In this document: positions 1 through 64,000 of the stretch, piece after piece
How positions within the stretch are numbered: the stretch's first letter is position 1
How the letters are laid out: every line of letters starts with the position of its first letter
IMG/VR virus record: IMGVR_UViG_3300032294_002823
DNA length: 64,000 nucleotides
DNA from: a virus
Reading direction: 5' to 3' (one strand)
Position numbers and translations under genes: made by a program
The notes under the pieces: model-generated
Databases searched by the model: none
Seen by the model: only the letters and a program-made list of their open reading frames with translations
Told to the model about the DNA's origin: nothing

Positions 1-270
1 CTTCAAGATTCAATCATTGAACAACAAGAAAATACAATAGATACACAAGATGCACAAATTGGACAATTAAACAAAGCTCTACAAAATAAAGACAACGCAA
101 TATTCTTACTTACAACGTCCCGTGACAGTCTGCAAAAGGTTGTATTAAACATTCCCCCAGCACCGAAAAATCCCAACAAGATGTTTGGCATTCCTTTACC
201 CAGTAGAAAGGTAATGGCCGTTACAGGATTTATAGCAGGTGCCATAACTACTTCGGTACTACTAAAATGA
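1..270 (+). CDS. Partial coiled-coil protein with C-terminal hydrophobic helix (spanin-like?)
   Basis: Frame 1 is open from the window edge (LQDSIIEQQENTID...VMAVTGFIAGAITTSVLLK*); its TGA overlaps the next ATG; not in the ORF track. Confidence 0.55.
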   Translation, partial: LQDSIIEQQENTIDTQDAQIGQLNKALQNKDNAIFLLTTSRDSLQKVVLNIPPAPKNPNKMFGIPLPSRKVMAVTGFIAGAITTSVLLK

Positions 271-494
271 AAAAAATGAAAAATCCCTGTTGGAAAGGAT
301 ATCAATCAATTGGTACAAAAATGAAGAACGGCAAAGAAGTTCCTAACTGCGTTCCCATGAAAGAACAAGTTGAAGAAAAAATTTCGCTATTAACATTTAA
401 AGATTTCTTGGCATGGGTGAAAGACTCATACAAGAACAATCCTGAGCCTAAGATTGATGATGCACACAGAACTAATCCCATGGGTACCGCATGA
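267..494 (+). CDS. Hypothetical phage protein
   Basis: PCWKGY...GKEVPNCVP motif typical of T4-like aquatic phage proteins; ATGA coupling at both ends. Confidence 0.75.
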   Translation: MKKMKNPCWKGYQSIGTKMKNGKEVPNCVPMKEQVEEKISLLTFKDFLAWVKDSYKNNPEPKIDDAHRTNPMGTA

Positions 495-1108
495 AAAATG
501 AATGGGGCACTCCGGAGCTAACACGCAAGTGGCTCAAACAAACACCCGGTCAACATCCCAAGAAAACAAAAACCTTTAAGGAATTTGTTGAAATTGAGAT
601 GTGTGACACACTTGCCCCATATATGGATAATGAAATTGATTTATCCGATCCCTCTGATGATGAATTGTTACAAGAGTTAGAAGTCATGTATGATGAGATG
701 TCAGAAGAAGAATGGGAAGACCTACTTCAAGATTATGAAATGGATGAAGAAGTATTGATGGAAAAGGGGTTGACACCCATGGGCAGAATTAAAAAACGCT
801 TCTCTGCCATACGTTCTCGTCATAAAAGAAATCTATATAAGAACATGGCATTGAATCGTTCCGCCTCACCGCAACGTATTCAACAACGTGCAAAGTTGGC
901 AGCGCGTAGAATGATGTATAAGAGAATTCTACGTAATCGTCCCAGAACATCATTGTCTCCTGCAGAAAAATCTCGTATTGAAACATTGATGAAGCGCGTA
1001 CCATTTCAGGCATTCATTGCGCGTCAAACTATCCGCTTACGCCCTAACTTACGAAAGATAGAAATGAAGCGCATTGCTAACAGAAGAACAAGAAAAAGAA
1101 AAAAATAA
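491..1108 (+). CDS. Hypothetical T4-like protein (acidic middle, basic C-terminus)
   Basis: 205-aa ORF, translationally coupled; EWGTPEL N-terminus. Confidence 0.75.
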   Translation: MKNEWGTPELTRKWLKQTPGQHPKKTKTFKEFVEIEMCDTLAPYMDNEIDLSDPSDDELLQELEVMYDEMSEEEWEDLLQDYEMDEEVLMEKGLTPMGRIKKRFSAIRSRHKRNLYKNMALNRSASPQRIQQRAKLAARRMMYKRILRNRPRTSLSPAEKSRIETLMKRVPFQAFIARQTIRLRPNLRKIEMKRIANRRTRKRKK

Positions 1109-1124
1109 ACTACAGGAACTAGAC

Positions 1125-1430
1125 ATGCTATCATTCAGAGAATTCATCACAGAAGCCGCTCCTGCCTGGCAACGAAAAGAAGGTAAAAGTGCGTCAGGCG
1201 GATTAAATAGAAAAGGCATTGCATCATATCGCCGTGAAAATCCCGGCAGTAAGTTGTCTATGGCTGTAACCACAAAACCCTCCAAATTGAAGGCGGGAAG
1301 TAAAGCAGCCAAACGGAGAAAGAGTTTCTGTGCCAGAATGGGCGGAATGAAGAAAAGATTAACTTCAGCCAAGACGGCCAGAGACCCAAATTCTCGTATC
1401 AACAAAGCACTTCGTAAATGGAATTGCTAA
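1125..1430 (+). CDS. Conserved basic phage protein (DUF6321-like)
   Basis: AWQRKEGK-GGLN-KG...RRKSFCARM...LRKWNC motif; start moved to ATG 1125 after AGGA. Confidence 0.75.
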   Translation: MLSFREFITEAAPAWQRKEGKSASGGLNRKGIASYRRENPGSKLSMAVTTKPSKLKAGSKAAKRRKSFCARMGGMKKRLTSAKTARDPNSRINKALRKWNC

Positions 1431-1434
1431 TTCA

Positions 1435-1442
1435 TATAAATA
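1435..1442 (+). promoter_or_regulatory. T4-type late promoter
   Basis: Exact TATAAATA in an intergenic position. Confidence 0.7.
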
Positions 1443-1468
1443 GTCATATAATTTTTTAGGAAGTGCAT

Positions 1469-2053
1469 ATGCAAACATTAGAACGTGAAAATCTTGAGGA
1501 GAACTTCGATTTATCCAAATTGGAACTTCTTGTTCGATTGGGATTGATGCCGTTACAAACACTCCCCATTTTACGTAGAGCATTATATAGAATTCAAAGT
1601 GGTACAATGTTAACTCCTGATGACCGTATGGTTATTGCAACACTTCTAAATAAGTTAATGAGTATGTCTTTTGATGATTCTGCAATATTTCAACGAATGC
1701 GTACCATAGTCACCCAAACACGGAACCCTGCCATGGAATCAATAGTTACTGAAAAAAGTGATGAAACGTTAAAGCGTATGCCAGAAGGAATGTTATCCAC
1801 CTTGGCTACCAATGTAAAGAGTAAAGAACGCGCAGGGGGTAAACTCTCTCCTGAAGATAAGCGCGTGGCAAGTCGTGCCAAAGCTGAACTTCGCCGCCGT
1901 CGTGATAATGCAAAAGGTATGAGAGAAAGCTACGAAAATGCATTTCTTTCAACCATGAAGGAATACGGCATCACGAATATTGCAGATTTGCCAAAAGAAA
2001 ATGTAAAAGAATTTTTCAATAAAGTCGAACACCTCTATAATTCAGGAGAATAA
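1469..2053 (+). CDS. Hypothetical late protein
   Basis: ORF downstream of late promoter and AGGA SD. Confidence 0.7.
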   Translation: MQTLERENLEENFDLSKLELLVRLGLMPLQTLPILRRALYRIQSGTMLTPDDRMVIATLLNKLMSMSFDDSAIFQRMRTIVTQTRNPAMESIVTEKSDETLKRMPEGMLSTLATNVKSKERAGGKLSPEDKRVASRAKAELRRRRDNAKGMRESYENAFLSTMKEYGITNIADLPKENVKEFFNKVEHLYNSGE

Positions 2054-2056
2054 CAT

Positions 2057-3592
2057 ATGTCAGGCTGGGGTAAAGCAGACGATAAAACATCGTCAGGTAC
2101 AATAACATTAACAGCACCTACCATCACATTCAACGGCGCTACTGCTCATGCCGCTGGTGTCATCACATCAAATAGTCATCCGTTTCAAACAGGCGATGCC
2201 GTAGTATATTCAAACGGTGGCGGCACATCAATTGTAGGACTCACATCAGGTTCAACATATTATGTTGTGAATCTTTCAACAAACACACTAGGATTAGCTG
2301 CAACTGAAGCAAACGCATTGCTCGGCAGCATTCTTGCCACAACTGATGGTGTTGGTGCATCACACACATTGACACATGCGCTATCATTTGGACGCGGTGT
2401 GATTACAGGTTCTTCAACAGCATTTGAAACAGAAGCAACAACAGGTGACTTCATTCGTGTAGGAGACCAAGAAATGGTTATCATTTCTATTGCTTCTGAC
2501 ACCTCATGCCAAGTCATCAATGCTAATCCGCAAATTGCTTTGACAACATTCAGTGGTGAAGGCTACACATTAAGTGAAAAGCCAACATCATTGCCAAGTG
2601 ATCCAAGCATCTTATCAACCGAAGTGTTCGGTGTTAATGCCACTGAAATTGGTGCAGGCGGCGACAATGTAGTTTCTGTTGCCGTAGTAAATGGTGGTAC
2701 ATTATATGTGGAAGCTCCTGCCGTATCATTCACAGGTGGTGGCGGTTCATCAGCAGCAGCTACAGCGACTATCTCAGGCGGTGCCGTCACAGCCATCGCA
2801 GTAACTAATACTGGTTCATCATACGAAACAGTTCCTACTGTTGTTATTCCTAAGGCGCGTGTAACAATCCCAACTTCAGGTGTTGCCACTGCCACTGAAC
2901 AAATTACATATGCAAGTCATGGATTGACTGCCACTAACGAAGTGAAATATTTTCACGGCGGCGGTACTGCCATCACGGGTTTAACAAATAATACATCATA
3001 CTTTATTTCAGCTCTTGGATTAACAGCAAATACATTCCGTCTAGCGACTTCTTCATCTGCTGCTTCTGGACGTGCCGCGCTTGCAGGTGTTGCTATCTCA
3101 GGTACAGCAGGCGAATTCACATGTACCGCAACTACTCTTGCCGTGGGTGACCACATCAAACTTGATGGCACCATCACTGGTACAGGTTCTATACAAAGTC
3201 ACACTGCTGGTAAAATCTATGAAGTTTCCGCTGTTACAGGAACGTCACCTAACGTAACTGGATTCACACTTACACAAGAAGATACTACTGCACTTGTTAC
3301 AACTACAGGTAACGGCACAGGATTAACATTCAATCCGTTTACCATCGTGTTAATTTCTGGCACAGGTAACAATCTTCAATACTTCGAAAAGGTGGCATCA
3401 ACAGCAGCGACAGCAGTAGCTGCCAAGGGTACAGGTGAAACAGGAACTTCAGCAGCACACACTGGTTGGGTAAAGAGAAAGGTGGGCGTGGGTCAACATG
3501 CAGGACGTATTCAATATGAAGTGCTTGTGGCATTGTCAAAGAATGGTATCACAAGTGATGCTGCTGATGACATCCAATTCCCAGACGCATAA
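2057..3592 (+). CDS. Virion structural / fibre-like protein
   Basis: Gly/Thr/Ser/Ala-rich beta protein; MSGWG N-terminus and HTGWV...GRIQYEVLVA C-terminus as in T4-like structural proteins; two internal SH-(P/G)...GGGT-I-GLT repeats. Confidence 0.7.
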   Translation: MSGWGKADDKTSSGTITLTAPTITFNGATAHAAGVITSNSHPFQTGDAVVYSNGGGTSIVGLTSGSTYYVVNLSTNTLGLAATEANALLGSILATTDGVGASHTLTHALSFGRGVITGSSTAFETEATTGDFIRVGDQEMVIISIASDTSCQVINANPQIALTTFSGEGYTLSEKPTSLPSDPSILSTEVFGVNATEIGAGGDNVVSVAVVNGGTLYVEAPAVSFTGGGGSSAAATATISGGAVTAIAVTNTGSSYETVPTVVIPKARVTIPTSGVATATEQITYASHGLTATNEVKYFHGGGTAITGLTNNTSYFISALGLTANTFRLATSSSAASGRAALAGVAISGTAGEFTCTATTLAVGDHIKLDGTITGTGSIQSHTAGKIYEVSAVTGTSPNVTGFTLTQEDTTALVTTTGNGTGLTFNPFTIVLISGTGNNLQYFEKVASTAATAVAAKGTGETGTSAAHTGWVKRKVGVGQHAGRIQYEVLVALSKNGITSDAADDIQFPDA

Positions 3593-3604
3593 TCAGACTA
3601 ACTC

Positions 3605-4051
3605 ATGGCAGATAGCAAAGTAACAGATTTTAGTGCAGCTACGTCCGTCAATTCGGCGGACGTACTGTACCTTATTCAAGGAACTGCTGACAAGAAAATT
3701 TCAATTTCAACATTATTGGCTAATTTGCCCAATAGTTTAACGAAATTTTCTGGACTGATTGCTTTGGCCTTCAATGGTGCTCAAACACTTGCAGGATCGG
3801 GAACCATTCAAACAACACAAACGTTAACACTTATAAGTAATACTGGAACAACCAGTTCGCTGGGTATCAGTGATGGGCTGTATGAAGGACAAATTAAAGT
3901 CATCATGTGTACATCAGCATCGGCAAATTCTACTATTACAAGTAACATCAAGGCAACAAGTATCACGTTTAATTCAGCGGGAGATACAGCACTTCTTGTT
4001 TGGTACGGTAGTGATTGGTGGGTGTTGGGCGGCACAGCAACAGTGGTATAA
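3605..4051 (+). CDS. Putative virion structural protein
   Basis: MADSKVTD N-terminus; beta-rich; late context. Confidence 0.65.
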   Translation: MADSKVTDFSAATSVNSADVLYLIQGTADKKISISTLLANLPNSLTKFSGLIALAFNGAQTLAGSGTIQTTQTLTLISNTGTTSSLGISDGLYEGQIKVIMCTSASANSTITSNIKATSITFNSAGDTALLVWYGSDWWVLGGTATVV

Positions 4052-4065
4052 ATGTAAATATTATT

Positions 4066-4437
4066 ATGTTAAATGATGAAAATTTTCTATTGTATGCAAT
4101 AAAACATTATAACAATCCTAGTTGTTCTGGGATGAAAGAATTTCAAGATGATGTGAAACGGTTTAAGTATATTAAACGTTTGCTACGTAAATATAACAAA
4201 ACCGGAGAAATCTCAGAAAAGTTAATTCTGAATCACATCATCTTGTTATACAATGTGTTTGGAAATTTTGTAGTACCGTCGCTGTTCTTTAAAATTGAAC
4301 ATGTACATTGGCCTCAAGTTAAAACATTTTTAGTATACTTGAACTACTTGCCGGACAATTATCATATCAATAAACAAATAAACGAAGCTGAAGTACCGCT
4401 AGACAATTTTCTTATAAATAAATTACGAAAGATATGA
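4066..4437 (+). CDS. Conserved T4-like hypothetical protein
   Basis: NFLLYAIKHYNNP...EF-DD-KRFKYIKRL...LILNHII motif. Confidence 0.8.
   Translation: MLNDENFLLYAIKHYNNPSCSGMKEFQDDVKRFKYIKRLLRKYNKTGEISEKLILNHIILLYNVFGNFVVPSLFFKIEHVHWPQVKTFLVYLNYLPDNYHINKQINEAEVPLDNFLINKLRKI
4413..4420 (+). promoter_or_regulatory. T4-type late promoter
   Basis: TATAAATA just upstream of ORF 4434. Confidence 0.55.
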
Positions 4438-4586
4438 AATCATTTAAATTGTTTATCGAAGAATTGACGGGAGTACCTGTCAATAACATTGCACACTCTG
4501 GGCAAACACAAATTGCCAAGTATGATCCGTTGTTAAAGCTAAAAATGTTTCGTCGTAAACCTAAAAAGACATCAAACAAAAAATAA
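4434..4586 (+). CDS. Small hypothetical protein (50 aa)
   Basis: MKSFKLFIEE...; ATGA overlap with upstream stop; not in ORF track. Confidence 0.6.
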   Translation: MKSFKLFIEELTGVPVNNIAHSGQTQIAKYDPLLKLKMFRRKPKKTSNKK

Positions 4587-4598
4587 AGGAGAAATATT

Positions 4599-4904
4599 AT
4601 GTTTTGGATTATTTTGATAAGTGGTCTTGCACTTGCAACATTCTTTGCGTGGAAAAATACAAAGTCCGCTCCTGTGTCTGGATTGAAGTTGAAGATTAAG
4701 GATGGCGCTGATAAAGCCATCTCAACTGCCAAAGACATTGCCGATGTTAACAATGACGGCAAAGTTGATTTTGCCGATGCTGTTGCCGCCGTTAAAAATG
4801 TAGAAGCTGAAACAAAGCGTGTTGTGAAAAGTGCCAAGGCACAAGCAGGCAAGGCAAAGAAGAAGTATGGTGGTAAGGTGAAGAAGCAAAAGCCTGAAGC
4901 CTAA
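4599..4904 (+). CDS. Membrane-anchored protein with EF-hand/dockerin-like loop
   Basis: N-terminal TM; DVNNDGKVDFAD; strong AGGAG SD. Confidence 0.65.
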   Translation: MFWIILISGLALATFFAWKNTKSAPVSGLKLKIKDGADKAISTAKDIADVNNDGKVDFADAVAAVKNVEAETKRVVKSAKAQAGKAKKKYGGKVKKQKPEA

Positions 4905-4910
4905 TAGGAA

Positions 4911-5399
4911 ATGGATTTAGAAACCAAGGTTGCTCTTTTGGAAAGCGATGTCAACAGAACGACATCGCTTTTTCAAAAAATGGATACCGCCATTGAGAAG
5001 ATGGGGGATGTATCCAACAGTATTGCGCGGATGTTGGCTGTTCATGAAGAACGGTTAAACAAACAGGACGATATAGACGAGGAGCTTTTCACTTTGGTGG
5101 AAAAACGCCGGCAGGAAATTCAAGGTGATATTAAAGAATTACATTCACGCATCACAACTGTTAGCCGTGAATTGTCTGATGATATCAATGAAACAGAACA
5201 ACGATTAATGACTGCCATGACGTATGGAATGGCAGACATCAAGAAGTGCATCACCGAAGAAACCAAAACTAACACAGACCTAAGCAAAGATTTGGAAAAA
5301 CGCATAGGTGAATTGGAACGTTGGAAATGGTTGATGATGGGTGGTAGCATCGCCCTAGGTACCTTCGCTCACGAAATTGTCGCCAGAATAATTAAATAA
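4911..5399 (+). CDS. Coiled-coil protein with C-terminal TM
   Basis: Heptad pattern, MLAVHEERL motif, LERWKW followed by a hydrophobic tail. Confidence 0.7.
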   Translation: MDLETKVALLESDVNRTTSLFQKMDTAIEKMGDVSNSIARMLAVHEERLNKQDDIDEELFTLVEKRRQEIQGDIKELHSRITTVSRELSDDINETEQRLMTAMTYGMADIKKCITEETKTNTDLSKDLEKRIGELERWKWLMMGGSIALGTFAHEIVARIIK

Positions 5400-5405
5400 C
5401 ACGTA

Positions 5406-5434
5406 TTGACAACCGAGACATTGTGTTATATCTT
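5406..5434 (+). promoter_or_regulatory. Sigma70-type promoter for primase
   Basis: TTGACA-N17-TATCTT upstream of AGGAGG SD. Confidence 0.6.
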
Positions 5435-5457
5435 TCTGTATAGGAGGATAACGCACA

Positions 5458-6474
5458 ATGTCTTATTTTATTGATACCAAATATTTGAACTTGATTGGAC
5501 ATCGGTTACCGTTGTTCAAGAAAAAGAAAACTGATTTGTGGAACTGCCGGTGCATTGTGTGTGGTGATTCTCGCACCAATAAAAACAAGGCACGGGGTTA
5601 TTTTTATCGTCAACGAAATGACTTGTACTACAAGTGTCATAATTGTTTGGCAAGCCAACACTTCGGCACATTTCTAAAGAATATAGATAGTATACTCTAC
5701 CAACAGTACGTGTTTGAACGTTATGCTACAGGTGAGAATGGGCCCAAAGCGCATACCAAAGCTGAAGAATTTGTCTATCAATATGAAAAGGTGGAGTTTA
5801 AACCTAAACCTTTAATAGAAACAGTCGCACAAAAATTATCAGAACTACCTGATGATAACGAGGCGGTCCAGTATTGCTTGACGCGCGGCATTCCGCGTAG
5901 TAAATTTACCGAGTTGTACTATATCAATTCAGTACGAAAAATACAAGAGATAGCGCCTGAATATACAAGTATCAAGACAGAAGAACCTCGCTTACTTCTT
6001 CCTTTTTATAATGAAGCGGGTGAACTCACAGGTGTAACGATGCGAGCCCTGCGCGGGGAACATCTTCGCTATATAATGATAAAGCTGAAAGATGATGAAC
6101 CTTTAATTTTCGGGATGAATAATGTTAACAAAGAAATTCCCATCACAATTGTTGAAGGGCCTATTGATAGCCTGTTTGTTGACAATTGTGTGGCGGTTGC
6201 TGGTACGGGATTCTCAAAAATTGAATCTTTGGGATTGAACAAAGAACTCATTACAATAGTGTTTGACAATCAACCTAGAAATATTGAGGTATGTCGTCTT
6301 GTTGAAAAATATATTAACCTTAATTATAAAGTATTCATCTGGCCTTGTGGCATTCCTGAAAAGGATATTAACGACTATGTGGCAGGCCGAGGTGAAATCC
6401 AACAACTTATTCGTGAGAACACCTACCAAGGACTCATGGCCCAACTCAAATTTACAGAATGGAGAAACTGCTAA
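5458..6474 (+). CDS. gp61: DNA primase (T4 gp61-like)
   Basis: NCRCIVCGDS...ARG...YKCHNC zinc finger; TOPRIM motifs VEGPIDSLF, FDNQPRN, KDIND. Confidence 0.95.
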   Translation: MSYFIDTKYLNLIGHRLPLFKKKKTDLWNCRCIVCGDSRTNKNKARGYFYRQRNDLYYKCHNCLASQHFGTFLKNIDSILYQQYVFERYATGENGPKAHTKAEEFVYQYEKVEFKPKPLIETVAQKLSELPDDNEAVQYCLTRGIPRSKFTELYYINSVRKIQEIAPEYTSIKTEEPRLLLPFYNEAGELTGVTMRALRGEHLRYIMIKLKDDEPLIFGMNNVNKEIPITIVEGPIDSLFVDNCVAVAGTGFSKIESLGLNKELITIVFDNQPRNIEVCRLVEKYINLNYKVFIWPCGIPEKDINDYVAGRGEIQQLIRENTYQGLMAQLKFTEWRNC

Positions 6475-7151
6475 TGAACGTGAGACTCGTATCACACACG
6501 ATTGCATGTGATGATTTTGATTTTATCGCCACGCCCACTGAGCTTGTGGCGTTTTGCGCCCGAGTGAGTAATCCCAATAATCAAAATAACACAGAGTCAT
6601 CAGAAAAACTCATCAACTATCTCATCAAATATAAGCATTGGAGTCCGTTTGAGATGGTGAACATGACATTGGAAATTGACACAACCCGTGATATTGCACG
6701 ACAAATTCTTCGGCATCGGAGTTTCACATTTCAAGAATTTTCACAGCGATATGCGTCAGTTGATTCGTTGGATATGGAACCACAGATTCGTGAGGCACGT
6801 TTACAAGATTTAAAGAATCGGCAAAATTCCATTGAAACACAAGATGAAAATTTGCAAATGTTGTGGGAGGCAAGGCAACGTGCTGTGTGGGAAACAGCTA
6901 TTGAACAATATCAATGGGCTCTTGATAATGGAATTGCAAAAGAAGTTGCACGCGCTGTCCTGCCTGAAGGTCTTACAAAGTCACGTATGTATGTGAATGG
7001 CACCTTGAGAAGCTGGATTCACTATATAGATATACGTTCTGAGGCGGCAACTCAGAAAGAACACCGTGAGATTGCTGTTGCCTGTGCCAAGGCAATCGCT
7101 GAAATCTTCCCAATGATAAATAACTTTTCACACAATGAGGACGTAAAATGA
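6474..7151 (+). CDS. thyX: Flavin-dependent thymidylate synthase
   Basis: HWSPFE, RQILRHRSFTFQEFSQRY, KEVARAVLP, QKEHR. Confidence 0.97.
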   Translation: MNVRLVSHTIACDDFDFIATPTELVAFCARVSNPNNQNNTESSEKLINYLIKYKHWSPFEMVNMTLEIDTTRDIARQILRHRSFTFQEFSQRYASVDSLDMEPQIREARLQDLKNRQNSIETQDENLQMLWEARQRAVWETAIEQYQWALDNGIAKEVARAVLPEGLTKSRMYVNGTLRSWIHYIDIRSEAATQKEHREIAVACAKAIAEIFPMINNFSHNEDVK

Positions 7152-7537
7152 GAGAGCAAACTGACGTAGGAATTTTCATGGAAGCATGTGGACAAGAAGT
7201 ATTACGTCAACCTAGTTTTCTAAATGCAAATCTTCCGCAAGCAGATTTGTATATGGAATTGATCCGGGAAGAATTTGAAGAATTAAAAGAAGGATATGAA
7301 AATTCTGACATCACCGAAGTGGCAGATGCATGCGGTGATTTAATCTGGGTTATTTTAGGATTGGCGAATAGTTTAGGAATTCCAATGCATCAAGTGTGGC
7401 ATGAAATTTCTGCATCCAATATGAGTAAGACAGTAGAAGGCAAGGTTATCAAGCGCGAAGATGGCAAGATTCTCAAGCCCGATACATATTTTCCACCAAA
7501 CATTCAACGAGCACTAGGACTAACTACAGATGACTAA
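7148..7537 (+). CDS. MazG-like / PRA-PH nucleoside triphosphate pyrophosphohydrolase
   Basis: LIREEFEEL...EVADACGDL...SNMSK...REDGKILKP. Confidence 0.9.
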   Translation: MREQTDVGIFMEACGQEVLRQPSFLNANLPQADLYMELIREEFEELKEGYENSDITEVADACGDLIWVILGLANSLGIPMHQVWHEISASNMSKTVEGKVIKREDGKILKPDTYFPPNIQRALGLTTDD

Positions 7538-9389
7538 GATGGAATTACCCGCAAAGATTTTGTCAGACATTACAACTTTCATGAAGTATGCAAAGTTTGA
7601 CCCAACAAAGAATCGTCGTGAGAACTGGGTTGAATTGGTTGATAGAAACAAGCAAATGCACTTGGAAAAGTTTCCACAGTTACAGGATGAAATTGAAGCT
7701 GCCTATAAGTTTGTCTATGACAAGAAGGTGCTCCCTTCAATGCGTTCATTACAATTTGCTGGCAAGCCCATCGCCATTAATAACGCACGTTTGTATAATT
7801 GCTGTTTCTTACCAATTGACCATGTTGATGCCTTTAGTGAAGTTATGTTCCTATTGCTTTCAGGCACAGGTGTAGGGTATTCAGTACAACGTCATCACAT
7901 TGAAAAGCTCCCAGAAATTAACAAGCCCGTTAAGAATCGTCGTTATTTGATTGGTGATAGTATTGAAGGATGGGCGGATGCCATCAAGGTGCTCATGACA
8001 GCATACATGAAGGGAAAGGCCTACCCTGTATTCGACTTCAGTGATATTCGTCCCAAGGGCGCACAACTCATTACATCAGGCGGCAAGGCACCTGGTCCAG
8101 AACCTTTAAAGGATTGCTTACATAATGTTCAGAAAATTCTTGATAGAAAAGAAAACGGCGAAAAACTTTCAACATTGGAAGTCCACGATATTCTATGCTA
8201 CATTGCTGACGCTGTTCTTGCTGGTGGAATTCGTCGTTCCGCTATGATTTCATTGTTCAACATTGATGATGAAGAAATGTTGACATGTAAGTTTGGTAAT
8301 TGGTGGGAAACAGCTCCTCAACGTGGTCGCGCCAATAACTCTGCTGTGATTGTTCGCCACATGGTGGAAGAGGAAGTGTTCATGGATTTATGGAAGAAGA
8401 TTGAAGCATCAGGCTCAGGTGAACCTGGGTTCTTCTTCACGAATGACAAGGATTGGGGCATGAACCCATGTGCAGAAATTTCTCTCCGTCCTTTCCAGTT
8501 CTGTAACTTAACAACCATTCACGCAGGTGATGTTGAATCACAAAATGATTTAAATGAACGTGCCAAGGCGGCAGCATTCATTGGCACATTACAGGCAAGT
8601 TACACTGACTTTCACTATTTGAGGGATATATGGAAGAGAACAACAGAGAAGGAAGCCTTGATTGGAGTATCAATGACAGGAATTGCTTCTGGCGGAGTCC
8701 TGAAGTTAGACCTCAAGGAATCAGCCAATCTGGTGAAGGAAGAGAATCAACGTGTCGCAGCTTTAATTGGTACGAACCCAGCGGCACGATGCACAACGGT
8801 GAAGCCTGAAGGTACATCATCCCTAGTACTAGGCACATCATCTGGCATTCATGCATGGCATAATGAACATTACATTCGCCGTATTCGTGTGGGCAAGAAT
8901 GAAAGCATCTACACCTACTTAAACATCAATCACCCTGAACTTGTGAAGGATGAATTCTTCAAGCCCACCATTCAGGCTGTAATTGAAGTGCCTCAGAAGG
9001 CACCGGCAGGGGCAGTCACACGCCAAGAAAGTGCTCTTGATTTATTGAAGCGCGTATCTAAGGTGTGGAAGGAATGGGTGAAGCCAGGACATCGTAAGGG
9101 ATCCAATAAGAATAATGTTTCAACCACTGTAACTATCAAGCCTGATGAATGGCAAGAAGTGGGTGAATGGATGTGGGCAAATCGTGATAGTTTCACAGCT
9201 CTCTCAGTTCTTCCTCACAGCGACCATACATATATTCAAGCACCCTTTGAAGATATCACACAGGAGCAATACGAAGAAATGATTACATCACTACATGCCA
9301 TTAATTTAGATGATGTTGTTGAATTAGCCGACAGTACTTCATTACAAGGTGAAGTTGCATGTGGCGGCGGCGCATGTGAGGTTGTATGA
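7530..9389 (+). CDS. nrdJ: Class II (adenosylcobalamin-dependent) ribonucleotide reductase
   Basis: NPCAEI, TVKPEGTSS, GSGEPG, C-terminal CGGGAC; monomeric RTPR-like; no nrdB in window. Confidence 0.9.
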   Translation: MTKMELPAKILSDITTFMKYAKFDPTKNRRENWVELVDRNKQMHLEKFPQLQDEIEAAYKFVYDKKVLPSMRSLQFAGKPIAINNARLYNCCFLPIDHVDAFSEVMFLLLSGTGVGYSVQRHHIEKLPEINKPVKNRRYLIGDSIEGWADAIKVLMTAYMKGKAYPVFDFSDIRPKGAQLITSGGKAPGPEPLKDCLHNVQKILDRKENGEKLSTLEVHDILCYIADAVLAGGIRRSAMISLFNIDDEEMLTCKFGNWWETAPQRGRANNSAVIVRHMVEEEVFMDLWKKIEASGSGEPGFFFTNDKDWGMNPCAEISLRPFQFCNLTTIHAGDVESQNDLNERAKAAAFIGTLQASYTDFHYLRDIWKRTTEKEALIGVSMTGIASGGVLKLDLKESANLVKEENQRVAALIGTNPAARCTTVKPEGTSSLVLGTSSGIHAWHNEHYIRRIRVGKNESIYTYLNINHPELVKDEFFKPTIQAVIEVPQKAPAGAVTRQESALDLLKRVSKVWKEWVKPGHRKGSNKNNVSTTVTIKPDEWQEVGEWMWANRDSFTALSVLPHSDHTYIQAPFEDITQEQYEEMITSLHAINLDDVVELADSTSLQGEVACGGGACEVV

Positions 9390-9655
9390 TTACCGTTAAG
9401 AGATTTACAGCACCTTGGTGTGCTCCGTGCAGAATGCTAGCCCCTGTGTTATCGGGGCTAGCAACTGAGTATCCTGATGTTGTGTTTGAAACTGTAGATG
9501 TTGATGCACAACCAGAAGTTGCACAGCAATATGATATTCGTTCCGTACCCACTGTTATCATTTTCAAGAATGATGAAATTGTTACTAGTATTGTGGGTGC
9601 AAACGCAAAACAAAAATACGTGGATGCCATTGAAATTGTTAAAGGTGCCGCATGA
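9386..9655 (+). CDS. trxA: Thioredoxin
   Basis: WCAPC active site and SVPT cis-Pro motif. Confidence 0.93.
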   Translation: MITVKRFTAPWCAPCRMLAPVLSGLATEYPDVVFETVDVDAQPEVAQQYDIRSVPTVIIFKNDEIVTSIVGANAKQKYVDAIEIVKGAA

Positions 9656-10329
9656 GTGACGAACCTATTTTTAATGACAATGCCGAAGATGTCATTATAG
9701 GTAATCAAAACTATCGTGTTCGAAACATTGAAATACGAAAGCGCGGCACTACCACATGGTTCAATAGTTCAGAATTACCCATTGTCATTATTGACCAAAC
9801 AGGAACTATTACAAATTTAGGTAATACAACAACGACGGGTGTTGTGTCAGGGGCATCAGGTGTGTTCGTTGCAAACATGACATCGGCAAGTGTCATCACA
9901 GGTCCCGTTGGTTGTACAACTGTGACAGCAGCAACGTCGGTACAGGCGCCGTTAGGTATCTTTGCATCATTGGCGGCGCCATATAAATTATTCGATATTA
10001 AACACCCAGACGCAACAAAAGAACATCAACGATTACGTCACGGTAGTTTAGAAGGTCCTGAATTGGCGGTGTATGTTCGGGGCAAGACTTCAAGTGATGT
10101 CATTGTTCTTCCTGAGTATTGGCAACATTTGGTGAATAAAGAAAGTATCACAGTACATTTAACAGCAACACACCCTGACCAATTCTTACACGTACTACAA
10201 ACCAGTGACACAGAAATTTCAGTTGGGGGAAACAATCATGTATCATATCATTATTACATTGTTGCTGAACGAAAAGATGTGCCTAAGTTAGAAGTAGAAG
10301 TTGATTCACAACACGATTACGGATTTTAA
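9652..10329 (+). CDS. Tail-fibre/baseplate C-terminal-like domain protein
   Basis: KLFDIKHP...RLRHGSLEGPE-AVYVRG...LPEYW-LV motif seen at C-termini of T4-like tail proteins. Confidence 0.6.
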   Translation: MSDEPIFNDNAEDVIIGNQNYRVRNIEIRKRGTTTWFNSSELPIVIIDQTGTITNLGNTTTTGVVSGASGVFVANMTSASVITGPVGCTTVTAATSVQAPLGIFASLAAPYKLFDIKHPDATKEHQRLRHGSLEGPELAVYVRGKTSSDVIVLPEYWQHLVNKESITVHLTATHPDQFLHVLQTSDTEISVGGNNHVSYHYYIVAERKDVPKLEVEVDSQHDYGF

Positions 10330-10331
10330 AA

Positions 10332-10487
10332 ATGCATAAAGTTTTCTGTTGCCTTTCATGCGAGGCGGAATTTTCAATTAAGCATGACATGGATGATTAT
10401 CATTACACCATTCAGTTTTGTCCATTCTGTGGTGAAACACTAGATGAAGATGAAACGTTTGAGTTTGATGATGAGGATGAGGAATGA
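10332..10487 (+). CDS. Small zinc-ribbon protein with acidic tail (51 aa)
   Basis: MHKVFCCLSCEAEF...FCPFCGETLDEDE...; coupled to the next ATG; not in ORF track. Confidence 0.7.
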   Translation: MHKVFCCLSCEAEFSIKHDMDDYHYTIQFCPFCGETLDEDETFEFDDEDEE

Positions 10488-11191
10488 AGAATTTACTCAC
10501 CATTGTTATCCCCTGTAAAAATGAAGAAAATTATATTGTACCTTTATTAGAAGATTTGTTACAGCAGCATGGTATTGAAGATGTTCGCATTATTATTGCA
10601 GACGCCGACAGTACCGATGCTACTGTTCCTCTCATCAAAACCTTCAAAGATGAACTCAATGTTGAGATTGTCAAAGGAGGTCCCGTTTCTGTAGGTAGAA
10701 ATAACGGAGCAAAATTAGTCACTACACCTTACATCCTTTTCCTAGACGCCGATGTTCGCCTTTTCAATCATCATGCTATTTCTGATGCTGTCAAATGCAT
10801 CCACGAAGAAAAATTAGATTTAATAACAGCCAATATTAAAAATTATGGGAAAGATTTAAGAGCATCATTCTTCTTTTGGGGATTCAATGTTATCAACAAG
10901 ATAATGACCAAGAACACGCCATTTGCCATAGGTGCATTCTTCTTGACTCGTCGGAATAAGTTTGAAGAACTTGAAGGGTTCCCAAACAAATACGATACAT
11001 CCGAAGATTATATTCTTAGTAAGAAATATGATGCCAAGAAGTTTAAAATCATTCATCACCATTTTGGTCAAGATGAACGAAGATTCAAGAAGTTGGGTTA
11101 CTGGGGTATGTTAAAATACATGGCTGTTAATTTTTGGAATAGAAATAATTTAAAGCATTTCGAAAAAGCAACAGTAAATTACTGGGACTAA
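10484..11191 (+). CDS. Glycosyltransferase family 2
   Basis: IVIPCKNEE, DADSTD, GRNNGA, FLDAD, SED motifs. Confidence 0.92.
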   Translation: MKNLLTIVIPCKNEENYIVPLLEDLLQQHGIEDVRIIIADADSTDATVPLIKTFKDELNVEIVKGGPVSVGRNNGAKLVTTPYILFLDADVRLFNHHAISDAVKCIHEEKLDLITANIKNYGKDLRASFFFWGFNVINKIMTKNTPFAIGAFFLTRRNKFEELEGFPNKYDTSEDYILSKKYDAKKFKIIHHHFGQDERRFKKLGYWGMLKYMAVNFWNRNNLKHFEKATVNYWD

Positions 11192-11192
11192 C

Positions 11193-11924
11193 ATGAAACA
11201 TCATAAGGCAATCATCATCTCTGATGTTCATTTGGGCACCGAAGCCTGTAAAGCCACTGAACTCCTTGAATTTTTAAATCAGAATCACACTGACATTCTG
11301 ATTATCAATGGTGACTTTGTGGATGGGTGGGCGCTCGCAAAAGGATACAAGTGGCGAGCAAAACACACTAAGGTGATATCGAAGATATTAGACATTTCCA
11401 GAAAGATACCTGTAGTTTGGATTCGAGGTAATCATGATGAATTTCTACATGAATTCATGCACATGCATCTCGGCAAACTTCAAGTCGAAGAAAATTACAT
11501 TCTTGATTTAGGTGAAGGAAAGAGATATTTCATTTTTCATGGTGACATTCTCGACGTATTCGTAGCCAAGTGGAAATGGATTGCCAAGTTAGGATCAACA
11601 GGATATGAAATTGCACTACGTATTAACACTCTGTATAACAAGTGGCGTGCCTGGCGTAACCTCCCGTACTATTCCATCTCCAAGGACATTAAGGCAGGTG
11701 TGAAGGCAGCAGTGAATTACATCACAGACTTTGAAGTTAGTGCCACAAAACTGGCACGCCAACATAATTGTTCAGGTGTTATCTGCGGGCATATTCACGT
11801 TCCTGAGAACAGACAAATTGATGGTATTCATTATATAAATTCAGGTGACTGGGTGGAAAACATGACTGCCATCTTGATTGATTACGATAATCACATTACA
11901 ATAAAAGACTTTCAACACCTCTAA
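11193..11924 (+). CDS. UDP-2,3-diacylglucosamine hydrolase-like metallophosphoesterase (LpxH-like)
   Basis: SDVHLG, NGDFVDGW, GNHD, HGD, CGHIH, NSGDWVE. Confidence 0.88.
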   Translation: MKHHKAIIISDVHLGTEACKATELLEFLNQNHTDILIINGDFVDGWALAKGYKWRAKHTKVISKILDISRKIPVVWIRGNHDEFLHEFMHMHLGKLQVEENYILDLGEGKRYFIFHGDILDVFVAKWKWIAKLGSTGYEIALRINTLYNKWRAWRNLPYYSISKDIKAGVKAAVNYITDFEVSATKLARQHNCSGVICGHIHVPENRQIDGIHYINSGDWVENMTAILIDYDNHITIKDFQHL

Positions 11925-11959
11925 TAAATAGTGTAGTATCTCATGATTGAGGCTAGACT

Positions 11960-12355
11960 ATGTGGTTATATGAAAGTGTTGAATTCAATGAAGTGCCTGA
12001 TGATATTATAGGATTTGTCTATCGTATCACTAACCTTAAAACAGGGCGAGAATATATTGGAAAAAAGTTATTCACTTCAGCCCGAAGAAAAGTTGTCAAA
12101 GGAAAGCGAAAGAAATTACGGGTTGAATCCGATTGGCGAGAATACTACGGAAGCAATAAAGAACTGTTACACGATGTTACTACCCATGGACACGATGCTT
12201 TCCGCCGTGAGATATTGCGTTTGTGTAAAACTAAAGGACAATGTAGTTATTTTGAAGCAAAGTTACAATTTGAGTATGGTGTCCTAGAACATCCTGAAAA
12301 ATTCTATAACACATGGATCATGTGTAGAATACATCAGAAACATTTAAAGCTATGA
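11960..12355 (+). CDS. GIY-YIG-family nuclease-like protein
   Basis: GFVYRITN...REYIGKK; ESDW-YYGS. Confidence 0.8.
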   Translation: MWLYESVEFNEVPDDIIGFVYRITNLKTGREYIGKKLFTSARRKVVKGKRKKLRVESDWREYYGSNKELLHDVTTHGHDAFRREILRLCKTKGQCSYFEAKLQFEYGVLEHPEKFYNTWIMCRIHQKHLKL

Positions 12356-13209
12356 TAATCATCACATTACTCTCAGCTCTATTCATTAGTTCAGTTGCCG
12401 CGTGGTTTTCCATTGCGGGGTTGATTGCCATCTTTCCAGGCGCACCCATTGCTGTAGGTATCATGGGATCCGCGTTGGAACTAGGAAAGTTGGTTGCTGC
12501 TTCATGGATATATCGTTTTTGGAGTAAGACAAATATCCTCATGCGAAGTTATTTCATTTCAGCCATTGTTGTGTTAAGTTTCATCACAAGCATTGGAGTG
12601 TTCGGATATCTTACCCGTGCCTATGCTGAAGGCACAGAAGGATTGGATGCCAACTCGGAACAAATTGCTTTGTTGGATGCACAAATTGCCATTGAACAAG
12701 ACAACGTGAGTGTGTCACGCATCACGTTACAACAATTAGATAAAGCCGTCAGTAATTTAAATGATAGTTCACGGGTGGAACGCGCCATTCAAGTGCGTAA
12801 TTCACAACGCCGTGAACGTACAGATTTAAATTCCACAATTGCCGCAAGCAATCAAAAGATTGGTGAACTAAAGAAACAAAAAGCAGAATTGAATCTGGGT
12901 CAAAGAAAATTGGAAACAGAAGTGGGACCCATTAAATATGTGGCACAATTGGTGTATGGCGCAGATGACACTAACACCATTGACAAGGCAGTTCGTTTGC
13001 TTGTGCTTCTACTAATATTTGTGTTTGACCCATTGGCAATTCTCATGGTGATTGCCGCGAACATATCCGCGAAAAAAGATGCCATCTCCATCAATATTCC
13101 TCCCACCAACAACTTTGCCGAAACGGTAAATAATAAAGCAAATACCACAAAAATGGATACGGAATGGAATCCTGGGAGTTGGTTCAAGATGGTGAAGAAG
13201 CCTAAGTGA
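12352..13209 (+). CDS. Membrane protein with coiled-coil domain
   Basis: Three N-terminal TMs, coiled coil, EVGPIKY, FVFDPLA TM. Confidence 0.75.
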   Translation: MIIITLLSALFISSVAAWFSIAGLIAIFPGAPIAVGIMGSALELGKLVAASWIYRFWSKTNILMRSYFISAIVVLSFITSIGVFGYLTRAYAEGTEGLDANSEQIALLDAQIAIEQDNVSVSRITLQQLDKAVSNLNDSSRVERAIQVRNSQRRERTDLNSTIAASNQKIGELKKQKAELNLGQRKLETEVGPIKYVAQLVYGADDTNTIDKAVRLLVLLLIFVFDPLAILMVIAANISAKKDAISINIPPTNNFAETVNNKANTTKMDTEWNPGSWFKMVKKPK

Positions 13210-13264
13210 TTGAAAAATAAGCACTTACGAGGCACTTGACAAATAGCCCCTAGAGTGTTATATT
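13203..13264 (+). promoter_or_regulatory. Inverted repeat plus early promoter element
   Basis: TAAGTG-N13-CACTTA, then TTGACA(13236)-N17-TATATT(13259). Confidence 0.75.
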
Positions 13265-13292
13265 TAAGTATACTCTAAAATATGGAGGCTCT

Positions 13293-13559
13293 ATGAGCAC
13301 TGTAGTATTGGATGATGTGACGCGGGAAGGCATCCGAAACATTCTGCGAGCATCGGTCATTAGCATCACGTTCACCAAGTCGGATGGGTCGTCTCGGATT
13401 ATGAAGTGCACCTTGAATGAGGAGTTTCTCCCCAAGGTTGACAAGGATACAAACTCTGAAGGACGTAAGGTGAATCCTGATGTATGCCCAGTTTGGGACA
13501 TGGAGAATCAGGCATGGCGTTCGTTCCGGTGGGACTCCATCACTAAGATTGAGGTCTAA
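13293..13559 (+). CDS. WYL_2 / Sm-like SH3 beta-barrel protein
   Basis: ITFTKSDG--R-M-CTL...VWD-E-QAWRSFR. Confidence 0.8.
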   Translation: MSTVVLDDVTREGIRNILRASVISITFTKSDGSSRIMKCTLNEEFLPKVDKDTNSEGRKVNPDVCPVWDMENQAWRSFRWDSITKIEV

Positions 13560-13560
13560 C

Positions 13561-14673
13561 ATGACGTTGCACACGGTATTGCCTCCAGCTTCCGACGCTA
13601 AGTTTATTGGTGACGAACCCACGTGGCTTGATGTGGATGTGGCTGAGGATCAGTATAACAAGGAAATTCTGCGCGCCTTGAATTGGCATAACTATTGTGC
13701 CGGTGATAAGGATTATATGAAGTATGTTGAGGCATGGATTAAGGAACATCGTCCGAAAACGGCAAAGCAGGATATTGCAGCATGGCGCGATACGAGTCGC
13801 ATTGACAAAACTCTATGTGCCATGGCACGTATTCAGATGCAAGGATTTCCTTTGGCTGAAAAGCACATAATGCAACTTGAAGATTATGTGGAAAATATTG
13901 TGAAGCCAGCAAAGCGCACGCGCTCTGCCACGACAGTGACGCCTACGGTTCAGCGCCCGACCATTCAGGACAGAATCAAGCAGCAAGTGGCAGGTACCAT
14001 TTCCAACTTAGATGTCCGCGTGGATGATGCCTTTGAAGATAATTTGGCTACGCCCGAGGACATTTCGGGAGATATTCTGTCACAAAATTTCAAGGGTCCG
14101 CAGCTCAAGCTCATTCAGGATTATTTGAATCGCAATTTGATTGAATGGATTCAGGCATATTCTGGTGACGATGAACAGCTTGCCCAGGGATACAAGTATA
14201 TCGGAAGGCGTAATCTCAAAAAGATTATTGATACTTTCACTCAGGTCATGGATACCATTTCACAGCAATCCACACGGATCAAGACGCAGCGTATTCGCAA
14301 GAAGAAGCCTGTGGACAAGAAGAAGATGGCAAGCAAGCTTCGCTTCATGAAGGATTTCCCAGAACTGAACATTCAGAGTTTGAATCCGGTTGATATCATC
14401 GGCGCCAATATGATTTGGGTCTATGATACCAAGAAGCGCCGACTTGGATACTATGAGGCAGAATTGAAGAACAGTTTGTTTGTGAAGGGCACAAAGATTG
14501 AGGGATTCAAGGTGACCTGCGAGAAAATTCTACGTAAGCCCGAGGAGCAAATTCCCGAAATCATGAAGCTCCGAAAGAATCAGACTGTCAATTGGTTTGA
14601 TGGCATTCGTGCAAAGTGTAAGGACATGACTGGACGTACTAATACTAATCTCATTCTGTTGAGGATTGACTAA
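13561..14673 (+). CDS. Conserved T4-like hypothetical protein
   Basis: GDEP-W, ALNWHNY, IIGA--WVYDTK-R-L, KILRKPEE motifs. Confidence 0.75.
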   Translation: MTLHTVLPPASDAKFIGDEPTWLDVDVAEDQYNKEILRALNWHNYCAGDKDYMKYVEAWIKEHRPKTAKQDIAAWRDTSRIDKTLCAMARIQMQGFPLAEKHIMQLEDYVENIVKPAKRTRSATTVTPTVQRPTIQDRIKQQVAGTISNLDVRVDDAFEDNLATPEDISGDILSQNFKGPQLKLIQDYLNRNLIEWIQAYSGDDEQLAQGYKYIGRRNLKKIIDTFTQVMDTISQQSTRIKTQRIRKKKPVDKKKMASKLRFMKDFPELNIQSLNPVDIIGANMIWVYDTKKRRLGYYEAELKNSLFVKGTKIEGFKVTCEKILRKPEEQIPEIMKLRKNQTVNWFDGIRAKCKDMTGRTNTNLILLRID

Positions 14674-14933
14674 TGATTACACGATTTGATTTGGAAGATA
14701 TGTTGATGAAGTGCTGGCATGTGACTGACGACATTGACCTCGTGGTCACGATGGTAGGAAACATGGATATCAACGCACGGGATAAGGATCGACTCTTGAA
14801 CATTCTTATTGGATTGAAGGAGTTGTATAACGCTCGCCATAGTGCAACGTTCGCTGTATTTGAAGACCTTGTGGGTCGAGGTGTCTTTCCAAAACCCCAT
14901 TGGGACCAGTCCTCATTTAATCCCCCTGTTTGA
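14673..14933 (+). CDS. Hypothetical protein
   Basis: RFDLE...CW-VTDD motif; coupled. Confidence 0.7.
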   Translation: MITRFDLEDMLMKCWHVTDDIDLVVTMVGNMDINARDKDRLLNILIGLKELYNARHSATFAVFEDLVGRGVFPKPHWDQSSFNPPV

Positions 14934-14944
14934 TTAGAGGTAAT

Positions 14945-15832
14945 ATGATTATTGTAGATTATAGCCAGACGGCAATTAGCACTCTCATGGCAGAGCTTCG
15001 TGGGCGGACTGACGCAGAAATCAGTACGCCACTTATTCGCCATATGATTATTAACGCACTACGCAGCTATAAGCTGAAGTATGGAAAAGAGTTTGGGGAA
15101 ATTGTTATTGCCTGTGATAATAAACATTACTGGCGCAAGAAGATGTTCCCATATTACAAGGCAAATAGAAAGAAGGCGCGAGATGATTCTGGTTTCGACT
15201 GGCATGCCATTTTCGAGGCGTTGAATCAAATCAAGCAGGAACTTGCCGAGCATTTCCCCTATCCTGTTGTTGAGGCGGAAACGGCAGAAGCCGATGACAT
15301 CATTGCATCACTGGTAATTTGGTCACAGGATCATGACCTTGTTCAAGAAGGTCTTGATATGGTCCCGCAACCTGTGTTGATCCTATCAGGCGACCATGAC
15401 TTCACACAGCTTCAGCGTTACAAGAACGTGAAGCAGTATAGCCCCATCCACAAGAAGTGGGTGAAGGCGGAAGAAAGCATTGATAAGATTGTCATGGAAC
15501 ATATTCTATTGGGTGACAAGGGTGACGGTGTACCTAACTTTCTTTCACCGGACGATGTGTTTGTAAGTGGTGGTCGGCAGAAGCCTATTCGTAAAAAGGA
15601 TTTGGAAGAATGGAAGAAGCTACCCATCTCACATTGGGATGGTACACCCCATGAGGCAAACATTCGTCGTAATGCCAATTTGGTGGACTTGCGAAATATC
15701 CCAGAGGAGATTGGCCAAACTATTATAAATAACTTCACATCTCAAAAGGATGTTCGGGATAAATCACAATTGCTAAATTATTTTATTGCTCACAAGATGA
15801 AGAATCTCATGGAGCACATCACGGAGTTCTGA
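14945..15832 (+). CDS. rnh: T4-type RNase H (5'-3' exonuclease)
   Basis: YWRK-FPYYKANR, EADDII, SGDHDF-QL, GDKGDGVPN. Confidence 0.95.
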   Translation: MIIVDYSQTAISTLMAELRGRTDAEISTPLIRHMIINALRSYKLKYGKEFGEIVIACDNKHYWRKKMFPYYKANRKKARDDSGFDWHAIFEALNQIKQELAEHFPYPVVEAETAEADDIIASLVIWSQDHDLVQEGLDMVPQPVLILSGDHDFTQLQRYKNVKQYSPIHKKWVKAEESIDKIVMEHILLGDKGDGVPNFLSPDDVFVSGGRQKPIRKKDLEEWKKLPISHWDGTPHEANIRRNANLVDLRNIPEEIGQTIINNFTSQKDVRDKSQLLNYFIAHKMKNLMEHITEF

Positions 15833-15833
15833 T

Positions 15834-16331
15834 ATGAAAGCAACAGCGGTCATGTTGTTAAATGAAAAACTAGATTATATTGCTAAAGGTGAGACACTTG
15901 AAATTCAAGTAAATCGTGCCAGAGAAATTGCACGTTTGGATGTTACATTTGCTCCCTTGATGCGTATGGCAGTTATTGCTGAAGAAAAACTATCAGGGTT
16001 ACCTGACGGTATGCCTGATACATATAAGCCTGAAACAGCCATTCCTGACGGTATTTCTCATACCACAGCACGTCAGGAATTTCGTAGAATAAAAAACTTT
16101 CTACCTAAAGGTTCCATGCAACAAATACCTACACACAAAAGAGAGCTTAGTTGGTTACAAATGCTCGAAGGAATGCACTGGAAGGAAGCCAATGTCATGG
16201 TCCACATTAAGGATCAAACATTACTTCAAGTGTACCCAAACATGCGTGAGGTCTTGACAACCTTAGGTGCAAAGATTAATATCAAAGAAGTAGCACAAGA
16301 AACAAAAAAGAAAAAGCCCAAAAAGACGTAA
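15834..16331 (+). CDS. Conserved T4-like hypothetical protein (DUF6433-like)
   Basis: LPDG-P...KRE---QMLEGMH--EA motif; TATAAATA at 15724 upstream. Confidence 0.7.
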   Translation: MKATAVMLLNEKLDYIAKGETLEIQVNRAREIARLDVTFAPLMRMAVIAEEKLSGLPDGMPDTYKPETAIPDGISHTTARQEFRRIKNFLPKGSMQQIPTHKRELSWLQMLEGMHWKEANVMVHIKDQTLLQVYPNMREVLTTLGAKINIKEVAQETKKKKPKKT

Positions 16332-16361
16332 AGTGTAATCTACATCTACGTACCCTGGGGC

Positions 16362-16459
16362 TTGACAAATGAGTCCCAGGGTATTATATTTAAGTATAGT
16401 GAAAAACAACAAAAAAGTTTCAAAGTAGGGCTTGACAAACGAAGGAACTGTGTTAGATT
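16362..16459 (+). promoter_or_regulatory. Two tandem sigma70-type promoters for the tRNA cluster
   Basis: TTGACA(16362)-N17-TATATT; TTGACA(16432)-N16-TAGATT. Confidence 0.7.
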
Positions 16460-16496
16460 ACATATGTGTTCGCTAATTGACAACTACAGTACTTAC

Positions 16497-16568
16497 GCCG
16501 CGTTCGTCTATCGGTTAGGACGCTAGACTTTCACTCTGGTAAGATGGGTTCGATTCCCATACGCGGTA
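16497..16568 (+). tRNA. tRNA-Glu(TTC)
   Basis: Cloverleaf, anticodon arm CTAGA-ctTTCac-TCTGG. Confidence 0.92.
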
Positions 16569-16573
16569 CTTCT

Positions 16574-16745
16574 CGTCAACTTTGTAGGGTGATTTGACGT
16601 TAAATGCAGAACTCTACCGCTATTCATATTCGGCGCAGGAATATGGGCTTGGCAACGTGTCGGATGTTGCAAAAGGTGAGGGGGAAGTAGGCGCGACTAC
16701 TGACCACCTTGGGTAACTAGAAACTACCCGAACATACTCCCCCTC
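16574..16745 (+). ncRNA. Putative structured ncRNA between tRNA-Glu and tRNA-Gln
   Basis: Six hairpins and two candidate pseudoknots; no ORF. Confidence 0.55.
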
Positions 16746-16748
16746 TAC

Positions 16749-16819
16749 TGCCCTCTCGTATAATGGCAATACAGTTGACTTTGGATCAACGAATCGTGGT
16801 TCGATTCCATGGAGGGCAA
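16749..16819 (+). tRNA. tRNA-Gln(TTG)
   Basis: TGCCCTC/GAGGGCA acceptor; GTTGA-ctTTGga-TCAAC. Confidence 0.92.
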
Positions 16820-16858
16820 TGTAGTACCCGTCAATAAAAAACAAACAAAGGAGATAAT

Positions 16859-17029
16859 ATGCGTAATATGATTTTTGCAGTAGCACTTGTTGGTCTTGCC
16901 GCTTGTGGTAGCAAGGAAGAAACCGCAGTTGATACCACAGTTGCCGCCCCTGCTGATACGGCAGCTGCTGTAACGGTTCCTGACAGTGCAGTAACCAGCG
17001 CACCACTTGACACAGTGGTAGCCAAGTAA
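16859..17029 (+). CDS. Small lipoprotein (56 aa)
   Basis: MRNMIFAVALVGLAAC lipobox; AAGGAG SD; not in ORF track. Confidence 0.8.
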   Translation: MRNMIFAVALVGLAACGSKEETAVDTTVAAPADTAAAVTVPDSAVTSAPLDTVVAK

Positions 17030-17032
17030 TAA

Positions 17033-17054
17033 AGTAGGTCCTTCGGGACCTACT
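17033..17054 (+). terminator. UUCG-capped hairpin (terminator or processing signal)
   Basis: AGTAGGTCC-TTCG-GGACCTACT perfect 9-bp stem; no U-tract. Confidence 0.6.
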
Positions 17055-17057
17055 CAC

Positions 17058-17130
17058 GGGTCCATAGCTCAGCTGGGAGAGCGTCCGCTTTGCAAGCGAA
17101 AGGTCGTCGGTTCGATCCCGACTGGATCCA
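17058..17130 (+). tRNA. tRNA-Ala(TGC)
   Basis: Cloverleaf, ttTGCaa loop. Confidence 0.92.
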
Positions 17131-17134
17131 TATT

Positions 17135-17208
17135 GGGTGGTTAGCTCAGTTGGTTAGAGCATCTCGTTTACACCGAGAGGGTCGGGGGTTCGAGTCCCTC
17201 ACTACCCA
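17135..17208 (+). tRNA. tRNA-Val(TAC)
   Basis: TCTCG-ttTACac-CGAGA. Confidence 0.93.
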
Positions 17209-17222
17209 TAACAAGGAGAAAC

Positions 17223-17438
17223 ATGAATACAGTTACCATACATGCTCATGTAAAGACACTTGACAATTGTATATGGATTGTGCATATTAATGATGTGCGA
17301 CATGAGGCAACTGATGTCATCATCAATTGTAAATCATACACAACAAGAAAATCAGAAAAAGATAAAATAGGTATGTGGAGAATCATATGTCACCCTGAAC
17401 GGGTGTCATGGCAAGACAAAACATGTATTCTTGATTAG
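17223..17438 (+). CDS. Hypothetical protein
   Basis: AAGGAG SD; 71 aa between tRNAs. Confidence 0.65.
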   Translation: MNTVTIHAHVKTLDNCIWIVHINDVRHEATDVIINCKSYTTRKSEKDKIGMWRIICHPERVSWQDKTCILD

Positions 17439-17521
17439 GCTCTGGTGGCGGAATGGTATACGCGGCGGTCTCAAAAACCGCTTCCCACCCGGGATTGCGA
17501 GTTCGAGTCTCGCCCGGAGCA
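17439..17521 (+). tRNA. tRNA-Leu(CAA)
   Basis: GCGGT-ctCAAaa-ACCGC; long variable arm. Confidence 0.92.
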
Positions 17522-17524
17522 TAA

Positions 17525-17609
17525 GGACAGTTGGCAGAGTGGTCTATTGCAGCGGTCTTGAAAACCGCCGTACTGAAAGGTACCGAGAGTTCGAATCCCT
17601 CACTGTCCG
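17525..17609 (+). tRNA. tRNA-Ser(TGA)
   Basis: GCGGT-ctTGAaa-ACCGC; long variable arm; G73. Confidence 0.92.
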
Positions 17610-17630
17610 TGACTTTATCATGAGGTACTG

Positions 17631-18005
17631 ATGCCTTATAAAATTACAAATTCTGAAAAGAAGGATGTATCTGATAAAACCTATTGGATGAAAACGCTAC
17701 ACAATGGGAAAAAGATATATCTGGAAGATGAAATATGGTATCGGTCGGGTGAGGTGATTGTTGAAGATGACCCCCGTGAGAATGGTTGGAAAGAAGGTGA
17801 ACCATTAGTTGCAGGTGATTTTAACATCACAGACCATAACTTAAATGATGGATGTTGGTCAGATAGGTATGGGGTGGAAGAGTTATCGAAAAAAGAACAG
17901 AAACTTCTTGAAGAAGTAATGTTCTTGGATGAGGCAGGTTGGGAAGCATATGACTCAGAGATTACATTCTACGGTCCTGTAGAAATTGAAGAAGTAGATG
18001 AATGA
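17631..18005 (+). CDS. Acidic hypothetical protein
   Basis: 124-aa ORF with GAGG SD. Confidence 0.7.
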   Translation: MPYKITNSEKKDVSDKTYWMKTLHNGKKIYLEDEIWYRSGEVIVEDDPRENGWKEGEPLVAGDFNITDHNLNDGCWSDRYGVEELSKKEQKLLEEVMFLDEAGWEAYDSEITFYGPVEIEEVDE

Positions 18006-18078
18006 GCGTCGGTAGCTCAATTGGTAGAGCACTGGTCTCCAAAACCAGGGGTTGGGGGTTCGATTCCCTCCCGGCGTG
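18006..18078 (+). tRNA. tRNA-Trp(CCA)
   Basis: CTGGT-ctCCAaa-ACCAG. Confidence 0.92.
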
Positions 18079-18081
18079 TGC

Positions 18082-18164
18082 GCGCTCATGGCGGAACTGG
18101 CAGACGCACCAGACTTAGGATCTGGCGGTGAAGAACCGTGGGGGTTCAACTCCCTCTGGGCGCA
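18082..18164 (+). tRNA. tRNA-Leu(TAG)
   Basis: CCAGA-ctTAGga-TCTGG; long variable arm. Confidence 0.92.
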
Positions 18165-18172
18165 TGAAGGGC

Positions 18173-18201
18173 TTGACAAATGAAGTACACTGTAGTATAT
18201 T
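18173..18201 (+). promoter_or_regulatory. Sigma70-type promoter
   Basis: GGGC-TTGACA-N17-TATATT. Confidence 0.7.
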
Positions 18202-18242
18202 ACATATGTTAATTGAAAATGAATGAATGGCAGTAATGAAAT

Positions 18243-18325
18243 GCTCCGATGGTGAAATCGGTAAACACAGGAGACTTAAAATCTCCCGCCCCAAAGGCTT
18301 GTCGGTTCGATTCCGACTCGGAGCA
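18243..18325 (+). tRNA. tRNA-Leu(TAA)
   Basis: GGAGA-ctTAAaa-TCTCC; long variable arm. Confidence 0.92.
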
Positions 18326-18336
18326 CTGTAGTAAAA

Positions 18337-18440
18337 TAGTTGGCAGTGAAGCACACCCACTTCACGTTAGCTCCCTCAATGACGGTATGAACTGGTCGTA
18401 ACACTGGTGCGTAGGGCTCCTACGGGTTCCGTCCCAACTA
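18337..18440 (+). ncRNA. Putative structured ncRNA between tRNA-Leu and tRNA-Lys
   Basis: Closing stem TAGTTGG/CCAACTA with internal stems GTGAAG/CTTCAC, GACGG/CCGTC, CGTAGG/CCTACG. Confidence 0.5.
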
Positions 18441-18457
18441 AGTATTAATACAGTAAT

Positions 18458-18531
18458 GCACCCCTAGTGTCAGCGGTTAGCACAAGAGACTTTTAATCTT
18501 TTAGGGCTGGGTTCGAATCCCAGGGGGTGCA
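18458..18531 (+). tRNA. tRNA-Lys(TTT)
   Basis: AGAGA-ctTTTaa-TCTTT. Confidence 0.9.
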
Positions 18532-18589
18532 CTTGTAGGACGATGAGCAACGGAAACCAATCAGACCTTAAGTCCACTGGTAATACATT

Positions 18590-18662
18590 CCGCCTGTAGC
18601 TCATCGGTTAGAGTGGCCGTCTTATAAACGGTTGGTAGATGGTTCAATTCCATCCAGGCGGA
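18590..18662 (+). tRNA. tRNA-Ile(TAT)
   Basis: CCGCCTG/CAGGCGG acceptor; GCCGT-ctTATaa-ACGGT. Confidence 0.85.
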
Positions 18663-18686
18663 TTACATTATGGTACGGAGAGATAT

Positions 18687-18896
18687 ATGAAACAAAGAAT
18701 TATCAATATGCTTCGCACACAGGCCGAAGCAGAACGTGAGAAGGCGCTACTTTCATTGGAGTTATTGATGAATCATCCGGTAGGTATCGGTGACCACTCA
18801 ACAGGTGATTTTTATAAGAATGCAGAAGAAGCATTACAGATGCTTGTTGATGCCGAAGATAAGTTGGAAACATTGAATAAGTATTTTTCTGAATAA
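18687..18896 (+). CDS. Conserved hypothetical phage protein
   Basis: HPVGIGDHS motif. Confidence 0.75.
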   Translation: MKQRIINMLRTQAEAEREKALLSLELLMNHPVGIGDHSTGDFYKNAEEALQMLVDAEDKLETLNKYFSE

Positions 18897-18903
18897 AGTA
18901 GTT

Positions 18904-18975
18904 GCACGTGTCATATAACGGCTATTATCCTAGCCTTCCAAGCTAGAGACATGGGTTCGACTCCCATCACGTGCT
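18904..18975 (+). tRNA. tRNA-Gly(TCC)
   Basis: CTAGC-ctTCCaa-GCTAG; U73. Confidence 0.92.
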
Positions 18976-18994
18976 TGTCATAAATAAGTTTATT

Positions 18995-19078
18995 GCTCCT
19001 GTCGCATAACGGTTGATTGCACTGGTTTTGTAAACCAGCACATAAGAAACATTGTGGGTTCGAATCCCACCGGGAGCT
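18995..19078 (+). tRNA. tRNA-Thr(TGT) with extended variable region
   Basis: GCTCCTG/CGGGAGC acceptor; CTGGT-ttTGTaa-ACCAG; 15-nt variable region. Confidence 0.8.
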
Positions 19079-19099
19079 CTTAGTAGAAAAGTACGACCT

Positions 19100-19107
19100 T
19101 ATAAATA
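19100..19107 (+). promoter_or_regulatory. T4-type late promoter of the HNH gene
   Basis: TATAAATA immediately upstream of AGGAGG SD. Confidence 0.7.
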
Positions 19108-19124
19108 GATATATAGGAGGTCGT

Positions 19125-19514
19125 ATGAATTGTAAAAATTGCAATAGTTCTATTTCAAAAATCAAATTATTTTGTGATAACAAATGTCAGCAAGCCTTTC
19201 AATATAAGAAGTCATTAGATGAATGGTTAGGTGGAAAAAATTTTATCAGAAAAGGCGGCGTATCTGTGCCTGTTTGGATGAGAAGATATTTGTTAGATGA
19301 AACAAAGCATCAATGTGTTGAATGCGGATGGGGTAAAGAAAATCAGTATACAAAAACTGTACCTCTAGACATAGACCACATTGACGGAGATGCATATAAT
19401 AATTTGAGGGAGAATCTAAGAGTCTTGTGTCCTAATTGTCATTCATTGAAAAAGACTTTTAAAAACACAGGTCGCAGAAAATCTACAAGAAACAGAAAGA
19501 ATCTGCATCCTTAG
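19125..19514 (+). CDS. HNH endonuclease (putative free-standing homing endonuclease)
   Basis: CVECG...LDIDHIDG...NN-RENLRVLCPNCH; N-terminal CxxC..CxxxC; stop codon lies inside tRNA-Lys(CTT). Confidence 0.9.
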   Translation: MNCKNCNSSISKIKLFCDNKCQQAFQYKKSLDEWLGGKNFIRKGGVSVPVWMRRYLLDETKHQCVECGWGKENQYTKTVPLDIDHIDGDAYNNLRENLRVLCPNCHSLKKTFKNTGRRKSTRNRKNLHP

Positions 19515-19577
19515 CTCAATTGGCAGAGCATGTGACTCTTAATCACCAGGTTGTAGGTTCGATTCCTACAGGATGCA
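19505..19577 (+). tRNA. tRNA-Lys(CTT)
   Basis: GTGA-ctCTTaa-TCAC. Confidence 0.9.
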
Positions 19578-19580
19578 TTT

Positions 19581-19653
19581 GCGGGTGTAGCTCAGTTGGT
19601 AGAGCGCAACCTTGCCAAGGTTGATGTCGTGGGTTCGAGTCCCATCTCCCGCT
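19581..19653 (+). tRNA. tRNA-Gly(GCC)
   Basis: CAACC-ttGCCaa-GGTTG. Confidence 0.93.
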
Positions 19654-19662
19654 CTTTGAATC

Positions 19663-19735
19663 GCCTCTGTAGCTCAGTTGGTAGAGCGCCAGCCTGAAGA
19701 GCTGGGCGTCGGCGGTTCGACTCCGTCCGGAGGCA
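19663..19735 (+). tRNA. tRNA-Phe(GAA)
   Basis: CCAGC-ctGAAga-GCTGG. Confidence 0.93.
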
Positions 19736-19750
19736 CTGTAGTACAACCAT

Positions 19751-19823
19751 TCCCAGATAGCTCAGTCGGTAGAGCAGGTGACTGTTAATCACCGGGTCGG
19801 GGGTTCAAGTCCCTCTCTGGGAG
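19751..19823 (+). tRNA. tRNA-Asn(GTT)
   Basis: GGTGA-ctGTTaa-TCACC. Confidence 0.93.
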
Positions 19824-19846
19824 CTAATTTAACTTAATGAGATATT

Positions 19847-20122
19847 ATGAAAGACATTTTATTTGCAAAACCCAGAACGTTAACAGAAACAGAAGAACAC
19901 ATTATTGTGAAACGCAAGTGGTGGGCGGTGGTACTGCTGATTATTGGCGGTGTTATTCTTGCGGGTAGATTACCTGTACCTCTGTTTATTCCCTATGTGT
20001 TTTTCTTTTTTGGTCATGGAGGCATGTTACATAGCTTCTATAAGAAGCATGATTATCCCATGGTTATTGTCAATGCCGTTTGGCTACTCATTGATATGAT
20101 TGGTATGATTCGCTGGTTTTAA
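19847..20122 (+). CDS. Small membrane protein
   Basis: Three hydrophobic segments. Confidence 0.7.
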   Translation: MKDILFAKPRTLTETEEHIIVKRKWWAVVLLIIGGVILAGRLPVPLFIPYVFFFFGHGGMLHSFYKKHDYPMVIVNAVWLLIDMIGMIRWF

Positions 20123-20123
20123 T

Positions 20124-20519
20124 ATGAAAGTTTCCATTGGTCGCTATCCAAAAGATCCAAACAAAGAACGGAAGATTTCTGTGAAAATTGATCCATGGGA
20201 TACGTGGAGTATGGATGTGACATTGGCGCATATCATTCTTCCTATGCTCAAGCAATTGAAGGAAACAAAACAGGGCGCGCCATATGTTGATGACGAAGAT
20301 GTACCTGAACACCTCCGCAAATCAGCAGCTCCACCAACTGAAAATGAGTGGGATACGGATGACAATCATTTCAAACGGTGGGATTATGTTCTTGATGAAA
20401 TGATTTTTGCGTTTGAAAGTAAACAAAATTGTACTTGGGTGGAAAAATATGTAAACCAAGTACGTATCATTAATGGACTTCGATTGTTTGGAAAATATTA
20501 CGAAAGTTTATGGGACTAA
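20124..20519 (+). CDS. Conserved hypothetical phage protein
   Basis: WDTWSMD-TLA-II-PML...WDYVLDEMIFAF...GL-LFGKYY-SLWD. Confidence 0.8.
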   Translation: MKVSIGRYPKDPNKERKISVKIDPWDTWSMDVTLAHIILPMLKQLKETKQGAPYVDDEDVPEHLRKSAAPPTENEWDTDDNHFKRWDYVLDEMIFAFESKQNCTWVEKYVNQVRIINGLRLFGKYYESLWD

Positions 20520-20522
20520 ATC

Positions 20523-20792
20523 ATGTATAAAAAATATGAATATGAAAAGACCACACTCACCGCTCAGAGTTACAACAACAAGATTTCAGTAGAACTTCCT
20601 GCTGACATCACGTTGAATGAATTTCTTGATGCATGCCGTGTACTGGCTATTGGATTAACCTTTTGTCCTGACTCTTGGAAAGAGACCATCATTAATTTGG
20701 CTGATGAATATCGTGAACTTGATGAATATCGTGAAAAAAAATTCACACTCGGCAGTTCTGTATCTAGCACTGATGATGAATTTTTTCTATGA
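20523..20792 (+). CDS. Hypothetical protein
   Basis: ORF within operon. Confidence 0.65.
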   Translation: MYKKYEYEKTTLTAQSYNNKISVELPADITLNEFLDACRVLAIGLTFCPDSWKETIINLADEYRELDEYREKKFTLGSSVSSTDDEFFL

Positions 20793-21148
20793 GATTTCTC
20801 ACACGAAAGCTCGTACAACCCGGTGATTTAAATGCGGGCAGCACCTTGTTTGGAGGAAGATGTTTGGCGTGGATTGACGAAGAAGCCGCAATCTACGCCA
20901 GTATTGAATTACGTCATCGTAGAGTTGTTACCAAAAGCATCTCCGCCATCAACTTCATTGCTCCTGCCTTTCAAGGAGACATTGTTGAAATTGGCGTTGC
21001 ACTAAAGAAAGTAGGCAAGACGAGCATCACGCTTGAGGTTCAGGTACGGGACTTGACAACTCAGCGTGTTATTGTTAATATTGATGAAATGATTTTTGTT
21101 GCTGTTGATGAAAATGGGAGACCGGTGAAACATGGACTCTGTAAATAA
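20789..21148 (+). CDS. Acyl-CoA thioesterase (hotdog fold)
   Basis: DLN---TLFGG--LAWIDE; VGKTSI; FVAVDENGRP. Confidence 0.9.
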   Translation: MRFLTRKLVQPGDLNAGSTLFGGRCLAWIDEEAAIYASIELRHRRVVTKSISAINFIAPAFQGDIVEIGVALKKVGKTSITLEVQVRDLTTQRVIVNIDEMIFVAVDENGRPVKHGLCK

Positions 21149-21485
21149 GTTTGTCGTTGCCACAGGTGTATGGATCATTCTCACTCTTGTTGTGTATAAA
21201 CACATAGGATGGGAAAAGGTTCGTGAATGTTATTTGTTATGGACGAAACGAGAATATTGGACCAATTATAACATTGTTGAAGCCTTGAGCTGGTTTGCCA
21301 AGGCTATTATCATTGTTCCTGGATTAATCTTCAATGTTAGTATCTGGTGGTTATATTTCTTCACGCTGTTCACAAGTTTAACCTTAATTTGGGCAAGTAA
21401 TAAAAAACTTCTCCCCACCCTAGTAGGATTCAATACATTATGGGCATGGATTAGTTGTATGGTACTTGCAAAACACATACTATGA
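21132..21485 (+). CDS. Membrane protein
   Basis: Multiple TM segments. Confidence 0.7.
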   Translation: MDSVNKFVVATGVWIILTLVVYKHIGWEKVRECYLLWTKREYWTNYNIVEALSWFAKAIIIVPGLIFNVSIWWLYFFTLFTSLTLIWASNKKLLPTLVGFNTLWAWISCMVLAKHIL

Positions 21486-23032
21486 TTCCTGATAATTATA
21501 AATTTGTTGTTGTAGGCGGCGGGACTGCTGGTTGGTTGTCAGCTCTATTTCTGAAAAAGAATATCCCCAAGGCACACATCACGGTGATTGAAAGTAGTGA
21601 TATCGGTATTCTAGGTGCGGGCGAAGGCACTGTTTGGAATTTCATTGAATTCTTGCAGAGCATTGATATTTCTCCTGGTGATATTGTGTATCATGCCCAA
21701 GGCACATTTAAAAATGGGATTAAGTTCACTAATTGGAACGGCGACGGTGAACATTATTTTCATGGATTTGCCGATCCTAGCGAAGTTACCATTGAACATC
21801 CCAAGATGCCATTCTTTGATTTTTCTTTACCACACTTAGAAGCTCTAGCGGCAGGAAAAAATTTAGATGATGTGAATTTCAGTGCACAAGTTTCTTCTAA
21901 CAATGATGTCAAGTATAAGACAAACGGAAAGAAAACTAGTGATCCCTATGAACATTTCACACAGCTTGGGCATACAGCATTACACTTTGATGCTCGTTTA
22001 TTGGCGCAATATTTAAAGAATGTTGGTGTGTCCCGTGGTATTGAATTGATAGATGCAAAGGTGACATCAGTGGCAGAAGATGTTTCCCATAACATTTCTG
22101 ATATCCAATTAGACAACGGCACAGTACTGCATCCTGATTTCGTGTTCGATTGTTCTGGATTTCATAAATTAATTCTTGGAAAGCATTATCAAGAACAATG
22201 GGAATCATATGAAAACCATCTTCCTGTAAATCGCGCACTTCCATTTTTCTTACCTCGCACGGAAGAAAAAATTCCTCCATACACCGAGGCAATTGCCATG
22301 AAGTATGGCTGGATATGGAAAATCCCTGTGGGTGAACGTTATGGGTGTGGTTATGTGTTTAATGGACGATTAATTACCGATGAACAGGCAAAACAGGAAA
22401 TTGAGGAACTTGTTGGACATGAAATCACTTCACCGAAAACATTCTCCTTCACTCCTGGAGCATTCTATCGTCCTTGGCGACATAATGTTTTGGCGATGGG
22501 ATTGGCAGCAAACTTCATTGAACCTCTGGAAGCCACAAGTATTTGGGTAACAACCATGTCACTTCGTATGTTCGTGAAATATTTTCAAGGATATCTGACG
22601 AAGAATTTTTCACACGTGGATTCATACAACAATGAAGTGCGAAATATTAATCAAGAAATTTGTGCATTCATTTATTTTCATTATCTAACGAAGCGAGATG
22701 ATACAGATTTTTGGAGAAATTTCCGCGTGAATAATACGCCTCCTGAAAAATATCATCTCTTACACACTGAATTAACATCAGGAAGATTTGAACGAAAATA
22801 TTTTGGCGTTTCAAGTTATATGCAGGTGGGTGCGGGCATTAAATATTTTGAACCACTAGAAGCAAATCAAATGTATGAATATCAGCTAGGGATTTTTGGC
22901 GCCGATAAATATAAAAATGATAAGCTATTCAAAAATTTTGAAATGGAGAAGCTCACCACTGAATGTGTTGACCATGCCTTCATTACAGAGTATATCAAGA
23001 AGCGTCACCTTGAGGTGTTAAAAGAATCATGA
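21482..23032 (+). CDS. Tryptophan halogenase-family flavoprotein (PrnA-like)
   Basis: GGGTAGW, GAGEGT, GWIWKIP (WxWxIP), FIEPLEATSI. Confidence 0.9.
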   Translation: MIPDNYKFVVVGGGTAGWLSALFLKKNIPKAHITVIESSDIGILGAGEGTVWNFIEFLQSIDISPGDIVYHAQGTFKNGIKFTNWNGDGEHYFHGFADPSEVTIEHPKMPFFDFSLPHLEALAAGKNLDDVNFSAQVSSNNDVKYKTNGKKTSDPYEHFTQLGHTALHFDARLLAQYLKNVGVSRGIELIDAKVTSVAEDVSHNISDIQLDNGTVLHPDFVFDCSGFHKLILGKHYQEQWESYENHLPVNRALPFFLPRTEEKIPPYTEAIAMKYGWIWKIPVGERYGCGYVFNGRLITDEQAKQEIEELVGHEITSPKTFSFTPGAFYRPWRHNVLAMGLAANFIEPLEATSIWVTTMSLRMFVKYFQGYLTKNFSHVDSYNNEVRNINQEICAFIYFHYLTKRDDTDFWRNFRVNNTPPEKYHLLHTELTSGRFERKYFGVSSYMQVGAGIKYFEPLEANQMYEYQLGIFGADKYKNDKLFKNFEMEKLTTECVDHAFITEYIKKRHLEVLKES

Positions 23033-23625
23033 AAGTAGAACATGTATTCAACAGAAAAATTGTTCGTTTTCAATGTGATGAAGTGGAGTTTTACACCAAT
23101 GAAAATTTTCTTAATAATTTAAATAGATTGTTCAATCACCCATCAATGCGAGACAACGTTTCGAATGAACAGGTGGGCGATGCCCAAACAACAGTAGGAA
23201 AGAATTTTCTACTTCCTTTGAAGTTGCCCGGTGCGGAAAATCTAGAGCGTTGGATTCATGAACGATTAATGGAAGCAGCACCCCATTTCGTAGACTTCAC
23301 ACCCACCAGTATTCAATTTGTTCGCACATGGACAAATAAAATGTTTCGTGGGTGTGAAGGACAGACACACAATCACAAAGGCCCCAATCACGGCGTTGGT
23401 GTGTTTTATGTGAATATTCCAGAGAATGGAAGTGATTTAGTGTTTGTGCGCGATGGTGTGTACATGACAAAGATTTCAGATTATGCAATAGGTGATGTTG
23501 TATTTGCAGGAACGCGAACCGGTGAATTGGTATTACATGATACAGAAATTTCTCATGCTGTATCTGAACATGATAATGATGAACCAAGAATTTGTATCGT
23601 TGTGGAGTTCACATATATTCCATAA
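23029..23625 (+). CDS. 2OG-Fe(II) oxygenase (TIGR02466-like)
   Basis: W-N...HNH...GVFYV...H-V...RI motif pattern. Confidence 0.75.
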   Translation: MKVEHVFNRKIVRFQCDEVEFYTNENFLNNLNRLFNHPSMRDNVSNEQVGDAQTTVGKNFLLPLKLPGAENLERWIHERLMEAAPHFVDFTPTSIQFVRTWTNKMFRGCEGQTHNHKGPNHGVGVFYVNIPENGSDLVFVRDGVYMTKISDYAIGDVVFAGTRTGELVLHDTEISHAVSEHDNDEPRICIVVEFTYIP

Positions 23626-23630
23626 CACTA

Positions 23631-23704
23631 GGGGTGGTAGCTCAGTTGGTTAGAGCATCCGACTGTCACTCGGAAGGTCGCGGGTTCGACCCCCGTCCAT
23701 CCCG
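23631..23704 (+). tRNA. tRNA-Asp(GTC)
   Basis: TCCGA-ctGTCac-TCGGA. Confidence 0.93.
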
Positions 23705-23705
23705 T

Positions 23706-23900
23706 ATGAAAAAAGTTAAAAGTCCTTGTGTCAAACAATGTAAACTCCAAGATGATTATTGTTTTGGTTGTTTCCGGCATATAGATGAAATTGTCAAATG
23801 GAGACACTTGACAAACGAAGAAAAAACTGTTATATTACAAGAGTTGGAACAAAGAAAAATGGCACGGTGGTCTGAACTGGCTGAGGCACCGCTCTCATAA
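23706..23900 (+). CDS. DUF1289-like Cys-rich protein
   Basis: SPCV--C-L---CFGCFR--EI--W; 3' end overlaps tRNA-Met; contains promoter TTGACA(23808)-N17-TATATT. Confidence 0.75.
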   Translation: MKKVKSPCVKQCKLQDDYCFGCFRHIDEIVKWRHLTNEEKTVILQELEQRKMARWSELAEAPLS

Positions 23901-23936
23901 GGCGGGTTTATGTGGGTTCAAGTCCCACCCGTGCTA
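23861..23936 (+). tRNA. tRNA-Met(CAT) (elongator; Ile2 not excluded)
   Basis: CCGCT-ctCATaa-GGCGG. Confidence 0.85.
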
Positions 23937-23944
23937 CTAACTTT

Positions 23945-24028
23945 GGGGGTGCCGCAGAGTTGGAGGACTGCAACAGACTGTAAATCTGTCGCCATTAGGC
24001 CTAGTAGGTTCGAATCCTTCCACCCCCA
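23945..24028 (+). tRNA. tRNA-Tyr(GTA)
   Basis: ACAGA-ctGTAaa-TCTGT; long variable arm. Confidence 0.9.
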
Positions 24029-24031
24029 TAC

Positions 24032-24105
24032 CGTCACTTAGCTCAGCTGGTTAGAGCATCCGTCTGATACACGGAAGGTCCGGGGTTCAACTCCCTGAGT
24101 GACGA
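24032..24105 (+). tRNA. tRNA-Ile(GAT)
   Basis: TCCGT-ctGATac-ACGGA. Confidence 0.92.
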
Positions 24106-24109
24106 CTTT

Positions 24110-24182
24110 GCCCTTGTAGCTCAATTGGAAGAGCAGGAGATTTCTACTCTCTTGGTTGTGGGTTCGAGTCCTGCCAGGGGCG
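24110..24182 (+). tRNA. tRNA-Arg(TCT)
   Basis: GGAGA-ttTCTac-TCTCT. Confidence 0.9.
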
Positions 24183-24187
24183 CTAAT

Positions 24188-24269
24188 GGAAGGTTCGCAT
24201 AATGGTATTGCAGCTGTCTACTAAACAGCCGACCGAAAGGTTATGTGGGTTCGAATCCCTCACCTTCCG
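24188..24269 (+). tRNA. tRNA-Ser(ACT)
   Basis: GGAAGGT/ACCTTCC acceptor with G73; GCTGT-ctACTaa-ACAGC; long variable arm. Confidence 0.85.
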
Positions 24270-24294
24270 CTTTTTTCAATAGTTAGGAGATGTT

Positions 24295-24966
24295 ATGATT
24301 CTACTTCTTGGCGATATTCATGGTAACACAACACGCCTTCGTTCTGCAATTCAGAAGGCAGTGGAATGTGATGCAACCGCTCTCGTTCAAGTAGGCGATT
24401 TTGGGTTATTTCAAGGTAAACGAAATGAAGGAGAATTTTATGAAATGTGTAAAAATTCTTCAATACCTGTTTACTTCATTGAAGGAAATCATGATGATTG
24501 TAGCCGCTGGGTACGTTATGAAACAGTAACACGGGTATGGCATGATGCCAATTTGTTTTATATACCACGTGGCACGGTTATGGAAATAGATGGGCGCACT
24601 ATCGCCTTCATGGGTGGTGCTGCCAGTATTGATAAAGATATGCGTTTACGTGAAGGTTGGCATTGGGATAAAGAAGAAAATATTTCAGGGCATGAAGTAT
24701 TACGGTTATTTGAAAATGCTGAAGGAAAACAGATTGATGTATTGATTACCCATGATGTTCCTACATCTGTGTGTAAGACACATTTTGATGATAGTGGTAA
24801 ATTATATTTTGGTGTTGGCAAGGATTGGCATGATGTAAATATGGATGTGATTCAACGCATCTGGGACCGTGTGGGTAATCCCATGATTTACTCTGGGCAT
24901 ATGCATCGGTCAGTGATTGGTCCTAACTATCGTATTCTAAATATTGATGAACTATTGGCAATATGA
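24295..24966 (+). CDS. Metallophosphoesterase (calcineurin-like)
   Basis: GDIHG, VGDFG, GNHD, THD, GHMH. Confidence 0.9.
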   Translation: MILLLGDIHGNTTRLRSAIQKAVECDATALVQVGDFGLFQGKRNEGEFYEMCKNSSIPVYFIEGNHDDCSRWVRYETVTRVWHDANLFYIPRGTVMEIDGRTIAFMGGAASIDKDMRLREGWHWDKEENISGHEVLRLFENAEGKQIDVLITHDVPTSVCKTHFDDSGKLYFGVGKDWHDVNMDVIQRIWDRVGNPMIYSGHMHRSVIGPNYRILNIDELLAI

Positions 24967-25181
24967 AATTATCTGATGCCAATAATAATGAACAATTAGA
25001 AGTTATAGGATTGGAATCCAATGTGGAATATCTTGAACGATTACACTCATTGGGCATCATAGAGGGGTGTGCAATATGTCCTTTACGCAATCAAGATTCA
25101 ACAATGATTGTGGATGTTCGAGGATGTAGATATGCATTGGGAAAAGAAATTACGGAATGTATTCTTGTTAGGCGCTTATAG
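24963..25181 (+). CDS. feoA: FeoA-domain protein
   Basis: RLHSLGI-EG...VRG-RYALG; SH3-like FeoA pattern. Confidence 0.8.
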   Translation: MKLSDANNNEQLEVIGLESNVEYLERLHSLGIIEGCAICPLRNQDSTMIVDVRGCRYALGKEITECILVRRL

Positions 25182-25245
25182 CTCAACTGGATAGAGCATC
25201 TGACTACGGATCAGAAGGTTATAGGTTCGAATCCTTTTAGGCGCA
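25172..25245 (+). tRNA. tRNA-Arg(ACG)
   Basis: TCTGA-ctACGga-TCAGA. Confidence 0.93.
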
Positions 25246-25246
25246 T

Positions 25247-25429
25247 ATGAAAAAAACAACTGACCAAGAAATAGAGGAAATGCGTTTATCTCTGTTTCTG
25301 TTAAAATTAGAATTAGAAGGATATATTCGTGGTGATTGGTACTACGAATATCACATGACTATTGGTTATAATAAAAAATTTACCGGAAAAAAGATTCTTA
25401 GACTTGACAAAAGTGAAGAAACCGAGTAG
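25247..25429 (+). CDS. Hypothetical protein
   Basis: 60 aa between tRNAs; contains promoter TTGACA(25404)-N17-TAGATT. Confidence 0.45.
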   Translation: MKKTTDQEIEEMRLSLFLLKLELEGYIRGDWYYEYHMTIGYNKKFTGKKILRLDKSEETE

Positions 25430-25441
25430 ATTACAATCATA

Positions 25442-25514
25442 CGGGATGTAGCTCAATTGGCAGAGCACTCGCTTTGGGAGCGAGGGGTTGCTGGTTCAAG
25501 TCCAGTCATCCCGA
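25442..25514 (+). tRNA. tRNA-Pro(TGG)
   Basis: CTCGC-ttTGGga-GCGAG. Confidence 0.93.
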
Positions 25515-25530
25515 CTTACAAGGAGAAAAC

Positions 25531-25692
25531 ATGAAAGAAAAAGACAGACTACCAGACATCATTGCAATAATAGCAACAATCATTTTCATTGTATTTGCAT
25601 TTGTCATTTCTGGATCCGTTGGCACCGGCAATGGTGTCAGCGAGTTACAAGGCGGAGACATTCAACACGCCATAGATACAAAACAATACTAA
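25531..25692 (+). CDS. Small single-TM protein
   Basis: AAGGAG SD; hydrophobic IIAIIATIIFIVFAFVI. Confidence 0.7.
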   Translation: MKEKDRLPDIIAIIATIIFIVFAFVISGSVGTGNGVSELQGGDIQHAIDTKQY

Positions 25693-25695
25693 GTT

Positions 25696-25770
25696 GGACG
25701 AGTGGCAGAGAGGCCCAATGCAAGAGTCTGCAAAACTCTAAAGCCGCCGGTTCGAATCCGGCCTCGTCCT
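25696..25770 (+). tRNA. tRNA-Cys(GCA)
   Basis: AGAGT-ctGCAaa-ACTCT; U73. Confidence 0.92.
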
Positions 25771-25847
25771 TGCTGAACATGGTTCGGCGGTTACACAAGA
25801 TATAACACTCTGTTGTATCGAGAACTCATATATTAAAGGAGTATATA

Positions 25848-26999
25848 ATGAAGCGTATTTTGTTTACAGCAGTTGCAGCACTTTCACTCATGGCATGTCA
25901 GGATAATGTCACCGCCGTGCCCGCATTTGAACCTAAGGTCACAACCATTGTCGTGACGCCTACCGCTTCCCAAGTAGAGGCAGGACGTACTGTCACATTG
26001 ACAGCAGTTGTGAAGGATCAGCGTGATTCTGTCATGACCGGCAAGTCCGTGACCTGGGCATCAAACAACACCTCTGTTGCCACTGTTGCTGCTAATGTAA
26101 TCACGGCAGGAGCAACCACGGCAACTGTTACAGGTGTCACCAAGGGGACAGCAAGCATTGTCGCCTCTGTTGAAGGTAAGGTCACAACGGTTCCCGTATT
26201 CGTAGTTGATCCTACAGTAGCCACGGTCAGTGTCACCGCAACTGTCCCACCCACGTTTTTCGTTGGGCAGACATTACAGGCAACTTCTGTTGCACGGGAC
26301 AGTGGAAACAATGCCCTCACATCATTCACCACGACCTGGACATCAAGCACGCCCACCGTTGCCTCTGTATCTGCAACTGGATTGATTACGGCATTGTCAG
26401 CGGGTACTACTACCATTACAGCCACTACAGGTGGAAAGACAGGTACATTGAACGTTACTGTATCCCTAGTCCCTGTTGCCCGTGTACTTCTCACGTTACC
26501 TAAGCCTGCTCATGTGGGTCGCCCCGCTACACTTGTTGCTGAATTGCGTAACAGCTCAGGTACTGCACTAACTGCTGCGCAGCGTACATTTGGTTGGCAT
26601 AGTAGTGATGAGTCCATTGCCACGATTTCTTCAACAGGCGTACTTACAGGTCTCACCTATGGCACTACCATTGTTACTTGTGTTGTCGAGAACCGAGTCG
26701 GCACACTAGTAGTAAATGTCACGGAAGTGGGTATTGATTACATTGTTGTTTCACCTGATAGTTCAGACCTGAAGGTGGGCGCTACCCGTCAATACACAGC
26801 CACAGCATTTGATGCTGATAGTGTTCCTCTAAGTGTGGCAGCATTGAATGGTCGCCCGTTTGAGTGGACTACTACTAACAGTGCAACAGCACGAGTTTCT
26901 AACATTGGTCTTTTGTTGGGTATCGCCCCAGGAACGACATTCGTTTCAGCATCAATTGGAACAGTTTCCGATAATGCAAAAGTAGTTATTGTTCCATAA
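25848..26999 (+). CDS. Lipoprotein with four bacterial Ig-like (Big_2) repeats
   Basis: LMAC lipobox; four W-S-----ATV---G-VT----GT--I-A repeats. Confidence 0.88.
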   Translation: MKRILFTAVAALSLMACQDNVTAVPAFEPKVTTIVVTPTASQVEAGRTVTLTAVVKDQRDSVMTGKSVTWASNNTSVATVAANVITAGATTATVTGVTKGTASIVASVEGKVTTVPVFVVDPTVATVSVTATVPPTFFVGQTLQATSVARDSGNNALTSFTTTWTSSTPTVASVSATGLITALSAGTTTITATTGGKTGTLNVTVSLVPVARVLLTLPKPAHVGRPATLVAELRNSSGTALTAAQRTFGWHSSDESIATISSTGVLTGLTYGTTIVTCVVENRVGTLVVNVTEVGIDYIVVSPDSSDLKVGATRQYTATAFDADSVPLSVAALNGRPFEWTTTNSATARVSNIGLLLGIAPGTTFVSASIGTVSDNAKVVIVP

Positions 27000-27026
27000 C
27001 ATTTACAGCAGTTTTTAGGAGGAGTT

Positions 27027-27503
27027 ATGAGAAAGCCCATGGATATTGAACATATTATTGAATACATTAATAATCAACCCCCTGAAAGCTGCGTGTATCT
27101 GGGAGCCGACTCAGAACGCTACAACAAAAACGGTCGTTGGATGGCCGACTACACATTGGCTGTGGTCGTCCATCACGGCGGGCGTCATGGATGTAAGATT
27201 TTCGGTGAAGTACAGACTGAAAATGATTACGACCAAAGACAGGATCGTCCTGTTGTACGGCTCATGAATGAAGTATATAAAGTATCAGAATTATATCTGA
27301 AATTGGTTGATGCCCTAGTTGACAGACATGTTGAAATTCACTTGGATATCAATCCAGATGAAGAACATGCAAGTAATGTAGTCATTCAACAGGCCATTGG
27401 ATATATTCGTGGAGTATGTCAAATGACACCAAAAGTGAAGCCTGATGCTTTCGCGGCATCATTTGCCGCTGATAGATTGAAGGAAGTTCTTGTAAATTGT
27501 TAA
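27027..27503 (+). CDS. RNase H-like YkuK-family protein
   Basis: YLGADS, RLMNEV, EIHLDIN, KP-AFAAS-AAD. Confidence 0.82.
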   Translation: MRKPMDIEHIIEYINNQPPESCVYLGADSERYNKNGRWMADYTLAVVVHHGGRHGCKIFGEVQTENDYDQRQDRPVVRLMNEVYKVSELYLKLVDALVDRHVEIHLDINPDEEHASNVVIQQAIGYIRGVCQMTPKVKPDAFAASFAADRLKEVLVNC

Positions 27504-27524
27504 ATTAGAACAACTTACGTCATA

Positions 27525-27553
27525 TTGACAAACAACCAGAAAGTGTGTATATT
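27525..27553 (+). promoter_or_regulatory. Sigma70-type promoter
   Basis: TTGACA-N17-TATATT. Confidence 0.65.
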
Positions 27554-27578
27554 TAAGTAACCTAAAAAAGGAGAACAA

Positions 27579-28424
27579 ATGTACCGTTTCTGGTTGTTGT
27601 TGTTTATTCTAGGATGTTCAGGTGAACGAACGATACTGGCACCAGTATATCCCCTCCCACCGGCTCCCGCGCCCATTTCATATACACACCCGAAATTCAT
27701 CCGCGACACCGTGTGGAATGAGGGTAACGTTGGCATGACGTTGAACTATGAATCAGACCTTGCAACTAACGGTGCTTTTCGTAAATCTTGGACTTATACA
27801 GAAGTTACGGACACTATGGAAGCAGTCCGAAAAGGTTGGAAGGCTCAGCGATTTGAGACACGGGCAGGTGATTGTTATGGTACTGATTGCTCAAGAAATC
27901 CTGTGTTTGAAAGAAATGAGTTTGCTCAGGCACACAATGAGAATCTAGAAGGGGACGAATATTGGTATGCGTGGTCCTTCTACGTTCCTGCTAATATTCC
28001 ACAAGCAGACTGGGTGTACTATGGACAGTTTCAACAACATCATAATTATGATTCCATTTGGATGTTTATGAAACGTGCTGGACAACCTTTCTGTGCCGTC
28101 TTTGATTGGGCACGAAACAAAAATTGGAGTTGCACAAACAAAAATCATCAACTAATAGATGACTATTCATTTGCTGGGCGATGGCATGATATTCTAGTAC
28201 ATGCCAAATGGACTACAAAAAATGACGGATTTACACGGATTTATGTGGATGGAAATTTAGTTGTAGATTATACTGGGTATACTAGAACAGTAGAAAATAG
28301 TGGTGTGTATTTTAAATACGGGATTTATCGGCCTGGTTCTTCCGCTAATACAGTAGTATATTATGATGAAATTCGTCGCGGAAAAACGCGGGAAGCGGTA
28401 GATATTCGACTCTTAGAAAAATAA
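27579..28424 (+). CDS. Lipoprotein, polysaccharide lyase-like beta-jelly-roll
   Basis: ILGC lipobox; ERNE, EYWYAWSFYVP, QF, G-WHD, YFKYGIYR, VYYDE. Confidence 0.8.
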   Translation: MYRFWLLLFILGCSGERTILAPVYPLPPAPAPISYTHPKFIRDTVWNEGNVGMTLNYESDLATNGAFRKSWTYTEVTDTMEAVRKGWKAQRFETRAGDCYGTDCSRNPVFERNEFAQAHNENLEGDEYWYAWSFYVPANIPQADWVYYGQFQQHHNYDSIWMFMKRAGQPFCAVFDWARNKNWSCTNKNHQLIDDYSFAGRWHDILVHAKWTTKNDGFTRIYVDGNLVVDYTGYTRTVENSGVYFKYGIYRPGSSANTVVYYDEIRRGKTREAVDIRLLEK

Positions 28425-28427
28425 GGA

Positions 28428-28498
28428 TATAAATACTTCTGTAGTAAAATTGAACCCTGTGAGTAGTCTTTTTATATAATACTAAACTCACGGGGTTT
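28428..28498 (+). promoter_or_regulatory. Late promoter followed by long 5' leader hairpin
   Basis: TATAAATA 28428-28435; AACCCTGTGAGT...ACTCACGGGGTT stem 28452-28498. Confidence 0.6.
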
Positions 28499-28520
28499 CC
28501 CGTACCTATAGGAGAAGAAC

Positions 28521-29003
28521 GTGATGCCTACATTTTTGGGTGTCATTATGTCTGGTTTATTAGTAACATTACCTGTGAATCAACAAAAGGAAATCTTTGT
28601 TGAGAAAGTGGAAAATAAAGTACAAATTGGCGCCATTGCAGGCAACAGAAATTTAGAGTTTGGCGTCAAAAACATTCTAGAAGAAGTATTGTTGGAAAAG
28701 GAGTATGGATTGAATCCTAATGCTCCATTGAAAGTGAAAGTGGACATCATCTATTTGGATGTGTTGACCACAAAGAAAAACATCTCAGTATTTCATAAGA
28801 ATAGTGAAGAAGTCGTTATACGAATGAAAGGTGTATTGACACAAAACGGAAAAAAGATAAAGGAAGTTGTCGTAGAAGAAGGTTCTGCGGAAATCTCCAT
28901 GTCAACACTCATCATTGATAATGGCGGTAAGTTCAATCAAACGAGCTTGAGTAATGCCTTGAAGAAGGCCAGCGTTGCTCTCATCACTAAACTTACGGAG
29001 TAA
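28521..29003 (+). CDS. Secreted alpha/beta protein (CsgG/LptE/TolB-N-like)
   Basis: Hydrophobic N-terminus; GVKNILEE and KFNQTSLSNALKKA resemble the CsgG-like protein at 32021. Confidence 0.55.
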   Translation: MMPTFLGVIMSGLLVTLPVNQQKEIFVEKVENKVQIGAIAGNRNLEFGVKNILEEVLLEKEYGLNPNAPLKVKVDIIYLDVLTTKKNISVFHKNSEEVVIRMKGVLTQNGKKIKEVVVEEGSAEISMSTLIIDNGGKFNQTSLSNALKKASVALITKLTE

Positions 29004-29004
29004 T

Positions 29005-30729
29005 ATGAGACACTTTTTAGCAGCAGTATTACTGCTTTCACCCATCTCACTCATGGCACAACCTGCCTTGTGGTGGGATCGTAACGTAATAACAACCGAT
29101 GTGAATGGTGGTCCCATCGCAAAAGATGACACCATTGCCGTTGAAGTGAAATTAAATCCCAATGGAACCACTATTCGTTCTGTATTCTTTGATTTTCAAC
29201 ATCAAATGAATGCCATATCATTGATTGATGTGCAACGAGATGTAGGTATTCCTGCCGCGGCAACATTTAGTTACACAAACAATTATTATCCCAATTGTCG
29301 TTTCAATCGTACCGCGAATAACACGACCAATAACGGGTGGAACAATTACATGAATGCCCAATATACATGTAATTCTACAACAGTTCCTCACCATGCCATT
29401 AATCGTATTCATGTAAGTGTGGCGAGTGCACAAAATCTTGCCCATGCCAGTTACATCAGAATGCGTTTCCGTGTCACCAACGTTGCTGCCGGATTCCCAT
29501 ACGATTCCATCTACATGAACTTTGCCATTGGGTACGATGCTGCCGGCGGCACCATGACCAATACAGTAAATACTCCTGATGGACACGGTGGGAAGGGTGT
29601 ATGGATACAACTTGCCCCAGGCGCCAATAATTTATTAACAGGTACAGTACGTCACGGTACCAATGTATCAACAGGATTACAAGGTATGATGCGTTTGTCC
29701 GTCACAGACACCGCAGCACAACCCACAGAAGTTACAAATGCAGTAGTAGGCGGTACGGGAAACTTTGGCTTTGGTCAGCAATTACAACCAACTACGTGGT
29801 ATAGAATGCGCTTGATGGTACCCGCGGATAGTATCGCGGCATTGAGTCGCGCCAGTGTCACGGTATCTGATTACACCGCTGCTGTGCAAGAATGGATTAC
29901 ACAAAATCTCGACAAGACATTTAAAAATCAAAATATTGACCGTGGTATCAAATATTGGGCAGCAGATGCCAATAATAACGGAGAATTTGATGGTGGCGAT
30001 TTGCAACGCATCTTCAATGCAGTGGCAGGGTTAGATACATTGTTGAAGGCGCCAGCAGGATGTTCAGGGACATGTATGGTGTCTGTCCCCACCATCCGCG
30101 GTGAAACCTATGACTCATTGGGATTTGCTTCATGGCGAACATTTACAAATCCTTCCTTCACACAACTCCAAACGAGTACAGTGGATCAAAACGTGACATT
30201 GAAATATGTGTTACGTGGTGATGTGAATTTATCACATTCATCACCCGCTGCGGCAGCACAACAAGCAGCATTTAGAATGGGTAATTTCATTGTCCCAGGG
30301 GCAAGTAGTATTGATGTCAACTTGAACAATGTCATTGTCACTGGCAATAAACTCAGTGTTCCATTCAATGTTGATACCAAGAATTTAAAATTGTCAGGAT
30401 TACAATTTGAAGTAAAATATGATCCTACAAAAGTAAAATTTGAAAAATTAGAAGTGAATACTCCAAGTTGGATTTCCTTCGTGAATGATGACAAGGGTGT
30501 GATTCGTTTTGGTGCACTTGACCGTGATTTTAAAAATTTCATGTCAGGCAATGCGTTGGTTCCCTTTAAATTGGAATTCAGTTCTGTGCAAGCAGGTGTG
30601 GATTTAAATTCAACTGTACAAATTCATCCCACGATGGATGCCGCAGACGATAAAGGTAAGCAAGTAGGAATCAATTTCAATACCACCACCATCAAGTTGA
30701 TTGGTGCCAACTTCTTTAAAAAGCCATGA
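29005..30729 (+). CDS. Secreted protein with cohesin-like domains and dockerin-like EF loops
   Basis: Signal peptide (LMA-Q); SGLQFEVKYDPTKVKF; AADANNNGEFDGGD and GDVN. Confidence 0.6.
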   Translation: MRHFLAAVLLLSPISLMAQPALWWDRNVITTDVNGGPIAKDDTIAVEVKLNPNGTTIRSVFFDFQHQMNAISLIDVQRDVGIPAAATFSYTNNYYPNCRFNRTANNTTNNGWNNYMNAQYTCNSTTVPHHAINRIHVSVASAQNLAHASYIRMRFRVTNVAAGFPYDSIYMNFAIGYDAAGGTMTNTVNTPDGHGGKGVWIQLAPGANNLLTGTVRHGTNVSTGLQGMMRLSVTDTAAQPTEVTNAVVGGTGNFGFGQQLQPTTWYRMRLMVPADSIAALSRASVTVSDYTAAVQEWITQNLDKTFKNQNIDRGIKYWAADANNNGEFDGGDLQRIFNAVAGLDTLLKAPAGCSGTCMVSVPTIRGETYDSLGFASWRTFTNPSFTQLQTSTVDQNVTLKYVLRGDVNLSHSSPAAAAQQAAFRMGNFIVPGASSIDVNLNNVIVTGNKLSVPFNVDTKNLKLSGLQFEVKYDPTKVKFEKLEVNTPSWISFVNDDKGVIRFGALDRDFKNFMSGNALVPFKLEFSSVQAGVDLNSTVQIHPTMDAADDKGKQVGINFNTTTIKLIGANFFKKP

Positions 30730-31118
30730 AAAAAATTCTCACGTATTCATTACTCGTAGCAACTGTTGGATGTAATCATACTGATTTCCCAACAACCCCC
30801 GTCGTCGTTGGCGGCGGGGAAACAGGATCAGAGGTTTCGTTGGGGGTTGCCTCAACCTTACTAAGTATATCCTCAATATCCAGTCCTGTCACACCTGGTC
30901 CGTTTACTATTGGAGTAAATGTCACCCCAGGCGCAACATATAGTTTTCAATTAACACACATCAATGGGGCAGTACTTCATAATCATGGCTTTACCGCAAC
31001 ACAAGCAAACATGAGTATTGCATTAGATTATTCTACAATTCCCGTAGGTGCCTATGATTTAATACTTATGGACAACACAGGTCGGTTATTGAAAGTAGCC
31101 GTTATCATTCAACGTTAA
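30726..31118 (+). CDS. Lipoprotein with Ig-like C-terminal domain
   Basis: VGC lipobox; LDYSTIPVGAYDLIL resembles FlgD-Ig/sorting-domain folds. Confidence 0.6.
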   Translation: MKKILTYSLLVATVGCNHTDFPTTPVVVGGGETGSEVSLGVASTLLSISSISSPVTPGPFTIGVNVTPGATYSFQLTHINGAVLHNHGFTATQANMSIALDYSTIPVGAYDLILMDNTGRLLKVAVIIQR

Positions 31119-31130
31119 CTAGGAGAACAC

Positions 31131-31418
31131 ATGTCAGAAGAATCAGGTGGAAGTGGATTAAAGAATGCCATCATTGGTTTAGTTACTATCATTGTAACAG
31201 CCATTGCCGGCGTTATCGGTAAGAACATCATGGGTGGAGATGAAGCAGCCGCTCCTGCGCCTGCCGCAGCAGCAGCCCCTGTCATCAATCTCAACCTCGA
31301 AAACAACAACACAGTAAAGGGTGGATCAGCTGGTGGCGCATCAGCTCCTGCTGCAGCACCCGCACCAAAGCCAGCACCTAAGAAGGATGACTGGGCAAAA
31401 GCTGAACCTAAGTGGTAA
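31131..31418 (+). CDS. Single-TM Ala/Pro-rich protein
   Basis: TM followed by APAPAAAAAP low-complexity segment. Confidence 0.75.
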   Translation: MSEESGGSGLKNAIIGLVTIIVTAIAGVIGKNIMGGDEAAAPAPAAAAAPVINLNLENNNTVKGGSAGGASAPAAAPAPKPAPKKDDWAKAEPKW

Positions 31419-31424
31419 TTGATT

Positions 31425-31742
31425 ATGAAATCTGAGGAAATTAATCAAGAAAGTAAGTTTAGTCAATTACTCAATCAAACCATGTCCCGTCGTTGGGGCA
31501 TCACAGCCATCGTATTAACAACATTTCTATTCATTGCCATTGGTATTGCCATGGCCATTGAAAGTAAGTCTGTATTGGATCAAGAATGGAAGGAAATTCT
31601 TCTTCTTATGTTGGGCGCCTTTATCGGTAGTTACGGCAAGATTATTGACTACTGGTTCTCAGACACCGACAAGGACAAGATGTTAGTACAAAAGATGGAT
31701 GAAGAAGATGGCACATCACTTTCAAACACATTAGGTGGATAA
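31425..31742 (+). CDS. Two-TM membrane protein (holin-like)
   Basis: Two TMs; KEILLLMLGAFIGSYGKIIDYWF. Confidence 0.65.
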   Translation: MKSEEINQESKFSQLLNQTMSRRWGITAIVLTTFLFIAIGIAMAIESKSVLDQEWKEILLLMLGAFIGSYGKIIDYWFSDTDKDKMLVQKMDEEDGTSLSNTLGG

Positions 31743-32031
31743 CATGGACGCCAAGAAAGTACAACAAACAATTTTCAGTAAGTTTGCTGAAATCTTTAAA
31801 GATAGTAATCATTTCAATGAAAAGACCATCATTGGTTTCATGGCGTTTGCTGTCATGACATTGTATTCTGCCACTGATATCATCACAGGTATCTGGGGTA
31901 TCAAGTTGGAAATTCATGAATTTGTGTATAACTCATTCATGTACATCACCTTAGGCTCATTTGGTATTGCTGGGTTAGAAAAGTTCTCTCCCTCAACTGT
32001 GAAGAAGGTAGAATCCGCCCATGATGAATGA
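31735..32031 (+). CDS. Two-TM membrane protein (holin-like)
   Basis: NEKTIIGF TM ... ITLGSFGIAGLEK. Confidence 0.65.
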   Translation: MDNMDAKKVQQTIFSKFAEIFKDSNHFNEKTIIGFMAFAVMTLYSATDIITGIWGIKLEIHEFVYNSFMYITLGSFGIAGLEKFSPSTVKKVESAHDE

Positions 32032-32788
32032 AATTAAAGGTTTTATAAAAAATTTTAGTTTATTGATGTGGGCAGCAATCATCATCACAGCAATTGCAGT
32101 ATTTCCTGTTATTGTATCAGCCCAAGTAGTTGGATCAACTAAAACAGAAGAATATCGTGCATCTTTCGAAAAAAAGACAGACATCAGTGCTCTAATGGAT
32201 TATGATGGTCCAAAGATTCCTATTCAATTATTAAGTTTAGGTATCAGCGAAGAAGTATATGCCATGTATCCTGAATTGAAAGACAAGCGTGTAGGACTTG
32301 GCGTTACTAATATCGTTGTAGAATTCTTGGAAGAAACAAATCGTTTCACCTTCACGGAAGATAAGACAGAAATCAAGAATCGTATGGTGAAGCAGTTCCA
32401 AGCATCACAATCAGGTATCACTGAAAACAAGTTGGATGGTCGAGGCAAGATTAAGTTGGCACGTTATTTTGCCTATATCGAAGTATATGATTTCTCAGTC
32501 TCAGAAGATGAAACTGTGAATTTGAAGGATGGTATTAAAAACAAAGTTGTGACGCGCCTAGGTCTTCAAGTAAAATTTGTGGACGCTGAAACAGGTGAAT
32601 ATTTCACAGGTTCAGGATTAGGAACTGCCACAACGGTGCGTGAATTAACGCTGATGAATGATGATAACTTTAGCGATGTGAAGTTCAATCAAAGTACCAT
32701 CGGTACATCAACCAAGAAGGCATTGGAAGATGCATCAGCGAAAATTCTAACTCGTATGATTAAGAAAGGCCTCTTTAAAGGTGAGTGA
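32021..32788 (+). CDS. CsgG/HfaB-like curli assembly/transport protein
   Basis: Signal peptide; YDGPKIPI, GLGV-NI--E-L--TNRF, LQVKFVDAETGE---GSG-G. Confidence 0.7.
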   Translation: MMNEIKGFIKNFSLLMWAAIIITAIAVFPVIVSAQVVGSTKTEEYRASFEKKTDISALMDYDGPKIPIQLLSLGISEEVYAMYPELKDKRVGLGVTNIVVEFLEETNRFTFTEDKTEIKNRMVKQFQASQSGITENKLDGRGKIKLARYFAYIEVYDFSVSEDETVNLKDGIKNKVVTRLGLQVKFVDAETGEYFTGSGLGTATTVRELTLMNDDNFSDVKFNQSTIGTSTKKALEDASAKILTRMIKKGLFKGE

Positions 32789-32791
32789 ACT

Positions 32792-33028
32792 ATGGACCCG
32801 TTTATAGGTGAAATTCGATTACTGCCATTTGCATATTGTCCAGCTGATTGGCATGTGTGTGATGGTAGTAGATTACCAGTACAACAGTATCAAGCATTAT
32901 ATTCCTTATTAGGTGACCGATTTGGTCCTTATGATGGGGTGAAAACATTTGCGTTGCCGAAAATGGATGCACCTGCAAATATGAAATATTGCATTGCCTT
33001 AGTCGGCATTTATCCCCCAAGAGATTGA
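32792..33028 (+). CDS. Stand-alone phage tail collar domain protein
   Basis: DPFIGEIRL...CDG--L---QYQALYSLLG-R-G-DG--TFALP...CIAL-GIYP. Confidence 0.85.
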   Translation: MDPFIGEIRLLPFAYCPADWHVCDGSRLPVQQYQALYSLLGDRFGPYDGVKTFALPKMDAPANMKYCIALVGIYPPRD

Positions 33029-33029
33029 T

Positions 33030-33647
33030 ATGAAAAAATTGTTATTGTTGCTGTGTGCCTGTACCTTCCCCGTACAGGCACAGGATACGGTTCGGGTGAA
33101 GCATAGCAATTATGACGCTGTGTTTTCCAAGAGTAAAAAGTATCCCGTGTTAGTTGAATGGTGGGTGACCACAAAGAAAATTCAATGCACAAATCCTGTA
33201 AAACGAAACGATAAGTTTCTCCCTGATCCCGCACTCCCAGTAGATAGCGATATCAGTGACGATTACGTGGGGTCAGGATTTGATAGAGGACATTTATCTC
33301 CTGCCGCAGACAATGTATGTAATGGTCCTGTCATCATGGCAGAGAGCTTCTATTTCACAAACATGGCACCTCAATATCCCGGATTGAATCGTGGGCAATG
33401 GAAAGCCTTGGAAGAACATATCCGTAAATTAGCGTTAACACATGATAGTGTGTTTGTGCAAGCAGGTTGTGTGGGTGTTCGTCAACAAATTAAACGTGTT
33501 GCTGTTCCTACACATTGCTGGAAAATTGTGGAAGTTCGTGCCACAAAAGAAGTCACCGCCTATGTGTTTGAAAATGTTCCTGTGAAAACTCAATCCATTA
33601 CATCACATATCGTATCTAAGGATAGTGTGATGAAAATTAGAAAATGA
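33030..33647 (+). CDS. Secreted DNA/RNA non-specific endonuclease (NucA-like)
   Basis: Signal peptide; DRGHL-PAAD; ESFYFTNM-PQ---LNRG-W--LE. Confidence 0.92.
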   Translation: MKKLLLLLCACTFPVQAQDTVRVKHSNYDAVFSKSKKYPVLVEWWVTTKKIQCTNPVKRNDKFLPDPALPVDSDISDDYVGSGFDRGHLSPAADNVCNGPVIMAESFYFTNMAPQYPGLNRGQWKALEEHIRKLALTHDSVFVQAGCVGVRQQIKRVAVPTHCWKIVEVRATKEVTAYVFENVPVKTQSITSHIVSKDSVMKIRK

Positions 33648-35179
33648 AAAAATTTCTATTAGTGGCATTGTTATGCCTATTACCCGTCAAGGTTGATGCT
33701 CAAGTTGTTGTACAAACTTGGTTGGATCCTTGTACGGGTGTAGCACAAACCGCAACGTTCCCATTGGGTAATGTTGGGGTAACAGTGGTATTTCGAAATC
33801 AAGCCAAAGTGTTCACGGCACAGCAGGCAGCTGCTGGTGAATTAATGACATGGATTAATCAATTAATTATGAGTACTCCATGTCCCGTTACAAACAATCC
33901 TGTTGTACAACAAGCCGCCACACAGGCAGCAACACAAGCCGCTGCGGCGGCTGCTACAGCAGCGGCAAGTGCTGCAGCATCAAGTGCGGCCTCATCGGCG
34001 GCTTCGAGTGCCGCATCTAGTGCAGCGTCATCGGCAGCATCAAGTGCGGCATCAGGAGCGGCAAGTAGCTCTGCTAGTTCTGCTGCCTCAGGCGCCGCAT
34101 CAAGTGCCGCAACTTCAGCAGCACCTACAGCACCGCCCCCAACTCCGGCGGCACCTAAGCCTGACGCTCCGGCACCTAGTAGCTCATCATCAGGTGGTTC
34201 TTCGTCAAGTAGTTCATCATCAAGCAGTTCCAGTAGTTCAAGTGGTGAAACCAAGACGGAAACCAAAGCAGAGGCAAAGTCAGAAAGTAGTTCAGAGAGT
34301 AAATCAGAAAGCAAGTCAGAAAGTAAATCCGAAGAAAGCAAATCGGAAAGTAAATCGGAAGAAAAATCCGAAGAGAAAAAAGAAGAAAAGAAAGAAGATA
34401 AAAAGGATGAAAAGAAAAAGAATGAGGCACGGGTCAATCCTCTTATGGTGGCATCCGACTTAACCACAGGACAAGACCCCACGGGTGGTATATCACAAAT
34501 TATTACTGTGGGTGTCTCGCAATCCTCATTGGCAGGGGACAAGAGTTATGGTGCCACCACGATGTTGTGGTCTACATTAGACCAAGGTGCCTTGTCATTG
34601 TCCTATACCAAGATGAGTTTCAAAAAAGGAAAATTAACCACGATTCATTCATTTGGTAGTACCAGTGCCTATTTAAAAGGTACATTGATGCAAATGACGG
34701 GGTATACTTGGGTGAAACCCAATCCTAAATATGGTGTATATGGTGTCAGTTTAGGTGCCATTGGATTGTTCATACCCAATGGACAACGTAATGTCGTCAC
34801 GGATAGTACAGAAATTCGTCGTATTTTCTTTGATAAATATCAAGTACCATTAACCTATATGCCTGATAGTTTAGTTGTACAGACACATGGGTATAATGCA
34901 AGTTGGGCAACATCGGCAGTGGCATTTTGGATGCATCCACCCATCATCATAAATCCTCGGGTAACAGTCACCCCGCAAGTATTTTTAATGGGCAGTCCTG
35001 TGGCATATAGTTCCTTGACAGGACTCACAACAAACACAGATGTTAGCATGATGTTAGGTAGTGGGTGGGATTATAAATTGTCACGCCGCTTTGGTGTGAC
35101 AGCAGCACATCGCGTCATGATTACACCTAAACAAAAACCTCTAAACTTCTTACTGATTGGCTCACGGGTAACGTTATGA
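33644..35179 (+). CDS. Secreted protein with Ala/Ser/Glu/Lys low-complexity linker and putative C-terminal beta-barrel
   Basis: Signal peptide (VDA-Q); (SSAA)n, poly-Ser and (SESK)n tracts; amphipathic beta strands to the C-terminus. Confidence 0.65.
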   Translation: MKKFLLVALLCLLPVKVDAQVVVQTWLDPCTGVAQTATFPLGNVGVTVVFRNQAKVFTAQQAAAGELMTWINQLIMSTPCPVTNNPVVQQAATQAATQAAAAAATAAASAAASSAASSAASSAASSAASSAASSAASGAASSSASSAASGAASSAATSAAPTAPPPTPAAPKPDAPAPSSSSSGGSSSSSSSSSSSSSSSGETKTETKAEAKSESSSESKSESKSESKSEESKSESKSEEKSEEKKEEKKEDKKDEKKKNEARVNPLMVASDLTTGQDPTGGISQIITVGVSQSSLAGDKSYGATTMLWSTLDQGALSLSYTKMSFKKGKLTTIHSFGSTSAYLKGTLMQMTGYTWVKPNPKYGVYGVSLGAIGLFIPNGQRNVVTDSTEIRRIFFDKYQVPLTYMPDSLVVQTHGYNASWATSAVAFWMHPPIIINPRVTVTPQVFLMGSPVAYSSLTGLTTNTDVSMMLGSGWDYKLSRRFGVTAAHRVMITPKQKPLNFLLIGSRVTL

Positions 35180-35952
35180 TTTCTGAAAAAACATTAATAG
35201 AACAAAGTGCATTTTTCGCAAACCTTAGTAGTTGTGTATATAAAGATTTAGCCTTCATGCGTGTGAACTTTGAAGGGTTTAAAGTTGTGTATCATGGTCA
35301 TAAAGGTGCCGACGCTTTCACATTGGAAGATGATAACAATTTCATCGTTGCCTGTCGTGGCACAGAAGTAAAACAATTCTCTGATGTGAAAGCCGATTTA
35401 AGTATTTCCAAAACCACAGTGGCGCATGGTAAATTACATATTGGGTTCAATCATTATGTTGATAAAATTTGGCAACCCATCATGTCACTCGCCCAACACA
35501 CGCAGAAAAAAGTTTGGTTCACAGGACATAGTTTAGGTGCCGCAATGGCTACCATTATGGCGTATCGGTTCGCCACAGATGACATACTCCCAAACCCAGC
35601 AGGATTATTCACATATGGAAGTCCTCGTGTGGGAAATCGTACATTCATTAATTACTTCAATACATTACCTTTCCCACATCATCGGTGGGTGAATGATGGT
35701 GATATTGTCACGAAGATTCCCTTTGCTCCGTGGTTCTACCACTGTGGTACAATGCATCATATTGATGAATCAGGATATGTCACACCCTTTTACGAAAAGG
35801 CATCATTGGGATATCGGATTATGCGTGTGATAAAGAGTCGCGGTGTGTTTCGCATGTTATGGCAAGATACTCAGGATCATAGTTCCGAATTATATCGAAA
35901 TTATCTTGCTCTCGCAGAAAAGTTCCCCATCATGGAGAATTCCACTCTGTAG
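35176..35952 (+). CDS. Lipase class 3
   Basis: RGT, H-GF, TGHSLGAA, TYGSPRVGN, DIVTKIP. Confidence 0.92.
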   Translation: MISEKTLIEQSAFFANLSSCVYKDLAFMRVNFEGFKVVYHGHKGADAFTLEDDNNFIVACRGTEVKQFSDVKADLSISKTTVAHGKLHIGFNHYVDKIWQPIMSLAQHTQKKVWFTGHSLGAAMATIMAYRFATDDILPNPAGLFTYGSPRVGNRTFINYFNTLPFPHHRWVNDGDIVTKIPFAPWFYHCGTMHHIDESGYVTPFYEKASLGYRIMRVIKSRGVFRMLWQDTQDHSSELYRNYLALAEKFPIMENSTL

Positions 35953-35960
35953 AGATGCTG

Positions 35961-36023
35961 TAAGTTGTTGATTTATAAGCACTTAGACAGGGACTTGACA
36001 AATGGTCCCTGTCGTGCTATATT
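35961..36023 (+). promoter_or_regulatory. Inverted repeat plus early promoter element
   Basis: TAAGT...ACTTA, then TTGACA(35995)-N17-TATATT; -35 box flanked by GACAGGGAC/GTCCCTGTC. Confidence 0.75.
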
Positions 36024-36049
36024 TCATATATAACTTCACAGGAGATGAT

Positions 36050-36364
36050 ATGAACACGGATTTGCTCATTCAAGAGTATCTTGACGTTCTCATTCAGGCG
36101 GTGAACAAGTATTACGCCAAGTATTATCCCAATCTGGAGCCCGATAAGTATTACATCATGAAGGGACGCAAGTATCACCGTGTGGTGTCGGCAGGCAAGC
36201 ATGGAAATCGGTCGGTTCATGCCTTTGTGGGTGAGGATGGTATGCTCTACAAGGCGGCAGGATGGGCGGCGCCCGCCAAGGATGCGCGGTACAATCTTGC
36301 CACAGACATGGACGTTCTTCGGGAACGTATTGATCCCCACGGCGGCTATCTCTATAAGCGGTAA
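36050..36364 (+). CDS. Conserved hypothetical early protein
   Basis: GRKY-RV...SVHAFV--DG--YKAAGW-APAK--RYN. Confidence 0.8.
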   Translation: MNTDLLIQEYLDVLIQAVNKYYAKYYPNLEPDKYYIMKGRKYHRVVSAGKHGNRSVHAFVGEDGMLYKAAGWAAPAKDARYNLATDMDVLRERIDPHGGYLYKR

Positions 36365-36369
36365 TCATC

Positions 36370-36639
36370 ATGCCCATTGACATCATCAGCATCCATGCTC
36401 CTGCCATTACCACACTACGTGGAAAGACCTGGGTGGTGCCGAATTGGGTTGAAGTGCCTCAGGGTACCACATTACAGGACATTTGCTGGATTCGTCCCGC
36501 GGAACCAAAAAGTAATAAGACCACGAAGCATGTAGGTAAATATCTCATCACCATTTATGATTCAGGAACCGTGACATGCGATTGTCCAGGATTTACATTT
36601 CGGAAAAAGTGCAAGCATTCCGCCGAATATTTAACATGA
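36370..36639 (+). CDS. SWIM zinc-finger protein
   Basis: CDCPGFTFRKKCKH. Confidence 0.8.
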   Translation: MPIDIISIHAPAITTLRGKTWVVPNWVEVPQGTTLQDICWIRPAEPKSNKTTKHVGKYLITIYDSGTVTCDCPGFTFRKKCKHSAEYLT

Positions 36640-36824
36640 AGCGCACATTTCGCAAAGTGAGACATCGGGTGGATGGCATGTTCATTGCCCGACAAATCCG
36701 AAAAACGGAAGTGTGTGTACAATGTCAGGTTGACACAGGTGTCCCCGTGGGGCTTGACATTTCAGAGCGATTGTTTTATGTTACAGGTGTCGGGCAACTC
36801 TGCCATGATTGTTATCTACCATAG
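36636..36824 (+). CDS. Small zinc-finger protein
   Basis: CVQC...YVTGVGQLCHDC. Confidence 0.65.
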   Translation: MKRTFRKVRHRVDGMFIARQIRKTEVCVQCQVDTGVPVGLDISERLFYVTGVGQLCHDCYLP

Positions 36825-36827
36825 GAG

Positions 36828-37082
36828 ATGAACATGCTTGTTAAGACGAACGACCTCAAGAAGGGTGACCGTGTGTTGCTGCGAAATGGGTGGTATGCCA
36901 CAATTCAGGATAATCGCAAGGGTGATGTCCGCGTGGCCACGGTGGAAGGAGTATATACGGAAACGGGTAGCGTCTATGCTCATGACATCATTGAGGCACA
37001 CATTGCCGATGCCTGGGTCACCATTTCACACACGCCCAAGCAACAGCAGTTGCAGCAGCGCGTGACACATTGGGGGTTCTGA
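36828..37082 (+). CDS. Hypothetical protein
   Basis: AGGAG SD; TNDLKKG...GSVYAHDI. Confidence 0.7.
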   Translation: MNMLVKTNDLKKGDRVLLRNGWYATIQDNRKGDVRVATVEGVYTETGSVYAHDIIEAHIADAWVTISHTPKQQQLQQRVTHWGF

Positions 37083-37191
37083 TGCGAAATAAGGACAAGG
37101 GAGGTTGGTGGGGACTCGCCGTGTTTGCCGCGGGAATGCTCATCATGGGCATTCACAAGGTCATCTCCGAGATGCTGGAGGATGATGAGTA

Positions 37192-37656
37192 ATGGGCTTG
37201 TTTAACAGAAGCATGGACGGCCGGAAAAACATCGACATCACGGAAATTCTTGACCTCCATCAAAGGTTCTTGAATGGAGATGAACAGGGTGTCATGGCAA
37301 ACTTGTCCAACACCAATTTGGCAGGCATGGATCTCACGGAAGTGAGTCTACGATATGCCGATTTGCGCGGGGCGAATCTCACACAAGCCAATTTAACGCG
37401 GGCGGATTTCACAGGTGTCAACTTGCAGGGCGCCAATCTGCGGAATGCCAATTGCACCGATGCCTTGTTTCGCTATGCCGATTTCACCCATAGTATTTGT
37501 GCCGGGGCAACATTCATGGGCGCCGACTTACGCAGCAGTGAATTGGTGAAATGCGATATGCGAAAAGCCAATTTCACCAATGCCGATTTCCGTGAAGTCA
37601 CGATGCGTCAGGTGAATCTCATGAATGCTCTATTAAATAACGCCATTTTTTGGTAA
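37192..37656 (+). CDS. Pentapeptide repeat protein
   Basis: A(D/N)Lxx repeats (ADLRGANLTQANLTRADF...). Confidence 0.9.
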   Translation: MGLFNRSMDGRKNIDITEILDLHQRFLNGDEQGVMANLSNTNLAGMDLTEVSLRYADLRGANLTQANLTRADFTGVNLQGANLRNANCTDALFRYADFTHSICAGATFMGADLRSSELVKCDMRKANFTNADFREVTMRQVNLMNALLNNAIFW

Positions 37657-37670
37657 CGACACAACAGGAG

Positions 37671-37865
37671 ATGATGATGTCAAAGTGGGACTATTTGGAC
37701 GAGGAATATGAACGTTATCAGCGCGTGGAGAAAATTCAGAAAAGCATGACACCCACGGGGAGTGTCACGGAGCATCTGAAATTCGTGGAACCGCGCAGAA
37801 ACAATGCCCAGAAGCGCCTCATGTATGCCCAGCAACGCGCTTTGAAACACCCAGTCTGGGATTAA
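37671..37865 (+). CDS. Hypothetical protein
   Basis: AGGAG SD; converges with minus-strand gene. Confidence 0.55.
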   Translation: MMMSKWDYLDEEYERYQRVEKIQKSMTPTGSVTEHLKFVEPRRNNAQKRLMYAQQRALKHPVWD

Positions 37866-38341
37866 CGGCGCCTTCTTCGTCCCCAGCACCAGCCGTCGGG
37901 TAACGTGAAGGGGAGATACATGAAATGTTCCCGTCCATCAGGACTGAGCGCCCAGCGTCTCGGTCCTCGATGCTTCATGCCCAGACTAATCTTCAATTTC
38001 GACCGGGGAGTATGGTGCATATTATAGAAATGATGATGTTCCCCGCGGCGTTGCTTCTTCATGGTGGCGGCGATTTTCCGTTTATGTGCATCAGATAATC
38101 CCGAGGCGTTGGGATTCTTGTTCCCGCGCTTGGCGTCGCGCATTTTTTCACGCCCTTCAGGGGTGATGCCCGTCCACGTGGTGTTCAATAAGGATGTGAC
38201 GGGATGCTGTTGTTTCTCGCAGTATCGTTGGGCATCTTGTATCTTCTTGAACACCCCGAGCAGTTCACTCCCAGGATGTGACATGCGCGGATGATGATCC
38301 GAGAGATACCAAATGTCCTCACGCTGAAACAGATAAATCAT
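37862..38341 (-). CDS. NUMOD3-motif DNA-binding protein
   Basis: REKMRDAKRGNKNP, LSDAHKRKI, H-PRSKLKIS repeats. Confidence 0.65.
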   Translation of the reverse strand: MIYLFQREDIWYLSDHHPRMSHPGSELLGVFKKIQDAQRYCEKQQHPVTSLLNTTWTGITPEGREKMRDAKRGNKNPNASGLSDAHKRKIAATMKKQRRGEHHHFYNMHHTPRSKLKISLGMKHRGPRRWALSPDGREHFMYLPFTLPDGWCWGRRRRR

Positions 38342-38790
38342 GTTTCCAAAATGCGCATGAAATGTCGATGTTGTTCACGAAATAACGTCTGAGTCATCAC
38401 CGACGTCCCATAATTGTCCAAATAGAAGGTTTCAGAAATGTTCGTGGCGAGTATGGCCTGAGCACATGACACACAGGGTGTATGCGTGACAAACAATGTA
38501 CAGTCAGACAACATGAACCAGCGCTCCCACCAAAACAGTTTCTTCAAGGCGTTCATTTCGGCATGAATCACAGTATCCAACGTTTTATTGTCACGTTCCA
38601 TGGTGTTGTCAGCACCCGCAGGGGTTCCATTATATCCCACACTAATGATGCGCCGTGAGGGACGATGCCAAATGACACATCCCACACGGGCACGAACAGC
38701 CCGACTGCGTTGAGATAATGCTCGAATGGTTTGAATACAGAAGCGCATGTCCCCAGGATGCATCTGAGACTTATGATTGAAAAGTGTCAT
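38338..38790 (-). CDS. cd: dCMP deaminase
   Basis: VGCVI...GYNGTP-G, HAEMNAL, PCVSCA. Confidence 0.9.
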   Translation of the reverse strand: MTLFNHKSQMHPGDMRFCIQTIRALSQRSRAVRARVGCVIWHRPSRRIISVGYNGTPAGADNTMERDNKTLDTVIHAEMNALKKLFWWERWFMLSDCTLFVTHTPCVSCAQAILATNISETFYLDNYGTSVMTQTLFREQHRHFMRILET

Positions 38791-38949
38791 AGAGTATTTT
38801 ATATATGAAAAACAATATCATGAGACATGATAATAAAAGAACACAGAGAATGCCAGAAACAAGAAAGATAGTCTGCGAGATGAAGGAAGTCAAGAGAGAA
38901 CACCAGAAGAAATGAGTTGTACTAAGACTAGAGATTGTGGATAATAGAC

Positions 38950-38957
38950 TATTTATA
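38950..38957 (-). promoter_or_regulatory. T4-type late promoter on minus strand
   Basis: TATTTATA on + strand (TATAAATA on -), upstream of dCMP deaminase. Confidence 0.5.
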
Positions 38958-39013
38958 AGGGTTTGAAATGAAGTAATCCCCCGCCTGCTCCCCATGTCCA
39001 CTGTGACCAGAAC

Positions 39014-39174
39014 TGCGGGTGTTATTGCGGGATATATCACGGGAAAAAATGCGGGTTATTCTGCGGGAAAAAATGCGGGTGGTGTGCGGGTGGTGTGCGG
39101 GTTGTGCACGTTCTCTTATACGCAATGCGCACCCCGCACCATGTAGCGCGCACCATCTAACACGCACCCCGCAC
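39014..39174. repeat. Iteron-like TGCGGG array with inverted copies
   Basis: Eight (T/C)(G/A)CGGG hexamers at 11-12 bp spacing (39014-39101), then CCCGCA copies near 39133 and 39168. Confidence 0.75.
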
Positions 39175-39267
39175 ATGATGATACGTAACCCCATGTACCC
39201 ACGCATCTTGACATATCATGGAACATCATGTATATTCAGAGATATACCCCACACACAGGAGATGGTT

Positions 39268-39498
39268 ATGGGAAATTCTGGAGCGCGTGCTGACCGTGAA
39301 ATGCAGGCCCTGATGCGGAAAGTGCGCAAGTTGGCGGCTCGACAGCGCGGGACCCCCCAGGAGCAGCAGGACCGGGAGGACCAGGAGGCGGCGCCGGCGA
39401 AGAGGCGGTTCGTGGATGTGTCAGGCGAACATGATGTCCGCGTGGAGGATGCCACCGCCGACGAGATTTTCCGCGAAATGAAGCGCCGGGATTTTTAA
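39268..39498 (+). CDS. Hypothetical early protein
   Basis: Promoter TTGACA(39208)-N17-TATATT and AGGAG SD. Confidence 0.65.
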   Translation: MGNSGARADREMQALMRKVRKLAARQRGTPQEQQDREDQEAAPAKRRFVDVSGEHDVRVEDATADEIFREMKRRDF

Positions 39499-39501
39499 AA
39501 T

Positions 39502-39640
39502 TGGGAAATCCTCAGGTACCTCAGCGCTGAACATCTCAACGCTGGGAATCTCAGCACGAAGATATTTTTGGGAATTTCGGAATTTCAGCACTGGGAATCT
39601 CAGCACTGAGACACCTGGAAATCGGAAAAAAATATTTTCC
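39502..39640. repeat. Degenerate ~15-bp repeats (CTCAGCACTGGGAAT)
   Basis: ctcagcgctgaacat, ctcaacgctgggaat, ctcagcacgaagata, ttcagcactgggaat, ctcagcactgagaca. Confidence 0.65.
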
Positions 39641-39682
39641 AAAAGCACTTGACAAATGGTTCCTGGGGTGCTAGATTGCGGT

Positions 39683-39868
39683 ATGATGAAAAACGACACC
39701 GAACTCCGCCTCGAGCTGACGTTCCATCCCGAGGCGTCCGAGGCAGAAAAAACGCAAATCACGCGCATGCTGGCAACGGCAATCGCCGACATCATGGATG
39801 ATGAAATGCGTTTCACGGATCTAGGCGAGCTGTTGCAGGATTACACGGTGAAGATGCACAGGGCTTGA
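39683..39868 (+). CDS. Hypothetical early protein (predicted leaderless)
   Basis: ATG 5 nt after -10 box; stop codon inside next TTGACA. Confidence 0.7.
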   Translation: MMKNDTELRLELTFHPEASEAEKTQITRMLATAIADIMDDEMRFTDLGELLQDYTVKMHRA

Positions 39869-39898
39869 CACATGGTGCCCCCTAGTGTATACTACAGT

Positions 39899-40090
39899 AT
39901 GATGAAAAACGACAACACAACCGAACAGGCGCAGCAGGCGCAGCAGGCGCAGCAGGCGCAGCAGGATCAGTCCCTCATGGGCGGCTACTATCATGGCCCC
40001 AGCAATGAGGCGGGGCTCACCGCCCGGGAATACTGGGACGCCCGGTGGGAATATGAGGATGAGCAGGAACGCCTCAGGAACGATTGGTAA
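39899..40090 (+). CDS. Hypothetical early protein with (QAQ)4 repeat (predicted leaderless)
   Basis: CAGGCGCAG x4 at 39926-39961; ATG 5 nt after -10 box. Confidence 0.65.
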   Translation: MMKNDNTTEQAQQAQQAQQAQQDQSLMGGYYHGPSNEAGLTAREYWDARWEYEDEQERLRNDW

Positions 40091-40091
40091 C

Positions 40092-40397
40092 ATGATGCGT
40101 AGACGCATACAACCCAAGCCCCCCACGGGCACCCAGGCTCTACTCGCGGCAGAGCGCGAGGCGCGCAAGCAACGGTTACAATCCCGGGTCAGGCTCAGCC
40201 CAGGTGGGCGCCCCATGTGCCAGTACTGCGGGGTGCATGAGGCCCAGCATACGGGGCATCGCAGAAAGGATGGGAGCGTGATTTTGCGAAAACATGAAAA
40301 GCTGTACACTTGCGCAGAATGCCATAATACACGCTATGACATCACCCCCTATTGGGGACCGCGATATAAACGCGAGGATGTTGCTGAGGCCTACTAA
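40092..40397 (+). CDS. Zinc-finger hypothetical protein
   Basis: CQYC...CAECH. Confidence 0.6.
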   Translation: MMRRRIQPKPPTGTQALLAAEREARKQRLQSRVRLSPGGRPMCQYCGVHEAQHTGHRRKDGSVILRKHEKLYTCAECHNTRYDITPYWGPRYKREDVAEAY

Positions 40398-40483
40398 GTG
40401 CATGGAAATCAAGCACTTACCCCAGGGCTTGACAAATGGTGGAAACCAGTTTATACTACGGTATACACTCAAAGGAGAACAGC

Positions 40484-40651
40484 ATGACGGTGTTCGTGGT
40501 GATGGGTTCAGGCGACAAAAATGGCACCCTGCCTGAGTATACGCTTCGGGTGTTTGCTGAGCGCAAGGATGCCGTGCAGTATAAAAAGGAATTGCGGAAC
40601 CAGGCCTTCAGCTACGTGACCATCACCGAACGTCAGGTGAACAGGGCTTGA
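40484..40651 (+). CDS. Hypothetical early protein
   Basis: AAGGAG SD; stop inside TTGACA. Confidence 0.7.
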   Translation: MTVFVVMGSGDKNGTLPEYTLRVFAERKDAVQYKKELRNQAFSYVTITERQVNRA

Positions 40652-40703
40652 CAAATGGTGGAAACCAGTTTAGCTTTAGGTATACACTCAAAAGGAGAAC
40701 AGC

Positions 40704-40994
40704 TTGTCCCAGTATAACGGTTGGACGAACTATGAAACGTGGCGCGTGAACCTGGAAATGCTCGACGGGATGACCATCGAGGACTTCGGATACACGGTTC
40801 GCTACAGCGACCCCGACGACATGGAGAAGTTGGTGGAGGACCTGGCAGGCAGCTTGGAAGAGTATGTGAATGAGCTAGTGGAGCAGGACTCCAAGGGGTT
40901 CGCGCTCGACCTCGCCCAGAGTTTCCTCAGCAAGGTGGATTGGGAGGAAATCGCGGAGCACATGGTGGATGACTACGCAGCGGAGATGGTGTAA
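40704..40994 (+). CDS. Conserved acidic early protein
   Basis: YNGWTNYETW-V-L...V-W-EIA; TTG start after AAGGAG. Confidence 0.75.
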   Translation: MSQYNGWTNYETWRVNLEMLDGMTIEDFGYTVRYSDPDDMEKLVEDLAGSLEEYVNELVEQDSKGFALDLAQSFLSKVDWEEIAEHMVDDYAAEMV

Positions 40995-41269
40995 TGGTAA
41001 ATCGTAACCAGGTGGCATTTGTGAACATTGTTCCGGTGTTGGAGCATATGGGATACTCCGAGGATGAGCAGGATCAGATTCTGGATGCTGGGTTCAGCAA
41101 CGTCACTTGGGGAGATGCCACCTACACGCTGATTGGCAACAACTTCGCCTTGGATTGCATTCACCGGGGCAACGTGTATCTGGACACGCCTCTGGCTGAG
41201 GATGCTGTCACTATGCGATATTGGGAAGTGGTGGGACAGGATGATTACATCAACATGGAGTGGTTCTAA
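40994..41269 (+). CDS. Hypothetical protein
   Basis: TAATG coupling. Confidence 0.7.
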   Translation: MVNRNQVAFVNIVPVLEHMGYSEDEQDQILDAGFSNVTWGDATYTLIGNNFALDCIHRGNVYLDTPLAEDAVTMRYWEVVGQDDYINMEWF

Positions 41270-41490
41270 TGGATCAGCATTTCACGGACACGGAACGCAA
41301 GGCCATCACCGACGCCTACATCCACCGGGTCATGGATAATATGTCCATGGCAGAGCTCTGCCAGTTTATGTATGAAAAGCTGGACGAGGAGTTGAATGAG
41401 CTGAATGACATTCAGCTGGAGTCGCAGGTTGCTGAGTATGCGCCGGACATTATCGAGGATGTAATGTTTCCCACCATCAAGGAACACTAA
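41269..41490 (+). CDS. Acidic hypothetical protein
   Basis: TAATG coupling. Confidence 0.7.
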   Translation: MDQHFTDTERKAITDAYIHRVMDNMSMAELCQFMYEKLDEELNELNDIQLESQVAEYAPDIIEDVMFPTIKEH

Positions 41491-41663
41491 TGCTTTGGCG
41501 ATTTGAGGATGCCACGGGTGTGTGGCGGACGGGCAAGATGGAACGGTTTTCGGATTTCGGTGGCACCGATGTCACCTATTGGTTCAAGGATCAGGATGGA
41601 CGCATCCACCTGGTGTCAGGCGCACGACTCAAGGCAGCATACCCCTTTCCAGAGGCAAACTAA
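41490..41663 (+). CDS. Hypothetical protein (57 aa)
   Basis: MLWRFEDATGVWRTGKM...; TAATG coupling; not in ORF track. Confidence 0.65.
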   Translation: MLWRFEDATGVWRTGKMERFSDFGGTDVTYWFKDQDGRIHLVSGARLKAAYPFPEAN

Positions 41664-41664
41664 C

Positions 41665-41844
41665 ATGGCGGAACGCATTCTCGGTGCACTGTACGAAGGC
41701 AAGGAATATCAGCAGGCGATGGCAGAGGCCAAGCGGGAGTTCCAAGCCTGGGAGCGGGATAAAAAGCGCAACCGCGTGTCCACCAAGGAGAAATACAAGG
41801 CGCAGCGCCTCGCCAAGCTCCATATGATGGAGATGATGCGCTAA
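41665..41844 (+). CDS. Hypothetical protein
   Basis: MAERILG...; stop is the TAA of the TAAGT element. Confidence 0.65.
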   Translation: MAERILGALYEGKEYQQAMAEAKREFQAWERDKKRNRVSTKEKYKAQRLAKLHMMEMMR

Positions 41845-41911
41845 GTCCATGTAAATCAAGCACTTACGCCAGGGCTTGACAAATGGGGGAAACGGTGCTA
41901 TATTACACTAT

Positions 41912-42256
41912 ATGATGAATAACACCTACTCCGATGATGTGCGCGTGATGACTGCCGCGCTCCTGGTGTCCACGCAGTGCTATGAAAACTACGCCTTCAC
42001 GCCGGAAGGGGATGTGGATGGGGAGAACCCCTACTGGAAGGCGAAGGGGGGATCGGACTACCTGATCCTCAACGTGGACGCAGAGTCCACGGGGCTGGAG
42101 ATCCAGTATGTACTGGATGCCGTGGCTCCGCAGGTGGAGACGGACAACCCCCTCTTCCGGGAGTACATCATTGGATCCCGGGTGGTGCCTGCCAACTTCA
42201 CCTTCGGGGATTGGCGGGATGACTTCCTGGAAACCATTCCCAACCCCAGGGCTTGA
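41912..42256 (+). CDS. Conserved early protein (predicted leaderless)
   Basis: TQ-YENY...YWKAKGGS-Y motif; ATG 7 nt after -10 box. Confidence 0.75.
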   Translation: MMNNTYSDDVRVMTAALLVSTQCYENYAFTPEGDVDGENPYWKAKGGSDYLILNVDAESTGLEIQYVLDAVAPQVETDNPLFREYIIGSRVVPANFTFGDWRDDFLETIPNPRA

Positions 42257-42288
42257 CAAACCCGGAATCCGGTGCTATATTACAGTAT

Positions 42289-42480
42289 ATGAAAACATAC
42301 ACCATTAATCGGTTCGCTGAGGTTGAGGGCTTCGCCTCCACGTGGTACGTCATTAACATGGTGACGGGTCTGGCGCAGGACACCGTGTACCGCACCTACA
42401 CCGAGGCGCGCGCTGCCGCGGATTTCCTGAAAACCTATTATCAGGCAGTGGAGCGGGGGCACCCACCCCGATCCTGGTGA
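42289..42480 (+). CDS. Hypothetical early protein (predicted leaderless)
   Basis: ATG 7 nt after -10 box; no SD. Confidence 0.65.
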   Translation: MKTYTINRFAEVEGFASTWYVINMVTGLAQDTVYRTYTEARAAADFLKTYYQAVERGHPPRSW

Positions 42481-42520
42481 GCACTTGACAAATGGTTCCC
42501 CGGGTGCTATATTACATGGT

Positions 42521-42697
42521 ATGATGAATATTTACCAAATCCGAGAATACCCCGACGGCATCGCCGTGGTGGACGTGCGCACCAACTCCACGATTAATAC
42601 GTGGAACCCCGAGCTCAAGCACATGGCGGTGCACTTCTGCCAGCTCCTGAATGAGCGCCTGGACCGGGAAATTTGGTCGAAACCCATTTACGCCTAG
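42521..42697 (+). CDS. Hypothetical early protein (predicted leaderless)
   Basis: ATG 7 nt after -10 box; no SD. Confidence 0.65.
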   Translation: MMNIYQIREYPDGIAVVDVRTNSTINTWNPELKHMAVHFCQLLNERLDREIWSKPIYA

Positions 42698-42756
42698 GGC
42701 TTGACAAATGGTTCCCAGGGTGCTATATTACAGTATACACTCAAAGGAGATTAAGC

Positions 42757-42939
42757 ATGTACCATGTCCCGATGTGCAAGGTGTGCGGCGAGCATGAGGT
42801 GGGCACGTTCATCGGTAGCGCGGAGTTTTGCTCGGAGAAGTGCCAGACGGAGGCTTGCTACTCCTATGATGCCCCGGGCGACGGATGGGGGTATGATGAC
42901 TGCGAAGCCCTCTATGCAGGATCCTACTCTGAGGAGTAG
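42757..42939 (+). CDS. Small zinc-finger early protein
   Basis: CKVC...FCSEKC; AAGGAG SD. Confidence 0.7.
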   Translation: MYHVPMCKVCGEHEVGTFIGSAEFCSEKCQTEACYSYDAPGDGWGYDDCEALYAGSYSEE

Positions 42940-43012
42940 GGCTTGACAAATGGTTGAAACGGTGCTAGATTACGCAGTATAGTCACTCAACACAACACAC
43001 ATCCCAGGAACT

Positions 43013-43852
43013 ATGTCTCTCCAGATTAAGCGTCGTGGTCGTCCCTCCAAGCAGATGCTCGCCGAGCGCGCCTCGAAGGCAACCGTCAAGGCTCGCACCG
43101 ATATCGAGGTTCTCACCGACCTCAAGGATCGGTTCGACATGTTGGGCAAGCTCACGCAGGGTAGCACCAAGGGTGACATTCGCAGCATGGTGGTGACGGG
43201 TGCCCCAGGCGTAGGCAAGACCTACACGGTGAGCAACATCCTTGAGAATACGCCGAACATTGTCACGGAGTCGGTGTCGGGCGCCATCAGCGCGGTCGAG
43301 CTCTACAAGCTCGGGTATCGCAATCGCAAGCACGGCAACGTGATTGTCCTGGATGACGCCGACAGCATCTTCACCGATGAGGACGCGCTCAACATCCTCA
43401 AGGCGCTCTGCGACTCCAGCGCCAATCGCCGCGTGTCTTGGCTCAAGGACAGTCACACGCTCAAGCAGGATGATGTTCCGCAGAGCTATGAATTTCACGG
43501 CTCATTCATTTTCATTTCCAACCTTGACTTCCAGAAGTATGTAGACATGGGCGGGAACAAGTATGTCACGCATTTCGAGGCGCTCATGTCACGTAGCCTC
43601 TACTTGGATCTGCGTCTCCATGACCGGCAGGCCATTAGTCTCTGGATCGAGCACATTGCCACGGGCGGCAAGCTCTTTGCGCGGGAAAATGTCAAGCCAG
43701 ACGTTGGGAATAAGATTCTCGCCTTCATTAAGCAGCATCGGGACGACCTGCGTGAGCTGAGTCTGCGTACGGTCATGAAGCTCTGCGCGCTTGCCAAGAG
43801 TCACCCCACGGACTGGGAGCGCATGGGACGGGTTCTCTTGACGCGAGGCTAA
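43013..43852 (+). CDS. AAA+ ATPase with N-terminal AT-hook
   Basis: KRRGRPSK; Walker A GAPGVGKT; Walker B VIVLDDAD; FISN; AL-SR. Confidence 0.85.
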   Translation: MSLQIKRRGRPSKQMLAERASKATVKARTDIEVLTDLKDRFDMLGKLTQGSTKGDIRSMVVTGAPGVGKTYTVSNILENTPNIVTESVSGAISAVELYKLGYRNRKHGNVIVLDDADSIFTDEDALNILKALCDSSANRRVSWLKDSHTLKQDDVPQSYEFHGSFIFISNLDFQKYVDMGGNKYVTHFEALMSRSLYLDLRLHDRQAISLWIEHIATGGKLFARENVKPDVGNKILAFIKQHRDDLRELSLRTVMKLCALAKSHPTDWERMGRVLLTRG

Positions 43853-43957
43853 GTGCATGGGACGTAAGCACTTATCCCCTCGCGCCCGTAAGTGCATATA
43901 AATCAAGCACTTAGCCAGGGCTTGACAAATGGTTCCCCGGGTGCTATATTACGCTAT

Positions 43958-44131
43958 ATGACTAAAACGACCAAGACAATCGACGCAACGCCCACGTGGG
44001 AATCACTGGTTCCCGTTCTCCTCTACCTTGTCCGAAACGCGCGCACCGTGAGCGCGGATATTGAGCAGGAGCTGGTTCGCATGGCTCAAGCAGCCGATAA
44101 GTGGAACGCTCACTGCAAGGAGACCCGCTAA
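43958..44131 (+). CDS. Hypothetical early protein (predicted leaderless)
   Basis: TID-TPTW motif; ATG 7 nt after -10 box. Confidence 0.65.
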   Translation: MTKTTKTIDATPTWESLVPVLLYLVRNARTVSADIEQELVRMAQAADKWNAHCKETR

Positions 44132-44844
44132 TGTTTACGGAAGTGAACCCCAAGCTGGTGAAGGGTGAAATCCTCGGGTACAAGAGCTTCGGGATCCATT
44201 TTGCCCCGGCGCGGATCTCGGGGTATCAGGTGTGCAGTTCCGCGAGCGAAGGATGCACCACGGCGTGCCTCTACACCTCGGGACATGGCAGGTTCACGCG
44301 CACGCAGGAATCGCGCATCGCCAAGACCCGTCGGTTTTTCGAGGAGCGTCCTGAGTTCCTCACGGAGCTGGTGAAGCACGTGGAAGCTGCCATCCGGAAG
44401 GCGAAGCGGTTGCAGCTCACCCCAGCATTCCGGTTCAACCTCACTTCCGACGTGCGCTGGGAACTGGTCCCCGTCATGGTGAAGGGTGTCCAGTATGAAA
44501 ACATCATGCAGGCATTTCCGCAGGTGCAATTTTACGATTACACCAAGCATACGAACCGCAGGAACATCCCCGCAAACTACCACCTCACGTTCTCACGCAG
44601 CGAAAGCAATGATGGTGACGTAGAGGAGATGTTTTTCCAGGGATACAACGTGGCGGTGGTGTTCGACACCAAGAAGGGTGAACCCCTGCCCACCACGTAC
44701 AAGGGTCGCCCCGTAATTGACGGCGACGAACATGACCTGAGGTTCCTAGACCCCAAGGGTGTTTGGGTGGGTCTGCGCGGCAAGGGGGAAGCCAAGAAGC
44801 ACGACCACAATGGGTTTGTCATCATCACACGCAACAGGAGCTAA
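44131..44844 (+). CDS. GP88-family protein (Cys-cluster, radical-SAM-like fold)
   Basis: C-----GC---CL, R-N-TSD, QFYDYTK, NYHLTFS-SE, DGD-HDLRFLD. Confidence 0.75.
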   Translation: MFTEVNPKLVKGEILGYKSFGIHFAPARISGYQVCSSASEGCTTACLYTSGHGRFTRTQESRIAKTRRFFEERPEFLTELVKHVEAAIRKAKRLQLTPAFRFNLTSDVRWELVPVMVKGVQYENIMQAFPQVQFYDYTKHTNRRNIPANYHLTFSRSESNDGDVEEMFFQGYNVAVVFDTKKGEPLPTTYKGRPVIDGDEHDLRFLDPKGVWVGLRGKGEAKKHDHNGFVIITRNRS

Positions 44845-44846
44845 TT

Positions 44847-44969
44847 ATGGATAACGTGACATATTTCTTTGCATTTCTCGGCGCCACTCTGACCGGATCC
44901 CTTGTAGGCATTTTGCTTGCGGAATTGGTGCTGCGCGCGAAGGACGCCATCCAAGGGGTGTCGTCATGA
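44847..44969 (+). CDS. Small TM protein
   Basis: AGGAG SD; hydrophobic core. Confidence 0.55.
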   Translation: MDNVTYFFAFLGATLTGSLVGILLAELVLRAKDAIQGVSS

Positions 44970-45198
44970 TGAACATCCTCATGATGCTGATGATCCTGGC
45001 GATAGGAGTGCTGGCAGGCGGCGTTATGATATATGTTCTGGACAGGACATGAAAACCGAGGTAGGGAAATCTCTAGTCATCCATAGTGTGTAAGGCGACA
45101 TAAACCCCCTATTGACAGGTATCGTGTCTTTCCCCCTTACATGAAAAACTCCATACATTGTCAGAATTCCCTATAGAAAAAATTTTTCCCAGCAAAAC

Positions 45199-45399
45199 AT
45201 GACTCTTATACTGTTTTCCATCTTTCTGTTATGCATCACCCTGTTACCCGGGGTGTTGTATCGAAAATCTCAGGGACATGATGTTCCTCCCATTCTTGCC
45301 ATTCTTTCCACAACATTGTTCTTTTTCTCACCCATTGTGTTGTTGTTGGGCATCATTTATTACATCCTTCATCTCATCATTGTTGGAGTGTTTTCATGA
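45199..45399 (+). CDS. Small membrane protein
   Basis: Two hydrophobic helices. Confidence 0.55.
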   Translation: MTLILFSIFLLCITLLPGVLYRKSQGHDVPPILAILSTTLFFFSPIVLLLGIIYYILHLIIVGVFS

Positions 45400-45749
45400 A
45401 AAAATACATGATACTGTGTTGTGTGTTTCTCTCTGCCTGTTTCCCCATGTATGTTCTGGCACCCAACATGTCAGGATACATTGTGCGCATTGAAAGTGAT
45501 GCTGCCTGGGAAGGGGTGGTGAATGACACATGGGTGTCGGGTGTGACCACAATGAGCATTCCCGTCACGCCTCAAGTGGGGCGCGTGGTGTGTTGGGACA
45601 TTAGAAAATCTCCGCCCGCGCCGGGACTGCTGCGTGTATTCATGACATATCGTGATTATCACACCGGGAGCACCACACATCCGCGATGGGGTGATGATGC
45701 CACCGTGTCCGTCCTGGGAAGAATTCGGGGATGTAGTTCTGGGTGGTGA
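45396..45749 (+). CDS. Putative lipoprotein
   Basis: LSAC lipobox. Confidence 0.6.
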   Translation: MKKYMILCCVFLSACFPMYVLAPNMSGYIVRIESDAAWEGVVNDTWVSGVTTMSIPVTPQVGRVVCWDIRKSPPAPGLLRVFMTYRDYHTGSTTHPRWGDDATVSVLGRIRGCSSGW

Positions 45750-45828
45750 AAAATCGTTTCACAACGAACCATCATGTTTCACCGCCTCAGATAAATAACA
45801 ATGTCCACTTTAACACGAACACCATCTT

Positions 45829-46065
45829 ATGAAAATACCTGACATTTCAGAAATCATTGTGTCATGGCATCGGGCACGGAAACCCACGCCTGAACAAGAA
45901 CATGTTGCCAATCAGCGGGCGAACATTTGCGATACCTGTGATGAACGTGAATTCATGCCCATCATTAAAATGTGGAAGTGCGGTGCCTGTGGATGTCCCA
46001 TCACCAAGAAGATTTACACACCCAAGGGCCCAGGTGCCTGTCCCCGAGACAAATGGCCTATTTAA
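45829..46065 (+). CDS. Cys-rich zinc-binding protein
   Basis: R--ICDTC...CGACGCP...CP--KW. Confidence 0.7.
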   Translation: MKIPDISEIIVSWHRARKPTPEQEHVANQRANICDTCDEREFMPIIKMWKCGACGCPITKKIYTPKGPGACPRDKWPI

Positions 46066-46688
46066 ACGCCAACATTCCCGTGATGAGTTGTTTGGTGCGC
46101 GGAGAATATCTTCAAAATCATGAACGCGGGTGGGGCGAATATTATCCCTGCATTGCCTTTGCCATTATGAGCCGTCCGGGTGAAGCCACGTTGTTCAACA
46201 TTCTCATGGAAGATGGGGGTGTCTGGTGGGGTGTGCCCATCAGTGCCTTGTGCTGGAAAGAATGTGAACATCGTCCTTTGGAACAATTGCAACTCTGGAA
46301 CAATTTCAGCTACAACGTGAGTGTAACCACGTTTGCCGCGTTGAGCCATTTGTCATGCATCTATTATGATAGAGACAATGTAAAACATCTCGGAGAATAT
46401 CTGTTCACCATAGATTGGAGTCAGGGTGATTATTCAGAATTGCGCTATGGCTATGCCGAAACAGCAGACAATCATAAATGCGGGCATGTGATAAAGTTGG
46501 ATTCCGGGCATTTTGCCATACAACCCAATAATCGAATGCGCTTCTTTGACCCCAGCTTCACGGTGAAGAAAGACTTGGTGGTGCACCGCCTCATCTCCGA
46601 TAAGAAATATCGTGTGGAGAACACGCCGAAATATTCCACGGAAGATAGTAACGCCTTTTATTACAACATCATCCAAGATAACACTTAA
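46053..46688 (+). CDS. Conserved hypothetical phage protein
   Basis: LNANIP...YLFTIDW...HKCGH...QPNNR. Confidence 0.75.
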   Translation: MAYLNANIPVMSCLVRGEYLQNHERGWGEYYPCIAFAIMSRPGEATLFNILMEDGGVWWGVPISALCWKECEHRPLEQLQLWNNFSYNVSVTTFAALSHLSCIYYDRDNVKHLGEYLFTIDWSQGDYSELRYGYAETADNHKCGHVIKLDSGHFAIQPNNRMRFFDPSFTVKKDLVVHRLISDKKYRVENTPKYSTEDSNAFYYNIIQDNT

Positions 46689-46701
46689 CCCGAGAAGAAT
46701 T

Positions 46702-47775
46702 ATGGCATCCGATTTACGTCCCGCGGAATTGTTTAAATATGATTGGCGTGTAGAGAAGTTTCTAGAAAAATATAAAACAAAAAGTGCCTTCACCACCACG
46801 GACAGAAAACAGGTGGTGCTTCTCCCACAAGAACACATCATTGCTCTCATAGAAGCGCGCAACACCTTGGAGATGAACAAAGCCCTACTCGTCACCGAGA
46901 AAGGTGTCGGGATGAAACTCTCTCAGTTACAAAAGACGGCTGAGTTTGGAGGCAAAGGGGGTGCCGTGGGCACTGTGGTGGCTAGTCCCTCAGGAGAGGC
47001 GGTACATGGATTATTGGCGCGAATGCATCACTTGGATACACGATATGCATTGAACGCACCCACCGCCACGGAGCGCGGTGAATTAATGGTGTTACAAGAC
47101 ATTAATCAATACATTTTAAAGTTGGAAACCCCAATTGATGTGAACATTGGGGGCAAGGTGTATAAAAACATTTATGGTGCCAACAAAGTGAAGGGCACAC
47201 CCAAGGCGGACATTACATTGGTTTCATTCAATGACACCACAAAGAAATTTCAGGATGTCTATTTTCTATCACATAAATTAGGTACGGACTCCAGTGGGTT
47301 CCAACAATATTCAGGCGTGAGTGCCGATGCCGATGGTAGTAAACCTGGCGCCATTAGTCAACATCCAGAAGTGTTGGCATTTCTCCGACAATTGGCAGAA
47401 GTGTATGATGCCATTGTTGATGGGCGCCAACGATTTTATGCCGATATTAAAGATGATGCATTAATAGGGAAGGCGGTGTATGGTCCGGAATTCAGTGGGT
47501 ATGGTAGACATGCCGATAACGTGAACATGATTGCCCAAGGTAACCCAATTCTGCGCCCACAGGGCAATACCCATGCCCTATCATTTTCTGCTGTGGCATC
47601 ATCATTTTCCACAGACATTTCTCATTTTAAATCCAATGGGTATAAAGCCATATTGGGTGCTCGATATGGTGCCGACAGAAAATTTCAAGTGGATGGAAAA
47701 GTGTATAACCATGTGCGCGTGGGCATCATGCCCATAAAGTTGCTGGGGAGTAACGCCAAACCAATTGGCTCTTGA
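46702..47775 (+). CDS. Putative PD-(D/E)XK-type nuclease-like protein
   Basis: GTPKADI...LSHK...FQQY-G; LQKTAEFGG. Confidence 0.5.
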   Translation: MASDLRPAELFKYDWRVEKFLEKYKTKSAFTTTDRKQVVLLPQEHIIALIEARNTLEMNKALLVTEKGVGMKLSQLQKTAEFGGKGGAVGTVVASPSGEAVHGLLARMHHLDTRYALNAPTATERGELMVLQDINQYILKLETPIDVNIGGKVYKNIYGANKVKGTPKADITLVSFNDTTKKFQDVYFLSHKLGTDSSGFQQYSGVSADADGSKPGAISQHPEVLAFLRQLAEVYDAIVDGRQRFYADIKDDALIGKAVYGPEFSGYGRHADNVNMIAQGNPILRPQGNTHALSFSAVASSFSTDISHFKSNGYKAILGARYGADRKFQVDGKVYNHVRVGIMPIKLLGSNAKPIGS

Positions 47776-47826
47776 CAACGAGAAGAACAGTTATATATTT
47801 CATATATACTTTCACTGGGAGATATT

Positions 47827-48039
47827 ATGCGTACTTGTGCTCGATGCAAATCCATGATTCCACAATCTCGGTTAGACATTCTGCCTGACACACAAACATG
47901 TGTGGGATGTTCGGGTGTTCAGAAATATGTAGGCGCCATGGTGTATGACCACAAGACGGCAGGACGATTGGAATTTGTCCGCCCAGAAAACACACAAGCA
48001 GTACAAACTTTAATTCGTTTTGTTAACCGAGGACGATAA
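47827..48039 (+). CDS. DksA/TraR C4 zinc-finger protein
   Basis: CARC---IP--RL--LP----CVGC; promoter TTGACA at 47772. Confidence 0.8.
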   Translation: MRTCARCKSMIPQSRLDILPDTQTCVGCSGVQKYVGAMVYDHKTAGRLEFVRPENTQAVQTLIRFVNRGR

Positions 48040-48359
48040 TGAATATTCACGTAACTGATAACGCTATCACAGAACTCCGTGCCAACAAGGAGCATGATGT
48101 GCAACATTATCGCATGGGTGTGATGCCCGGCGGATGTTCAGGATTTAAGTATACACTCATGTTGGAAGATGTTGCTGCCGATGATGATGTGCTCATTGAT
48201 GCCGCCGCCGATGTGAAAATCATTGTTGATCCTTTCTCAGCACAATATCTTGAAGGTGCTGAATTGGATTATGTCAAGACATTGACGGAATCCGGATTTA
48301 CATTTAAAAATCCCAACGCCACAGGCGGATGCGGATGTGGGTCAAGTTTCTCGGCATAA
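48039..48359 (+). CDS. iscA: A-type Fe-S cluster carrier (IscA/ErpA/HesB)
   Basis: GGCSG...F-NPNA-GGCGCGSSF. Confidence 0.95.
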   Translation: MNIHVTDNAITELRANKEHDVQHYRMGVMPGGCSGFKYTLMLEDVAADDDVLIDAAADVKIIVDPFSAQYLEGAELDYVKTLTESGFTFKNPNATGGCGCGSSFSA

Positions 48360-48378
48360 CTACACATAGGATTATATT

Positions 48379-49401
48379 ATGATTAAACATGCAGACATTG
48401 TAATTGATTTACAGGCAGGTGACACAGGAAAGGGTAAGGTGTCACATCATTTGGCAAAACAGCGTGACTATGATGTAGTCTTACGTTTCAATGGCGGCGC
48501 CAATGCCGGACACACCATCTATCATGAAGGACAAAAGGTGGTGACACATCAAGTTCCTGTGGGGGTGTTCTACAACATTCCCTGCATTATTGGTCCTGGG
48601 TGTGTCGTAAATATTCCAGCCTTGGTTGAAGAAATTAACATGTTGAAGAAGTTGGGATTTGAAACCAACATTTATGTTGATAAGCGTTGTCACATCACGG
48701 CACCCGCCCATATTGCCGAAGATGGTCAAGATAATAAAATTGGGACAACACGCCAAGGCATTGGTCCCACCTATCGGGACAAGTATGCCCGTACAGGAAA
48801 TCGTCTGGGTGATTTAGTTACATTCAATGATTTCACTCGACCCTATGGCGTAATTGATGTTGCTCAATATTTTTTTCAGATGCCGCGTGAATTAACTGTA
48901 TTGTGTGAGGGAGCTCAAGGATTTCAAATTGACATTGATTGGGGAGATTATCCCTATGTCACAAGTTCACATTGCACGACCGGTGCCGTGGCATTGAATG
49001 GTATTGCTCCGCGCACATGGCGCAATGTGTATGGTGTCATGAAGGCATATGAAACCTACTCAGGATTTAAAACACATTACACGCAAGATGATGCTGTGTT
49101 TACATCCATTCAAGAAGTGGGGCAAGAATTTGGCGCCACGACAGGCAGAAAGCGACAGGTGCGTTGGTTACATCTTGATGATGTCATCCAAGCCATGCAT
49201 GTGAATGACGTTACAGATTTAATTATCAACAAGGTGGATGTATTGGAAGTAGTGGGTGTGTTTGGTGTTGTGCATCAAGGAACAAATCATATGTTCCGTA
49301 ATGTTGATGATTTTAGGCGATTTGTAGAAAGGACAATTCGTAATGAATATAAGTATAAACTGAATAGCATTGTTTGGTCAACTTCACCGGAGACAGTATG
49401 A
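48379..49401 (+). CDS. purA: Adenylosuccinate synthetase (short form)
   Basis: GDTGKGK, GGANAGHT, IGTT-QGIGP-Y-DK, EGAQG, YPYVTSS, GATTGRKR. Confidence 0.93.
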   Translation: MIKHADIVIDLQAGDTGKGKVSHHLAKQRDYDVVLRFNGGANAGHTIYHEGQKVVTHQVPVGVFYNIPCIIGPGCVVNIPALVEEINMLKKLGFETNIYVDKRCHITAPAHIAEDGQDNKIGTTRQGIGPTYRDKYARTGNRLGDLVTFNDFTRPYGVIDVAQYFFQMPRELTVLCEGAQGFQIDIDWGDYPYVTSSHCTTGAVALNGIAPRTWRNVYGVMKAYETYSGFKTHYTQDDAVFTSIQEVGQEFGATTGRKRQVRWLHLDDVIQAMHVNDVTDLIINKVDVLEVVGVFGVVHQGTNHMFRNVDDFRRFVERTIRNEYKYKLNSIVWSTSPETV

Positions 49402-50171
49402 AAATTTTAGTTATGGGATTACCTGGTTCAGGCAAGACCACCTTGGCAAAGGTGCTTGCTGAAAAGCTCAAGGCGGCATATTTCAATGCCGATGAAGTGC
49501 GTAAGATGTTCAATGATTGGGACTTTTCAGAAGAAGGAAGAATTCGTCAGGCTTCACGCATGCGCGACTTATCACATGTAGCCAACACGGAATATAGTGT
49601 TGCTGATTTTGTATGCCCCACACCAGATACGCGCTGGGCATTTGAACCTGATTTCGTCGTGTTCATGAACACCATTGAGGCAGGACGATTTGAAGATACC
49701 AATAAGGTGTTTATTCGCCCAGATTTTGTTGATGTTGAAATCACAGCTTGGGGCGATGTAAATGTTCAGACAGATGACATTGTTGCCAAGATTGAAAAGA
49801 CATTTGCTCCGAAGCCTGTGTTCGATTGGAAGGCACCCACGGGATTGATGATTGGACGTTTTCAACCCTTCCATGATGGTCATGTGAAGTTGTTTGAAAC
49901 CATCTTGGAAAAGGAAGGGCAGGTATTGATTGGTATCCGTGACACTCACGGCACGGATGCAAAGAATCCGTTTACTTCATATGAAGTTGAAACTTTCATT
50001 GATGAAAAATTGCGCGACAAGTATGAAGGACGGTATCACATCTATTATCTTCCTAACATCACCGGTGTGTATTATGGGCGAGATGTTGGGTACAAGGTGG
50101 AACAAATTCATCTAGATGCCCAAACAGAATCCATCTCGGCAACTAACGTGCGTAAGGAGATGGGATTGTAA
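49398..50171 (+). CDS. APS-kinase (CysC)-like kinase fused to HxGH nucleotidyltransferase
   Basis: GLPGSGKTT, NADEVR, DFS-EGR; GRFQPFHDGH; YGRDVGY; ISAT-VR. Confidence 0.85.
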   Translation: MKILVMGLPGSGKTTLAKVLAEKLKAAYFNADEVRKMFNDWDFSEEGRIRQASRMRDLSHVANTEYSVADFVCPTPDTRWAFEPDFVVFMNTIEAGRFEDTNKVFIRPDFVDVEITAWGDVNVQTDDIVAKIEKTFAPKPVFDWKAPTGLMIGRFQPFHDGHVKLFETILEKEGQVLIGIRDTHGTDAKNPFTSYEVETFIDEKLRDKYEGRYHIYYLPNITGVYYGRDVGYKVEQIHLDAQTESISATNVRKEMGL

Positions 50172-50386
50172 TGGTTCAGCGTAAACGACACATTGCTAAA
50201 GCCATTAGTTGGCGAATACTAGGTACTATAGACACCATGATAATTGCCGGATTAATTTCCGGCAGTTGGAAAATTGGTGTATCAGTTGGCGGTGTGGAAG
50301 TCATCACAAAGATTGCCTTATATTATTTCCATGAACGTCTATGGTATAATTATGTTCCCTTTGGTCTAGAAAAAGACAACGATTAA
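50171..50386 (+). CDS. DUF2061 membrane protein
   Basis: KAISWR--GT-DT...K--LYY-HER-W. Confidence 0.88.
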   Translation: MVQRKRHIAKAISWRILGTIDTMIIAGLISGSWKIGVSVGGVEVITKIALYYFHERLWYNYVPFGLEKDND

Positions 50387-51024
50387 TGTTCTGTATTGTT
50401 TCCTTACCTAGAACCTCGTCTACCTACACATATCACTTGTTATATGGTAGTGTCATGATGGTGAATCCAGGTGCTGTCCGAACTCCTTTATCAAGTAAGT
50501 TTTCTGCATTCAATCCTAGATATACGCAGAATATAGATGCTAAAGTGAAAAAAATTTTAAGCAGTAATCCTTTACCGCTGATTAAAATCATCTCCAATCA
50601 CGATTTTTCCATCGTGAATAAAGTACTAGAAAGTAACTACACTACAGTATTCATTGAACCACACAACTTACAAAAACAGATATTGAAAGTTTTAGTCGCA
50701 AAAAAGACCGATACATTTGTTAACAAAGATGAACGAAAAAATTATAAAGGAACAGTAGTAATTACTGCTGATGAAATATTACAAAGATTTGAATATTACA
50801 CACAACACATGTCATTTAAACATAGATGTGATTATCATTTCACTGATAATTTCATTGTAAATAATCCTGATGAAGTACAACAAGTTCTACAACTGCCTGT
50901 TATAAAAACTAAATATACGTACACTCCATTTGAAATATCAGATGAAGAAATGCTTGAAAATGTGACTGATTTTTATTCGCTATATGATGAACTTTCAATG
51001 GAATATTTTGGAGAGATAAAATGA
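50386..51024 (+). CDS. Sulfotransferase-like protein
   Basis: SLPRTSST (5'-PSB-like loop). Confidence 0.5.
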   Translation: MFCIVSLPRTSSTYTYHLLYGSVMMVNPGAVRTPLSSKFSAFNPRYTQNIDAKVKKILSSNPLPLIKIISNHDFSIVNKVLESNYTTVFIEPHNLQKQILKVLVAKKTDTFVNKDERKNYKGTVVITADEILQRFEYYTQHMSFKHRCDYHFTDNFIVNNPDEVQQVLQLPVIKTKYTYTPFEISDEEMLENVTDFYSLYDELSMEYFGEIK

Positions 51025-51239
51025 ACGGTAAAGGAGATAGGCCCAGACCATTGAGTGTAGATAAAAACACCTACAATGACAATTGGGATAGAATCTTTGG
51101 TACACAAGAAGAAATTTGTGAGTATAGCGGATTACCTAACACGGAGAGTTATAATGCATCCAAACGAAGTGCAACTTACACGGGAGAATATCCCAGAATT
51201 GATGAAGATGGCAACCGAATTGAGCGCGAACCATGTTAA
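51021..51239 (+). CDS. Conserved hypothetical phage protein
   Basis: GKGD-PRP...Y-DNWDRIF; CEYSGL. Confidence 0.7.
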   Translation: MNGKGDRPRPLSVDKNTYNDNWDRIFGTQEEICEYSGLPNTESYNASKRSATYTGEYPRIDEDGNRIEREPC

Positions 51240-51293
51240 TGCTCTCAAAGAACAAATCATTAGACAAGGATTGTCTTAACAATACAAAGTAAA

Positions 51294-51956
51294 ATGATAA
51301 CGAATCCCCCTTTCATTGCATATTTTTCAACGCCGCCGGGTATTTTATTGGTATCGGCCAATAAATGTGCTTCCACATTTTTAGATGGACTTCTAATAAA
51401 AAGAAAGGGGTTCAAAAAACTTTCTGTTACAGATGATAGTTCTAATGAACTATTAAATGATCCCTCTTTATATAAGAAAATTTTTATATACAGAGACCCC
51501 ATTGATAGATTTATAGGTTGGTATAATCTTTATGCCTATACGCCGTTCATTGAAGATGCAGCTGAATATCCACTAACGTATAAACAGCTACACTCAGAGG
51601 CATATAAACACATATCATACAGAAGAAATATGATAGAAAATATTCATTATTTTTTATCTTTATATTCTGAGAATGACTTAAAAGAATTGTTAAAATGGGA
51701 TACACACACCGTCCCATTATCGACATATTTTGAGTATACAAATTGTTCCATGGATGATTATCACATACTCGACATGTATAACTTATCCCAATTCACTCAG
51801 GATAGATTTGGTGAATCATCACAATCCTATAGTTCTAAAAATATTCAACTCACTACATCAAATATTGTTTTGTTAAATAGAATTCGTGACATTATATACC
51901 CACTATATCAACAAGACTATGATGTGTTATACCCTAAAGTTAAACCTTATTATTAA
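51294..51956 (+). CDS. Sulfotransferase family 2-like protein
   Basis: KCAST, RDP-DRF, D-H--P, Y--D. Confidence 0.65.
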   Translation: MITNPPFIAYFSTPPGILLVSANKCASTFLDGLLIKRKGFKKLSVTDDSSNELLNDPSLYKKIFIYRDPIDRFIGWYNLYAYTPFIEDAAEYPLTYKQLHSEAYKHISYRRNMIENIHYFLSLYSENDLKELLKWDTHTVPLSTYFEYTNCSMDDYHILDMYNLSQFTQDRFGESSQSYSSKNIQLTTSNIVLLNRIRDIIYPLYQQDYDVLYPKVKPYY

Positions 51957-51974
51957 TTGCACTAAGGAGAAATA

Positions 51975-52067
51975 ATGCCACATCCACACAAGAACCGTCC
52001 ACGTAAAGGACGGCGAAAGGTTGGTAGCAAAAAGCGTCGAGCACGCAATATTCGTAGAAAGAGATAA
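51975..52067 (+). CDS. Very basic 30-aa peptide
   Basis: MPHPHKNRPRKGRRKVGSKKRRARNIRRKR; TAAGGAG SD; not in ORF track. Confidence 0.7.
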   Translation: MPHPHKNRPRKGRRKVGSKKRRARNIRRKR

Positions 52068-52183
52068 TGGCGAATAAATATATCGCTGAAGTTTGGCGTA
52101 AGATAAAGAATAAGAAAACAGGAACCGTGAAGAAGGTTCGCGTGAAACCACATCTTCGAAAACCAAAAAAGACAAAAAGTTAA
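52067..52183 (+). CDS. Basic 38-aa peptide
   Basis: MANKYIAEVWRKIKNKKTGTVKKVRVKPHLRKPKKTKS; TAATG coupling. Confidence 0.55.
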   Translation: MANKYIAEVWRKIKNKKTGTVKKVRVKPHLRKPKKTKS

Positions 52184-52188
52184 CGCTA

Positions 52189-52755
52189 ATGAATCTCATT
52201 CAACCACTTAACGGAAACATCGGAGTCTTATTATCAGGTGGTATGGATAGTGCAGTAATGTTATATCTTATAGCAAAGGAAGCTCCGTCATGTATTCAAC
52301 CTTTTACGGTTGCCAAGCATGACGGAGCTTCCATGTATGTTCAACCCATAGTAAACTGGATTTCTAAAAGATTGCATGTTTCAATAAACGATCCTATTAT
52401 TATTGGAAATCCAAATTTACCTCATGATGAAATTATAGGGGATGTTTTGAATCGTGTTATTCGACATAATTTAGCTGATGTTTTTTATGTCGGTGACAAC
52501 ATCTACCCTAAAAATGAATTACCAGGTGGTCCTAATAGAGTAAAATATCATGATAGTAAGGTTATATATCCACTATTTCATTTAACCAAAATAGATATAG
52601 TTCAGTTATATTTGACGCACAATCTAATGGATTTATTACCACTCACACATACATGTACTGAACAAAAACTTGGGCGATGTAACGTTTGTTGGCAATGCAA
52701 AGAGCGCGCTTGGGCATTTAAACGCTGTGGACTGGAAGACTTGACAACTACATAA
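52189..52755 (+). CDS. QueC-like PP-loop ATPase
   Basis: SGGMDS; P---L-K--IV; THTC-----RCNVCWQCKER. Confidence 0.75.
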   Translation: MNLIQPLNGNIGVLLSGGMDSAVMLYLIAKEAPSCIQPFTVAKHDGASMYVQPIVNWISKRLHVSINDPIIIGNPNLPHDEIIGDVLNRVIRHNLADVFYVGDNIYPKNELPGGPNRVKYHDSKVIYPLFHLTKIDIVQLYLTHNLMDLLPLTHTCTEQKLGRCNVCWQCKERAWAFKRCGLEDLTTT

Positions 52756-52796
52756 TAGGATGTTATATTACAATATGACTCTAATCGTGAGGTGTT

Positions 52797-53705
52797 ATGC
52801 CACATCAGGTAGGTTACTGTTGCATCAATGTCACACTAGGTAAGCAAAAAATCACCACTGGGCGGACGATGCGCCAGGCCTCATTCCAACAGGATACAGG
52901 TTTGGTTCGCACGTCCGCTTTAGCCTTACAGAATGCCAAGGACTTGGTGACTATCTTGAATTGGAATGTTGCAAATAACATTAAGGTGTTTCGTATTGGC
53001 AGTAACATCTTCCCATGGAATTCAGAATATGTGATTGATGATTTACCTGACATGGTTGACATTGTAGATGTCATGAAGGATGCCGGTAAAATTATTCGTG
53101 ACAGCGGTCAACGTGTCTCATTTCATCCTGACCATTTTGTCAAACTCGGTACTGTGAAGGATGAGGTGGCTCGGCGTTCCATTCATGACTTGAATCATCA
53201 CAATGATTTGATGACCATGATGCAATTACCTGCCAATCATTATTATCCACTAAATATTCATGTCGGGATGAATTACAGTAAGGATGTTATTGACCGATTC
53301 ATTGACCGATTCCATATGCTCAAGGAAGATACACAAAAGCGATTGGTTGTGGAGAACGATGACAAGGCGAATGCCTTCTCGGTTAAGCAATTGTATGATG
53401 ACATTTATTCACAAATCAATACACCCATCACCTTTGACTATTTTCATCATACCTTTCATCCTGATGGTATGACAAGTCATGGTGCCGCGCATTTGGCATC
53501 AACCACGTGGGATTGTACACCGCTGTTTCACTACAGCGAAAGTAAAAATCTCAATGAGAATGTACAGGGCAATCCTCGTGCCCATTCTGATTATGCATTC
53601 AACTTCATTGATGATTATGGACTAAATATTGACATAGACCTTGAGACCAAGGCGAAAGAACTTGCACTGATGAAATATCGGGAGATACAACATGAAATGG
53701 TATAG
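52797..53705 (+). CDS. uvsE: UV damage endonuclease
   Basis: GYCC, FRI-S---P, HP--F, RL-VENDD, FDY-HH, FHYSES, AHSD, E-KAKE; promoter at 52741. Confidence 0.93.
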   Translation: MPHQVGYCCINVTLGKQKITTGRTMRQASFQQDTGLVRTSALALQNAKDLVTILNWNVANNIKVFRIGSNIFPWNSEYVIDDLPDMVDIVDVMKDAGKIIRDSGQRVSFHPDHFVKLGTVKDEVARRSIHDLNHHNDLMTMMQLPANHYYPLNIHVGMNYSKDVIDRFIDRFHMLKEDTQKRLVVENDDKANAFSVKQLYDDIYSQINTPITFDYFHHTFHPDGMTSHGAAHLASTTWDCTPLFHYSESKNLNENVQGNPRAHSDYAFNFIDDYGLNIDIDLETKAKELALMKYREIQHEMV

Positions 53706-53958
53706 AAGTGAAACTAACAAGAAGTTTGGGGGAGTATGTGGCGGTATTGGTGAGATGTACGATTGGGATGTTACTGTCGTACGCATTGCAGCATTTTGCC
53801 TATTGTTCACCCCGGTACCCATTGTGATTGCATATTTTGCCGCCTGGTTCATCATCCCCACAAAAGGAGAACTAGATGCTGGCAACACTATCACTAGCAG
53901 TGATGCTACAACTCGCAGCAGCAGAACCAAAGATAAAAAAGAATTTCTTGCCGGGTAA
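53692..53958 (+). CDS. pspC: PspC-domain membrane protein
   Basis: YRS--NK--GGVCGG-GE--D-T-VR...Y---WFIIP. Confidence 0.85.
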   Translation: MKWYRSETNKKFGGVCGGIGEMYDWDVTVVRIAAFCLLFTPVPIVIAYFAAWFIIPTKGELDAGNTITSSDATTRSSRTKDKKEFLAG

Positions 53959-54400
53959 GGTTCCCCGTGACACAACAAAAAATTATGTTGTTATTCATAA
54001 TGATGGAGGGAATTTAAATGCGAGTGCAACACGATTGGTTTTACGGGCAAGAAAATTGGCATACCATTATTTCATCCAAACTGATGGGTCAATTTTTCAA
54101 TTCATGGATTTAAGCCATAGTGCAAAACATGCAGGCGATTCACGTTGGGGTGGTATGTTTGGTTGGAATGGCTTTAGCATAGCCATTGCACTACAAGGAA
54201 CAAATTCCACCAATTATAGCTGTAAGCAGTACGAGAGCTTGAAAAATTTATTATCTTATATTAGATTGCGGTATCCTGATAATGTTGAGAAACCCATACT
54301 AGGTCATTCAGATATTGCATGGCCTCGGGGTAGAAAACATGACCCAGGGAAAAACTTTGACTTGAGGAATATAGAACATGACTCTACCTGCATCACCTGA
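53876..54400 (+). CDS. N-acetylmuramoyl-L-alanine amidase (Amidase_2) with signal-like N-terminus
   Basis: VVIH, YHYFI--DG-I, HAG, N--SI-I, GHSDIA--RK-DPG. Confidence 0.88.
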   Translation: MLATLSLAVMLQLAAAEPKIKKNFLPGKVPRDTTKNYVVIHNDGGNLNASATRLVLRARKLAYHYFIQTDGSIFQFMDLSHSAKHAGDSRWGGMFGWNGFSIAIALQGTNSTNYSCKQYESLKNLLSYIRLRYPDNVEKPILGHSDIAWPRGRKHDPGKNFDLRNIEHDSTCIT

Positions 54401-54638
54401 AGATAAGCTGAAGTTACTTGACGCCTTAAAGGAAATTTCAGCCAGCATGACCCGCGTTGAGGCGGAGCGTGACCTGATGAAAACATTAAAGAACGATATC
54501 TGCGACGACCTACAATTGAATCGTAAGGTGCTCAACAAGTTGGCACGCACCTATCACAAGGGTAATTACAGTGAAGAAGTTGAACTGCATAAGGATTTTG
54601 AGCAGTTGTATGAAACTGTAACCAAGAAGGCGTCATAA
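54378..54638 (+). CDS. T4 DsbA-like dsDNA-binding protein
   Basis: EIS-SMTR-EAERD...K-A-TYHK-N--E...FE-LY. Confidence 0.7.
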   Translation: MTLPASPEDKLKLLDALKEISASMTRVEAERDLMKTLKNDICDDLQLNRKVLNKLARTYHKGNYSEEVELHKDFEQLYETVTKKAS

Positions 54639-54639
54639 T

Positions 54640-55650
54640 ATGGTCAAGTTGGATTTTGATGATGTCTTAATTGTACCACAATTTTCTGACATTACATCAC
54701 GTAGTCAGGTAGATGTGACTACAACAATCCAAGGCAGGTGGGGCACATCCATCACGGGTGTCCCCATCATTGCTGCCAATATGGATGGTGTCGGTACATT
54801 TAGTATGCATCGTGCATTAAAGAAGTTCGATATGTTTACTGCCATCACAAAACATCACATGTTAGATGATTGGATGGTGCAAGAAGATATCTCCCATGCC
54901 TTCTTAACAATTGGTATGAGTGATGATGACCTGTGTAAGGCGGTAGATGTGTCACAATATATGCGCAACAAGGGACTGAAGCCGAAAATTGTCATTGATG
55001 TGGCGAATGGTTACATGAACACCTTCTATGATTTCGTTTCGCGTGTGCGCGAGAGCATACCTGACGCCTTCATCATGGCAGGAACCGTAGTTACACCTGA
55101 GGCAGTTGAGCGTGTGATCCTGTCAGGCGCAGATTTAGCGCGGGTGGGCATTGGAACCGGTGCTGTATGTACTACACGGCGTGTTGCGGGTGTGGGTTAT
55201 CCGCAATTTTCTGCTCTCATGGAGTGTGTTCCTGCTGCTGAAGGCGTAGGAGGCGGTGTTCAGAGCGACGGCGGGTGTGTTTTTCCTGGTGATTTCTCAA
55301 AAGCACTAGCCGTGGGAGCACAAATGGTGATGGCAGGCAGTATTTTTGCCGGTCATGATGAGTCTGAACAAGAAATCCGTGATGGAAAAGTGACTTTTTA
55401 CGGCATGAGTAGCCATGCAGCTCAAAAAAAGCACAATCAAGTGAAAAATTACCGTGCTTCCGAAGGGCGGGTCGTACAAATCCCGTACAAGGGACTGGTG
55501 GAACACACTGTTATTGATATTTTGGGTGGAATTCGTTCAACGTGTGCCTATATTGACGCGATAAATATCTCAGAAATGCCTGAAAAGGCACAATTCATCC
55601 AAGTAAACAATGTCCTTAACCGCTCTTTAGAGCAATACACGGTGCGATGA
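54640..55650 (+). CDS. guaC: GMP reductase
   Basis: KLDFDDVLI-P, PIIAANMD-VGT, DVANGY, GIG-G-VCTTR, DGG, FYGMSS, YRASEG. Confidence 0.93.
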   Translation: MVKLDFDDVLIVPQFSDITSRSQVDVTTTIQGRWGTSITGVPIIAANMDGVGTFSMHRALKKFDMFTAITKHHMLDDWMVQEDISHAFLTIGMSDDDLCKAVDVSQYMRNKGLKPKIVIDVANGYMNTFYDFVSRVRESIPDAFIMAGTVVTPEAVERVILSGADLARVGIGTGAVCTTRRVAGVGYPQFSALMECVPAAEGVGGGVQSDGGCVFPGDFSKALAVGAQMVMAGSIFAGHDESEQEIRDGKVTFYGMSSHAAQKKHNQVKNYRASEGRVVQIPYKGLVEHTVIDILGGIRSTCAYIDAINISEMPEKAQFIQVNNVLNRSLEQYTVR

Positions 55651-55760
55651 TGAAAATTATAGATAAAATTGTTGATTGGCTCATAGAAAAACTTTATAAC
55701 TACAAATTAAAGCGAAGAATGGAAGATATTCGAAAGAAAGATCCTTTCATTTATCCATAA
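55647..55760 (+). CDS. Small hypothetical protein (37 aa)
   Basis: ATGA overlap; RKKDPFIY C-terminal motif. Confidence 0.6.
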   Translation: MMKIIDKIVDWLIEKLYNYKLKRRMEDIRKKDPFIYP

Positions 55761-55763
55761 GTT

Positions 55764-56363
55764 ATGAAAAATTTGATTTCACATCATCGTGTAATAGATT
55801 GGATGAATATTATCCGAGAAACACCTGATAATTATCGTATTCTAGAAAATTTCTGGGCAAGTCAACTGAATAGTAAGGCTTGGCTCGTTAATATATTGAA
55901 TGCATATACAGATATACCACCTGGCACTGTGTATATTTTTGGTGGATGGTATGGAATACTAGCACAAATGATTGTTGACAATTTTCAAGAGGTGAATGTC
56001 ATCTCCATTGACAAGGATCCTGAGTGTGCTAGTCTAGGATCAAGATTATGTAACTATGATAGTAGAATTACATTTGTGTGCGATGACATGCAAACGTTTT
56101 CATCCTATGAGAAAACATCCTTGGTCATAAATACGTCTACTGAACATGTTACACAAGAAATTTTTAATGATTGGTTAAATAAAATCCCTGAATGTAGTTT
56201 AGTTGCTTTACAAGGCAACAATTATTTTTCATGTCTAGAGCATGTTCGGTGTTTTTCTACACTACAAGAATTCACATCACATAATCCTCTTTCACGCACA
56301 CTATTTTCAGGAAACTTAGATTGTATACAGTTCACCCGATATATGAGTTTAGGATATAAATGA
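55764..56363 (+). CDS. Class I SAM-dependent methyltransferase-like protein
   Basis: SQ--SK-WL, FGGWYG, SID-D, INTS-EH. Confidence 0.8.
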   Translation: MKNLISHHRVIDWMNIIRETPDNYRILENFWASQLNSKAWLVNILNAYTDIPPGTVYIFGGWYGILAQMIVDNFQEVNVISIDKDPECASLGSRLCNYDSRITFVCDDMQTFSSYEKTSLVINTSTEHVTQEIFNDWLNKIPECSLVALQGNNYFSCLEHVRCFSTLQEFTSHNPLSRTLFSGNLDCIQFTRYMSLGYK

Positions 56364-57340
56364 CCAACAAAGAATATAGAAAGTATGTACATGATATGTA
56401 CATGAATAATTTTGTACGCCAAGGAAAAAAACCTAAAGCGTTACAAATATTTGGTGATAGTTTTGGGCATTTTAGTGGTGATGATACTTGGATAGGAGTG
56501 TTAGCAAAAAAATTTGACATCCCTGTATTCAACTATGCATGGGCTGGCAGTAATTTATCTTTTACTCTGAGTCAATTTTATAAAAATTATGACAAAGAAT
56601 GTTTAAATATTTTTTTAGTAACCGGAGAAGGACGAATTTCTGCAAAATCTGACCTTTTAAAGTCAGGAGAGTATTTAACAAAACAATTTATTCCTGATAT
56701 ATTTGCATGTGGTGCTGCAGGTGACGCAACTGACCATATTGTTCAGTTTGTAAATCATGCAAACTTACTTCCTGATAACATTAAGAAAGAATATAAAGAT
56801 GCCATAGGTGGTTATTTTAAAATGTTATATGATCCTGTAATCGAGGCAATGATTTGGCGTCCAGTTCTAGAAAATTTATTTGTGCATTACGATAACACAG
56901 TATTTTTAAACTGTTTTAATACTTTGAAGATACAGGAATATATAGGAAACGTTAGAAAAGAATTTCGTATTCCTAATTTATTAGAATGCGATTTATTTCA
57001 ATTATCAACTGCTAAATCATATTTTGAAGTTCCTACATCTAACACGTTGATTGCATTATCTGAAATATCATGCTCCTTTGACCGAGTTCATCAGGCTAAA
57101 TGGAACAATATGAAAAATCATTTTTCTGCAAAAATGAATAGTTTAATTGGTGAGCAATTGTACGCAATTTTCATATCCAATGAAAAAATTTTCATTACAT
57201 ATGATGATTGTTGTGATTTGTCTGAAAATGATTTACTTACAGATGGTATACCATGGCGCAACGAAGCTAACTTGCGTTTAAAAATTGCAAAAGATTACAA
57301 CAACCCTAATATGAAAAACGTTTTACCGGTGGGGCTATAA
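56360..57340 (+). CDS. SGNH/GDSL-like protein
   Basis: FGDSF, W---L, NYA-AGS, NH near C-terminus. Confidence 0.6.
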   Translation: MTNKEYRKYVHDMYMNNFVRQGKKPKALQIFGDSFGHFSGDDTWIGVLAKKFDIPVFNYAWAGSNLSFTLSQFYKNYDKECLNIFLVTGEGRISAKSDLLKSGEYLTKQFIPDIFACGAAGDATDHIVQFVNHANLLPDNIKKEYKDAIGGYFKMLYDPVIEAMIWRPVLENLFVHYDNTVFLNCFNTLKIQEYIGNVRKEFRIPNLLECDLFQLSTAKSYFEVPTSNTLIALSEISCSFDRVHQAKWNNMKNHFSAKMNSLIGEQLYAIFISNEKIFITYDDCCDLSENDLLTDGIPWRNEANLRLKIAKDYNNPNMKNVLPVGL

Positions 57341-58503
57341 TGAAAAATTTTTGCGCTGAACCTTGGAAGCAGTTGTTTATTGGTCCGGATAGTAAGGTTA
57401 AGACCTGCTGTTCAGGAAGAGATCCTATAGGAGACCTTCAAGAGAATAATTTATCAGAAATTATTCAAGGTGAAAAGCTTAGAGAAATAAAACTGTCCAT
57501 TTTAGAGGATAAACAACATTCTAATTGTGGACTTTGTTATGAACTAGAAGCTAATGGAGCCTTCACTGCATCTCAAAGAAATAGAACAAAGGATGACTAT
57601 CTTACCAACTTAGATTTCTATAAAAATAACATTGATTATCATACCCCGGAAATTTTAGATATCAGATGGGATAATACATGTAATTTGGCATGTAATTATT
57701 GTATGCCATATTTTAGTTCAGTGTGGGCTTCAATTAAAAAGGAAACTCAGGTTGCTCCTAGAACAAATGATGGGGTATTAGAATATGCCATATCAAAGAA
57801 GGATGAAATACAGAGCTTGTATCTTTTAGGAGGAGAACCTTTCTTACAAAAAAGAAATCTTTCGCTATTAGAAAATATATCCGAAAAAATTCATCCTGTA
57901 GTTGTAACAAATTTAAGTGTTCCTCTAGGTACAAATAAAATATATGAAGTGTTATCATCTAAATTTAAAAGAGTGTCTTTTAATCTAAGTTTTGATACTA
58001 TCGGTGATAGATTTGAATACGTTAGACATGGTGCCTCATGGTCTGTATTTCTTGATAACTTAGAAATTATTAAAAAAGATTTTAACGAACATCCCATGGC
58101 GCGCCCTTTATATTGTATCTACTCTGCATTCAATATTGAAGAATATTACGATTTTTGTGTAGCGAATGATTTAACAATTCTTTGGCAAAAAATGGAGCAT
58201 CCCAGAGAACTTAACGTAAATTTATTGCCCGCAGAATTGAAACAAAAAGCCATACAAGAGATTGACAATGTAGTAAAGAAATTTAGTAAATATGATAAGA
58301 ATATAAATTGTGGTCACTTACAACATTTAGACCTCGATAATCTAAAAAGTATAGGTGATAGCTTGAAAGAAAATACAACACATAATGCACATGATGTGTT
58401 GGAATATCACAAAACTTTAGAAAACGTTTATCATAATAAAAAACATACATTACAAGATTTGTGGCCTGAAGTTTACAATGAACTAATAAAATATACGGTA
58501 TGA
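57340..58503 (+). CDS. Radical SAM protein with N-terminal twitch/SPASM-like domain
   Basis: CNLACNYC; GGEPF; N-terminal C-PW...CC...C--C. Confidence 0.9.
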   Translation: MKNFCAEPWKQLFIGPDSKVKTCCSGRDPIGDLQENNLSEIIQGEKLREIKLSILEDKQHSNCGLCYELEANGAFTASQRNRTKDDYLTNLDFYKNNIDYHTPEILDIRWDNTCNLACNYCMPYFSSVWASIKKETQVAPRTNDGVLEYAISKKDEIQSLYLLGGEPFLQKRNLSLLENISEKIHPVVVTNLSVPLGTNKIYEVLSSKFKRVSFNLSFDTIGDRFEYVRHGASWSVFLDNLEIIKKDFNEHPMARPLYCIYSAFNIEEYYDFCVANDLTILWQKMEHPRELNVNLLPAELKQKAIQEIDNVVKKFSKYDKNINCGHLQHLDLDNLKSIGDSLKENTTHNAHDVLEYHKTLENVYHNKKHTLQDLWPEVYNELIKYTV

Positions 58504-60020
58504 CATCTGAATATGGTGACCGCGCTCAGTTAATGCGCGAAAAATTAAATAGTACTAGCCCGTCATTATGCTTGGCAAAATGGCTTCAAGTAAGTCTACA
58601 TTTACCACAGGGAAGAACGCAAAGTTGCTATCATCCCCCAACACATTCCATTCCAGTAGAACTGTTAAAAAAGAATCCCGGTACACTTCATAATACACCC
58701 ACGAAAATTGCTGAACGTGAACAAATGATGAACGGTGAGCGTCCAGAAGGATGCTCATATTGTTGGAAAATTGAGGATGCAAAAAGTGATGATCCCAAGG
58801 GGCATATGAGTGACCGCCACTATCGTAGTAGTGAATGGTGGGCAGCACCCGCCTTTGACGAAATTGTTGCTGATGGCAGTAAATGGTCAGGTGCGCCGCG
58901 ATATGTTGAGGTAAATTTCAATCAAGCGTGTAATTTTAAATGTATGTATTGTAGTCCACATCTGAGTACCACATGGCAAGAGGACATTGAAACTCATGGA
59001 CCGTTTACATTACATGACCATGTACACAATGACATCTCAGCCTTGGAACAAAATGGCATGATGCCTTTAAAAATTTCTTCTAAAGAAAATCCTTATGTGC
59101 AGGCATTCTGGGAATGGTGGCCTGAGATATACAGAAAGTTGCGTGTTTTCCGTATGACTGGCGGCGAACCTTTAATGGATAAAAACACTTTCAAAATTCT
59201 TGATTATGTGAATGAAAATCCTCATGGTCAACTTGAGCTAAGTATCACTAGTAATTTTTGCCCCCCTGACCAAAAATTATTCGAAACATTTTTAGATAAG
59301 GTAAAGAAGTTAGAAGAAATTCGTGTGTGGGATGATCCCGAGAATTTCAATGAAAATTCAGGAAATTATGCCTACGTTGCCCCCGCCTACAAACACTTCA
59401 TGCTATTCATTAGCCTTGATGGTGTAGGGGAGCAGGCAGAATACATGCGCGATGGATTAAATTATGAAAGATTACTTGAAAATGTTCGCACATTCCTTCG
59501 TGAAACTCATCATACAAGTGTTAGTTTTATAAACACGTTTAATCTACTTAGTATTCCTAGCCTTCAAAAATTCATGGAGCTAATATTAGAGCTTCGAAAA
59601 GAATTTGGAGGAAAAAATCAAAAACGTATATTGTTTACTCCTCCCCCATCGCATAATATAATTCATCCTCCATATGAATTGAAAAAATTTCAGAGAGTGT
59701 GGTTTGATATTCCTTTGTTACGCTATCCCAATTGGTTCAGTGTTCAAAATGCTCAACCAAAGGAACTTGAAGAAGTAAAGAAGGTGTTGGCGTTTATGGA
59801 AGAACATGTTCAAGATGAAAATTATGCCGATACCTTCGAAGGATTTAAGCCTTATGAAATCCTTAAATTGAAACGTGATATTGCTGTGATGGAAGAGGGG
59901 CTAAATAGTTTTCAGATAGACTTGAATCGTAAAAATTTACAAAAGTTTATTGTACAATATGATGCTCGTAGAAACAAATCTTTCATCAATACATTCCCAA
60001 CGCTGGTCGAATATGTCTGA
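58500..60020 (+). CDS. Radical SAM protein with N-terminal twitch/SPASM-like domain
   Basis: CNFKCMYC; TGGEPL; CLAKW...SCYHP...CSYCW. Confidence 0.9.
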   Translation: MTSEYGDRAQLMREKLNSTSPSLCLAKWLQVSLHLPQGRTQSCYHPPTHSIPVELLKKNPGTLHNTPTKIAEREQMMNGERPEGCSYCWKIEDAKSDDPKGHMSDRHYRSSEWWAAPAFDEIVADGSKWSGAPRYVEVNFNQACNFKCMYCSPHLSTTWQEDIETHGPFTLHDHVHNDISALEQNGMMPLKISSKENPYVQAFWEWWPEIYRKLRVFRMTGGEPLMDKNTFKILDYVNENPHGQLELSITSNFCPPDQKLFETFLDKVKKLEEIRVWDDPENFNENSGNYAYVAPAYKHFMLFISLDGVGEQAEYMRDGLNYERLLENVRTFLRETHHTSVSFINTFNLLSIPSLQKFMELILELRKEFGGKNQKRILFTPPPSHNIIHPPYELKKFQRVWFDIPLLRYPNWFSVQNAQPKELEEVKKVLAFMEEHVQDENYADTFEGFKPYEILKLKRDIAVMEEGLNSFQIDLNRKNLQKFIVQYDARRNKSFINTFPTLVEYV

Positions 60021-60900
60021 AAAATTTCTTTATTTTACCGGGGATAGTTTCACGGCAGGATCAGAACTTGCTGATGATTATTTTGTAGAATGGCCTGGAT
60101 TACTAGACTATGAAGACCGTATGTATAGAAATCCAGAAAATATTGAAAAATGGTTAAAAAGTGTATCTAATTTAGTAGACTGTTTACCTGAGGACGAATT
60201 TAAAAAATTTGATGCCATAGAAAAACAAAGAGTCTGGGCTAATATTGTATCCCGTGAATTGGGCGTAAAGCATTTCAATGGAGCATCAGGTGGTTCTTCC
60301 TTAGAGGCCATGTTACATAGAAGTGTAATTCATTTCAAAGAACTAGAAAAACAGAATATTTTTCCTTCTCTTGCTGTTGTGCAACTAACGGATGTATTTC
60401 GAATTGGTGGGTTCTATGACACCATAAATATGTCAAGAAGATTTCGCGGTAGTTTCAGAAATAAGTTCGACGTATCGTATATGCTAAATACTTTTGCTGT
60501 TAATATGAAAGCGGCTCAATTTTATATAGGATCTGAAGGTAATTTTGGTATATGGATACGTTATCTTAACACATTATCGTTGATTAATAATTTCTTTTTA
60601 GCTAAAACAGGAAAACTTCCTATTTTTGTTGATGTATACTTACAAACTATGCGAGGGGAAGAACTTAACGAGCTAATAAAGAATGCAGGTGATAATAAAG
60701 ATTTTCAAAATCTTTTAGAGGAATCAAGGATTTTGACGCTTCAGGACACAGAGTTAGATATGTCAAAATTCCAACGAGAGTTAAACAAAAACGAAGAAAA
60801 TCATAAATTGAAATTGTGGTCACCTGGAGGGCATTTCAGTCCTCTGTTTAATGAAATGTTTGGTATACATGCAGCTAAAATTATTGGAGAACATCTATGA
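60013..60900 (+). CDS. SGNH/GDSL-like protein
   Basis: GDSFTAG, N----G-S, GGH. Confidence 0.6.
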   Translation: MSEKFLYFTGDSFTAGSELADDYFVEWPGLLDYEDRMYRNPENIEKWLKSVSNLVDCLPEDEFKKFDAIEKQRVWANIVSRELGVKHFNGASGGSSLEAMLHRSVIHFKELEKQNIFPSLAVVQLTDVFRIGGFYDTINMSRRFRGSFRNKFDVSYMLNTFAVNMKAAQFYIGSEGNFGIWIRYLNTLSLINNFFLAKTGKLPIFVDVYLQTMRGEELNELIKNAGDNKDFQNLLEESRILTLQDTELDMSKFQRELNKNEENHKLKLWSPGGHFSPLFNEMFGIHAAKIIGEHL

Positions 60901-62315
60901 GTAGAGTTGAATTTATTAAAAAAACCCGTGATAAGTTAAATGCCGTAAGTCCTAGCCTATGTGCGATGAAATGGTTGCACGAAACCTTGTACTTGCATAC
61001 AGGTGATAATCATAGCTGTTATCATCCTCGTCCGCAGCATATCCCTCTACATGAGATTGAGGCTAATCCTGCCGCCCTCCATAACACCCAGTGGAAAAAA
61101 GAACGTCGAAAAGAAATGTTATCGGGTGTGCGTCCAGAAGAATGTTACTATTGTTGGAATGTAGAAAATCTCGGTCCTGATTATATCAGTGATAGAATGA
61201 TTCATAGCTCTAGCGATTTCGCCGAACCTTTGATTGAAAAATTAGGACAAACACCATGGGACGCTGATGTCAATCCGCGTTATCTTGAATTGAGCTTCGG
61301 TAATGCCTGTAATTTTAAGTGTGGCTATTGCTGCCCACAGGCATCTACTTCATGGATGGATGAAATTAAAAAACATGGCAATTATGATTTGACATATAAT
61401 CAATATGGTGTTGAGTTTTTACAAAGACAGCTCCCTGATGGTCATGGCAAAAGTTATTATTCACCACGCGAAGAAAATCCATATGTAGACGCATTTTGGA
61501 AATGGTGGCCGAGTTTGCGTAAGGACCTACACACACTTCGGTTGACAGGTGGAGAACCTTTGATGAATCCTCCCACCTATCGCTTTTTAGATATTCTTGA
61601 CCAAGAACCCTCACCGGGATTAAATTTGTCTATGAATTCTAACATGGGTATTAGTTTTGAAAAATTTGATACAGCCATTGACAAAATACGTAAGTTGCTG
61701 GATGAAAAGAAAATCAAGAGTTTCACCCTATTCACTTCAATAGATAGTTGGGGACCAAAGGCAGAATATATGCGCGGAGGACTAGACTGTGCGCATTGGG
61801 AACGCAATCTACGATATTATCTGCACATGTTCCCACACGCCACAATCAATTTCATGTGTACATTCAATGTATTATGTGTCACTAACTTCCAGTTGTTGTT
61901 TGAAAAAATCATTGAGTGGAGAAAAGAATTTGGTGCAGGTAGAATTTCTTTTGACACGCCATACTTGAAAGAACCTCCACATTGGATGATTAACATTCTT
62001 CCTGAATCCTTTCATAAGTATATGGATGATAACATGAAGTTCTTACAAGATAATCAAGAGTGGTTCACTGATGTTGAAATTGAAAAGTGGAAGCGCGTTA
62101 CCGACTACATGAAAACACCATTAAATACATCTGCACATCCTCACTTAACCGATGATTTGATTCGTCGTGGTCGCCGGGATTTCTGGGTGTTCTTTAATGA
62201 ATATGATGCTCGTCGTGGATTAAATTTCGATGAAACATTCCCCGAGTACGTAGAATTTAAAAATTTCTGTAAAACAATTTACGAAGAATACGAAAATGAT
62301 AAACGAGCACAATAA
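60897..62315 (+). CDS. Radical SAM protein (paralog of 58500)
   Basis: CNFKCGYC; TGGEPL; shared NPYV-AFW-WWP. Confidence 0.9.
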   Translation: MSRVEFIKKTRDKLNAVSPSLCAMKWLHETLYLHTGDNHSCYHPRPQHIPLHEIEANPAALHNTQWKKERRKEMLSGVRPEECYYCWNVENLGPDYISDRMIHSSSDFAEPLIEKLGQTPWDADVNPRYLELSFGNACNFKCGYCCPQASTSWMDEIKKHGNYDLTYNQYGVEFLQRQLPDGHGKSYYSPREENPYVDAFWKWWPSLRKDLHTLRLTGGEPLMNPPTYRFLDILDQEPSPGLNLSMNSNMGISFEKFDTAIDKIRKLLDEKKIKSFTLFTSIDSWGPKAEYMRGGLDCAHWERNLRYYLHMFPHATINFMCTFNVLCVTNFQLLFEKIIEWRKEFGAGRISFDTPYLKEPPHWMINILPESFHKYMDDNMKFLQDNQEWFTDVEIEKWKRVTDYMKTPLNTSAHPHLTDDLIRRGRRDFWVFFNEYDARRGLNFDETFPEYVEFKNFCKTIYEEYENDKRAQ

Positions 62316-63525
62316 GAACACCTGGTGTGTTAATGCTGAACATAGTTTAAGTGTTGGCAATGATGGCGGCGCAAAAATTTGCTGTATGATTGAACATGAC
62401 TTAACTAACGAGGGTGTTCCTTTTAACGTAGCAAAAAATTCGTTGGATGAAATTTTTAATTGCTCGACCGCATCTAAAATACGAACAAGCCTTCGTGAAG
62501 GCATTCGTCATGAACAATGCAGAAAGTGTTGGGAGGAAGAAGATGCAGGGAGAAGTAGTAAAAGATTGCGTGATAATCAAGATTCGTATAGAAAATTTAA
62601 CGGATCCGGATTAAAAATATTGGAAATGAATCTAGGAACAACATGCAACATTAAATGTAGAACATGTAGTCCCTGGAGTAGTAGTCAATGGATTCGTGAA
62701 TGGTATGAACAGAAAGTAAAGGCAAGCGGTAAATCTTGGGAAGTATATTTAAAGGAACAAACAAAATTTGGAAGTTCATATGACGCAGAATCATTATTTT
62801 GGGATAGTGTGCATACTGTTCTACCAAATTTAGAACTAATGGATTTTTATGGAGGAGAACCTTTCCTCAGTAAAAAACAGTGGGAATTGATTAAGACAAG
62901 TGCAGAGAAGGGATACTCAAAAAATCAAAAGCTACATTATAATACCAATTGCACAATCTGGCCAGAAGAACATCTTGATTATCTTAATCAATTTAAACTC
63001 TTGGACATCGCCTTCAGTATTGATGGTGTAGGAGAACGAGGAGAATATGTTCGTTATCCTGCTCAATGGGATGTTGTTCAACAAAATGTAGATAGATGGC
63101 TACAATGGGCAGCGAACAAACCTAATGTTCAATTAAATGTCTGTTATACAATTAGTCCTCTAAATGTCTATTATATGAACGAAATGATAGAATGGGTAGA
63201 ACAAAAGAAAAAAGAATATGGAGAACATAAATTTGGTCTCTACTTAAATCTTGTTCATTATCCTGTCTATTATAATATACAGTTTATTCCCGATTACTAT
63301 AAGAAGGCAGTCACAGAAAAACATAAATCACTGTTAAATACAAATCAGTATCTAGAAGGTATAATACAATTCATGAACAATGGTGTATATAATGAAAATC
63401 ATTGGAAAGATTTCATTAAACATACAAAAATGTCTGATGATTTTAGAAAACAAGATTTTAAAAAGGTGTTCCCTGAGGTATTTTCTATAATGGAGGAAAA
63501 TGATGTCCTATCAATGGAACTATGA
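62296..63525 (+). CDS. Radical SAM protein with N-terminal twitch/SPASM-like domain
   Basis: CNIKCRTC; GGEPF. Confidence 0.9.
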   Translation: MINEHNKNTWCVNAEHSLSVGNDGGAKICCMIEHDLTNEGVPFNVAKNSLDEIFNCSTASKIRTSLREGIRHEQCRKCWEEEDAGRSSKRLRDNQDSYRKFNGSGLKILEMNLGTTCNIKCRTCSPWSSSQWIREWYEQKVKASGKSWEVYLKEQTKFGSSYDAESLFWDSVHTVLPNLELMDFYGGEPFLSKKQWELIKTSAEKGYSKNQKLHYNTNCTIWPEEHLDYLNQFKLLDIAFSIDGVGERGEYVRYPAQWDVVQQNVDRWLQWAANKPNVQLNVCYTISPLNVYYMNEMIEWVEQKKKEYGEHKFGLYLNLVHYPVYYNIQFIPDYYKKAVTEKHKSLLNTNQYLEGIIQFMNNGVYNENHWKDFIKHTKMSDDFRKQDFKKVFPEVFSIMEENDVLSMEL

Positions 63526-64000
63526 TACAATTAATCAAGTACACATAGAACTTTCCACGTACTGTAATGCCGCCTGCCCAATGTGTCCTCGACATGTGGT
63601 TGGTCCTGACCAAAGCGCCCTTCCCATTGTTCGACCTGAATTAGTATTAGAATCCATTACATATGAAAATTTTATAAAATGGTTTCCTGAAGATTTTGCA
63701 AAGAAAGTTAACATGTGGGTATTGTGTGGTACTCATGGTGATCCTATGATGAACAAGGATATTTTAAAAATTGTTCGGTACATTTGCGAAACCGGCGGTT
63801 CTATTTGGGCAAATACCAATGGCGGTATGCGAGACAAGGAGTTTTGGAAAGAGCTTGCTGAAATTACTCAGATAAACAAAAAACCATATTCAGAAAGATT
63901 AGTAATTTTTTCTATGGATGGGTTATGGGACACCAATCATTTATATCGTAGAAATGTTCCGTTTGAAAAAGCTGTAGGTAACGCCAAGGCATACATTGAC
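63500..64000 (+). CDS. Radical SAM protein (partial, runs off window)
   Basis: MMSYQWNYDTINQVHIELSTYCNAACPMCPR...CGTHGDP...NTNGG. Confidence 0.85.
   Translation, partial: MMSYQWNYDTINQVHIELSTYCNAACPMCPRHVVGPDQSALPIVRPELVLESITYENFIKWFPEDFAKKVNMWVLCGTHGDPMMNKDILKIVRYICETGGSIWANTNGGMRDKEFWKELAEITQINKKPYSERLVIFSMDGLWDTNHLYRRNVPFEKAVGNAKAYID

What the first reader, a model, noticed from the sequence alone, without database searches (positions are those of the whole stretch)
16574..16745. Unannotated ~170-nt doubly pseudoknotted RNA between tRNA-Glu and tRNA-Gln, with a pistol-ribozyme-like 5' half
Seen: P1 CGTCAA/TTGACG (16574-16599), whose loop GTAGGG can pair with CTCTAC (16612-17) after a TTAAAT linker; hairpins CATATTC/GAATATG and GCAACGT/ATGTTGC; AAGGTG/CACCTT enclosing GTAG/CTAC, with GAGGGGGA (16678-85) complementary to TCCCCCTC (16738-45); and GGGTA/TACCC. 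Known: pistol ribozymes have a P1 hairpin, UUAAAU linker, pseudoknot and P3; T4 tRNA clusters encode stable RNAs of unknown function; small ribozymes process some phage tRNAs. The pistol catalytic GCG and GU positions do not match cleanly. Inference: a novel structured RNA or ribozyme variant.
Basis: partly seen in the sequence, partly recalled or inferred. Interest (0 to 1): 0.7.

Follow-up and report, generated by a model that had tools for sequence, protein, structure and literature searches.

The report
New pseudoknotted RNA before phage tRNA-Gln
The 179-base gap between tRNA-Glu and tRNA-Gln in this T4-like freshwater phage encodes a real, conserved, heavily pseudoknotted non-coding RNA of a family not in Rfam, always placed directly in front of tRNA-Gln; it is not a pistol ribozyme and its function is unknown.

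Summary
Thirteen distinct homologues from uncultured T4-like phage contigs support the helices by compensatory changes. The 5' domain is 93% paired, against 29-42% in slid controls. The 3' domain is 88% paired, against 37-52%.

I found two more helices: a second compact H-type pseudoknot in the 5' half (X), and a helix S3 in the 3' half.

The RNA has two modules that recombine independently:
- 5' module: two tandem H-type pseudoknots plus a hairpin.
- 3' module: a three-way junction with a further pseudoknot, a self-complementary 6-nt loop, and an anticodon-loop-like 7-nt loop.

No Rfam family matches, even at E<=10. ARAGORN finds no consistent tRNA, mt-tRNA or tmRNA. Models built from the family do not hit T4 rnaC/rnaD.

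Pistol membership fails: there is no P2 and no 2-nt GU junction. HDV-like membership also fails: only the topology matches, there is no G.U at +1, the catalytic C is not fixed, and J3/1 pairs with J4/2.

In all 13 variants the element ends 3-5 nt before tRNA-Gln(UUG). Most relatives lack it and have Glu and Gln 2-8 nt apart.

Best reading: a new family of stable structured RNA, released by tRNA-processing enzymes. Its trans-acting role is unknown.

The scan also noted this stretch in an overlapping window of the same genome.

The parts
16362..16459 (+). Two sigma-70-like promoters (16362-16390 and 16432-16459), each built on a repeated GGGCTTGACAAA motif, directly upstream of tRNA-Glu.
   Evidence: 11/12 and 10/12 matches to the consensus. 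No + strand terminator lies between here and tRNA-Gln. The motif is repeated elsewhere in the relative G001.
16497..16569 (+). tRNA-Glu(UUC), the upstream neighbour. It lies 4 nt before P1'.
16570..16748 (+). The whole element, a 179-nt spacer. The 5' module is 16570-16672 and the 3' module is 16673-16748.
   Evidence: CM R2 scores 127.6 bits and CM R1 scores 71.5 bits.
16574..16599 (+). P1' hairpin, CGTCAA/TTGACG (16574-79 with 16594-99).
   Evidence: helix 1: 94% paired. The closing pair is seen as A-U, G-C and G.U.
16584..16617 (+). PK1, the first H-type pseudoknot. P1' loop GTAGGG (16584-89) pairs with CTCTAC (16612-17). They are joined by the conserved A-rich linker TTAAA..GAA (16600-11).
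   Evidence: helix 2: 5 of 6 pairs show changes on both sides, for example AUAGAG/CUCUAU in L256 and UUGAAU/AUUCAA in L257.
16618..16645 (+). Second H-type pseudoknot. X helix CGCT (16618-21) pairs with GGCG (16632-35), the first four loop bases of hairpin Ha CATATTC/GAATATG (16625-31 with 16639-45).
   Evidence: X is seen as CGUC/GACG, CGCC/GGCG, CACC/GGUG and CCGU/ACGG. Ha has 6 of 7 pairs changed on both sides.
16652..16670 (+). Hairpin Hb, GCAACGT/ATGTTGC.
   Evidence: helix 5: 97.5% paired, with 5 of 7 pairs changed on both sides.
16673..16710 (+). S1, the third pseudoknot. AAGGTG (16673-78) pairs with CACCTT (16705-10).
   Evidence: helix 1: four invariant pairs and two covarying pairs (G-C/U-A; U-A/A-U in L256). 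This is the weakest helix, with mismatches in 5 of 13 variants.
16679..16744 (+). S2, the closing helix of the 3' module. AGGGGGA (16679-85) pairs with TCCCCCT (16738-44). In this window S3 is reduced to a single pair, G16702-C16737.
   Evidence: helices 2 and 4. S3 is 3-4 bp in 11 of 13 variants, and all 3 of its pairs covary.
16686..16701 (+). Hairpin Hc, AGTAG/CTACT, with the 6-nt loop GCGCGA (16691-96). The loop core is self-complementary: CGCG here, and CUAG (UCUAGA) in 11 of 13 variants.
   Evidence: helix 3. In the window and in L016 the stem sits one column out of register in the alignment, so the tool undercounts these two.
16711..16729 (+). Hairpin Hd, GGGTA/TACCC. The conserved loop is N-[Y-U-R-G-A-A-M]-N, here ACTAGAAAC (16716-24).
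   Evidence: helix 5: 94% paired. The sixth pair covaries between U-A and C-G.
16745..16819 (+). A 4-nt tail (CTAC) followed by tRNA-Gln(UUG) 16749-16819. The RNase P site of the tRNA would define the 3' end of the element.
   Evidence: the same abutment is seen in all 13 variants. The RNase P step is inferred, not shown.

Best explanation
The spacer is the gene for a previously undescribed family of structured non-coding RNA, about 175-185 nt long. It is carried in the tRNA array of one clade of uncultured T4-like phages.

Transcription (inferred): the RNA is made on the + strand together with tRNA-Glu and tRNA-Gln, from the two sigma-70-type promoters just upstream.

Fold (shown by covariation): there are two modules.
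- 5' module: two consecutive H-type pseudoknots, P1'/PK1 with an A-rich crossing strand, then X/Ha. A hairpin, Hb, follows.
- 3' module: a three-way junction (S2, Hc, S3-Hd). Its internal loop pairs back to the AAGG just 5' of S2, forming S1.

Release (inferred): RNase P cutting at the 5' end of tRNA-Gln makes the 3' end of the RNA. 3' processing of the upstream tRNA, or an endonuclease, makes its 5' end. This mirrors how the stable species 1 and 2 RNAs sit in the T4 tRNA cluster.

Function (inferred): the released RNA most likely acts in trans during infection as a stable scaffold or decoy for a protein or RNA partner, possibly one that handles tRNA. Three features fit this: the 7-bp closing helix, the 7-nt loop with the anticodon-loop pattern Y-U-NNN-R-N, and a self-complementary loop that could mediate dimerisation.

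The confidence given (0.55) is for the whole statement. That the spacer is a real conserved structured RNA of a new family I put at about 0.95, excision by the tRNA-processing enzymes at about 0.7, and a trans-acting role at about 0.4.
For: 1. Real structure. The 5' module is 92.9% paired against 29-42% for slid controls. Twenty pairs change on both sides, and 0 of 500 shuffles reach this. The 3' module is 87.6% paired against 37-52%, with 15 such pairs.
2. RNA of the + strand. G.U outnumbers A.C 35 to 19. The element shares its strand with all 26 tRNAs. Promoters lie at 16362-90 and 16432-59, with no terminator before tRNA-Gln.
3. Not any known family. No Rfam match at gathering score or at E<=10. 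ARAGORN tRNA, mt-tRNA and tmRNA modes give nothing consistent. Models R1 and R2 do not hit T4 rnaC/rnaD. No cultured phage matches by blastn.
4. Constant abutment. All 13 variants end 3-5 nt before tRNA-Gln(UUG). The upstream neighbour varies: tRNA-Glu at 4-6 nt, 70 nt or about 250 nt, or tRNA-Met at 115 nt. Three variants were found with patterns that did not use the tRNA.
5. T4-like context. A T4 RNase H homologue lies two genes upstream. T4 itself has stable RNAs of unknown role abutting a tRNA.
6. Not coding. Variants are 178-188 nt long, with indels that are not multiples of three, and changes sit in paired positions.
Against: - Expression, the RNA ends and its stability are therefore all inferred.
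- Most relatives lack the element and have Glu and Gln 2-8 nt apart. A 99%-complete relative has no copy anywhere. Whatever it does is therefore dispensable.
- The strict link to tRNA-Gln fits a cis role in tRNA-Gln maturation as well as it fits a hitch-hiking trans-acting RNA.
- S1 rests on only two covarying pairs.
- The self-complementary loop rests on essentially one evolutionary event.
- Nothing identifies a partner.
Confidence: 0.55

Rival explanations
1. A cis-acting leader of tRNA-Gln. The structured RNA stays attached to pre-tRNA-Gln and controls, times or safeguards its maturation. It might do this by presenting or masking the RNase P site 3-5 nt away, or by sensing a metabolite or a tRNA. 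The pseudoknotted 5' module would act as the aptamer.
For: The downstream partner is tRNA-Gln in 13 of 13 variants with a constant 3-5 nt gap. This holds across three diverged tRNA-Gln types and at least four different upstream contexts. The junction nucleotides are highly conserved (UUAAA, GAA, CUU, AAGG, CCUUGG), as in ligand pockets. The AAGG motif has alternative partners, CCUU and the CUU of the P1' loop.
Against: Relatives express tRNA-Gln without it, with Glu and Gln 2-8 nt apart. The same 3' module occurs with three different tRNA-Gln acceptor stems, so there is no covariation with the tRNA. No glutamine, preQ1 or other riboswitch model matches. A 4-nt gap makes genetic linkage to the tRNA almost unbreakable by chance alone.
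Confidence: 0.2
2. The 3' module is an HDV-like self-cleaving ribozyme, a nested double pseudoknot. It would cut just 5' of AAGG (about 16672/16673), releasing the 5' module with a cyclic phosphate.
For: The strand order is the same as in HDV ribozymes: P1-5', P2-5', P3 hairpin, P1-3', P4 hairpin, P2-3'. The strand continuity would give two stacks, S1-Hd and S2-Hc, like P1-P1.1-P4 and P2-P3 (PMC13635239). The motif C-G-A-A-U/C follows Hd in most variants, resembling the C75-G-A-A-U of J4/2 (the HDV motif is from my own knowledge). HDV-like theta ribozymes are known beside phage tRNAs (PMC10879173).
Against: - The +1 pair would be A-U, not the G.U wobble, and P1 would be 4-6 bp, not 7.
- The candidate catalytic C (column 63) is U in 4 of 13 variants, and C-to-U kills HDV-like ribozymes.
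- J3/1 is 3-8 nt and pairs with the 3' part of J4/2 (S3; all 3 pairs covary). This is foreign to the HDV fold.
- P3 would be 4-5 bp.
- No HDV, CPEB3 or related model matches at E<=10.
Confidence: 0.07
3. The 5' module is a pistol-type (or pseudoknotted hammerhead-type) self-cleaving ribozyme variant.
For: P1' is a hairpin whose loop forms a 6-bp pseudoknot downstream of a GUUAAA linker, as in pistol (PMC4604425). Pistol RNAs are phage-associated.
Against: - No P2 exists. No segment of the linker is consistently complementary to the sequence after hairpin Ha (layout).
- There is no 2-nt GU junction.
- The pseudoknot strand is followed at once by helix X, a second pseudoknot absent from pistol.
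- The Rfam pistol and hammerhead models do not match at E<=10.
- No conserved CUGANGA/GAAA core is present.
Confidence: 0.03
4. A decayed remnant of one or two tRNA genes, or a selfish insertion, with no present function. On this view the helices are leftovers.
For: The element shows a presence/absence polymorphism at the Glu|Gln junction. Its length is about two tRNAs. The 3' module has a 7-bp closing helix and an anticodon-like loop.
Against: Decay would not produce 35 base pairs with compensatory double changes, or invariant junction motifs kept across lineages whose 5' modules are only 34-60% identical. No T-loop is present and no tRNA model hits. There are no terminal repeats and no extra copies per genome.
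Confidence: 0.03

Closest known systems
Phage T4 stable RNAs species 1 (rnaC) and species 2 (rnaD)
   Same: Both are non-tRNA stable RNA genes inside the tRNA cluster of a T4-type phage. Both abut a tRNA gene by 1-6 nt on the same strand. Both have unknown function and are dispensable.
   Different: There is no sequence or structure homology; R1 and R2 find nothing there. T4 rnaC carries a tRNA-like T-arm sequence, which this RNA lacks. The T4 RNAs follow tRNA-Arg at the end of the cluster, whereas this one always precedes tRNA-Gln. No pseudoknots are described for the T4 RNAs (from my own knowledge).
ROOL and GOLLD ornate RNAs
   Same: Both are phage or prophage RNAs 'often near tRNA islands', with multiple pseudoknots, unknown function and self-interacting kissing loops (bioRxiv 10.1101/2024.12.08.627333).
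   Different: ROOL and GOLLD are far larger; many GOLLD members exceed 800 nt, and ROOL is about 580 nt (from my own knowledge). They are in Rfam, and no Rfam family matches here. Multimerisation of the present RNA is only hinted at by a self-complementary CUAG/CGCG loop.
Pistol ribozyme (RF02679)
   Same: Both have a P1 hairpin with a loop-to-downstream pseudoknot after a GUUAAA-type linker.
   Different: There is no P2, no GU cleavage junction and no model match. The region is followed by a second pseudoknot instead of GCG-P3.
HDV-like / theta ribozymes
   Same: The 3' module has the nested double-pseudoknot strand order and a CGAAU-like motif after the last hairpin. Both lie next to a phage tRNA.
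   Different: It sits upstream of a tRNA rather than immediately downstream. There is no G.U at +1, the C is not fixed, an extra helix S3 is present, the junctions are longer, and no model matches.
Functional tRNA-operon spacers in E. coli (3'ETS-leuZ and the metZWV spacer acting as sRNA sponges; from my own knowledge, not checked here)
   Same: Both are RNAs excised from a tRNA precursor by the tRNA-processing machinery that then act in trans.
   Different: The E. coli spacers are short and largely unstructured and work by base-pairing to sRNAs. This RNA is long and dominated by tertiary structure.

Membership tests
Pistol ribozyme (RF02679) | A P1 hairpin whose loop forms a pseudoknot with a downstream junction. 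| tested here: met
   P1' and PK1 both covary (helices 1 and 2).
Pistol ribozyme (RF02679) | [quoted passage not shown] | tested here: not met
   No conserved complement between linker 16600-11 and the sequence after Ha (16646-51) across the variants (layout). Helix X starts directly after the pseudoknot strand.
Pistol ribozyme (RF02679) | A match to the family covariance model. | tested here: not met
   No match at E<=10 in 801-nt and 187-nt searches.
Pistol ribozyme (RF02679) | Site-specific self-cleavage. | not testable with these tools
   This needs an in vitro assay.
HDV-like ribozymes (RF00094, RF00622 and relatives; theta ribozymes) | Nested double pseudoknot with two coaxial stacks, P1-P1.1-P4 and P2-P3. 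| tested here: inconclusive
   The strand order and zero-nt junctions fit (S1-Hd, S2-Hc). P1.1 cannot be shown, S1 is weakly supported, and the extra helix S3 does not belong to the fold.
HDV-like ribozymes (RF00094, RF00622 and relatives; theta ribozymes) | An invariant catalytic cytosine at the first position of J4/2 (PMC10879173, PMC13635239). | tested here: not met
   Column 63 of A9 is C in 9 and U in 4 of 13 variants. The next base is G, A or C.
HDV-like ribozymes (RF00094, RF00622 and relatives; theta ribozymes) | A G1.U37 wobble at the cleavage site, at the base of a 7-bp P1 (from my own knowledge; Chen et al. 2009, cited in PMC13635239). | tested here: not met
   The first S1 pair is an invariant A-U, and S1 has 4-6 pairs.
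HDV-like ribozymes (RF00094, RF00622 and relatives; theta ribozymes) | A match to a family covariance model. | tested here: not met
tRNA / tmRNA / tRNA-like RNAs (RF00005, RF00023, YrlA) | A cloverleaf or tRNA-like domain with a T-arm; for tmRNA, also a tag reading frame. | tested here: not met
   ARAGORN -t, -mt and -m give no consistent call across the variants. No Rfam match. No GUUCRA T-loop. No reading frame is conserved between variants.
T4 species 1/2 stable RNAs | Homology to T4 rnaC or rnaD. | tested here: not met
   R1 and R2 run with filters off on the T4 tRNA region give no hit on rnaC or rnaD.
T4 species 1/2 stable RNAs | A non-tRNA RNA gene abutting a tRNA within the tRNA cluster of a T4-type phage. 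| tested here: met
ROOL / GOLLD | A match to the family models; size of 500-800 nt or more. | tested here: not met
   No Rfam match. The element is 178-188 nt.
Glutamine riboswitches (glnA RNA, Downstream-peptide) | A match to the family models. | tested here: not met
   The GGAAGUAGG string in the window is not conserved in the other variants.

The most novel reading that the evidence does not exclude
The element is a new class of functional RNA machine coupled to tRNA-Gln. One form of this would be a self-cleaving ribozyme with an HDV-like topology but a different active site. Another would be a ligand- or tRNA-sensing device that gates RNase P access to tRNA-Gln. In either case the two recombining modules would act as sensor and effector. 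A milder version is an RNA-only homodimer, formed through the self-complementary CUAG/CGCG loop, that sequesters a host factor acting on tRNA.
Probability: 0.12. Interest if true: 0.85.

Novelty: new variant of a known kind. Interest (0 to 1): 0.55.

Why it matters
Phage tRNA islands repeatedly harbour structured RNAs whose roles are still unknown, including T4 species 1 and 2 RNAs, ROOL and GOLLD.

This element adds a compact member of that kind, about 180 nt, with three covariation-supported pseudoknots. Three properties make it experimentally tractable:
- It is small enough for crystallography, NMR or chemical probing.
- It is modular; the two halves recombine freely between lineages.
- It has natural knock-outs, since close relatives lack it with an otherwise syntenic tRNA array.

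If it proves catalytic, ligand-binding, or a decoy for a tRNA-directed host factor, it would give a handle on why phages embed non-tRNA RNAs in tRNA operons.

Its known range is narrow: one clade of uncultured phages from metagenome contigs. This limits its general importance for now.

Tried and rejected
- **Rfam.** Searched at gathering score and at E<=10 on 64 kb, 801 nt and 187 nt. Only tRNAs and noise appeared.
- **blastn against GenBank phages**. Only the tRNA-Glu matched.
- **Exact 34-mer of the window's 3' module in IMG/VR**. Nothing found; that module type is rare.
- **Loose 5' pattern**.
- **The same 5' pattern in genomes and metagenomes**. It picked up a Rothia gene end plus terminator (...AAC TTC CGC TAA + hairpin) and a phage RBS hairpin. 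Both are chance matches, and the Rothia site has no Rfam match.
- **tmRNA-like reading**, a lead from earlier scan notes. ARAGORN -m was negative and no conserved tag frame exists.
- **T-armless tRNA reading.** ARAGORN -mt gave inconsistent calls, mostly on the wrong strand.
- **Homology to T4 rnaC/rnaD**. None.
- **A copy elsewhere in relatives that lack the insert.** The only weak hit (18.7 bits) lies inside a lysozyme-like ORF.
- **Pairing of the 3' tail with the tRNA-Gln trailer (CUAC/GUAG).** Not kept in L019 or L186.
- **Pairing of S2 with the tRNA-Gln acceptor strands.** The same 3' module occurs with three acceptor types, so there is no covariation.
- **Pairing of the Hc loop with the Ha loop tail.** No covariation; window and L007 share the 5' module but differ in the Hc loop.
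- **Small ORF 16594-16716 and minus-strand ORF 16620-17057**. Rejected: the second overlaps tRNA-Gln, and the variants differ by non-triplet indels.

Full report
**What is there.** The window carries 26 tRNA genes on the + strand between 16497 and 25770. The finding is the 179-nt spacer 16570-16748, between tRNA-Glu(UUC) 16497-16569 and tRNA-Gln(UUG) 16749-16819.

Folding the single sequence gives only a modest signal. The + strand has z = -2.15, with 7 of 200 shuffles folding as well. The minus strand has z = -1.03. The case therefore rests on comparison with homologues.

**Known families.** No Rfam family other than tRNA matches the spacer. This held at the gathering score on the whole window, at E<=10 on 801 nt, and at E<=10 on the 187 nt alone. 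Pistol, hammerhead, HDV, CPEB3, tmRNA, Y-RNA-like, riboswitch, ROOL and GOLLD models are all silent. blastn against 50,697 GenBank phage records matches only the tRNA-Glu.

**Homologues.**
- The nearest held record, G001, is 96% identical over 801 nt.
- Loci fetched through the upstream DUF6433 protein show a syntenic tRNA array.
- In about 18 of those loci Glu and Gln are 2-8 nt apart. Eight loci, comprising three sequence variants, carry the 179-186-nt insert.
- Pattern scans of IMG/VR, JGI/ENA metagenomes and GTDB genomes were filtered by hand and with covariance models (filtered).
- This raised the set to 13 distinct variants, all on uncultured phage contigs.
- A T4 RNase H homologue two genes upstream marks these as T4-like phages.
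- There is one copy per contig.
- A 99%-complete 177.9-kb relative without the insert has no copy elsewhere. Its single weak hit lies inside a lysozyme-like ORF.

**Structure of the 5' module (16570-16672).** On the model-based alignment A10, 92.9% of cells are paired, against 29-42% when partners are slid by 1-3 columns. Twenty of 30 pairs show changes on both sides, and no shuffle out of 500 reaches any of the measures.

The helices are:
- P1' (16574-79/16594-99).
- PK1, in which the P1' loop 16584-89 pairs with 16612-17. Five of its 6 pairs covary. Two examples with different sequences are AUAGAG/CUCUAU and UUGAAU/AUUCAA.
The four bases right after PK1 (16618-21) pair with the first four loop bases (16632-35) of hairpin Ha (16625-31/16639-45). 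X is seen as CGCU/GGCG, CGUC/GACG, CGCC/GGCG, CACC/GGUG and CCGU/ACGG.
- Hairpin Hb (16652-58/16664-70).

The loop lengths fit two classical H-type pseudoknots stacked end to end. These are 1-3 nt across the 7-bp Ha and 3-5 nt across the 4-bp X, with a conserved A-rich 12-13-nt strand (UUAAA...GAA) across P1'.

A caveat applies. The two most diverged sequences, L016 and L162, are partly misaligned by the model. My hand alignment from segment lengths pairs them better, but it was guided by the structure.

**Structure of the 3' module (16673-16748).** On A9, 87.6% of cells are paired, against 37-52% slid, and 15 of 26 pairs change on both sides.

The helices are:
- S2 (16679-85/16738-44).
- Hc (16686-90/16697-16701).
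- Hd (16711-15/16725-29), with a covarying sixth pair.
It joins the bases after Hc to the bases just before S2's 3' strand. All three pairs covary. It is 3-4 bp in 11 variants but only one pair in the window and in L016.
- S1, AAGGUK with MNCCUU (16673-78/16705-10). It closes a pseudoknot from the 5' flank of S2 into the internal loop between S3 and Hd. S1 has four invariant pairs and two covarying ones. The newly found L256, AAGGAU/AUCCUU, repairs the U.U mismatch of its relatives. S1 remains the least secure helix.

Two loops are conserved:
- The Hc loop has a self-complementary core, CUAG (UCUAGA) in 11 variants and CGCG in 2.
- The Hd loop reads Y-U-R-G-A-A-M within a covarying closing pair. 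This is the Y-U-NNN-R-N pattern of an anticodon loop, and it also contains GAA.

**Strand and expression.** G.U pairs exceed A.C pairs 35 to 19. Two sigma-70-like promoters lie at 16362-90 and 16432-59, and no + strand terminator precedes tRNA-Gln. Co-transcription with the two tRNAs is therefore the natural reading. No transcript data could be obtained.

**Context.** In all 13 variants the element ends 3-5 nt before tRNA-Gln(UUG). The tRNA itself falls into three diverged types, beginning UGCCCUC or UGCCCAC, UGGCCCA, and UGGCCUC. The upstream side differs between variants: tRNA-Glu at 4-6 nt, 70 nt or about 250 nt, or tRNA-Met at 115 nt. The variants found through the Hd-loop pattern, which uses neither the tRNA nor the 5' module, obey the same rule.

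**Modularity.** The two halves have different histories:

| Pair | 5' module identity | 3' module identity |
|---|---|---|
| window vs L007 | 99% | 60% |
| L007 vs L162 | 42% | 91% |
| window vs L213 | 95% | 55% |
| L213 vs L176 | 87% | 92% |

The window and L007 also have identical flanks. The breakpoints lie at the conserved AAAGG and at the end of S2.

**What it is not.**
- **Pistol.** The family is defined by P1, P2, P3, a pseudoknot between the P1 loop and the P2/P3 left-shoulder junction, and a strictly 2-nt GU junction on the right (PMC4604425). Here only P1 and the pseudoknot exist.
- **HDV-like.** The strand order and the two possible stacks resemble the fold described in PMC13635239, and C-G-A-A-U follows Hd in most variants. 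Against that, the would-be +1 pair is A-U, S1 is 4-6 bp, and the candidate catalytic C is U in 4 of 13 variants, although C-to-U inactivates these ribozymes. J3/1 pairs with J4/2 as S3, and no model matches.
- **tRNA, T-armless tRNA or tmRNA.** ARAGORN gives nothing consistent, and no tag frame is conserved.
- **T4 species 1/2 RNAs.** They occupy an analogous position but show no homology.

**Most likely mechanism.**
- *Shown:* a conserved, strand-specific, two-module RNA fold with three pseudoknots, fixed in front of tRNA-Gln.
- *Inferred:* it is co-transcribed with the tRNAs, and its 3' end is made by RNase P cutting at tRNA-Gln +1. Its 5' end is made by trimming behind the upstream tRNA or by an endonuclease. 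It then persists as a stable RNA acting in trans.
- *Speculative:* partial tRNA mimicry (a 7-bp helix plus an anticodon-like loop) and dimerisation through the self-complementary loop.

The main rival is a cis role in tRNA-Gln maturation. Ribozyme readings are possible but each fails defining features.

**Verdict.** This is a genuine new family of structured phage RNA. It belongs to the known kind 'non-tRNA RNAs embedded in phage tRNA islands'. Its function is unknown, its phylogenetic range is narrow, and it is good material for experiments.

Noticed in passing
window 16340-16470, and L002-L006 in G001: The motif GGGCTTGACAAA, carrying the -35 box of a sigma-70-like promoter, occurs twice upstream of tRNA-Glu. 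It recurs at several other places in the related contig G001. It looks like a family of repeated early promoters.
   Followed up: partly
Its fold is no better than shuffles (z = 0.22). The spacer is 131 nt in the window and L007, 80 nt in L019, and 4-9 nt in most relatives.
   Followed up: partly
window 18165-18242: A spacer of 78-87 nt between tRNA-Leu(UAG) and tRNA-Leu(UAA) recurs in the window, L011 and L016 but is 2-3 nt in other relatives. It could be another small RNA or a decayed tRNA.
   Followed up: no
window 18589-18663 and 24188-24270: Two tRNAs have unusual anticodons: tRNA-Ile(UAU) and tRNA-Ser(ACU). Some relatives carry Ser(GCU) at the same array position (L012 and L023).
   Followed up: no
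window 21455-23625: A tryptophan-halogenase-family gene (E = 9e-101) is followed by a 2OG-Fe(II) oxygenase gene. Both sit inside the tRNA region.
   Followed up: no
window 16859-17029: A 56-codon ORF with a good RBS lies right after tRNA-Gln. Its N-terminus looks like a lipoprotein signal. A hairpin follows at 17032-17055, before tRNA-Ala.
   Followed up: no
L242:3554-3700 (Rothia mucilaginosa) and about 25 oral-metagenome contigs: The 5' search pattern also matches the end of a conserved Rothia gene plus its terminator hairpin. This is a chance resemblance, and it shows that the CGUCA..GACGUUAAA string alone is not diagnostic.
   Followed up: yes
window 16820-16835 compared with 16570-16580: CCGTCAA after tRNA-Gln repeats the CGTCAA that starts the element. 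This short direct repeat flanks the unit of element plus tRNA-Gln. I did not check it in the other variants beyond seeing that their trailers differ.
   Followed up: partly

Follow-up and report, generated by a model that had tools for sequence, protein, structure and literature searches.

What does an uncultured T4-like phage do with a block of eleven genes, most of whose products appear to be bound for the cell envelope? The question is raised by a 64,000-nt stretch of the IMG/VR virus record IMGVR_UViG_3300032294_002823, here called the window, in which eleven plus-strand open reading frames fill positions 28524-35952 with inter-gene gaps of only -11 to +12 nt. The neighbouring genes overlap or abut, as the original prediction of eleven tightly coupled genes had it. 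The features of the block and its flanks are as follows:

28428..28435, + strand: TATAAATA, a T4-type late-promoter-like motif, 88 nt 5' of the ATG of the first gene
28455..28495, + strand: inverted repeat with 10-bp arms between TATAAATA and the first gene, read from the sequence
28524..29003, + strand: A, a 159-aa exported protein and short paralogue of G (hhalign; found in 72 of 81 loci)
29005..30729, + strand: Coh, a 574-aa secreted protein with a C-terminal cohesin-like domain, one EF-hand/dockerin-like loop and an A/Q cleavage site
30726..31118, + strand: Lipo, a 130-aa lipoprotein (lipobox with invariant C16) whose C-terminal half is T9SS-CTD-like
31131..31418, + strand: TM1, 95 aa, one membrane helix and an Ala/Pro-rich tail (hydropathy)
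31419..31742, + strand: TM2, 107 aa, two membrane helices joined by a short loop, then an invariant charged tail (hydropathy, alignment)
31735..32031, + strand: TM3, a 98-aa small protein with two hydrophobic helices by eye (in 59 of 81 loci)
32021..32788, + strand: G, a 255-aa CsgG-fold protein with a signal peptidase I site, SA/Q (AF2, structure match)
32792..33028, + strand: stand-alone tail-collar protein, 78 aa, no signal (PF07484, E 4.3e-19)
33030..33647, + strand: secreted non-specific DNA/RNA endonuclease with an A/Q site (PF01223, E 1.3e-39)
33644..35179, + strand: barrel protein, 511 aa (AF2 model, Foldseek/VIA, alignment A1; in 72 of 81 loci)
35176..35952, + strand: class 3 lipase without a signal peptide (PF01764, E 6.6e-23)
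35995..36023, + strand: sigma-70-type promoter inside an inverted repeat, at the downstream end of the block

Export signals are present on nine of the eleven products, which agrees with the expectation that most would carry signal peptides, lipoboxes or membrane segments. N-terminal signal peptides were found on A, Coh, G, the nuclease and the barrel protein, the last four all having a predicted A/Q cleavage site, and no export signal was found on the collar protein or the lipase.

From the motif TATAAATA alone, we infer that the block is probably transcribed late. The motif does stand ahead of the block as the original prediction of a promoter stated, but it is not enriched in the window (6 copies seen against 3.1 expected, with at least 6 in 11 of 100 shuffles). 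At -82 to -92 it is kept only in the four closest relatives (L002, L003, L004 and L014); it lies upstream of A in 7 of 71 loci, against about 1.4 expected, and most clades lack it near the module. The claim of late expression was thus not borne out, its basis being one 8-nt motif kept by the nearest relatives only. The inverted repeat that follows the motif may act as a terminator for the upstream lyase gene or form a hairpin in the 5' UTR; it is a polysaccharide lyase gene that neighbours the block on this side. Strong TTGACA-N17-TATATT promoters at 27525 and 35995 flank the block on both sides, and this sigma-70-type promoter occurs 14 times in the window, against 0.13 expected. The clade of the window uses sigma-70 promoters and Shine-Dalgarno sites, whereas its sister clades carry Bacteroidia-type signals; this split in expression signals between clades is new here.

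The block contains a core of six or seven genes: A, Coh, TM1, TM2, TM3, G and the barrel protein. Most of 80 related viral loci have this core, and so does Flavobacterium phage immuto, the one cultured phage in which the module was found. Across 81 loci, A, Coh, G and the barrel protein occur together in 72-81, upholding the predicted co-inheritance of an exported envelope set, and G, the most conserved gene of the module, is 69-100% identical across the 80 loci. Between two near-complete genomes with the module (G304 and G305), only 36 of 194 open reading frames have matches, mostly at 26-37% identity, and the two best conserved products are G (81%) and a GH19 endolysin (75%). The four-fold degenerate sites of G are saturated (0.30-0.41 identical) while the protein is 83-87% identical, a pattern that points to prolonged purifying selection and not to a recent transfer. 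The top rank of G in conservation (81%), combined with saturated synonymous sites, is new here.

The second of these conserved products points to a possible setting for the module. In 42 of 80 loci a co-directional gene for a GH19 endolysin (PF00182, E 1e-7; in some loci with a peptidoglycan-binding-like N-terminus, judged by eye) lies no more than 1.8 kb from the module; by chance, about 6% would be expected to lie within 2 kb of it in a genome of 170 kb. It is directly upstream of A on the same strand, at 62-209 nt, in 25 loci, and downstream of the module, at 30-1714 nt, in 17 further loci, the two placements being distinct arrangements in distinct clades. This linkage between endolysin and module is also new here. 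No GH19 gene was found in the window, and in G304 the endolysin is 27 kb from the module; a separate gene beside it encodes a coiled-coil protein of 198 aa that has a membrane helix at one terminus and could itself be the spanin. Because the block usually adjoins an endolysin gene in related phages, it probably has a putative part in opening or remodelling the envelope as infection ends. Non-canonical lysis therefore gains most among the roles listed in the original prediction, with the endolysin linked in 42 of 80 loci but missing from the window.

The small membrane proteins and the barrel protein would supply parts for such a role in the inner and outer membranes. Three small transmembrane proteins had been predicted; the helices of TM1 and TM2 are supported by hydropathy, whereas TM3 failed the hydropathy threshold and its two helices were read by eye. 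TM2 has 2147 relatives, none with a functional name, and 35 invariant columns in its alignment (A7). It has no holin family match and appears holin-like by its features only; TM3 has no similarity to TM2. In a side-by-side reading, TM1 resembles immuto gp016 in its N-terminal motif and its position, with no BLAST match at E<=0.01; gp016 itself is matched in 56 loci. Among module proteins no match to a holin, a spanin or any PHROG lysis family was found. The periplasm could be bridged by the tethered barrel protein, by Lipo or by TM1 with its N-terminal helix and Ala/Pro tail; none of the three is like Rz or Rz1.

The barrel protein consists of a signal peptide, a domain of about 60 aa in which C30 and C80 are invariant (alignment A1), a disordered Ala/Ser/Pro/Glu/Lys linker of about 180 aa and a C-terminal 12-stranded outer-membrane beta-barrel. 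The amphipathic beta C-terminus noticed earlier is thus a true barrel, with pLDDT 70-88 across residues 267-511 and matches to NalP (Z 23.8, 241 aligned), EspP (20.9), KdgM (20.9; rmsd 1.7 Å over 166 residues), FapF (19.7) and AIDA-I (19.6). The NalP and EspP alignments begin at residues 64-73 of the barrel model, a region with pLDDT of only 45-67.

Our best explanation, which we hold tentatively and as somewhat short of probable, is that the core encodes a putative phage-made complex with parts in every layer of the envelope, acting with the endolysin at the end of infection. Parts of the core are predicted for the inner membrane, the periplasm and the outer membrane. TM2, perhaps with TM3 and TM1, would sit in the inner membrane, TM2 being built like a class II holin or a holin partner. 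G and A, once cleaved by signal peptidase I, would form soluble periplasmic CsgG-fold assemblies and no membrane pore. The barrel protein would lie in the outer membrane, with its disulphide-bonded head on a long flexible tether reaching back into the periplasm. Together these may control or execute the lysis step at the outer envelope, in a spanin-like or lysis-timing role, while the variable proteins (the Coh and lectin variants, Lipo, the nuclease, the lipase and the neighbouring polysaccharide lyase) would handle surface layers and released polymers. Like phage lysis cassettes, the module has putative late expression, small membrane proteins with charged tails, both inner- and outer-membrane parts and, in 42 of 80 related loci, an adjoining endolysin gene. 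Unlike them, it has no homology to known holins or spanins, is much larger (about 7 kb), includes proteins of the cohesin and lectin kinds and, in this window, has no endolysin linked to it. The lysis reading is favoured by the endolysin linkage, by G and the endolysin being the two best conserved products, by the purifying selection on G, by the build of TM2, by the spread of predicted parts over all envelope layers, by the late-promoter-like motif that precedes the genes in the clade of the window and by the role proposed for phage Melnitz. Against it, no endolysin lies beside the module in the window's own genome, the coiled-coil protein of G304 is a separate spanin candidate, no lysis family was matched, and late timing is read from a motif only. 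Coh and its neighbours also carry cohesin, C-type lectin and T9SS-tail domains, which have no obvious lysis role and suggest surface display.

These domains are the starting point of the main rival, in which the barrel protein with G and A anchors or exports Coh and lectins so as to coat the infected cell, either masking receptors (superinfection exclusion, or protection of progeny from debris) or making cells stick ("sibling capture"). Coh is present in 75 of 81 loci. Its match to Cohesin (PF00963; E 1.6e-4, 22.3 bits) falls just below the 24.1-bit cut-off in the window, while 11 of 26 Coh homologues match the family (best E 5.9e-9); the PDB profile match to the ScaB cohesin has E 0.063. Of the two cohesin-like ends originally proposed, the C-terminal one is thus retained at sub-cut-off level, and no cohesin match was found at the N-terminus. 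There is also a single conserved DxNxNGxxDxxD loop and a distant GDVN.SHS motif; a protein with a cohesin domain and an EF-hand/dockerin-like loop could self-associate. The dockerin proposed earlier did not hold up beyond this one loop, as no Dockerin family was found in Coh or its 26 homologues (Pfam) and no PDB structure was matched, which also weakens the surface-display reading.

Support for display also comes from the sister clades. Por_Secre_tail is matched by 11 of 26 Coh homologues, the T9SS sorting domain PF18962 is above its cut-off in Coh of L012, L036, L054 and L063, and our own HMM places a T9SS CTD on Coh in 35 loci; there is precedent for phage-encoded T9SS cargo (PMC7468147). 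C-type lectin domains occur in Coh variants, and in L063 a lectin gene carrying the dockerin-like loop of Coh follows the barrel gene. The Coh and lectin parts vary most (25-36% identity), as proteins in contact with surfaces would be expected to do. However, Coh of the window has neither a T9SS tail or CTD (PF18962 and own HMM) nor a lectin domain, and the absence of this tail relative to the sister clades is new here. Lipo, whose predicted lipobox is confirmed by its invariant cysteine, aligns with the T9SS CTD of sister-clade Coh (hhalign A5 vs A6, 86.5%, E 4.5e-6); it occurs in 24 loci, none among the 35 with a CTD on Coh.

The layout of the barrel protein is another argument for display, since signal peptide, N-terminal domain, linker and C-terminal 12-stranded barrel match the type Va autotransporters (NalP 1UYN, EspP), the barrel itself being also like those of the 12-stranded porins KdgM and NanC. 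In contrast to type Va proteins, it has a short "passenger" of about 60 residues that holds a disulphide pair, followed by the disordered linker of about 180 residues, and no Pfam or NCBIfam match to an autotransporter beta-domain was found at E<=0.1. The invariant cysteines, 50 residues apart, argue against threading of the head through a 12-stranded barrel. Display also leaves unexplained the endolysin linkage and the top conservation of G between two genomes. We therefore consider a display or cloaking complex possible but rather unlikely, although aggregation and exclusion have been proposed for the curli genes of pelagiphages (PMC7029224, PMC9599517).

A second alternative is that G is an outer-membrane pore of a curli-like (type VIII) or other secretion channel, exporting the nuclease or other cargo. 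The predicted CsgG-like pair with a common motif was recovered: the AF2 model of G (pLDDT 80) has its best structural matches in CsgG chains (VIA; Z 13.8 to 4uv2_P with rmsd 2.7 Å over 170 aligned residues, 13.1 to 4uv3_A and 13.2 to 6lqh; alignments span 170-197 residues), with LptE, PelC and FlgT at Z 8-11. Profiles of the A and G families align at 95.6% probability (hhalign A3 vs A2, E 1.1e-8) across the shared FNQ...KK motif. A, which also has a weak Lipoprotein_16 match (E 0.0014), would accordingly have a CsgG/LptE-like alpha/beta fold. JGI names the 6237 relatives of G as CsgG, and of 41 family members 14 match PF03783; in the window, G itself has no Pfam match at E<=0.1, hence none to PF03783, so its link to that family is transitive only.

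The features of a pore are another matter. CsgG has Tyr/Asn/Phe residues in its constriction loop, and G has an invariant YPEL..K.VG.G motif in its place. Phage G has no lipobox, carrying instead a signal peptidase I-type site (SA/Q, NA/Q or TA/Q), and a lipobox cysteine occurs only in distant bacterial relatives of the family. By sequence, the hairpins equivalent to those of the CsgG barrel are 26 aa with 6-9 charged residues, the second about 13 aa shorter than in the CsgG of HTVC008M, from which G is distant (78% probability, E 2e-5). No CsgF, CsgE or curlin family was detected among module proteins by Pfam/domain search, in line with the curlin repeats reported as absent, and most loci lack the nuclease. 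G as a CsgG-type curli pore, lacking lipobox, membrane-compatible hairpins, constriction motif and CsgF/CsgA partners, was not supported, and neither was the pore of the original prediction; a secretion channel is very unlikely. In other words, G shares an alpha/beta fold of about 170-197 residues with E. coli CsgG (4UV2, 4UV3, 6L7A), but is unlipidated, with short charged hairpins, another loop motif and no curli substrates. The ring lipoproteins of the PelC-PelB and LptE-LptD pairs belong to the same fold superfamily as G and A (Z 8-10), and here too a small alpha/beta protein goes with a barrel; they work with 16- or 26-stranded barrels that serve polymer export, and their homology to G and A is one of fold only.

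The accessory genes were correctly named as nuclease (136.6 bits, cut-off 23), lipase (81.6 bits, cut-off 22) and tail collar, but they are clade-specific inserts, as is Lipo, and a single apparatus of eleven genes is not supported: the nuclease occurs in 14 loci and in the immuto module, the lipase in 18, and the collar in only two other loci. That the whole block is a hypervariable island gathering unrelated exported genes, as such coming and going and the hypervariable position of pelagimyophage curli genes (PMC7029224) might suggest, is highly improbable given genes that overlap or abut, a core order of A-Coh-TM-G-barrel kept in at least 70 loci, in immuto and between genomes with almost nothing else in common, and six module genes among the nine window open reading frames matched in G305. 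Of the proposed envelope apparatus, the co-inherited exported set, the CsgG folds and a true outer-membrane barrel stand; the CsgG pore, the unity of eleven genes and the dockerin find no support.

Among known systems, the closest parallels are the CsgG/CsgF operons of pelagiphages and of the OM43 phage Melnitz (PMC7029224, PMC9004378, PMC9599517), which are likewise exported envelope blocks around a CsgG-fold protein in aquatic phages, carried by T4-like myophages and, among pelagiphages, also by podophages. Like the module, they occupy a variable region, are found in metagenomes at very high abundance and have putative functions; a lysis-regulating role has been proposed for CsgG/CsgF of Melnitz (PMC9004378), as a lysis-related one is here. 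The module differs in having no CsgF, curlin, FecR or adenylate cyclase genes, and G is partnered here by its short paralogue, the cohesin protein, the small membrane proteins and a barrel of 12 strands. Flavobacterium phage vB_FspM_immuto (NC_055915, gp012-gp019) has homologous nuclease, cohesin protein, G (56-58%) and A, annotated as hypothetical or cohesin-domain proteins only, while the correspondence of gp016 to TM1 and of gp018 to the barrel protein is by position and N-terminal motifs only. Its module differs from that of the window in having A last, a separate lectin gene and Bacteroidia-type expression signals with no Shine-Dalgarno sites.

Returning to the lysis-associated complex, we can put forward a broader and doubtful proposal, which we regard as unlikely though worth stating: TM2, G, A and the tethered barrel may form a previously unrecognised machine for breaching the envelope or timing lysis in very abundant aquatic T4-like phages, in Bacteroidia and in hosts with sigma-70 and Shine-Dalgarno signals, with G constrained by a universal component of the envelope. 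If this is true, the universal partner of G would be, for example, peptidoglycan or its synthases.

The module is a run of eleven plus-strand ORFs whose intergenic distances range from -11 to +12 nt, which confirms the tightly packed block of exported-type genes first read from the sequence. The window belongs to an uncultured T4-like phage, and its other genes include those for a gp61-type primase, a ribonucleotide reductase, a tryptophan halogenase and radical SAM proteins. With G, the CsgG-fold protein (32021-32788), as query, we retrieved 508 IMG/VR contigs encoding a relative, and compared the best 80 of the 508 (flanks of ±10 kb) together with the Flavobacterium phage immuto (L001), 81 loci in all.

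Homologues of the module proteins in the compared loci, in module order
A, short paralogue of G: 72/81
Coh, cohesin-domain protein: 75/81
Lipo, lipoprotein: 24/81
TM1, small membrane protein: 31/81 (56 for immuto gp016, apparently TM1-like)
TM2, small membrane protein: 49/81
TM3, small membrane protein: 59/81
G: 81/81
Tail collar: 2/81
Nuclease: 14/81
Barrel protein: 72/81
Lipase: 18/81

A, Coh, G and the barrel protein do co-occur in other genomes, being found in 72-81 of the 81 loci. Together with TM1-TM3 they form a core whose order is usually kept; Lipo, lipase, nuclease and tail collar are inserts. Identity across loci is 69-100% for G and falls to 25-36% for Coh and the barrel protein. 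The same gene set is gp012-gp019 of immuto, the sole cultured carrier found. Against 50,697 phage records, neither a DNA search with the module nor a protein search with the barrel protein gave a match, and NCBIfam has no family for any module protein. That the module is a copy of a bacterial operon can be rejected for the 301 Bacteroidota genomes sampled, because the 37 of them with a relative of G (36 without the seed MAG, whose match is a binned phage contig) have nothing closer than distant CsgG-family proteins (best E 7e-18), and no homologues of the barrel protein, A or Coh were found around bacterial G relatives (14 neighbourhoods, about ±9 kb).

Of 194 ORFs, no more than 36 match between two near-complete genomes carrying the module, G304 (178 kb, the window's clade) and G305 (169 kb, a sister clade), and most of these are 26-37% identical. 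G ranks first in conservation (81%), followed by a 199-aa protein of GH19 endolysin type (75%). Between the window and G305, 9 of 103 ORFs match, six of them module genes. Four-fold sites in G are saturated, and its conservation is thus the product of long purifying selection rather than recent transfer. The rank of G among conserved proteins points to unusual constraint and merits structure determination and knockout.

The endolysin recurs beside the module itself. In 25 loci a co-directional GH19 gene immediately precedes A, and in 17 others it follows the module at a distance of no more than 1.8 kb; in L063 the barrel gene is followed by a lectin gene and then by a GH19 gene whose product has a peptidoglycan-binding-like N-terminus. 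Of the clues to function, this repeated linkage in differing arrangements is the strongest, and it speaks for a part in envelope breakdown. On the other side, the endolysin lies 27-28 kb away in the window's lineage. Directly 3' of the GH19 endolysin of G304 (L127:7580-8800, minus strand) is a gene whose 198-aa product has a hydrophobic segment at the N-terminus, then a long coiled coil, and a membrane helix at the C-terminus, and is possibly itself spanin-like. The window starts inside this gene, the tail of which is window 1-264 (plus strand). The secreted 479-aa protein between barrel gene and endolysin in L063 (L063:12084-13523) carries a C-type-lectin motif, and has a dockerin-like loop and a GDVNLSHSS motif in common with Coh.

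The borders of the block in the window are as follows.

27525: strong TTGACA-N17-TATATT promoter, driving the lyase gene
27579-28424: lipoprotein polysaccharide lyase gene (PF14099, E 3e-31)
28428-28435: TATAAATA motif, 3' of the lyase gene and ahead of the module
28524-35952, plus strand: the eleven module ORFs
35995: strong TTGACA-N17-TATATT promoter, marking the block end

The window contains 14 copies of this promoter, these two included, where 0.13 would be expected. The lyase with its own sigma-70-type promoter (27525-28424) occupies the endolysin position of many relatives, and such a lyase was seen in one other compared locus only. A hairpin with 10-bp arms also lies between the lyase gene and the module. 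The original prediction took the module to be late-expressed. The window shows no enrichment of the TATAAATA motif (6 observed, 3.1 expected), and the motif precedes the first module gene in 7 of 71 loci, kept only in the closest relatives, so late timing would apply to the window's clade alone. As a late promoter common to the clades it was rejected, being absent near endolysin or module in most of them.

Expression signals were compared over the whole window, between loci L002-L009, L011, L014, L024 and L027 and loci L012-L081, and between G304 and G305. In the window's clade, Shine-Dalgarno motifs precede 49% (window) and 46% (G304) of starts, over backgrounds of 10% and 6.5%, and 261 kb hold 40 sigma-70-type promoters (TTGACA-N17-TATAWT). 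In all other clades and immuto, in contrast, Shine-Dalgarno motifs fall to 3-6%, no promoters of this type occur, and there are 42 Bacteroidia-type TTTG-N19-TAnnTTTG sites. These two groups indicate that the module spans phages of hosts that read different expression signals. Only two binned contigs came out of the genome scan, one in a Sediminibacterium MAG and the other in a Thiobacillus MAG; both belong to the clade that lacks Shine-Dalgarno sites. The window's four predicted substrates of signal peptidase I nevertheless all have Q at +1, the Bacteroidetes Q-rule, which holds in Ignavibacterium too (PMC5837995). For the window, a host outside the typical Bacteroidia is probable.

The G family has 6237 non-redundant members, many labelled 'CsgG' by JGI. 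A Pfam search with the window's G gave no match; among 41 aligned relatives, 14 match PF03783 and seven LpoB. ESM Atlas features lean towards CsgG/HfaB, and an AF2 model of G (pLDDT 80) has CsgG chains as best matches (Foldseek E 2e-7; VIA Z 13-13.8), ahead of LptE, PelC, FlgT and the TolB N-domain (Z 8-11). The link to CsgG came from fold comparison only, as PDB sequence searches with G, A and Coh profiles yielded no meaningful matches. The predicted CsgG-like pair is real, since profile comparison shows A to be a short paralogue of G (hhalign 95.6%, E 1e-8). The CsgG-type pore that went with it is not supported: G lacks what CsgG needs to act as a channel, having no lipobox (where distant bacterial relatives have the lipobox Cys, G has an A|Q site in the alignment), short hairpins with 6-9 charges at CsgG TM1/TM2, an invariant YPEL..K.VG.G motif in place of the constriction loop, and no CsgF or curlin partner among the module proteins. 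The relation to the CsgG of pelagiphage HTVC008M is only remote (78% probability, E 2e-5). Bacterial versions of the G domain come fused to Peptidase_C14 caspases (P0201, P0224, P0228) or to Ser/Thr protein kinases (P0206, P0233), in agreement with a periplasmic binding module over a pore.

The putative beta-barrel, by contrast, is borne out by modelling. After a signal peptide with invariant Q at +1 come a domain of ~60 residues with two invariant cysteines, a disordered, low-complexity linker of ~180 residues, and a 245-residue C-terminal domain (pLDDT 70-88) predicted to be a 12-stranded outer-membrane barrel (NalP Z 23.8; EspP 20.9; KdgM 20.9, rmsd 1.7 Å; FapF 19.7). The layout is similar to that of type Va autotransporters, and the Cys pair points to a head retained in the periplasm. 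The 79 sequence relatives of the barrel domain are all unnamed metagenome proteins, and the ESM Atlas offers weak porin-like leads only; BFVD does contain phage-encoded barrels, autotransporter-type included. In the window, L011, L014 and L024 only, an insertion of ~40 residues with a short helix interrupts the barrel (residues about 385-425; window 34796-34918).

The predicted cohesin/dockerin protein stands in part. Coh of the window has a cohesin match below the Pfam threshold, plus a single conserved loop of EF-hand/dockerin-like type; neither a dockerin family nor a dockerin structure matched, and the dockerin domain is not confirmed. Sister-clade Coh proteins end in a T9SS sorting domain above the Pfam cut-off (35 loci by custom HMM, e.g. 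L012:9116-9355) that is absent from the window's Coh, and the C-terminal half of Lipo, encoded directly 3' of Coh (30726-31118), resembles this domain (hhalign 86.5%, E 4.5e-6). Fused domain and separate Lipo (24 loci) never overlap, which looks like gene fission or fusion. TM1 combines a single helix with an Ala/Pro-rich tail. TM2, with two helices, an invariant charged tail and 35 invariant columns, has the predicted build of a class II holin, with no match to a holin family. TM2 and TM3 are unrelated in sequence comparison, and their paralogy was rejected. Long TM2 variants (L040:7640-8350, L063:9421-9957 and similar) bear an extra, presumably cytoplasmic tail with DxDGDG calcium-loop-like repeats and a CxH...CxxC zinc-ribbon-like motif.

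Of the broad interpretation as an outer-membrane assembly or export apparatus, the co-inherited envelope set is supported and G as a CsgG-type channel is not. We tentatively hypothesize that the module encodes a lysis-associated envelope complex, as the best reading of a set in which the GH19 linkage favours envelope breakdown. Surface display or cloaking ranks second and seems to us somewhat less likely. Among phages, CsgG/CsgF curli clusters are known from pelagiphages and Melnitz (PMC7029224, PMC9004378, PMC9599517), and 'Cryophage' encodes T9SS cargo (PMC7468147). In the literature, we found no published description of this gene set.

To our knowledge, it is not established how the outer membrane is breached by T4-like phages infecting Bacteroidota and related hosts; for this step the module, being conserved, endolysin-linked and envelope-spanning, offers a concrete candidate. 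It is also abundant: the G family alone exceeds 6000 non-redundant members, and 508 IMG/VR contigs carry a relative. A cultured phage-host pair exists in immuto on Flavobacterium sp. LMO8, and because the window's clade uses sigma-70 promoters and Shine-Dalgarno sites, its genes may express directly in standard laboratory hosts.

Follow-up and report, generated by a model that had tools for sequence, protein, structure and literature searches.

A promoter-delimited array of small genes in a freshwater T4-type virus as a probable PeSL-type region of gene shuffling

The window analysed here, a stretch of 64,000 nucleotides of viral DNA, carries ten sigma70-type promoters, all on the plus strand between positions 39649 and 43950 (about 4.3 kb), that separate small, mostly unassignable genes. 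Relatives of the virus differ in the content and order of these cassettes, and breakpoints lie inside the promoter element. We consider the array likely to be a hyperplastic early region of the promoter-early stem-loop (PeSL) type, which would be shuffled by homologous recombination.

Results and Discussion

Source phage and relatives

The source phage is an uncultured freshwater (lake-water) T4-type virus. The window is collinear, at 65-82% nucleotide identity, with G002, a 178-kb, 99%-complete record which encodes a RecA/UvsX-family protein and a gp23 major capsid protein (PF07068, E 6e-140) that is closest (64-69%) to those of pelagiphage HTVC008M, methylophage Melnitz and cyanomyophages. 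G002 is one of five contigs whose ATPase is about 80% identical to that of the window on the amino acid level; the close relatives are six contigs about 96.7% identical to the window. The comparison is thus based on two lineages at useful distances, with each event readable as gain or loss. Gene content of the array region varies from lineage to lineage, with collinear flanks on either side.

Promoters, stop codons and genes of the array

Each promoter consists of TTGACA, a 17-nt spacer and a TAnnnT hexamer, the TTGACA starting at 39649, 39865, 40429, 40648, 41876, 42253, 42485, 42701, 42943 and 43922. In the following list all features are on the plus strand.

39649..39677, +, promoter element 1 (TTGACA-17-TAGATT, TG-extended), predicted to drive the leaderless ORF 39683-39868
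39683-39868, +, 61-aa ORF, lineage-specific
39865..39893, +, promoter element 2 (TTGACA-17-TATACT); the 61-aa ORF terminates at the TGA within its -35
39899-40090, +, 63-aa ORF; homologues in relatives L105 (80%) and L106 (63%)
40092-40397, +, Cys-rich 101-aa ORF
40395..40419, +, TAAGT-N15-ACTTA motif (25 nt); the 101-aa ORF stops at its TAA; hairpin weak (z -1.4) and without a T tract
40429..40457, +, promoter element 3, left repeat copy bounding a 219-bp cassette missing from six relatives
40484..40651, +, 55-aa ORF with AAGGAG leader, a single-gene cassette; its stop codon lies in the -35 of element 4
40648..40676, +, promoter element 4 (weak -10, TAGCTT), right repeat copy; heads the five-gene unit 40704-41844
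40704..41844, +, five coupled ORFs of 96 aa (DUF7249, TTG start), 91 aa, 73 aa (DUF7326), 57 aa and 59 aa
41842..41866, +, TAAGT-N15-ACTTA motif; the 59-aa ORF stops at its TAA; conserved at this place in L105-L107
41876..42943, +, four single-gene cassettes with their own promoters at 41876, 42253, 42485 and 42701
41912-42256 (114 aa), 42289-42480 (63 aa), 42521-42697 (58 aa), 42757-42939 (60 aa), +, ORFs of the four-cassette block
42943..42971, +, promoter element 9, predicted to drive the 279-aa AAA ATPase 43013-43852 (phrog_1250)
43850..43913, +, doubled TAAGT-N15-ACTTA motif (43850-43874, 43889-43913); ATPase stop codon in the first copy
43922..43950, +, promoter element 10, predicted to drive the leaderless ORF 43958-44131 (57 aa)
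44131-44844, +, GP88-like gene, coupled (TAATG) to the 57-aa ORF 43958-44131

Direct reading bears out the ten sigma70 promoters of the original prediction, but to call them near-identical was generous, as the copies (family D1) are 62-86% identical to a reference copy over 37 nt. Eight of the ten match at least 10 of the 12 consensus positions, and seven have a TG-extended -10. Exact GGGCTTGACAAATGG and exact GTGCTA(T/G)ATTAC are each found six times. A strict scan of the window for TTGACA-N16-18-TAnnnT returned 27 sites on the plus strand, 10 of them within 4.5 kb at the array, and none on the minus strand; between 35.5 and 46.5 kb a consensus scan found 27 promoter-like sites as compared to 12.1 +/- 3.3 in shuffles. 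Since looser members of the family are scattered over the window (13236, 16362, 16432, 18173, 23808, 25404, 27525, 35995, 47772 and 52741), the array element seems to be the general early-promoter consensus of the phage, and it is the density that is unusual here. Promoter activity and early timing are predictions in this context. Furthermore, the extended consensus is common to the early promoters of the window and of G002, so the similarity of the copies may largely reflect functional constraint rather than recent copying.

This raises the question whether the array is simply a dense row of constrained early promoters in a compact genome, whose genes turn over by illegitimate or gene-border recombination in which the element has no special part. 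Such an explanation is favoured by the recurrence of the same consensus across the window and G002, in AT-rich and GC-rich surroundings alike. The density argues against it, as there are ten strict sites in 4.5 kb here and at most four in any 4.5 kb of G002. Together with the rearrangements described below, this leads us to regard it as unlikely.

The stop codons of all nine ORFs that precede an internal junction lie where they had been claimed to lie, that is, within the -35, 3-4 nt ahead of it, or at the TAA of the TAAGT-N15-ACTTA motif:

39868, 40651 and 42256, +, stop is the TGA inside TTGACA; all three proteins end in RA
42697 and 42939, +, stop is the TAG of TAGGGCTTGACA
42480, +, stop is the TGA of TGAGCACTTGACA
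40397, 41844 and 43852, +, stop is the TAA of TAAGT

The observed array of promoters and stop codons is thus confirmed as real. Then again, stops that abut a promoter are also expected from compaction, and the element provides a stop codon in just one of the three frames, which fits constrained promoters in a compact genome. On the downstream side an ATG follows the -10 hexamer by 5 or 7 nt in six of the ten genes, so the mRNAs of these six are probably leaderless.

Neighbouring cassettes had also been noted to share 5' ends. This holds for ATGATGAAAAACGAC, a 5' coding stretch shared over up to 15 nt at 39683 and 39899, and in part for TATACACTCAAAGGAGA, of which two copies are exact while the third has one extra A. 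Such sharing, along with a common leader, is what tandem duplication of one promoter-plus-gene unit and subsequent divergence might leave, in which case the cassettes would form a paralogous family. However, similarity ends at the fifth codon and an all-against-all BLASTP comparison of the cassette ORFs gave no pair below E 0.07. The paralogous origin is rejected at the sequence level, and we give it hardly any credence. As the cassette ORFs are mutually unrelated, the repeats are regulatory only. Among the 16 array ORFs 12 have no Pfam or PHROG match, and the matches of the remaining four are limited to DUF7249, DUF7326, an AAA ATPase family that is uncharacterised, and GP88. Compared with the 96.7% lineage, the array ORFs carry 58 synonymous and 14 non-synonymous codon differences, indicating purifying selection. 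The region is a GC-rich island (GC3 of 0.60-0.81 as opposed to 0.34-0.46).

The upstream motif and hairpins

The inverted repeat had been reported upstream of some promoters, and reading the sequence places it at 40395, 41842, 43850 and 43889, that is, four copies at only three of the ten junctions. The single copies fold no better than shuffles (z of -1.4 and 0.06). The doubled motif does (-32 kcal/mol, z -4.2), and its first copy is contained in a longer GC stem. No motif copy, single or doubled, has a T tract, so the motif would be at most a candidate for the terminator half of a PeSL. Around the -35, no array element among the ten forms a significant hairpin. The promoter at 35995, which flanks the array, does have one (z -5.7); in its counterparts in L105-L107 the stem is kept through compensatory changes and a T run is added.

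The original prediction took the array for an integron-like capture platform, and the motif could be seen as its attC-like site, acted on by a recombinase encoded elsewhere. In keeping with this, the length of 25 nt and the arms are conserved across lineages, and the motif is doubled after the ATPase gene. Yet only three of the ten junctions have it, and throughout the window and G002 it lies 5-9 nt upstream of the -35, a fixed distance that suits a promoter-upstream module better than a recombination site. Moreover, the ORFs screened at 36-47 kb gave no match to a recombinase family, no attC-like site was found at the array, and the cassettes have their own promoters, unlike integron cassettes with their common Pc. 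Given in addition that the stop is supplied in one frame only, and that the mapped crossover and other exchanges described below bypass the motif, the integron-like interpretation is not supported in any strict sense, and we judge it very improbable.

Rearrangements among relatives

The clearest event is a one-cassette indel. All six close relatives lack window positions 40486-40642 as part of a 219-bp indel that ends in two element copies: two copies spaced 219 bp apart in the window correspond to one hybrid element in these contigs. The crossover falls within CAGGGCTTGACAAATGGTGGAAACCAGT, shared by the promoters, and not within the inverted repeat. The single-gene cassette concerned, encoding the 55-aa ORF, is absent from every relative examined. 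A lone deletion between promoter copies is an ordinary fate of direct repeats and as such compatible with constrained promoters, but a hybrid element exactly at the indel speaks against the element having no part in turnover.

A diverged patch (40642-41480) begins at the same element, so that the five-gene unit is a mosaic relative to the 96.7% contigs, with 83% identity over 40642-41013 and no alignable sequence over 41013-41480. One gene of the unit, 41267-41483, shares 96.3% identity with L107, where the backbone is at 72-75%. The 41013-41480 replacement has TAATG junctions at both ends and no element. Other differences without an element, an indel of a pentapeptide gene (37156-37677) and a replacement (46686-47793), also lie at plain gene borders. 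The element is thus not the only route of exchange. There is a single rearrangement whose two breakpoints both fall cleanly within element copies, and those free of the element are about as many as those with breakpoints in it, as constrained promoters would predict.

The four-cassette block (41876..42943) is missing in its entirety from G002 and from L106 and L107. In the relatives at about 80% amino acid identity the order is motif, one promoter, GP88 gene, promoter and ATPase gene. In the window it is motif, four promoter-plus-ORF cassettes, promoter, ATPase, doubled motif, promoter, 57-aa ORF and GP88. The GP88-like and ATPase genes are thus swapped between lineages, with breakpoints at promoters, and promoter element 9 resembles the relatives' GP88 promoter and not their ATPase promoter. 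The promoters flanking the block (41876 and 42943) agree with each other at 33 of 40 positions, which is the best match of 42943, whereas 41876 scores equally with 42253. Of all array copies, these two also come nearest to the one promoter that the relatives have at this site (25/40). A block flanked by two promoters that resemble a single ancestral one is what integration of cassettes into a resident promoter would leave, and it is not readily explained by constraint on promoters.

The same applies to gene content. All six single-gene cassettes with elements on both sides are absent from the relatives at about 80% amino acid identity and from the whole of G002, as compared to 6 of 23 other genes (Fisher p=0.002), and the proportion of lineage-specific genes is higher among promoter-proximal than among distal genes (p=0.03). 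Cassette content and order therefore vary, as had been anticipated, and fixed synteny is not what the relatives show. The further proposal that recombination proceeds via the repeats is borne out as far as breakpoints in the promoter element are concerned, but not for the inverted repeat, outside which the mapped crossover lies, nor for the exchanges free of the element.

A model of the array and its implications

How could the array be shuffled? In the PeSL-type explanation that we favour, each unit opens with what would be a strong host sigma70-type promoter (TTGACA, 17 nt, TGnTATATT), which in the longer units is preceded by the 25-nt TAAGT-N15-ACTTA motif as well, and packing is maximal in that the upstream gene ends inside or right at the element. 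Recurring every 200-1200 bp, the element would offer portable homology to the phage's own homologous recombination, and crossovers between copies would delete, insert, replace and re-order the unrelated small genes in between, for which a site-specific recombinase would be needless. The anatomy, the variation in cassette content and order and the breakpoints inside the element are observed, and the pathway, any circular intermediates and any role of the genes are inferred.

A more specific version, which we find rather doubtful, is that the array may be a stripped-down, hairpin-less form of PeSL, selected as a recombination hot spot for GC-rich foreign genes. A promoter of about 36 nt would then make up the whole intergenic region, ending the upstream gene in its -35 and starting a leaderless mRNA, and this aquatic T4-type lineage would acquire foreign genes in a form ready for expression. 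A specific feature, such as the conserved GGGC flank or a CCCGGG-type spacer palindrome, might direct breaks or strand invasion, so that the element would do more than offer homology.

The mechanism itself is not new, as the PeSL way of shuffling accessory genes has already been described for T4-type phages. Our analysis would extend promoter-mediated cassette shuffling, documented earlier in coliphage-, Yersinia- and Vibrio-infecting relatives of T4, to an uncultured freshwater branch of the T4 superfamily. A clean natural example is added, in which the presence or absence of one cassette is delimited exactly by two promoter copies. Compact, apparently leaderless units in a GC-rich island could help to explain how foreign accessory genes are acquired and immediately expressed, and the array provides a set of small predicted early proteins worth screening for host-takeover or counter-defence activity.

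Comparison with known systems

PeSLs were described in T4-type phages (Arbiol et al. 2010, PMC2839356; Comeau et al. 2014, PMC4122927), namely RB49/phi1, T4/PST and KVP40/nt-1, in which the ORFans that they flank are acquired or lost and are excised in the form of mini-circles (PMC2839356, PMC4122927). The array resembles them in that early promoters of sigma70 consensus recur and cluster within a hyperplastic region of a T4-type genome, in that these flank small ORFan genes and the gene upstream has its stop codon where the element begins, and in indels and replacements between close relatives with breakpoints in elements. In both cases there is no dedicated recombinase (here among the ORFs at 36-47 kb) and the phage's own recombination machinery is invoked. 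Different from PeSLs, seven of the ten elements have no detectable stem-loop, and the three upstream inverted repeats are weak, AT-rich and devoid of a T tract. In addition, six cassettes are apparently leaderless so that the promoter alone fills the intergenic space, the stop codon lies within the -35 hexamer itself in three cases, the region is a GC-rich island, and the host lineage is aquatic, with the capsid protein nearest to those of pelagiphage, methylophage and cyanomyophage.

With integrons (IntI, attI, attC, Pc) the array shares a same-strand row of short unrelated genes that are split by a repeated element and vary in content between relatives. It differs in having neither an integrase (among the ORFs at 36-47 kb) nor attI, in that its repeat is a promoter and not a folded attC recombination site, in each cassette having its own promoter instead of a single Pc, and in that recombination is most simply homologous. 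Finally, the 'ORFanage' of cyanomyophage S-PM2 is likewise a block of small ORFans in an aquatic T4-like phage, which can be lost spontaneously and bears signs of horizontal acquisition; its density of PeSL-like motifs is low and PeSL-mediated acquisition was judged unlikely by the authors (PMC4503421). The array described here, in contrast, combines a very high element density with a breakpoint in the element.

Identity of the phage

Neither the array nor 26-36 kb had a megablast match among 50,697 phage records. Over about 52 kb the window runs collinear, at a nucleotide identity of 65-82%, with G002, a 178-kb, 99%-complete viral contig. Among the proteins encoded by G002 are one of the RecA/UvsX family and a gp23-type major capsid protein (PF07068, E 6e-140), whose nearest counterparts are those of pelagiphage HTVC008M, methylophage Melnitz and cyanomyophages. 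On these grounds we place the phage in the aquatic branch of the T4 superfamily. The source metagenomes of its relatives are taken to be freshwater from the contig names only. Microcystis phage Mel-JY01, the best match for the ribonucleotide reductase (64%), was dropped as a comparator since it lacks both the promoter pattern and the ATPase discussed below.

Promoter elements and genes of the array

Direct reading confirmed the ten sigma70 promoters originally noticed, as ten TTGACA-17 nt-TAnnnT sites lie on the + strand within 39649-43950, seven of them with a TG-extended -10 and eight with at least 10 of 12 consensus matches. A repeat finder unites these ten elements and the promoter at 35995 in a single 37-nt family whose copies share 62-86% identity with the reference copy; the repetition is thus real, whereas the description of the promoters as near-identical was overstated. 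The strict pattern has 27 + strand sites in the 64-kb window, ten of them in the array's 4.5 kb, and none on the - strand. Since looser copies are spread over the whole window, we regard the element as the general early-promoter consensus of the phage; promoters of the same family (16362, 16432, 18173, 23808 and 25404) are also interspersed among the tRNA genes, of which the window has 26 in three clusters (16497-25770).

Positions of promoter elements, closely spaced first genes and upstream motifs in the window
39649, 39865, 40429, 40648, 41876, 42253, 42485, 42701, 42943, 43922; + strand; starts of the -35 hexamers of the array, read directly
39683, 39899, 41912, 42289, 42521, 43958; + strand; first genes with ATG 5 or 7 nt after the -10 hexamer, from spacing
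13203, 35961, 40395, 41842, 43850, 43889; copies of TAAGT-N15-ACTTA

Units of 1, 2, 1, 5, 1, 1, 1, 1, 1 and at least 3 ORFs follow the ten promoters in turn, and sixteen ORFs of 55-279 aa lie between 39683 and 44844. In six first genes the ATG follows the -10 hexamer by 5 or 7 nt without a Shine-Dalgarno sequence, and four of these six open with ATGATGAA; judged by this spacing, their mRNAs are probably leaderless, which is unusual for early mRNAs of a T4-type phage. Three other first genes have a TATACACTCAAAGGAG leader in common.

Searches of Pfam and PHROGs found no family match for 12 of the 16 array proteins; the other four match DUF7249, DUF7326, an uncharacterised AAA ATPase family (phrog_1250) and GP88 (PF17338). 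A small match of ORF57 to phrog_22670 added no function, sequence searches of the PDB with three cassette proteins and an ESM Atlas look-up with one were uninformative, and the viral contigs contain no relative of the 55-aa cassette protein. A paralogous gene family was ruled out, the cassette proteins being mutually unrelated. With 58 synonymous and 14 non-synonymous codon differences from the closest lineage, the cassette ORFs are real genes under purifying selection. The 279-aa AAA ATPase (43013-43852, phrog_1250) is a conserved, uncharacterised gene of T4-like phages; homologues with 33-40% identity occur in over 1300 T4-like phage records, under the varying names hypothetical protein, clamp loader or thioredoxin.

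The 114-aa cassette protein (41912-42253) has homologues of 37-40% identity in L112-L114, loci of an unrelated family of IMG/VR contigs. There the genes are flanked by copies of a different promoter-type repeat (TAGTACCCATACAGTTGACTCGGGTACC...TATAAT-like), whose -35 lies within an inverted repeat and whose edge holds a TAG stop, and the ATG/-10 spacing is the same; L112-L114 hence represent a second promoter-early stem-loop (PeSL)-like system with this gene family.

The array genes have a GC3 of 0.60-0.81 as compared to 0.34-0.46 in the flanking backbone genes. They belong to a GC-rich island at 36000-45000, and the homologous region of the more distant loci L105-L107 is likewise GC-rich. The island could be of foreign origin, or its early genes could be tuned to host codon use, the phage having 26 tRNA genes.

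Rfam had no match in 35.5-46.5 kb, and no T4-type late promoter (TATAAATA) occurs on the + strand of the array. One such motif lies on the - strand at 38950-38957, about 160 nt upstream of a dCMP/cytidine deaminase gene (38338-38790, - strand) within an otherwise + strand region. In addition, the 140-nt gap preceding the first array promoter (39500-39645) holds three to four GGGAATCTCAGCAC-like motif copies, and just upstream of it a 24-nt tandem repeat (TGCGGG...GGGAAAAAA, 39026-39110) is located within the 5' part of a 149-aa ORF.

Stop codons and stem-loops

The stop placements claimed for the nine internal junctions were found at all nine. Three ORFs stop at the TGA within TTGACA, their proteins ending in RA, two at a TAG immediately 5' of GGGCTTGACA, one at a TGA preceding GCACTTGACA, and three at the TAA that opens the 25-nt TAAGT-N15-ACTTA motif (40395, 41842 and 43850). 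The element does not act as a universal three-frame stop, as only the frame AGG GCT TGA is closed by it; in another frame TAG GGC reflects a CAG-to-TAG change, and the stop of the third (TGA) lies just upstream. The idea that the element defines the stop codons accordingly holds for one of three frames, whereas in the other two the ORF's own stop abuts the element, which is what extreme compaction would give.

Hairpins around the -35 of the array elements were rejected as a component of the array, since in none of the ten (0/10) does the fold beat shuffled controls. The TAAGT-N15-ACTTA motif has a fixed length of 25 nt, lies 5-9 nt upstream of the -35 and often holds the stop codon of the upstream gene; promoter-linked copies precede seven promoters of G002 and five of the window. 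Folding is weak in single copies (z -1.4, 0.06, -1.3 and -2.7), none of which is followed by a T tract, and good in the doubled copy (43843-43921, z -4.2). Conservation is higher in the right arm and interior than in the pairing. The motif may be a promoter-upstream or protein-binding module as much as, or rather than, a hairpin or terminator. Strong hairpins with the -35 hexamer as loop are found at two promoters of the window (35987-36020, z -5.7; 16354-16390, z -7.3). The -35 of the promoter at 35995 is enclosed by an 8-bp inverted repeat, and in the homologues of this promoter (L105 1261, L106 673 and L107 1141) compensatory changes keep the stem, which is followed by a T run. Composite terminator-promoters thus exist in this phage group.

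Variation among relatives

The close lineage (about 96.7% nucleotide identity) comprises seven loci on six contigs (L029, L041 plus L070 (= G001), L098, L099, L100 and L101), five of the six contigs spanning the 40.4-kb junction. All its loci have one structure in common, with four differences from the window. The stretch 40486-40642 is missing, and in the alignment a single hybrid element stands against two window copies 219 bp apart, with the crossover within shared CAGGGCTTGACAAATGGTGGAAACCAGT; the 219-bp indel is exactly one cassette, promoter plus 55-aa ORF, between two direct element repeats. In 40642-41013, directly to its right, identity is down to 83%, and a replacement occupies 41013-41480 (467 versus 346 bp), its ends being overlapping TAATG stop/start junctions. 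Since the indel lies at the element and the replacement at TAATG, the patch 40486-41480 begins within an element on the left and ends on the right at an ordinary gene border. A further replacement, 46686-47793, ends on the right at the start of the gene behind a diverged promoter.

Exchange also proceeds without the element. Between the window and L107 the 73-aa DUF7326 gene (41267-41483) shows 96.3% nucleotide identity, as compared to 72-75% for the L107 backbone, and the neighbouring 91-aa gene shows 86.7%; the 96.7% lineage lacks both genes. The DUF7326 gene is a recent exchange of one gene with gene borders as its limits, and because it occurred without the element we consider the region a general mosaicism hot spot in which the element is one substrate among others. 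The fourth difference from the close lineage, a pentapeptide-repeat gene (37192-37656, 154 aa), has breakpoints at its gene ends and no element; it is absent from the 96.7% relatives, L105 and L107 and occupies the same slot in L106 at 66% identity. Its product could be an accessory protein of the DNA-mimic type.

The more distant loci are L105 (part of G002), L106, L107 and L108, with an ATPase about 80% identical, and L109 at 71%. From the conserved 35995-homologous promoter to the ATPase gene their promoters are few and dissimilar, and no 4.5 kb of the whole 178-kb G002 holds more than four strict sites. Their gene order is a 59-aa gene, the TAAGT motif, one promoter, a GP88-like gene, a second promoter and the ATPase. 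The window starts with the same 59-aa gene and motif, continues with four promoter-plus-ORF cassettes (114, 63, 58 and 60 aa), and then has a promoter, the ATPase, the doubled motif, a promoter, ORF57 and the GP88-like gene; its ATPase promoter is more like the relatives' GP88 promoter than their ATPase promoter. Promoters 41876 and 42943, which flank the four-cassette block, match each other at 33/40 positions, the top score for 42943 and for 41876 a tie with 42253, and are the array copies nearest to the one promoter that the relatives have there (25/40 each). This likeness is suggestive: homologous recombination that brings cassettes into a resident promoter should leave such a footprint.

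None of the six single-gene cassettes with elements on both sides occurs in L105-L109 or anywhere in the G002 genome, whereas 6 of 23 other genes of the region are absent (Fisher p=0.002), and lineage-specific genes are commoner in promoter-proximal than in distal positions (p=0.03). When spacer class is set against leader class in four-gamete style, three of the four combinations are present, the fourth appearing only when single-base -10 variants are counted. Taken together, cassette content and order do vary among relatives with several breakpoints at the element, as predicted, in the 219-bp indel, the cassette block and the GP88-like/ATPase order.

Comparison with known systems

The array is best read as a PeSL-type hyperplastic early region, in which repeated strong early promoters, some with an upstream inverted repeat, flank unrelated small genes and the promoter copies would offer homology to the phage's own recombination system, so that cassettes could be gained, lost, replaced and re-ordered. 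Promoter activity, early timing, the recombination pathway and any circular intermediates are what we infer from the DNA, as is the direction of each cassette gain or loss. The same mechanism has been described for RB49/phi1, T4/PST and KVP40/nt-1, and the authors of that work drew the integron analogy themselves (PMC2839356, PMC4122927). In the strict sense, the integron-like capture platform originally proposed does not hold: different from an integron, each cassette has its own promoter, most junctions lack an attC-like site, the mapped crossover lies in a promoter and, as had been noted, there is no recombinase gene near the array. The mechanism is thus one already known from other T4-type phages, and the array departs from known PeSLs in three variant features, namely its mostly hairpin-less elements, its apparent leaderless starts and its GC-rich island.
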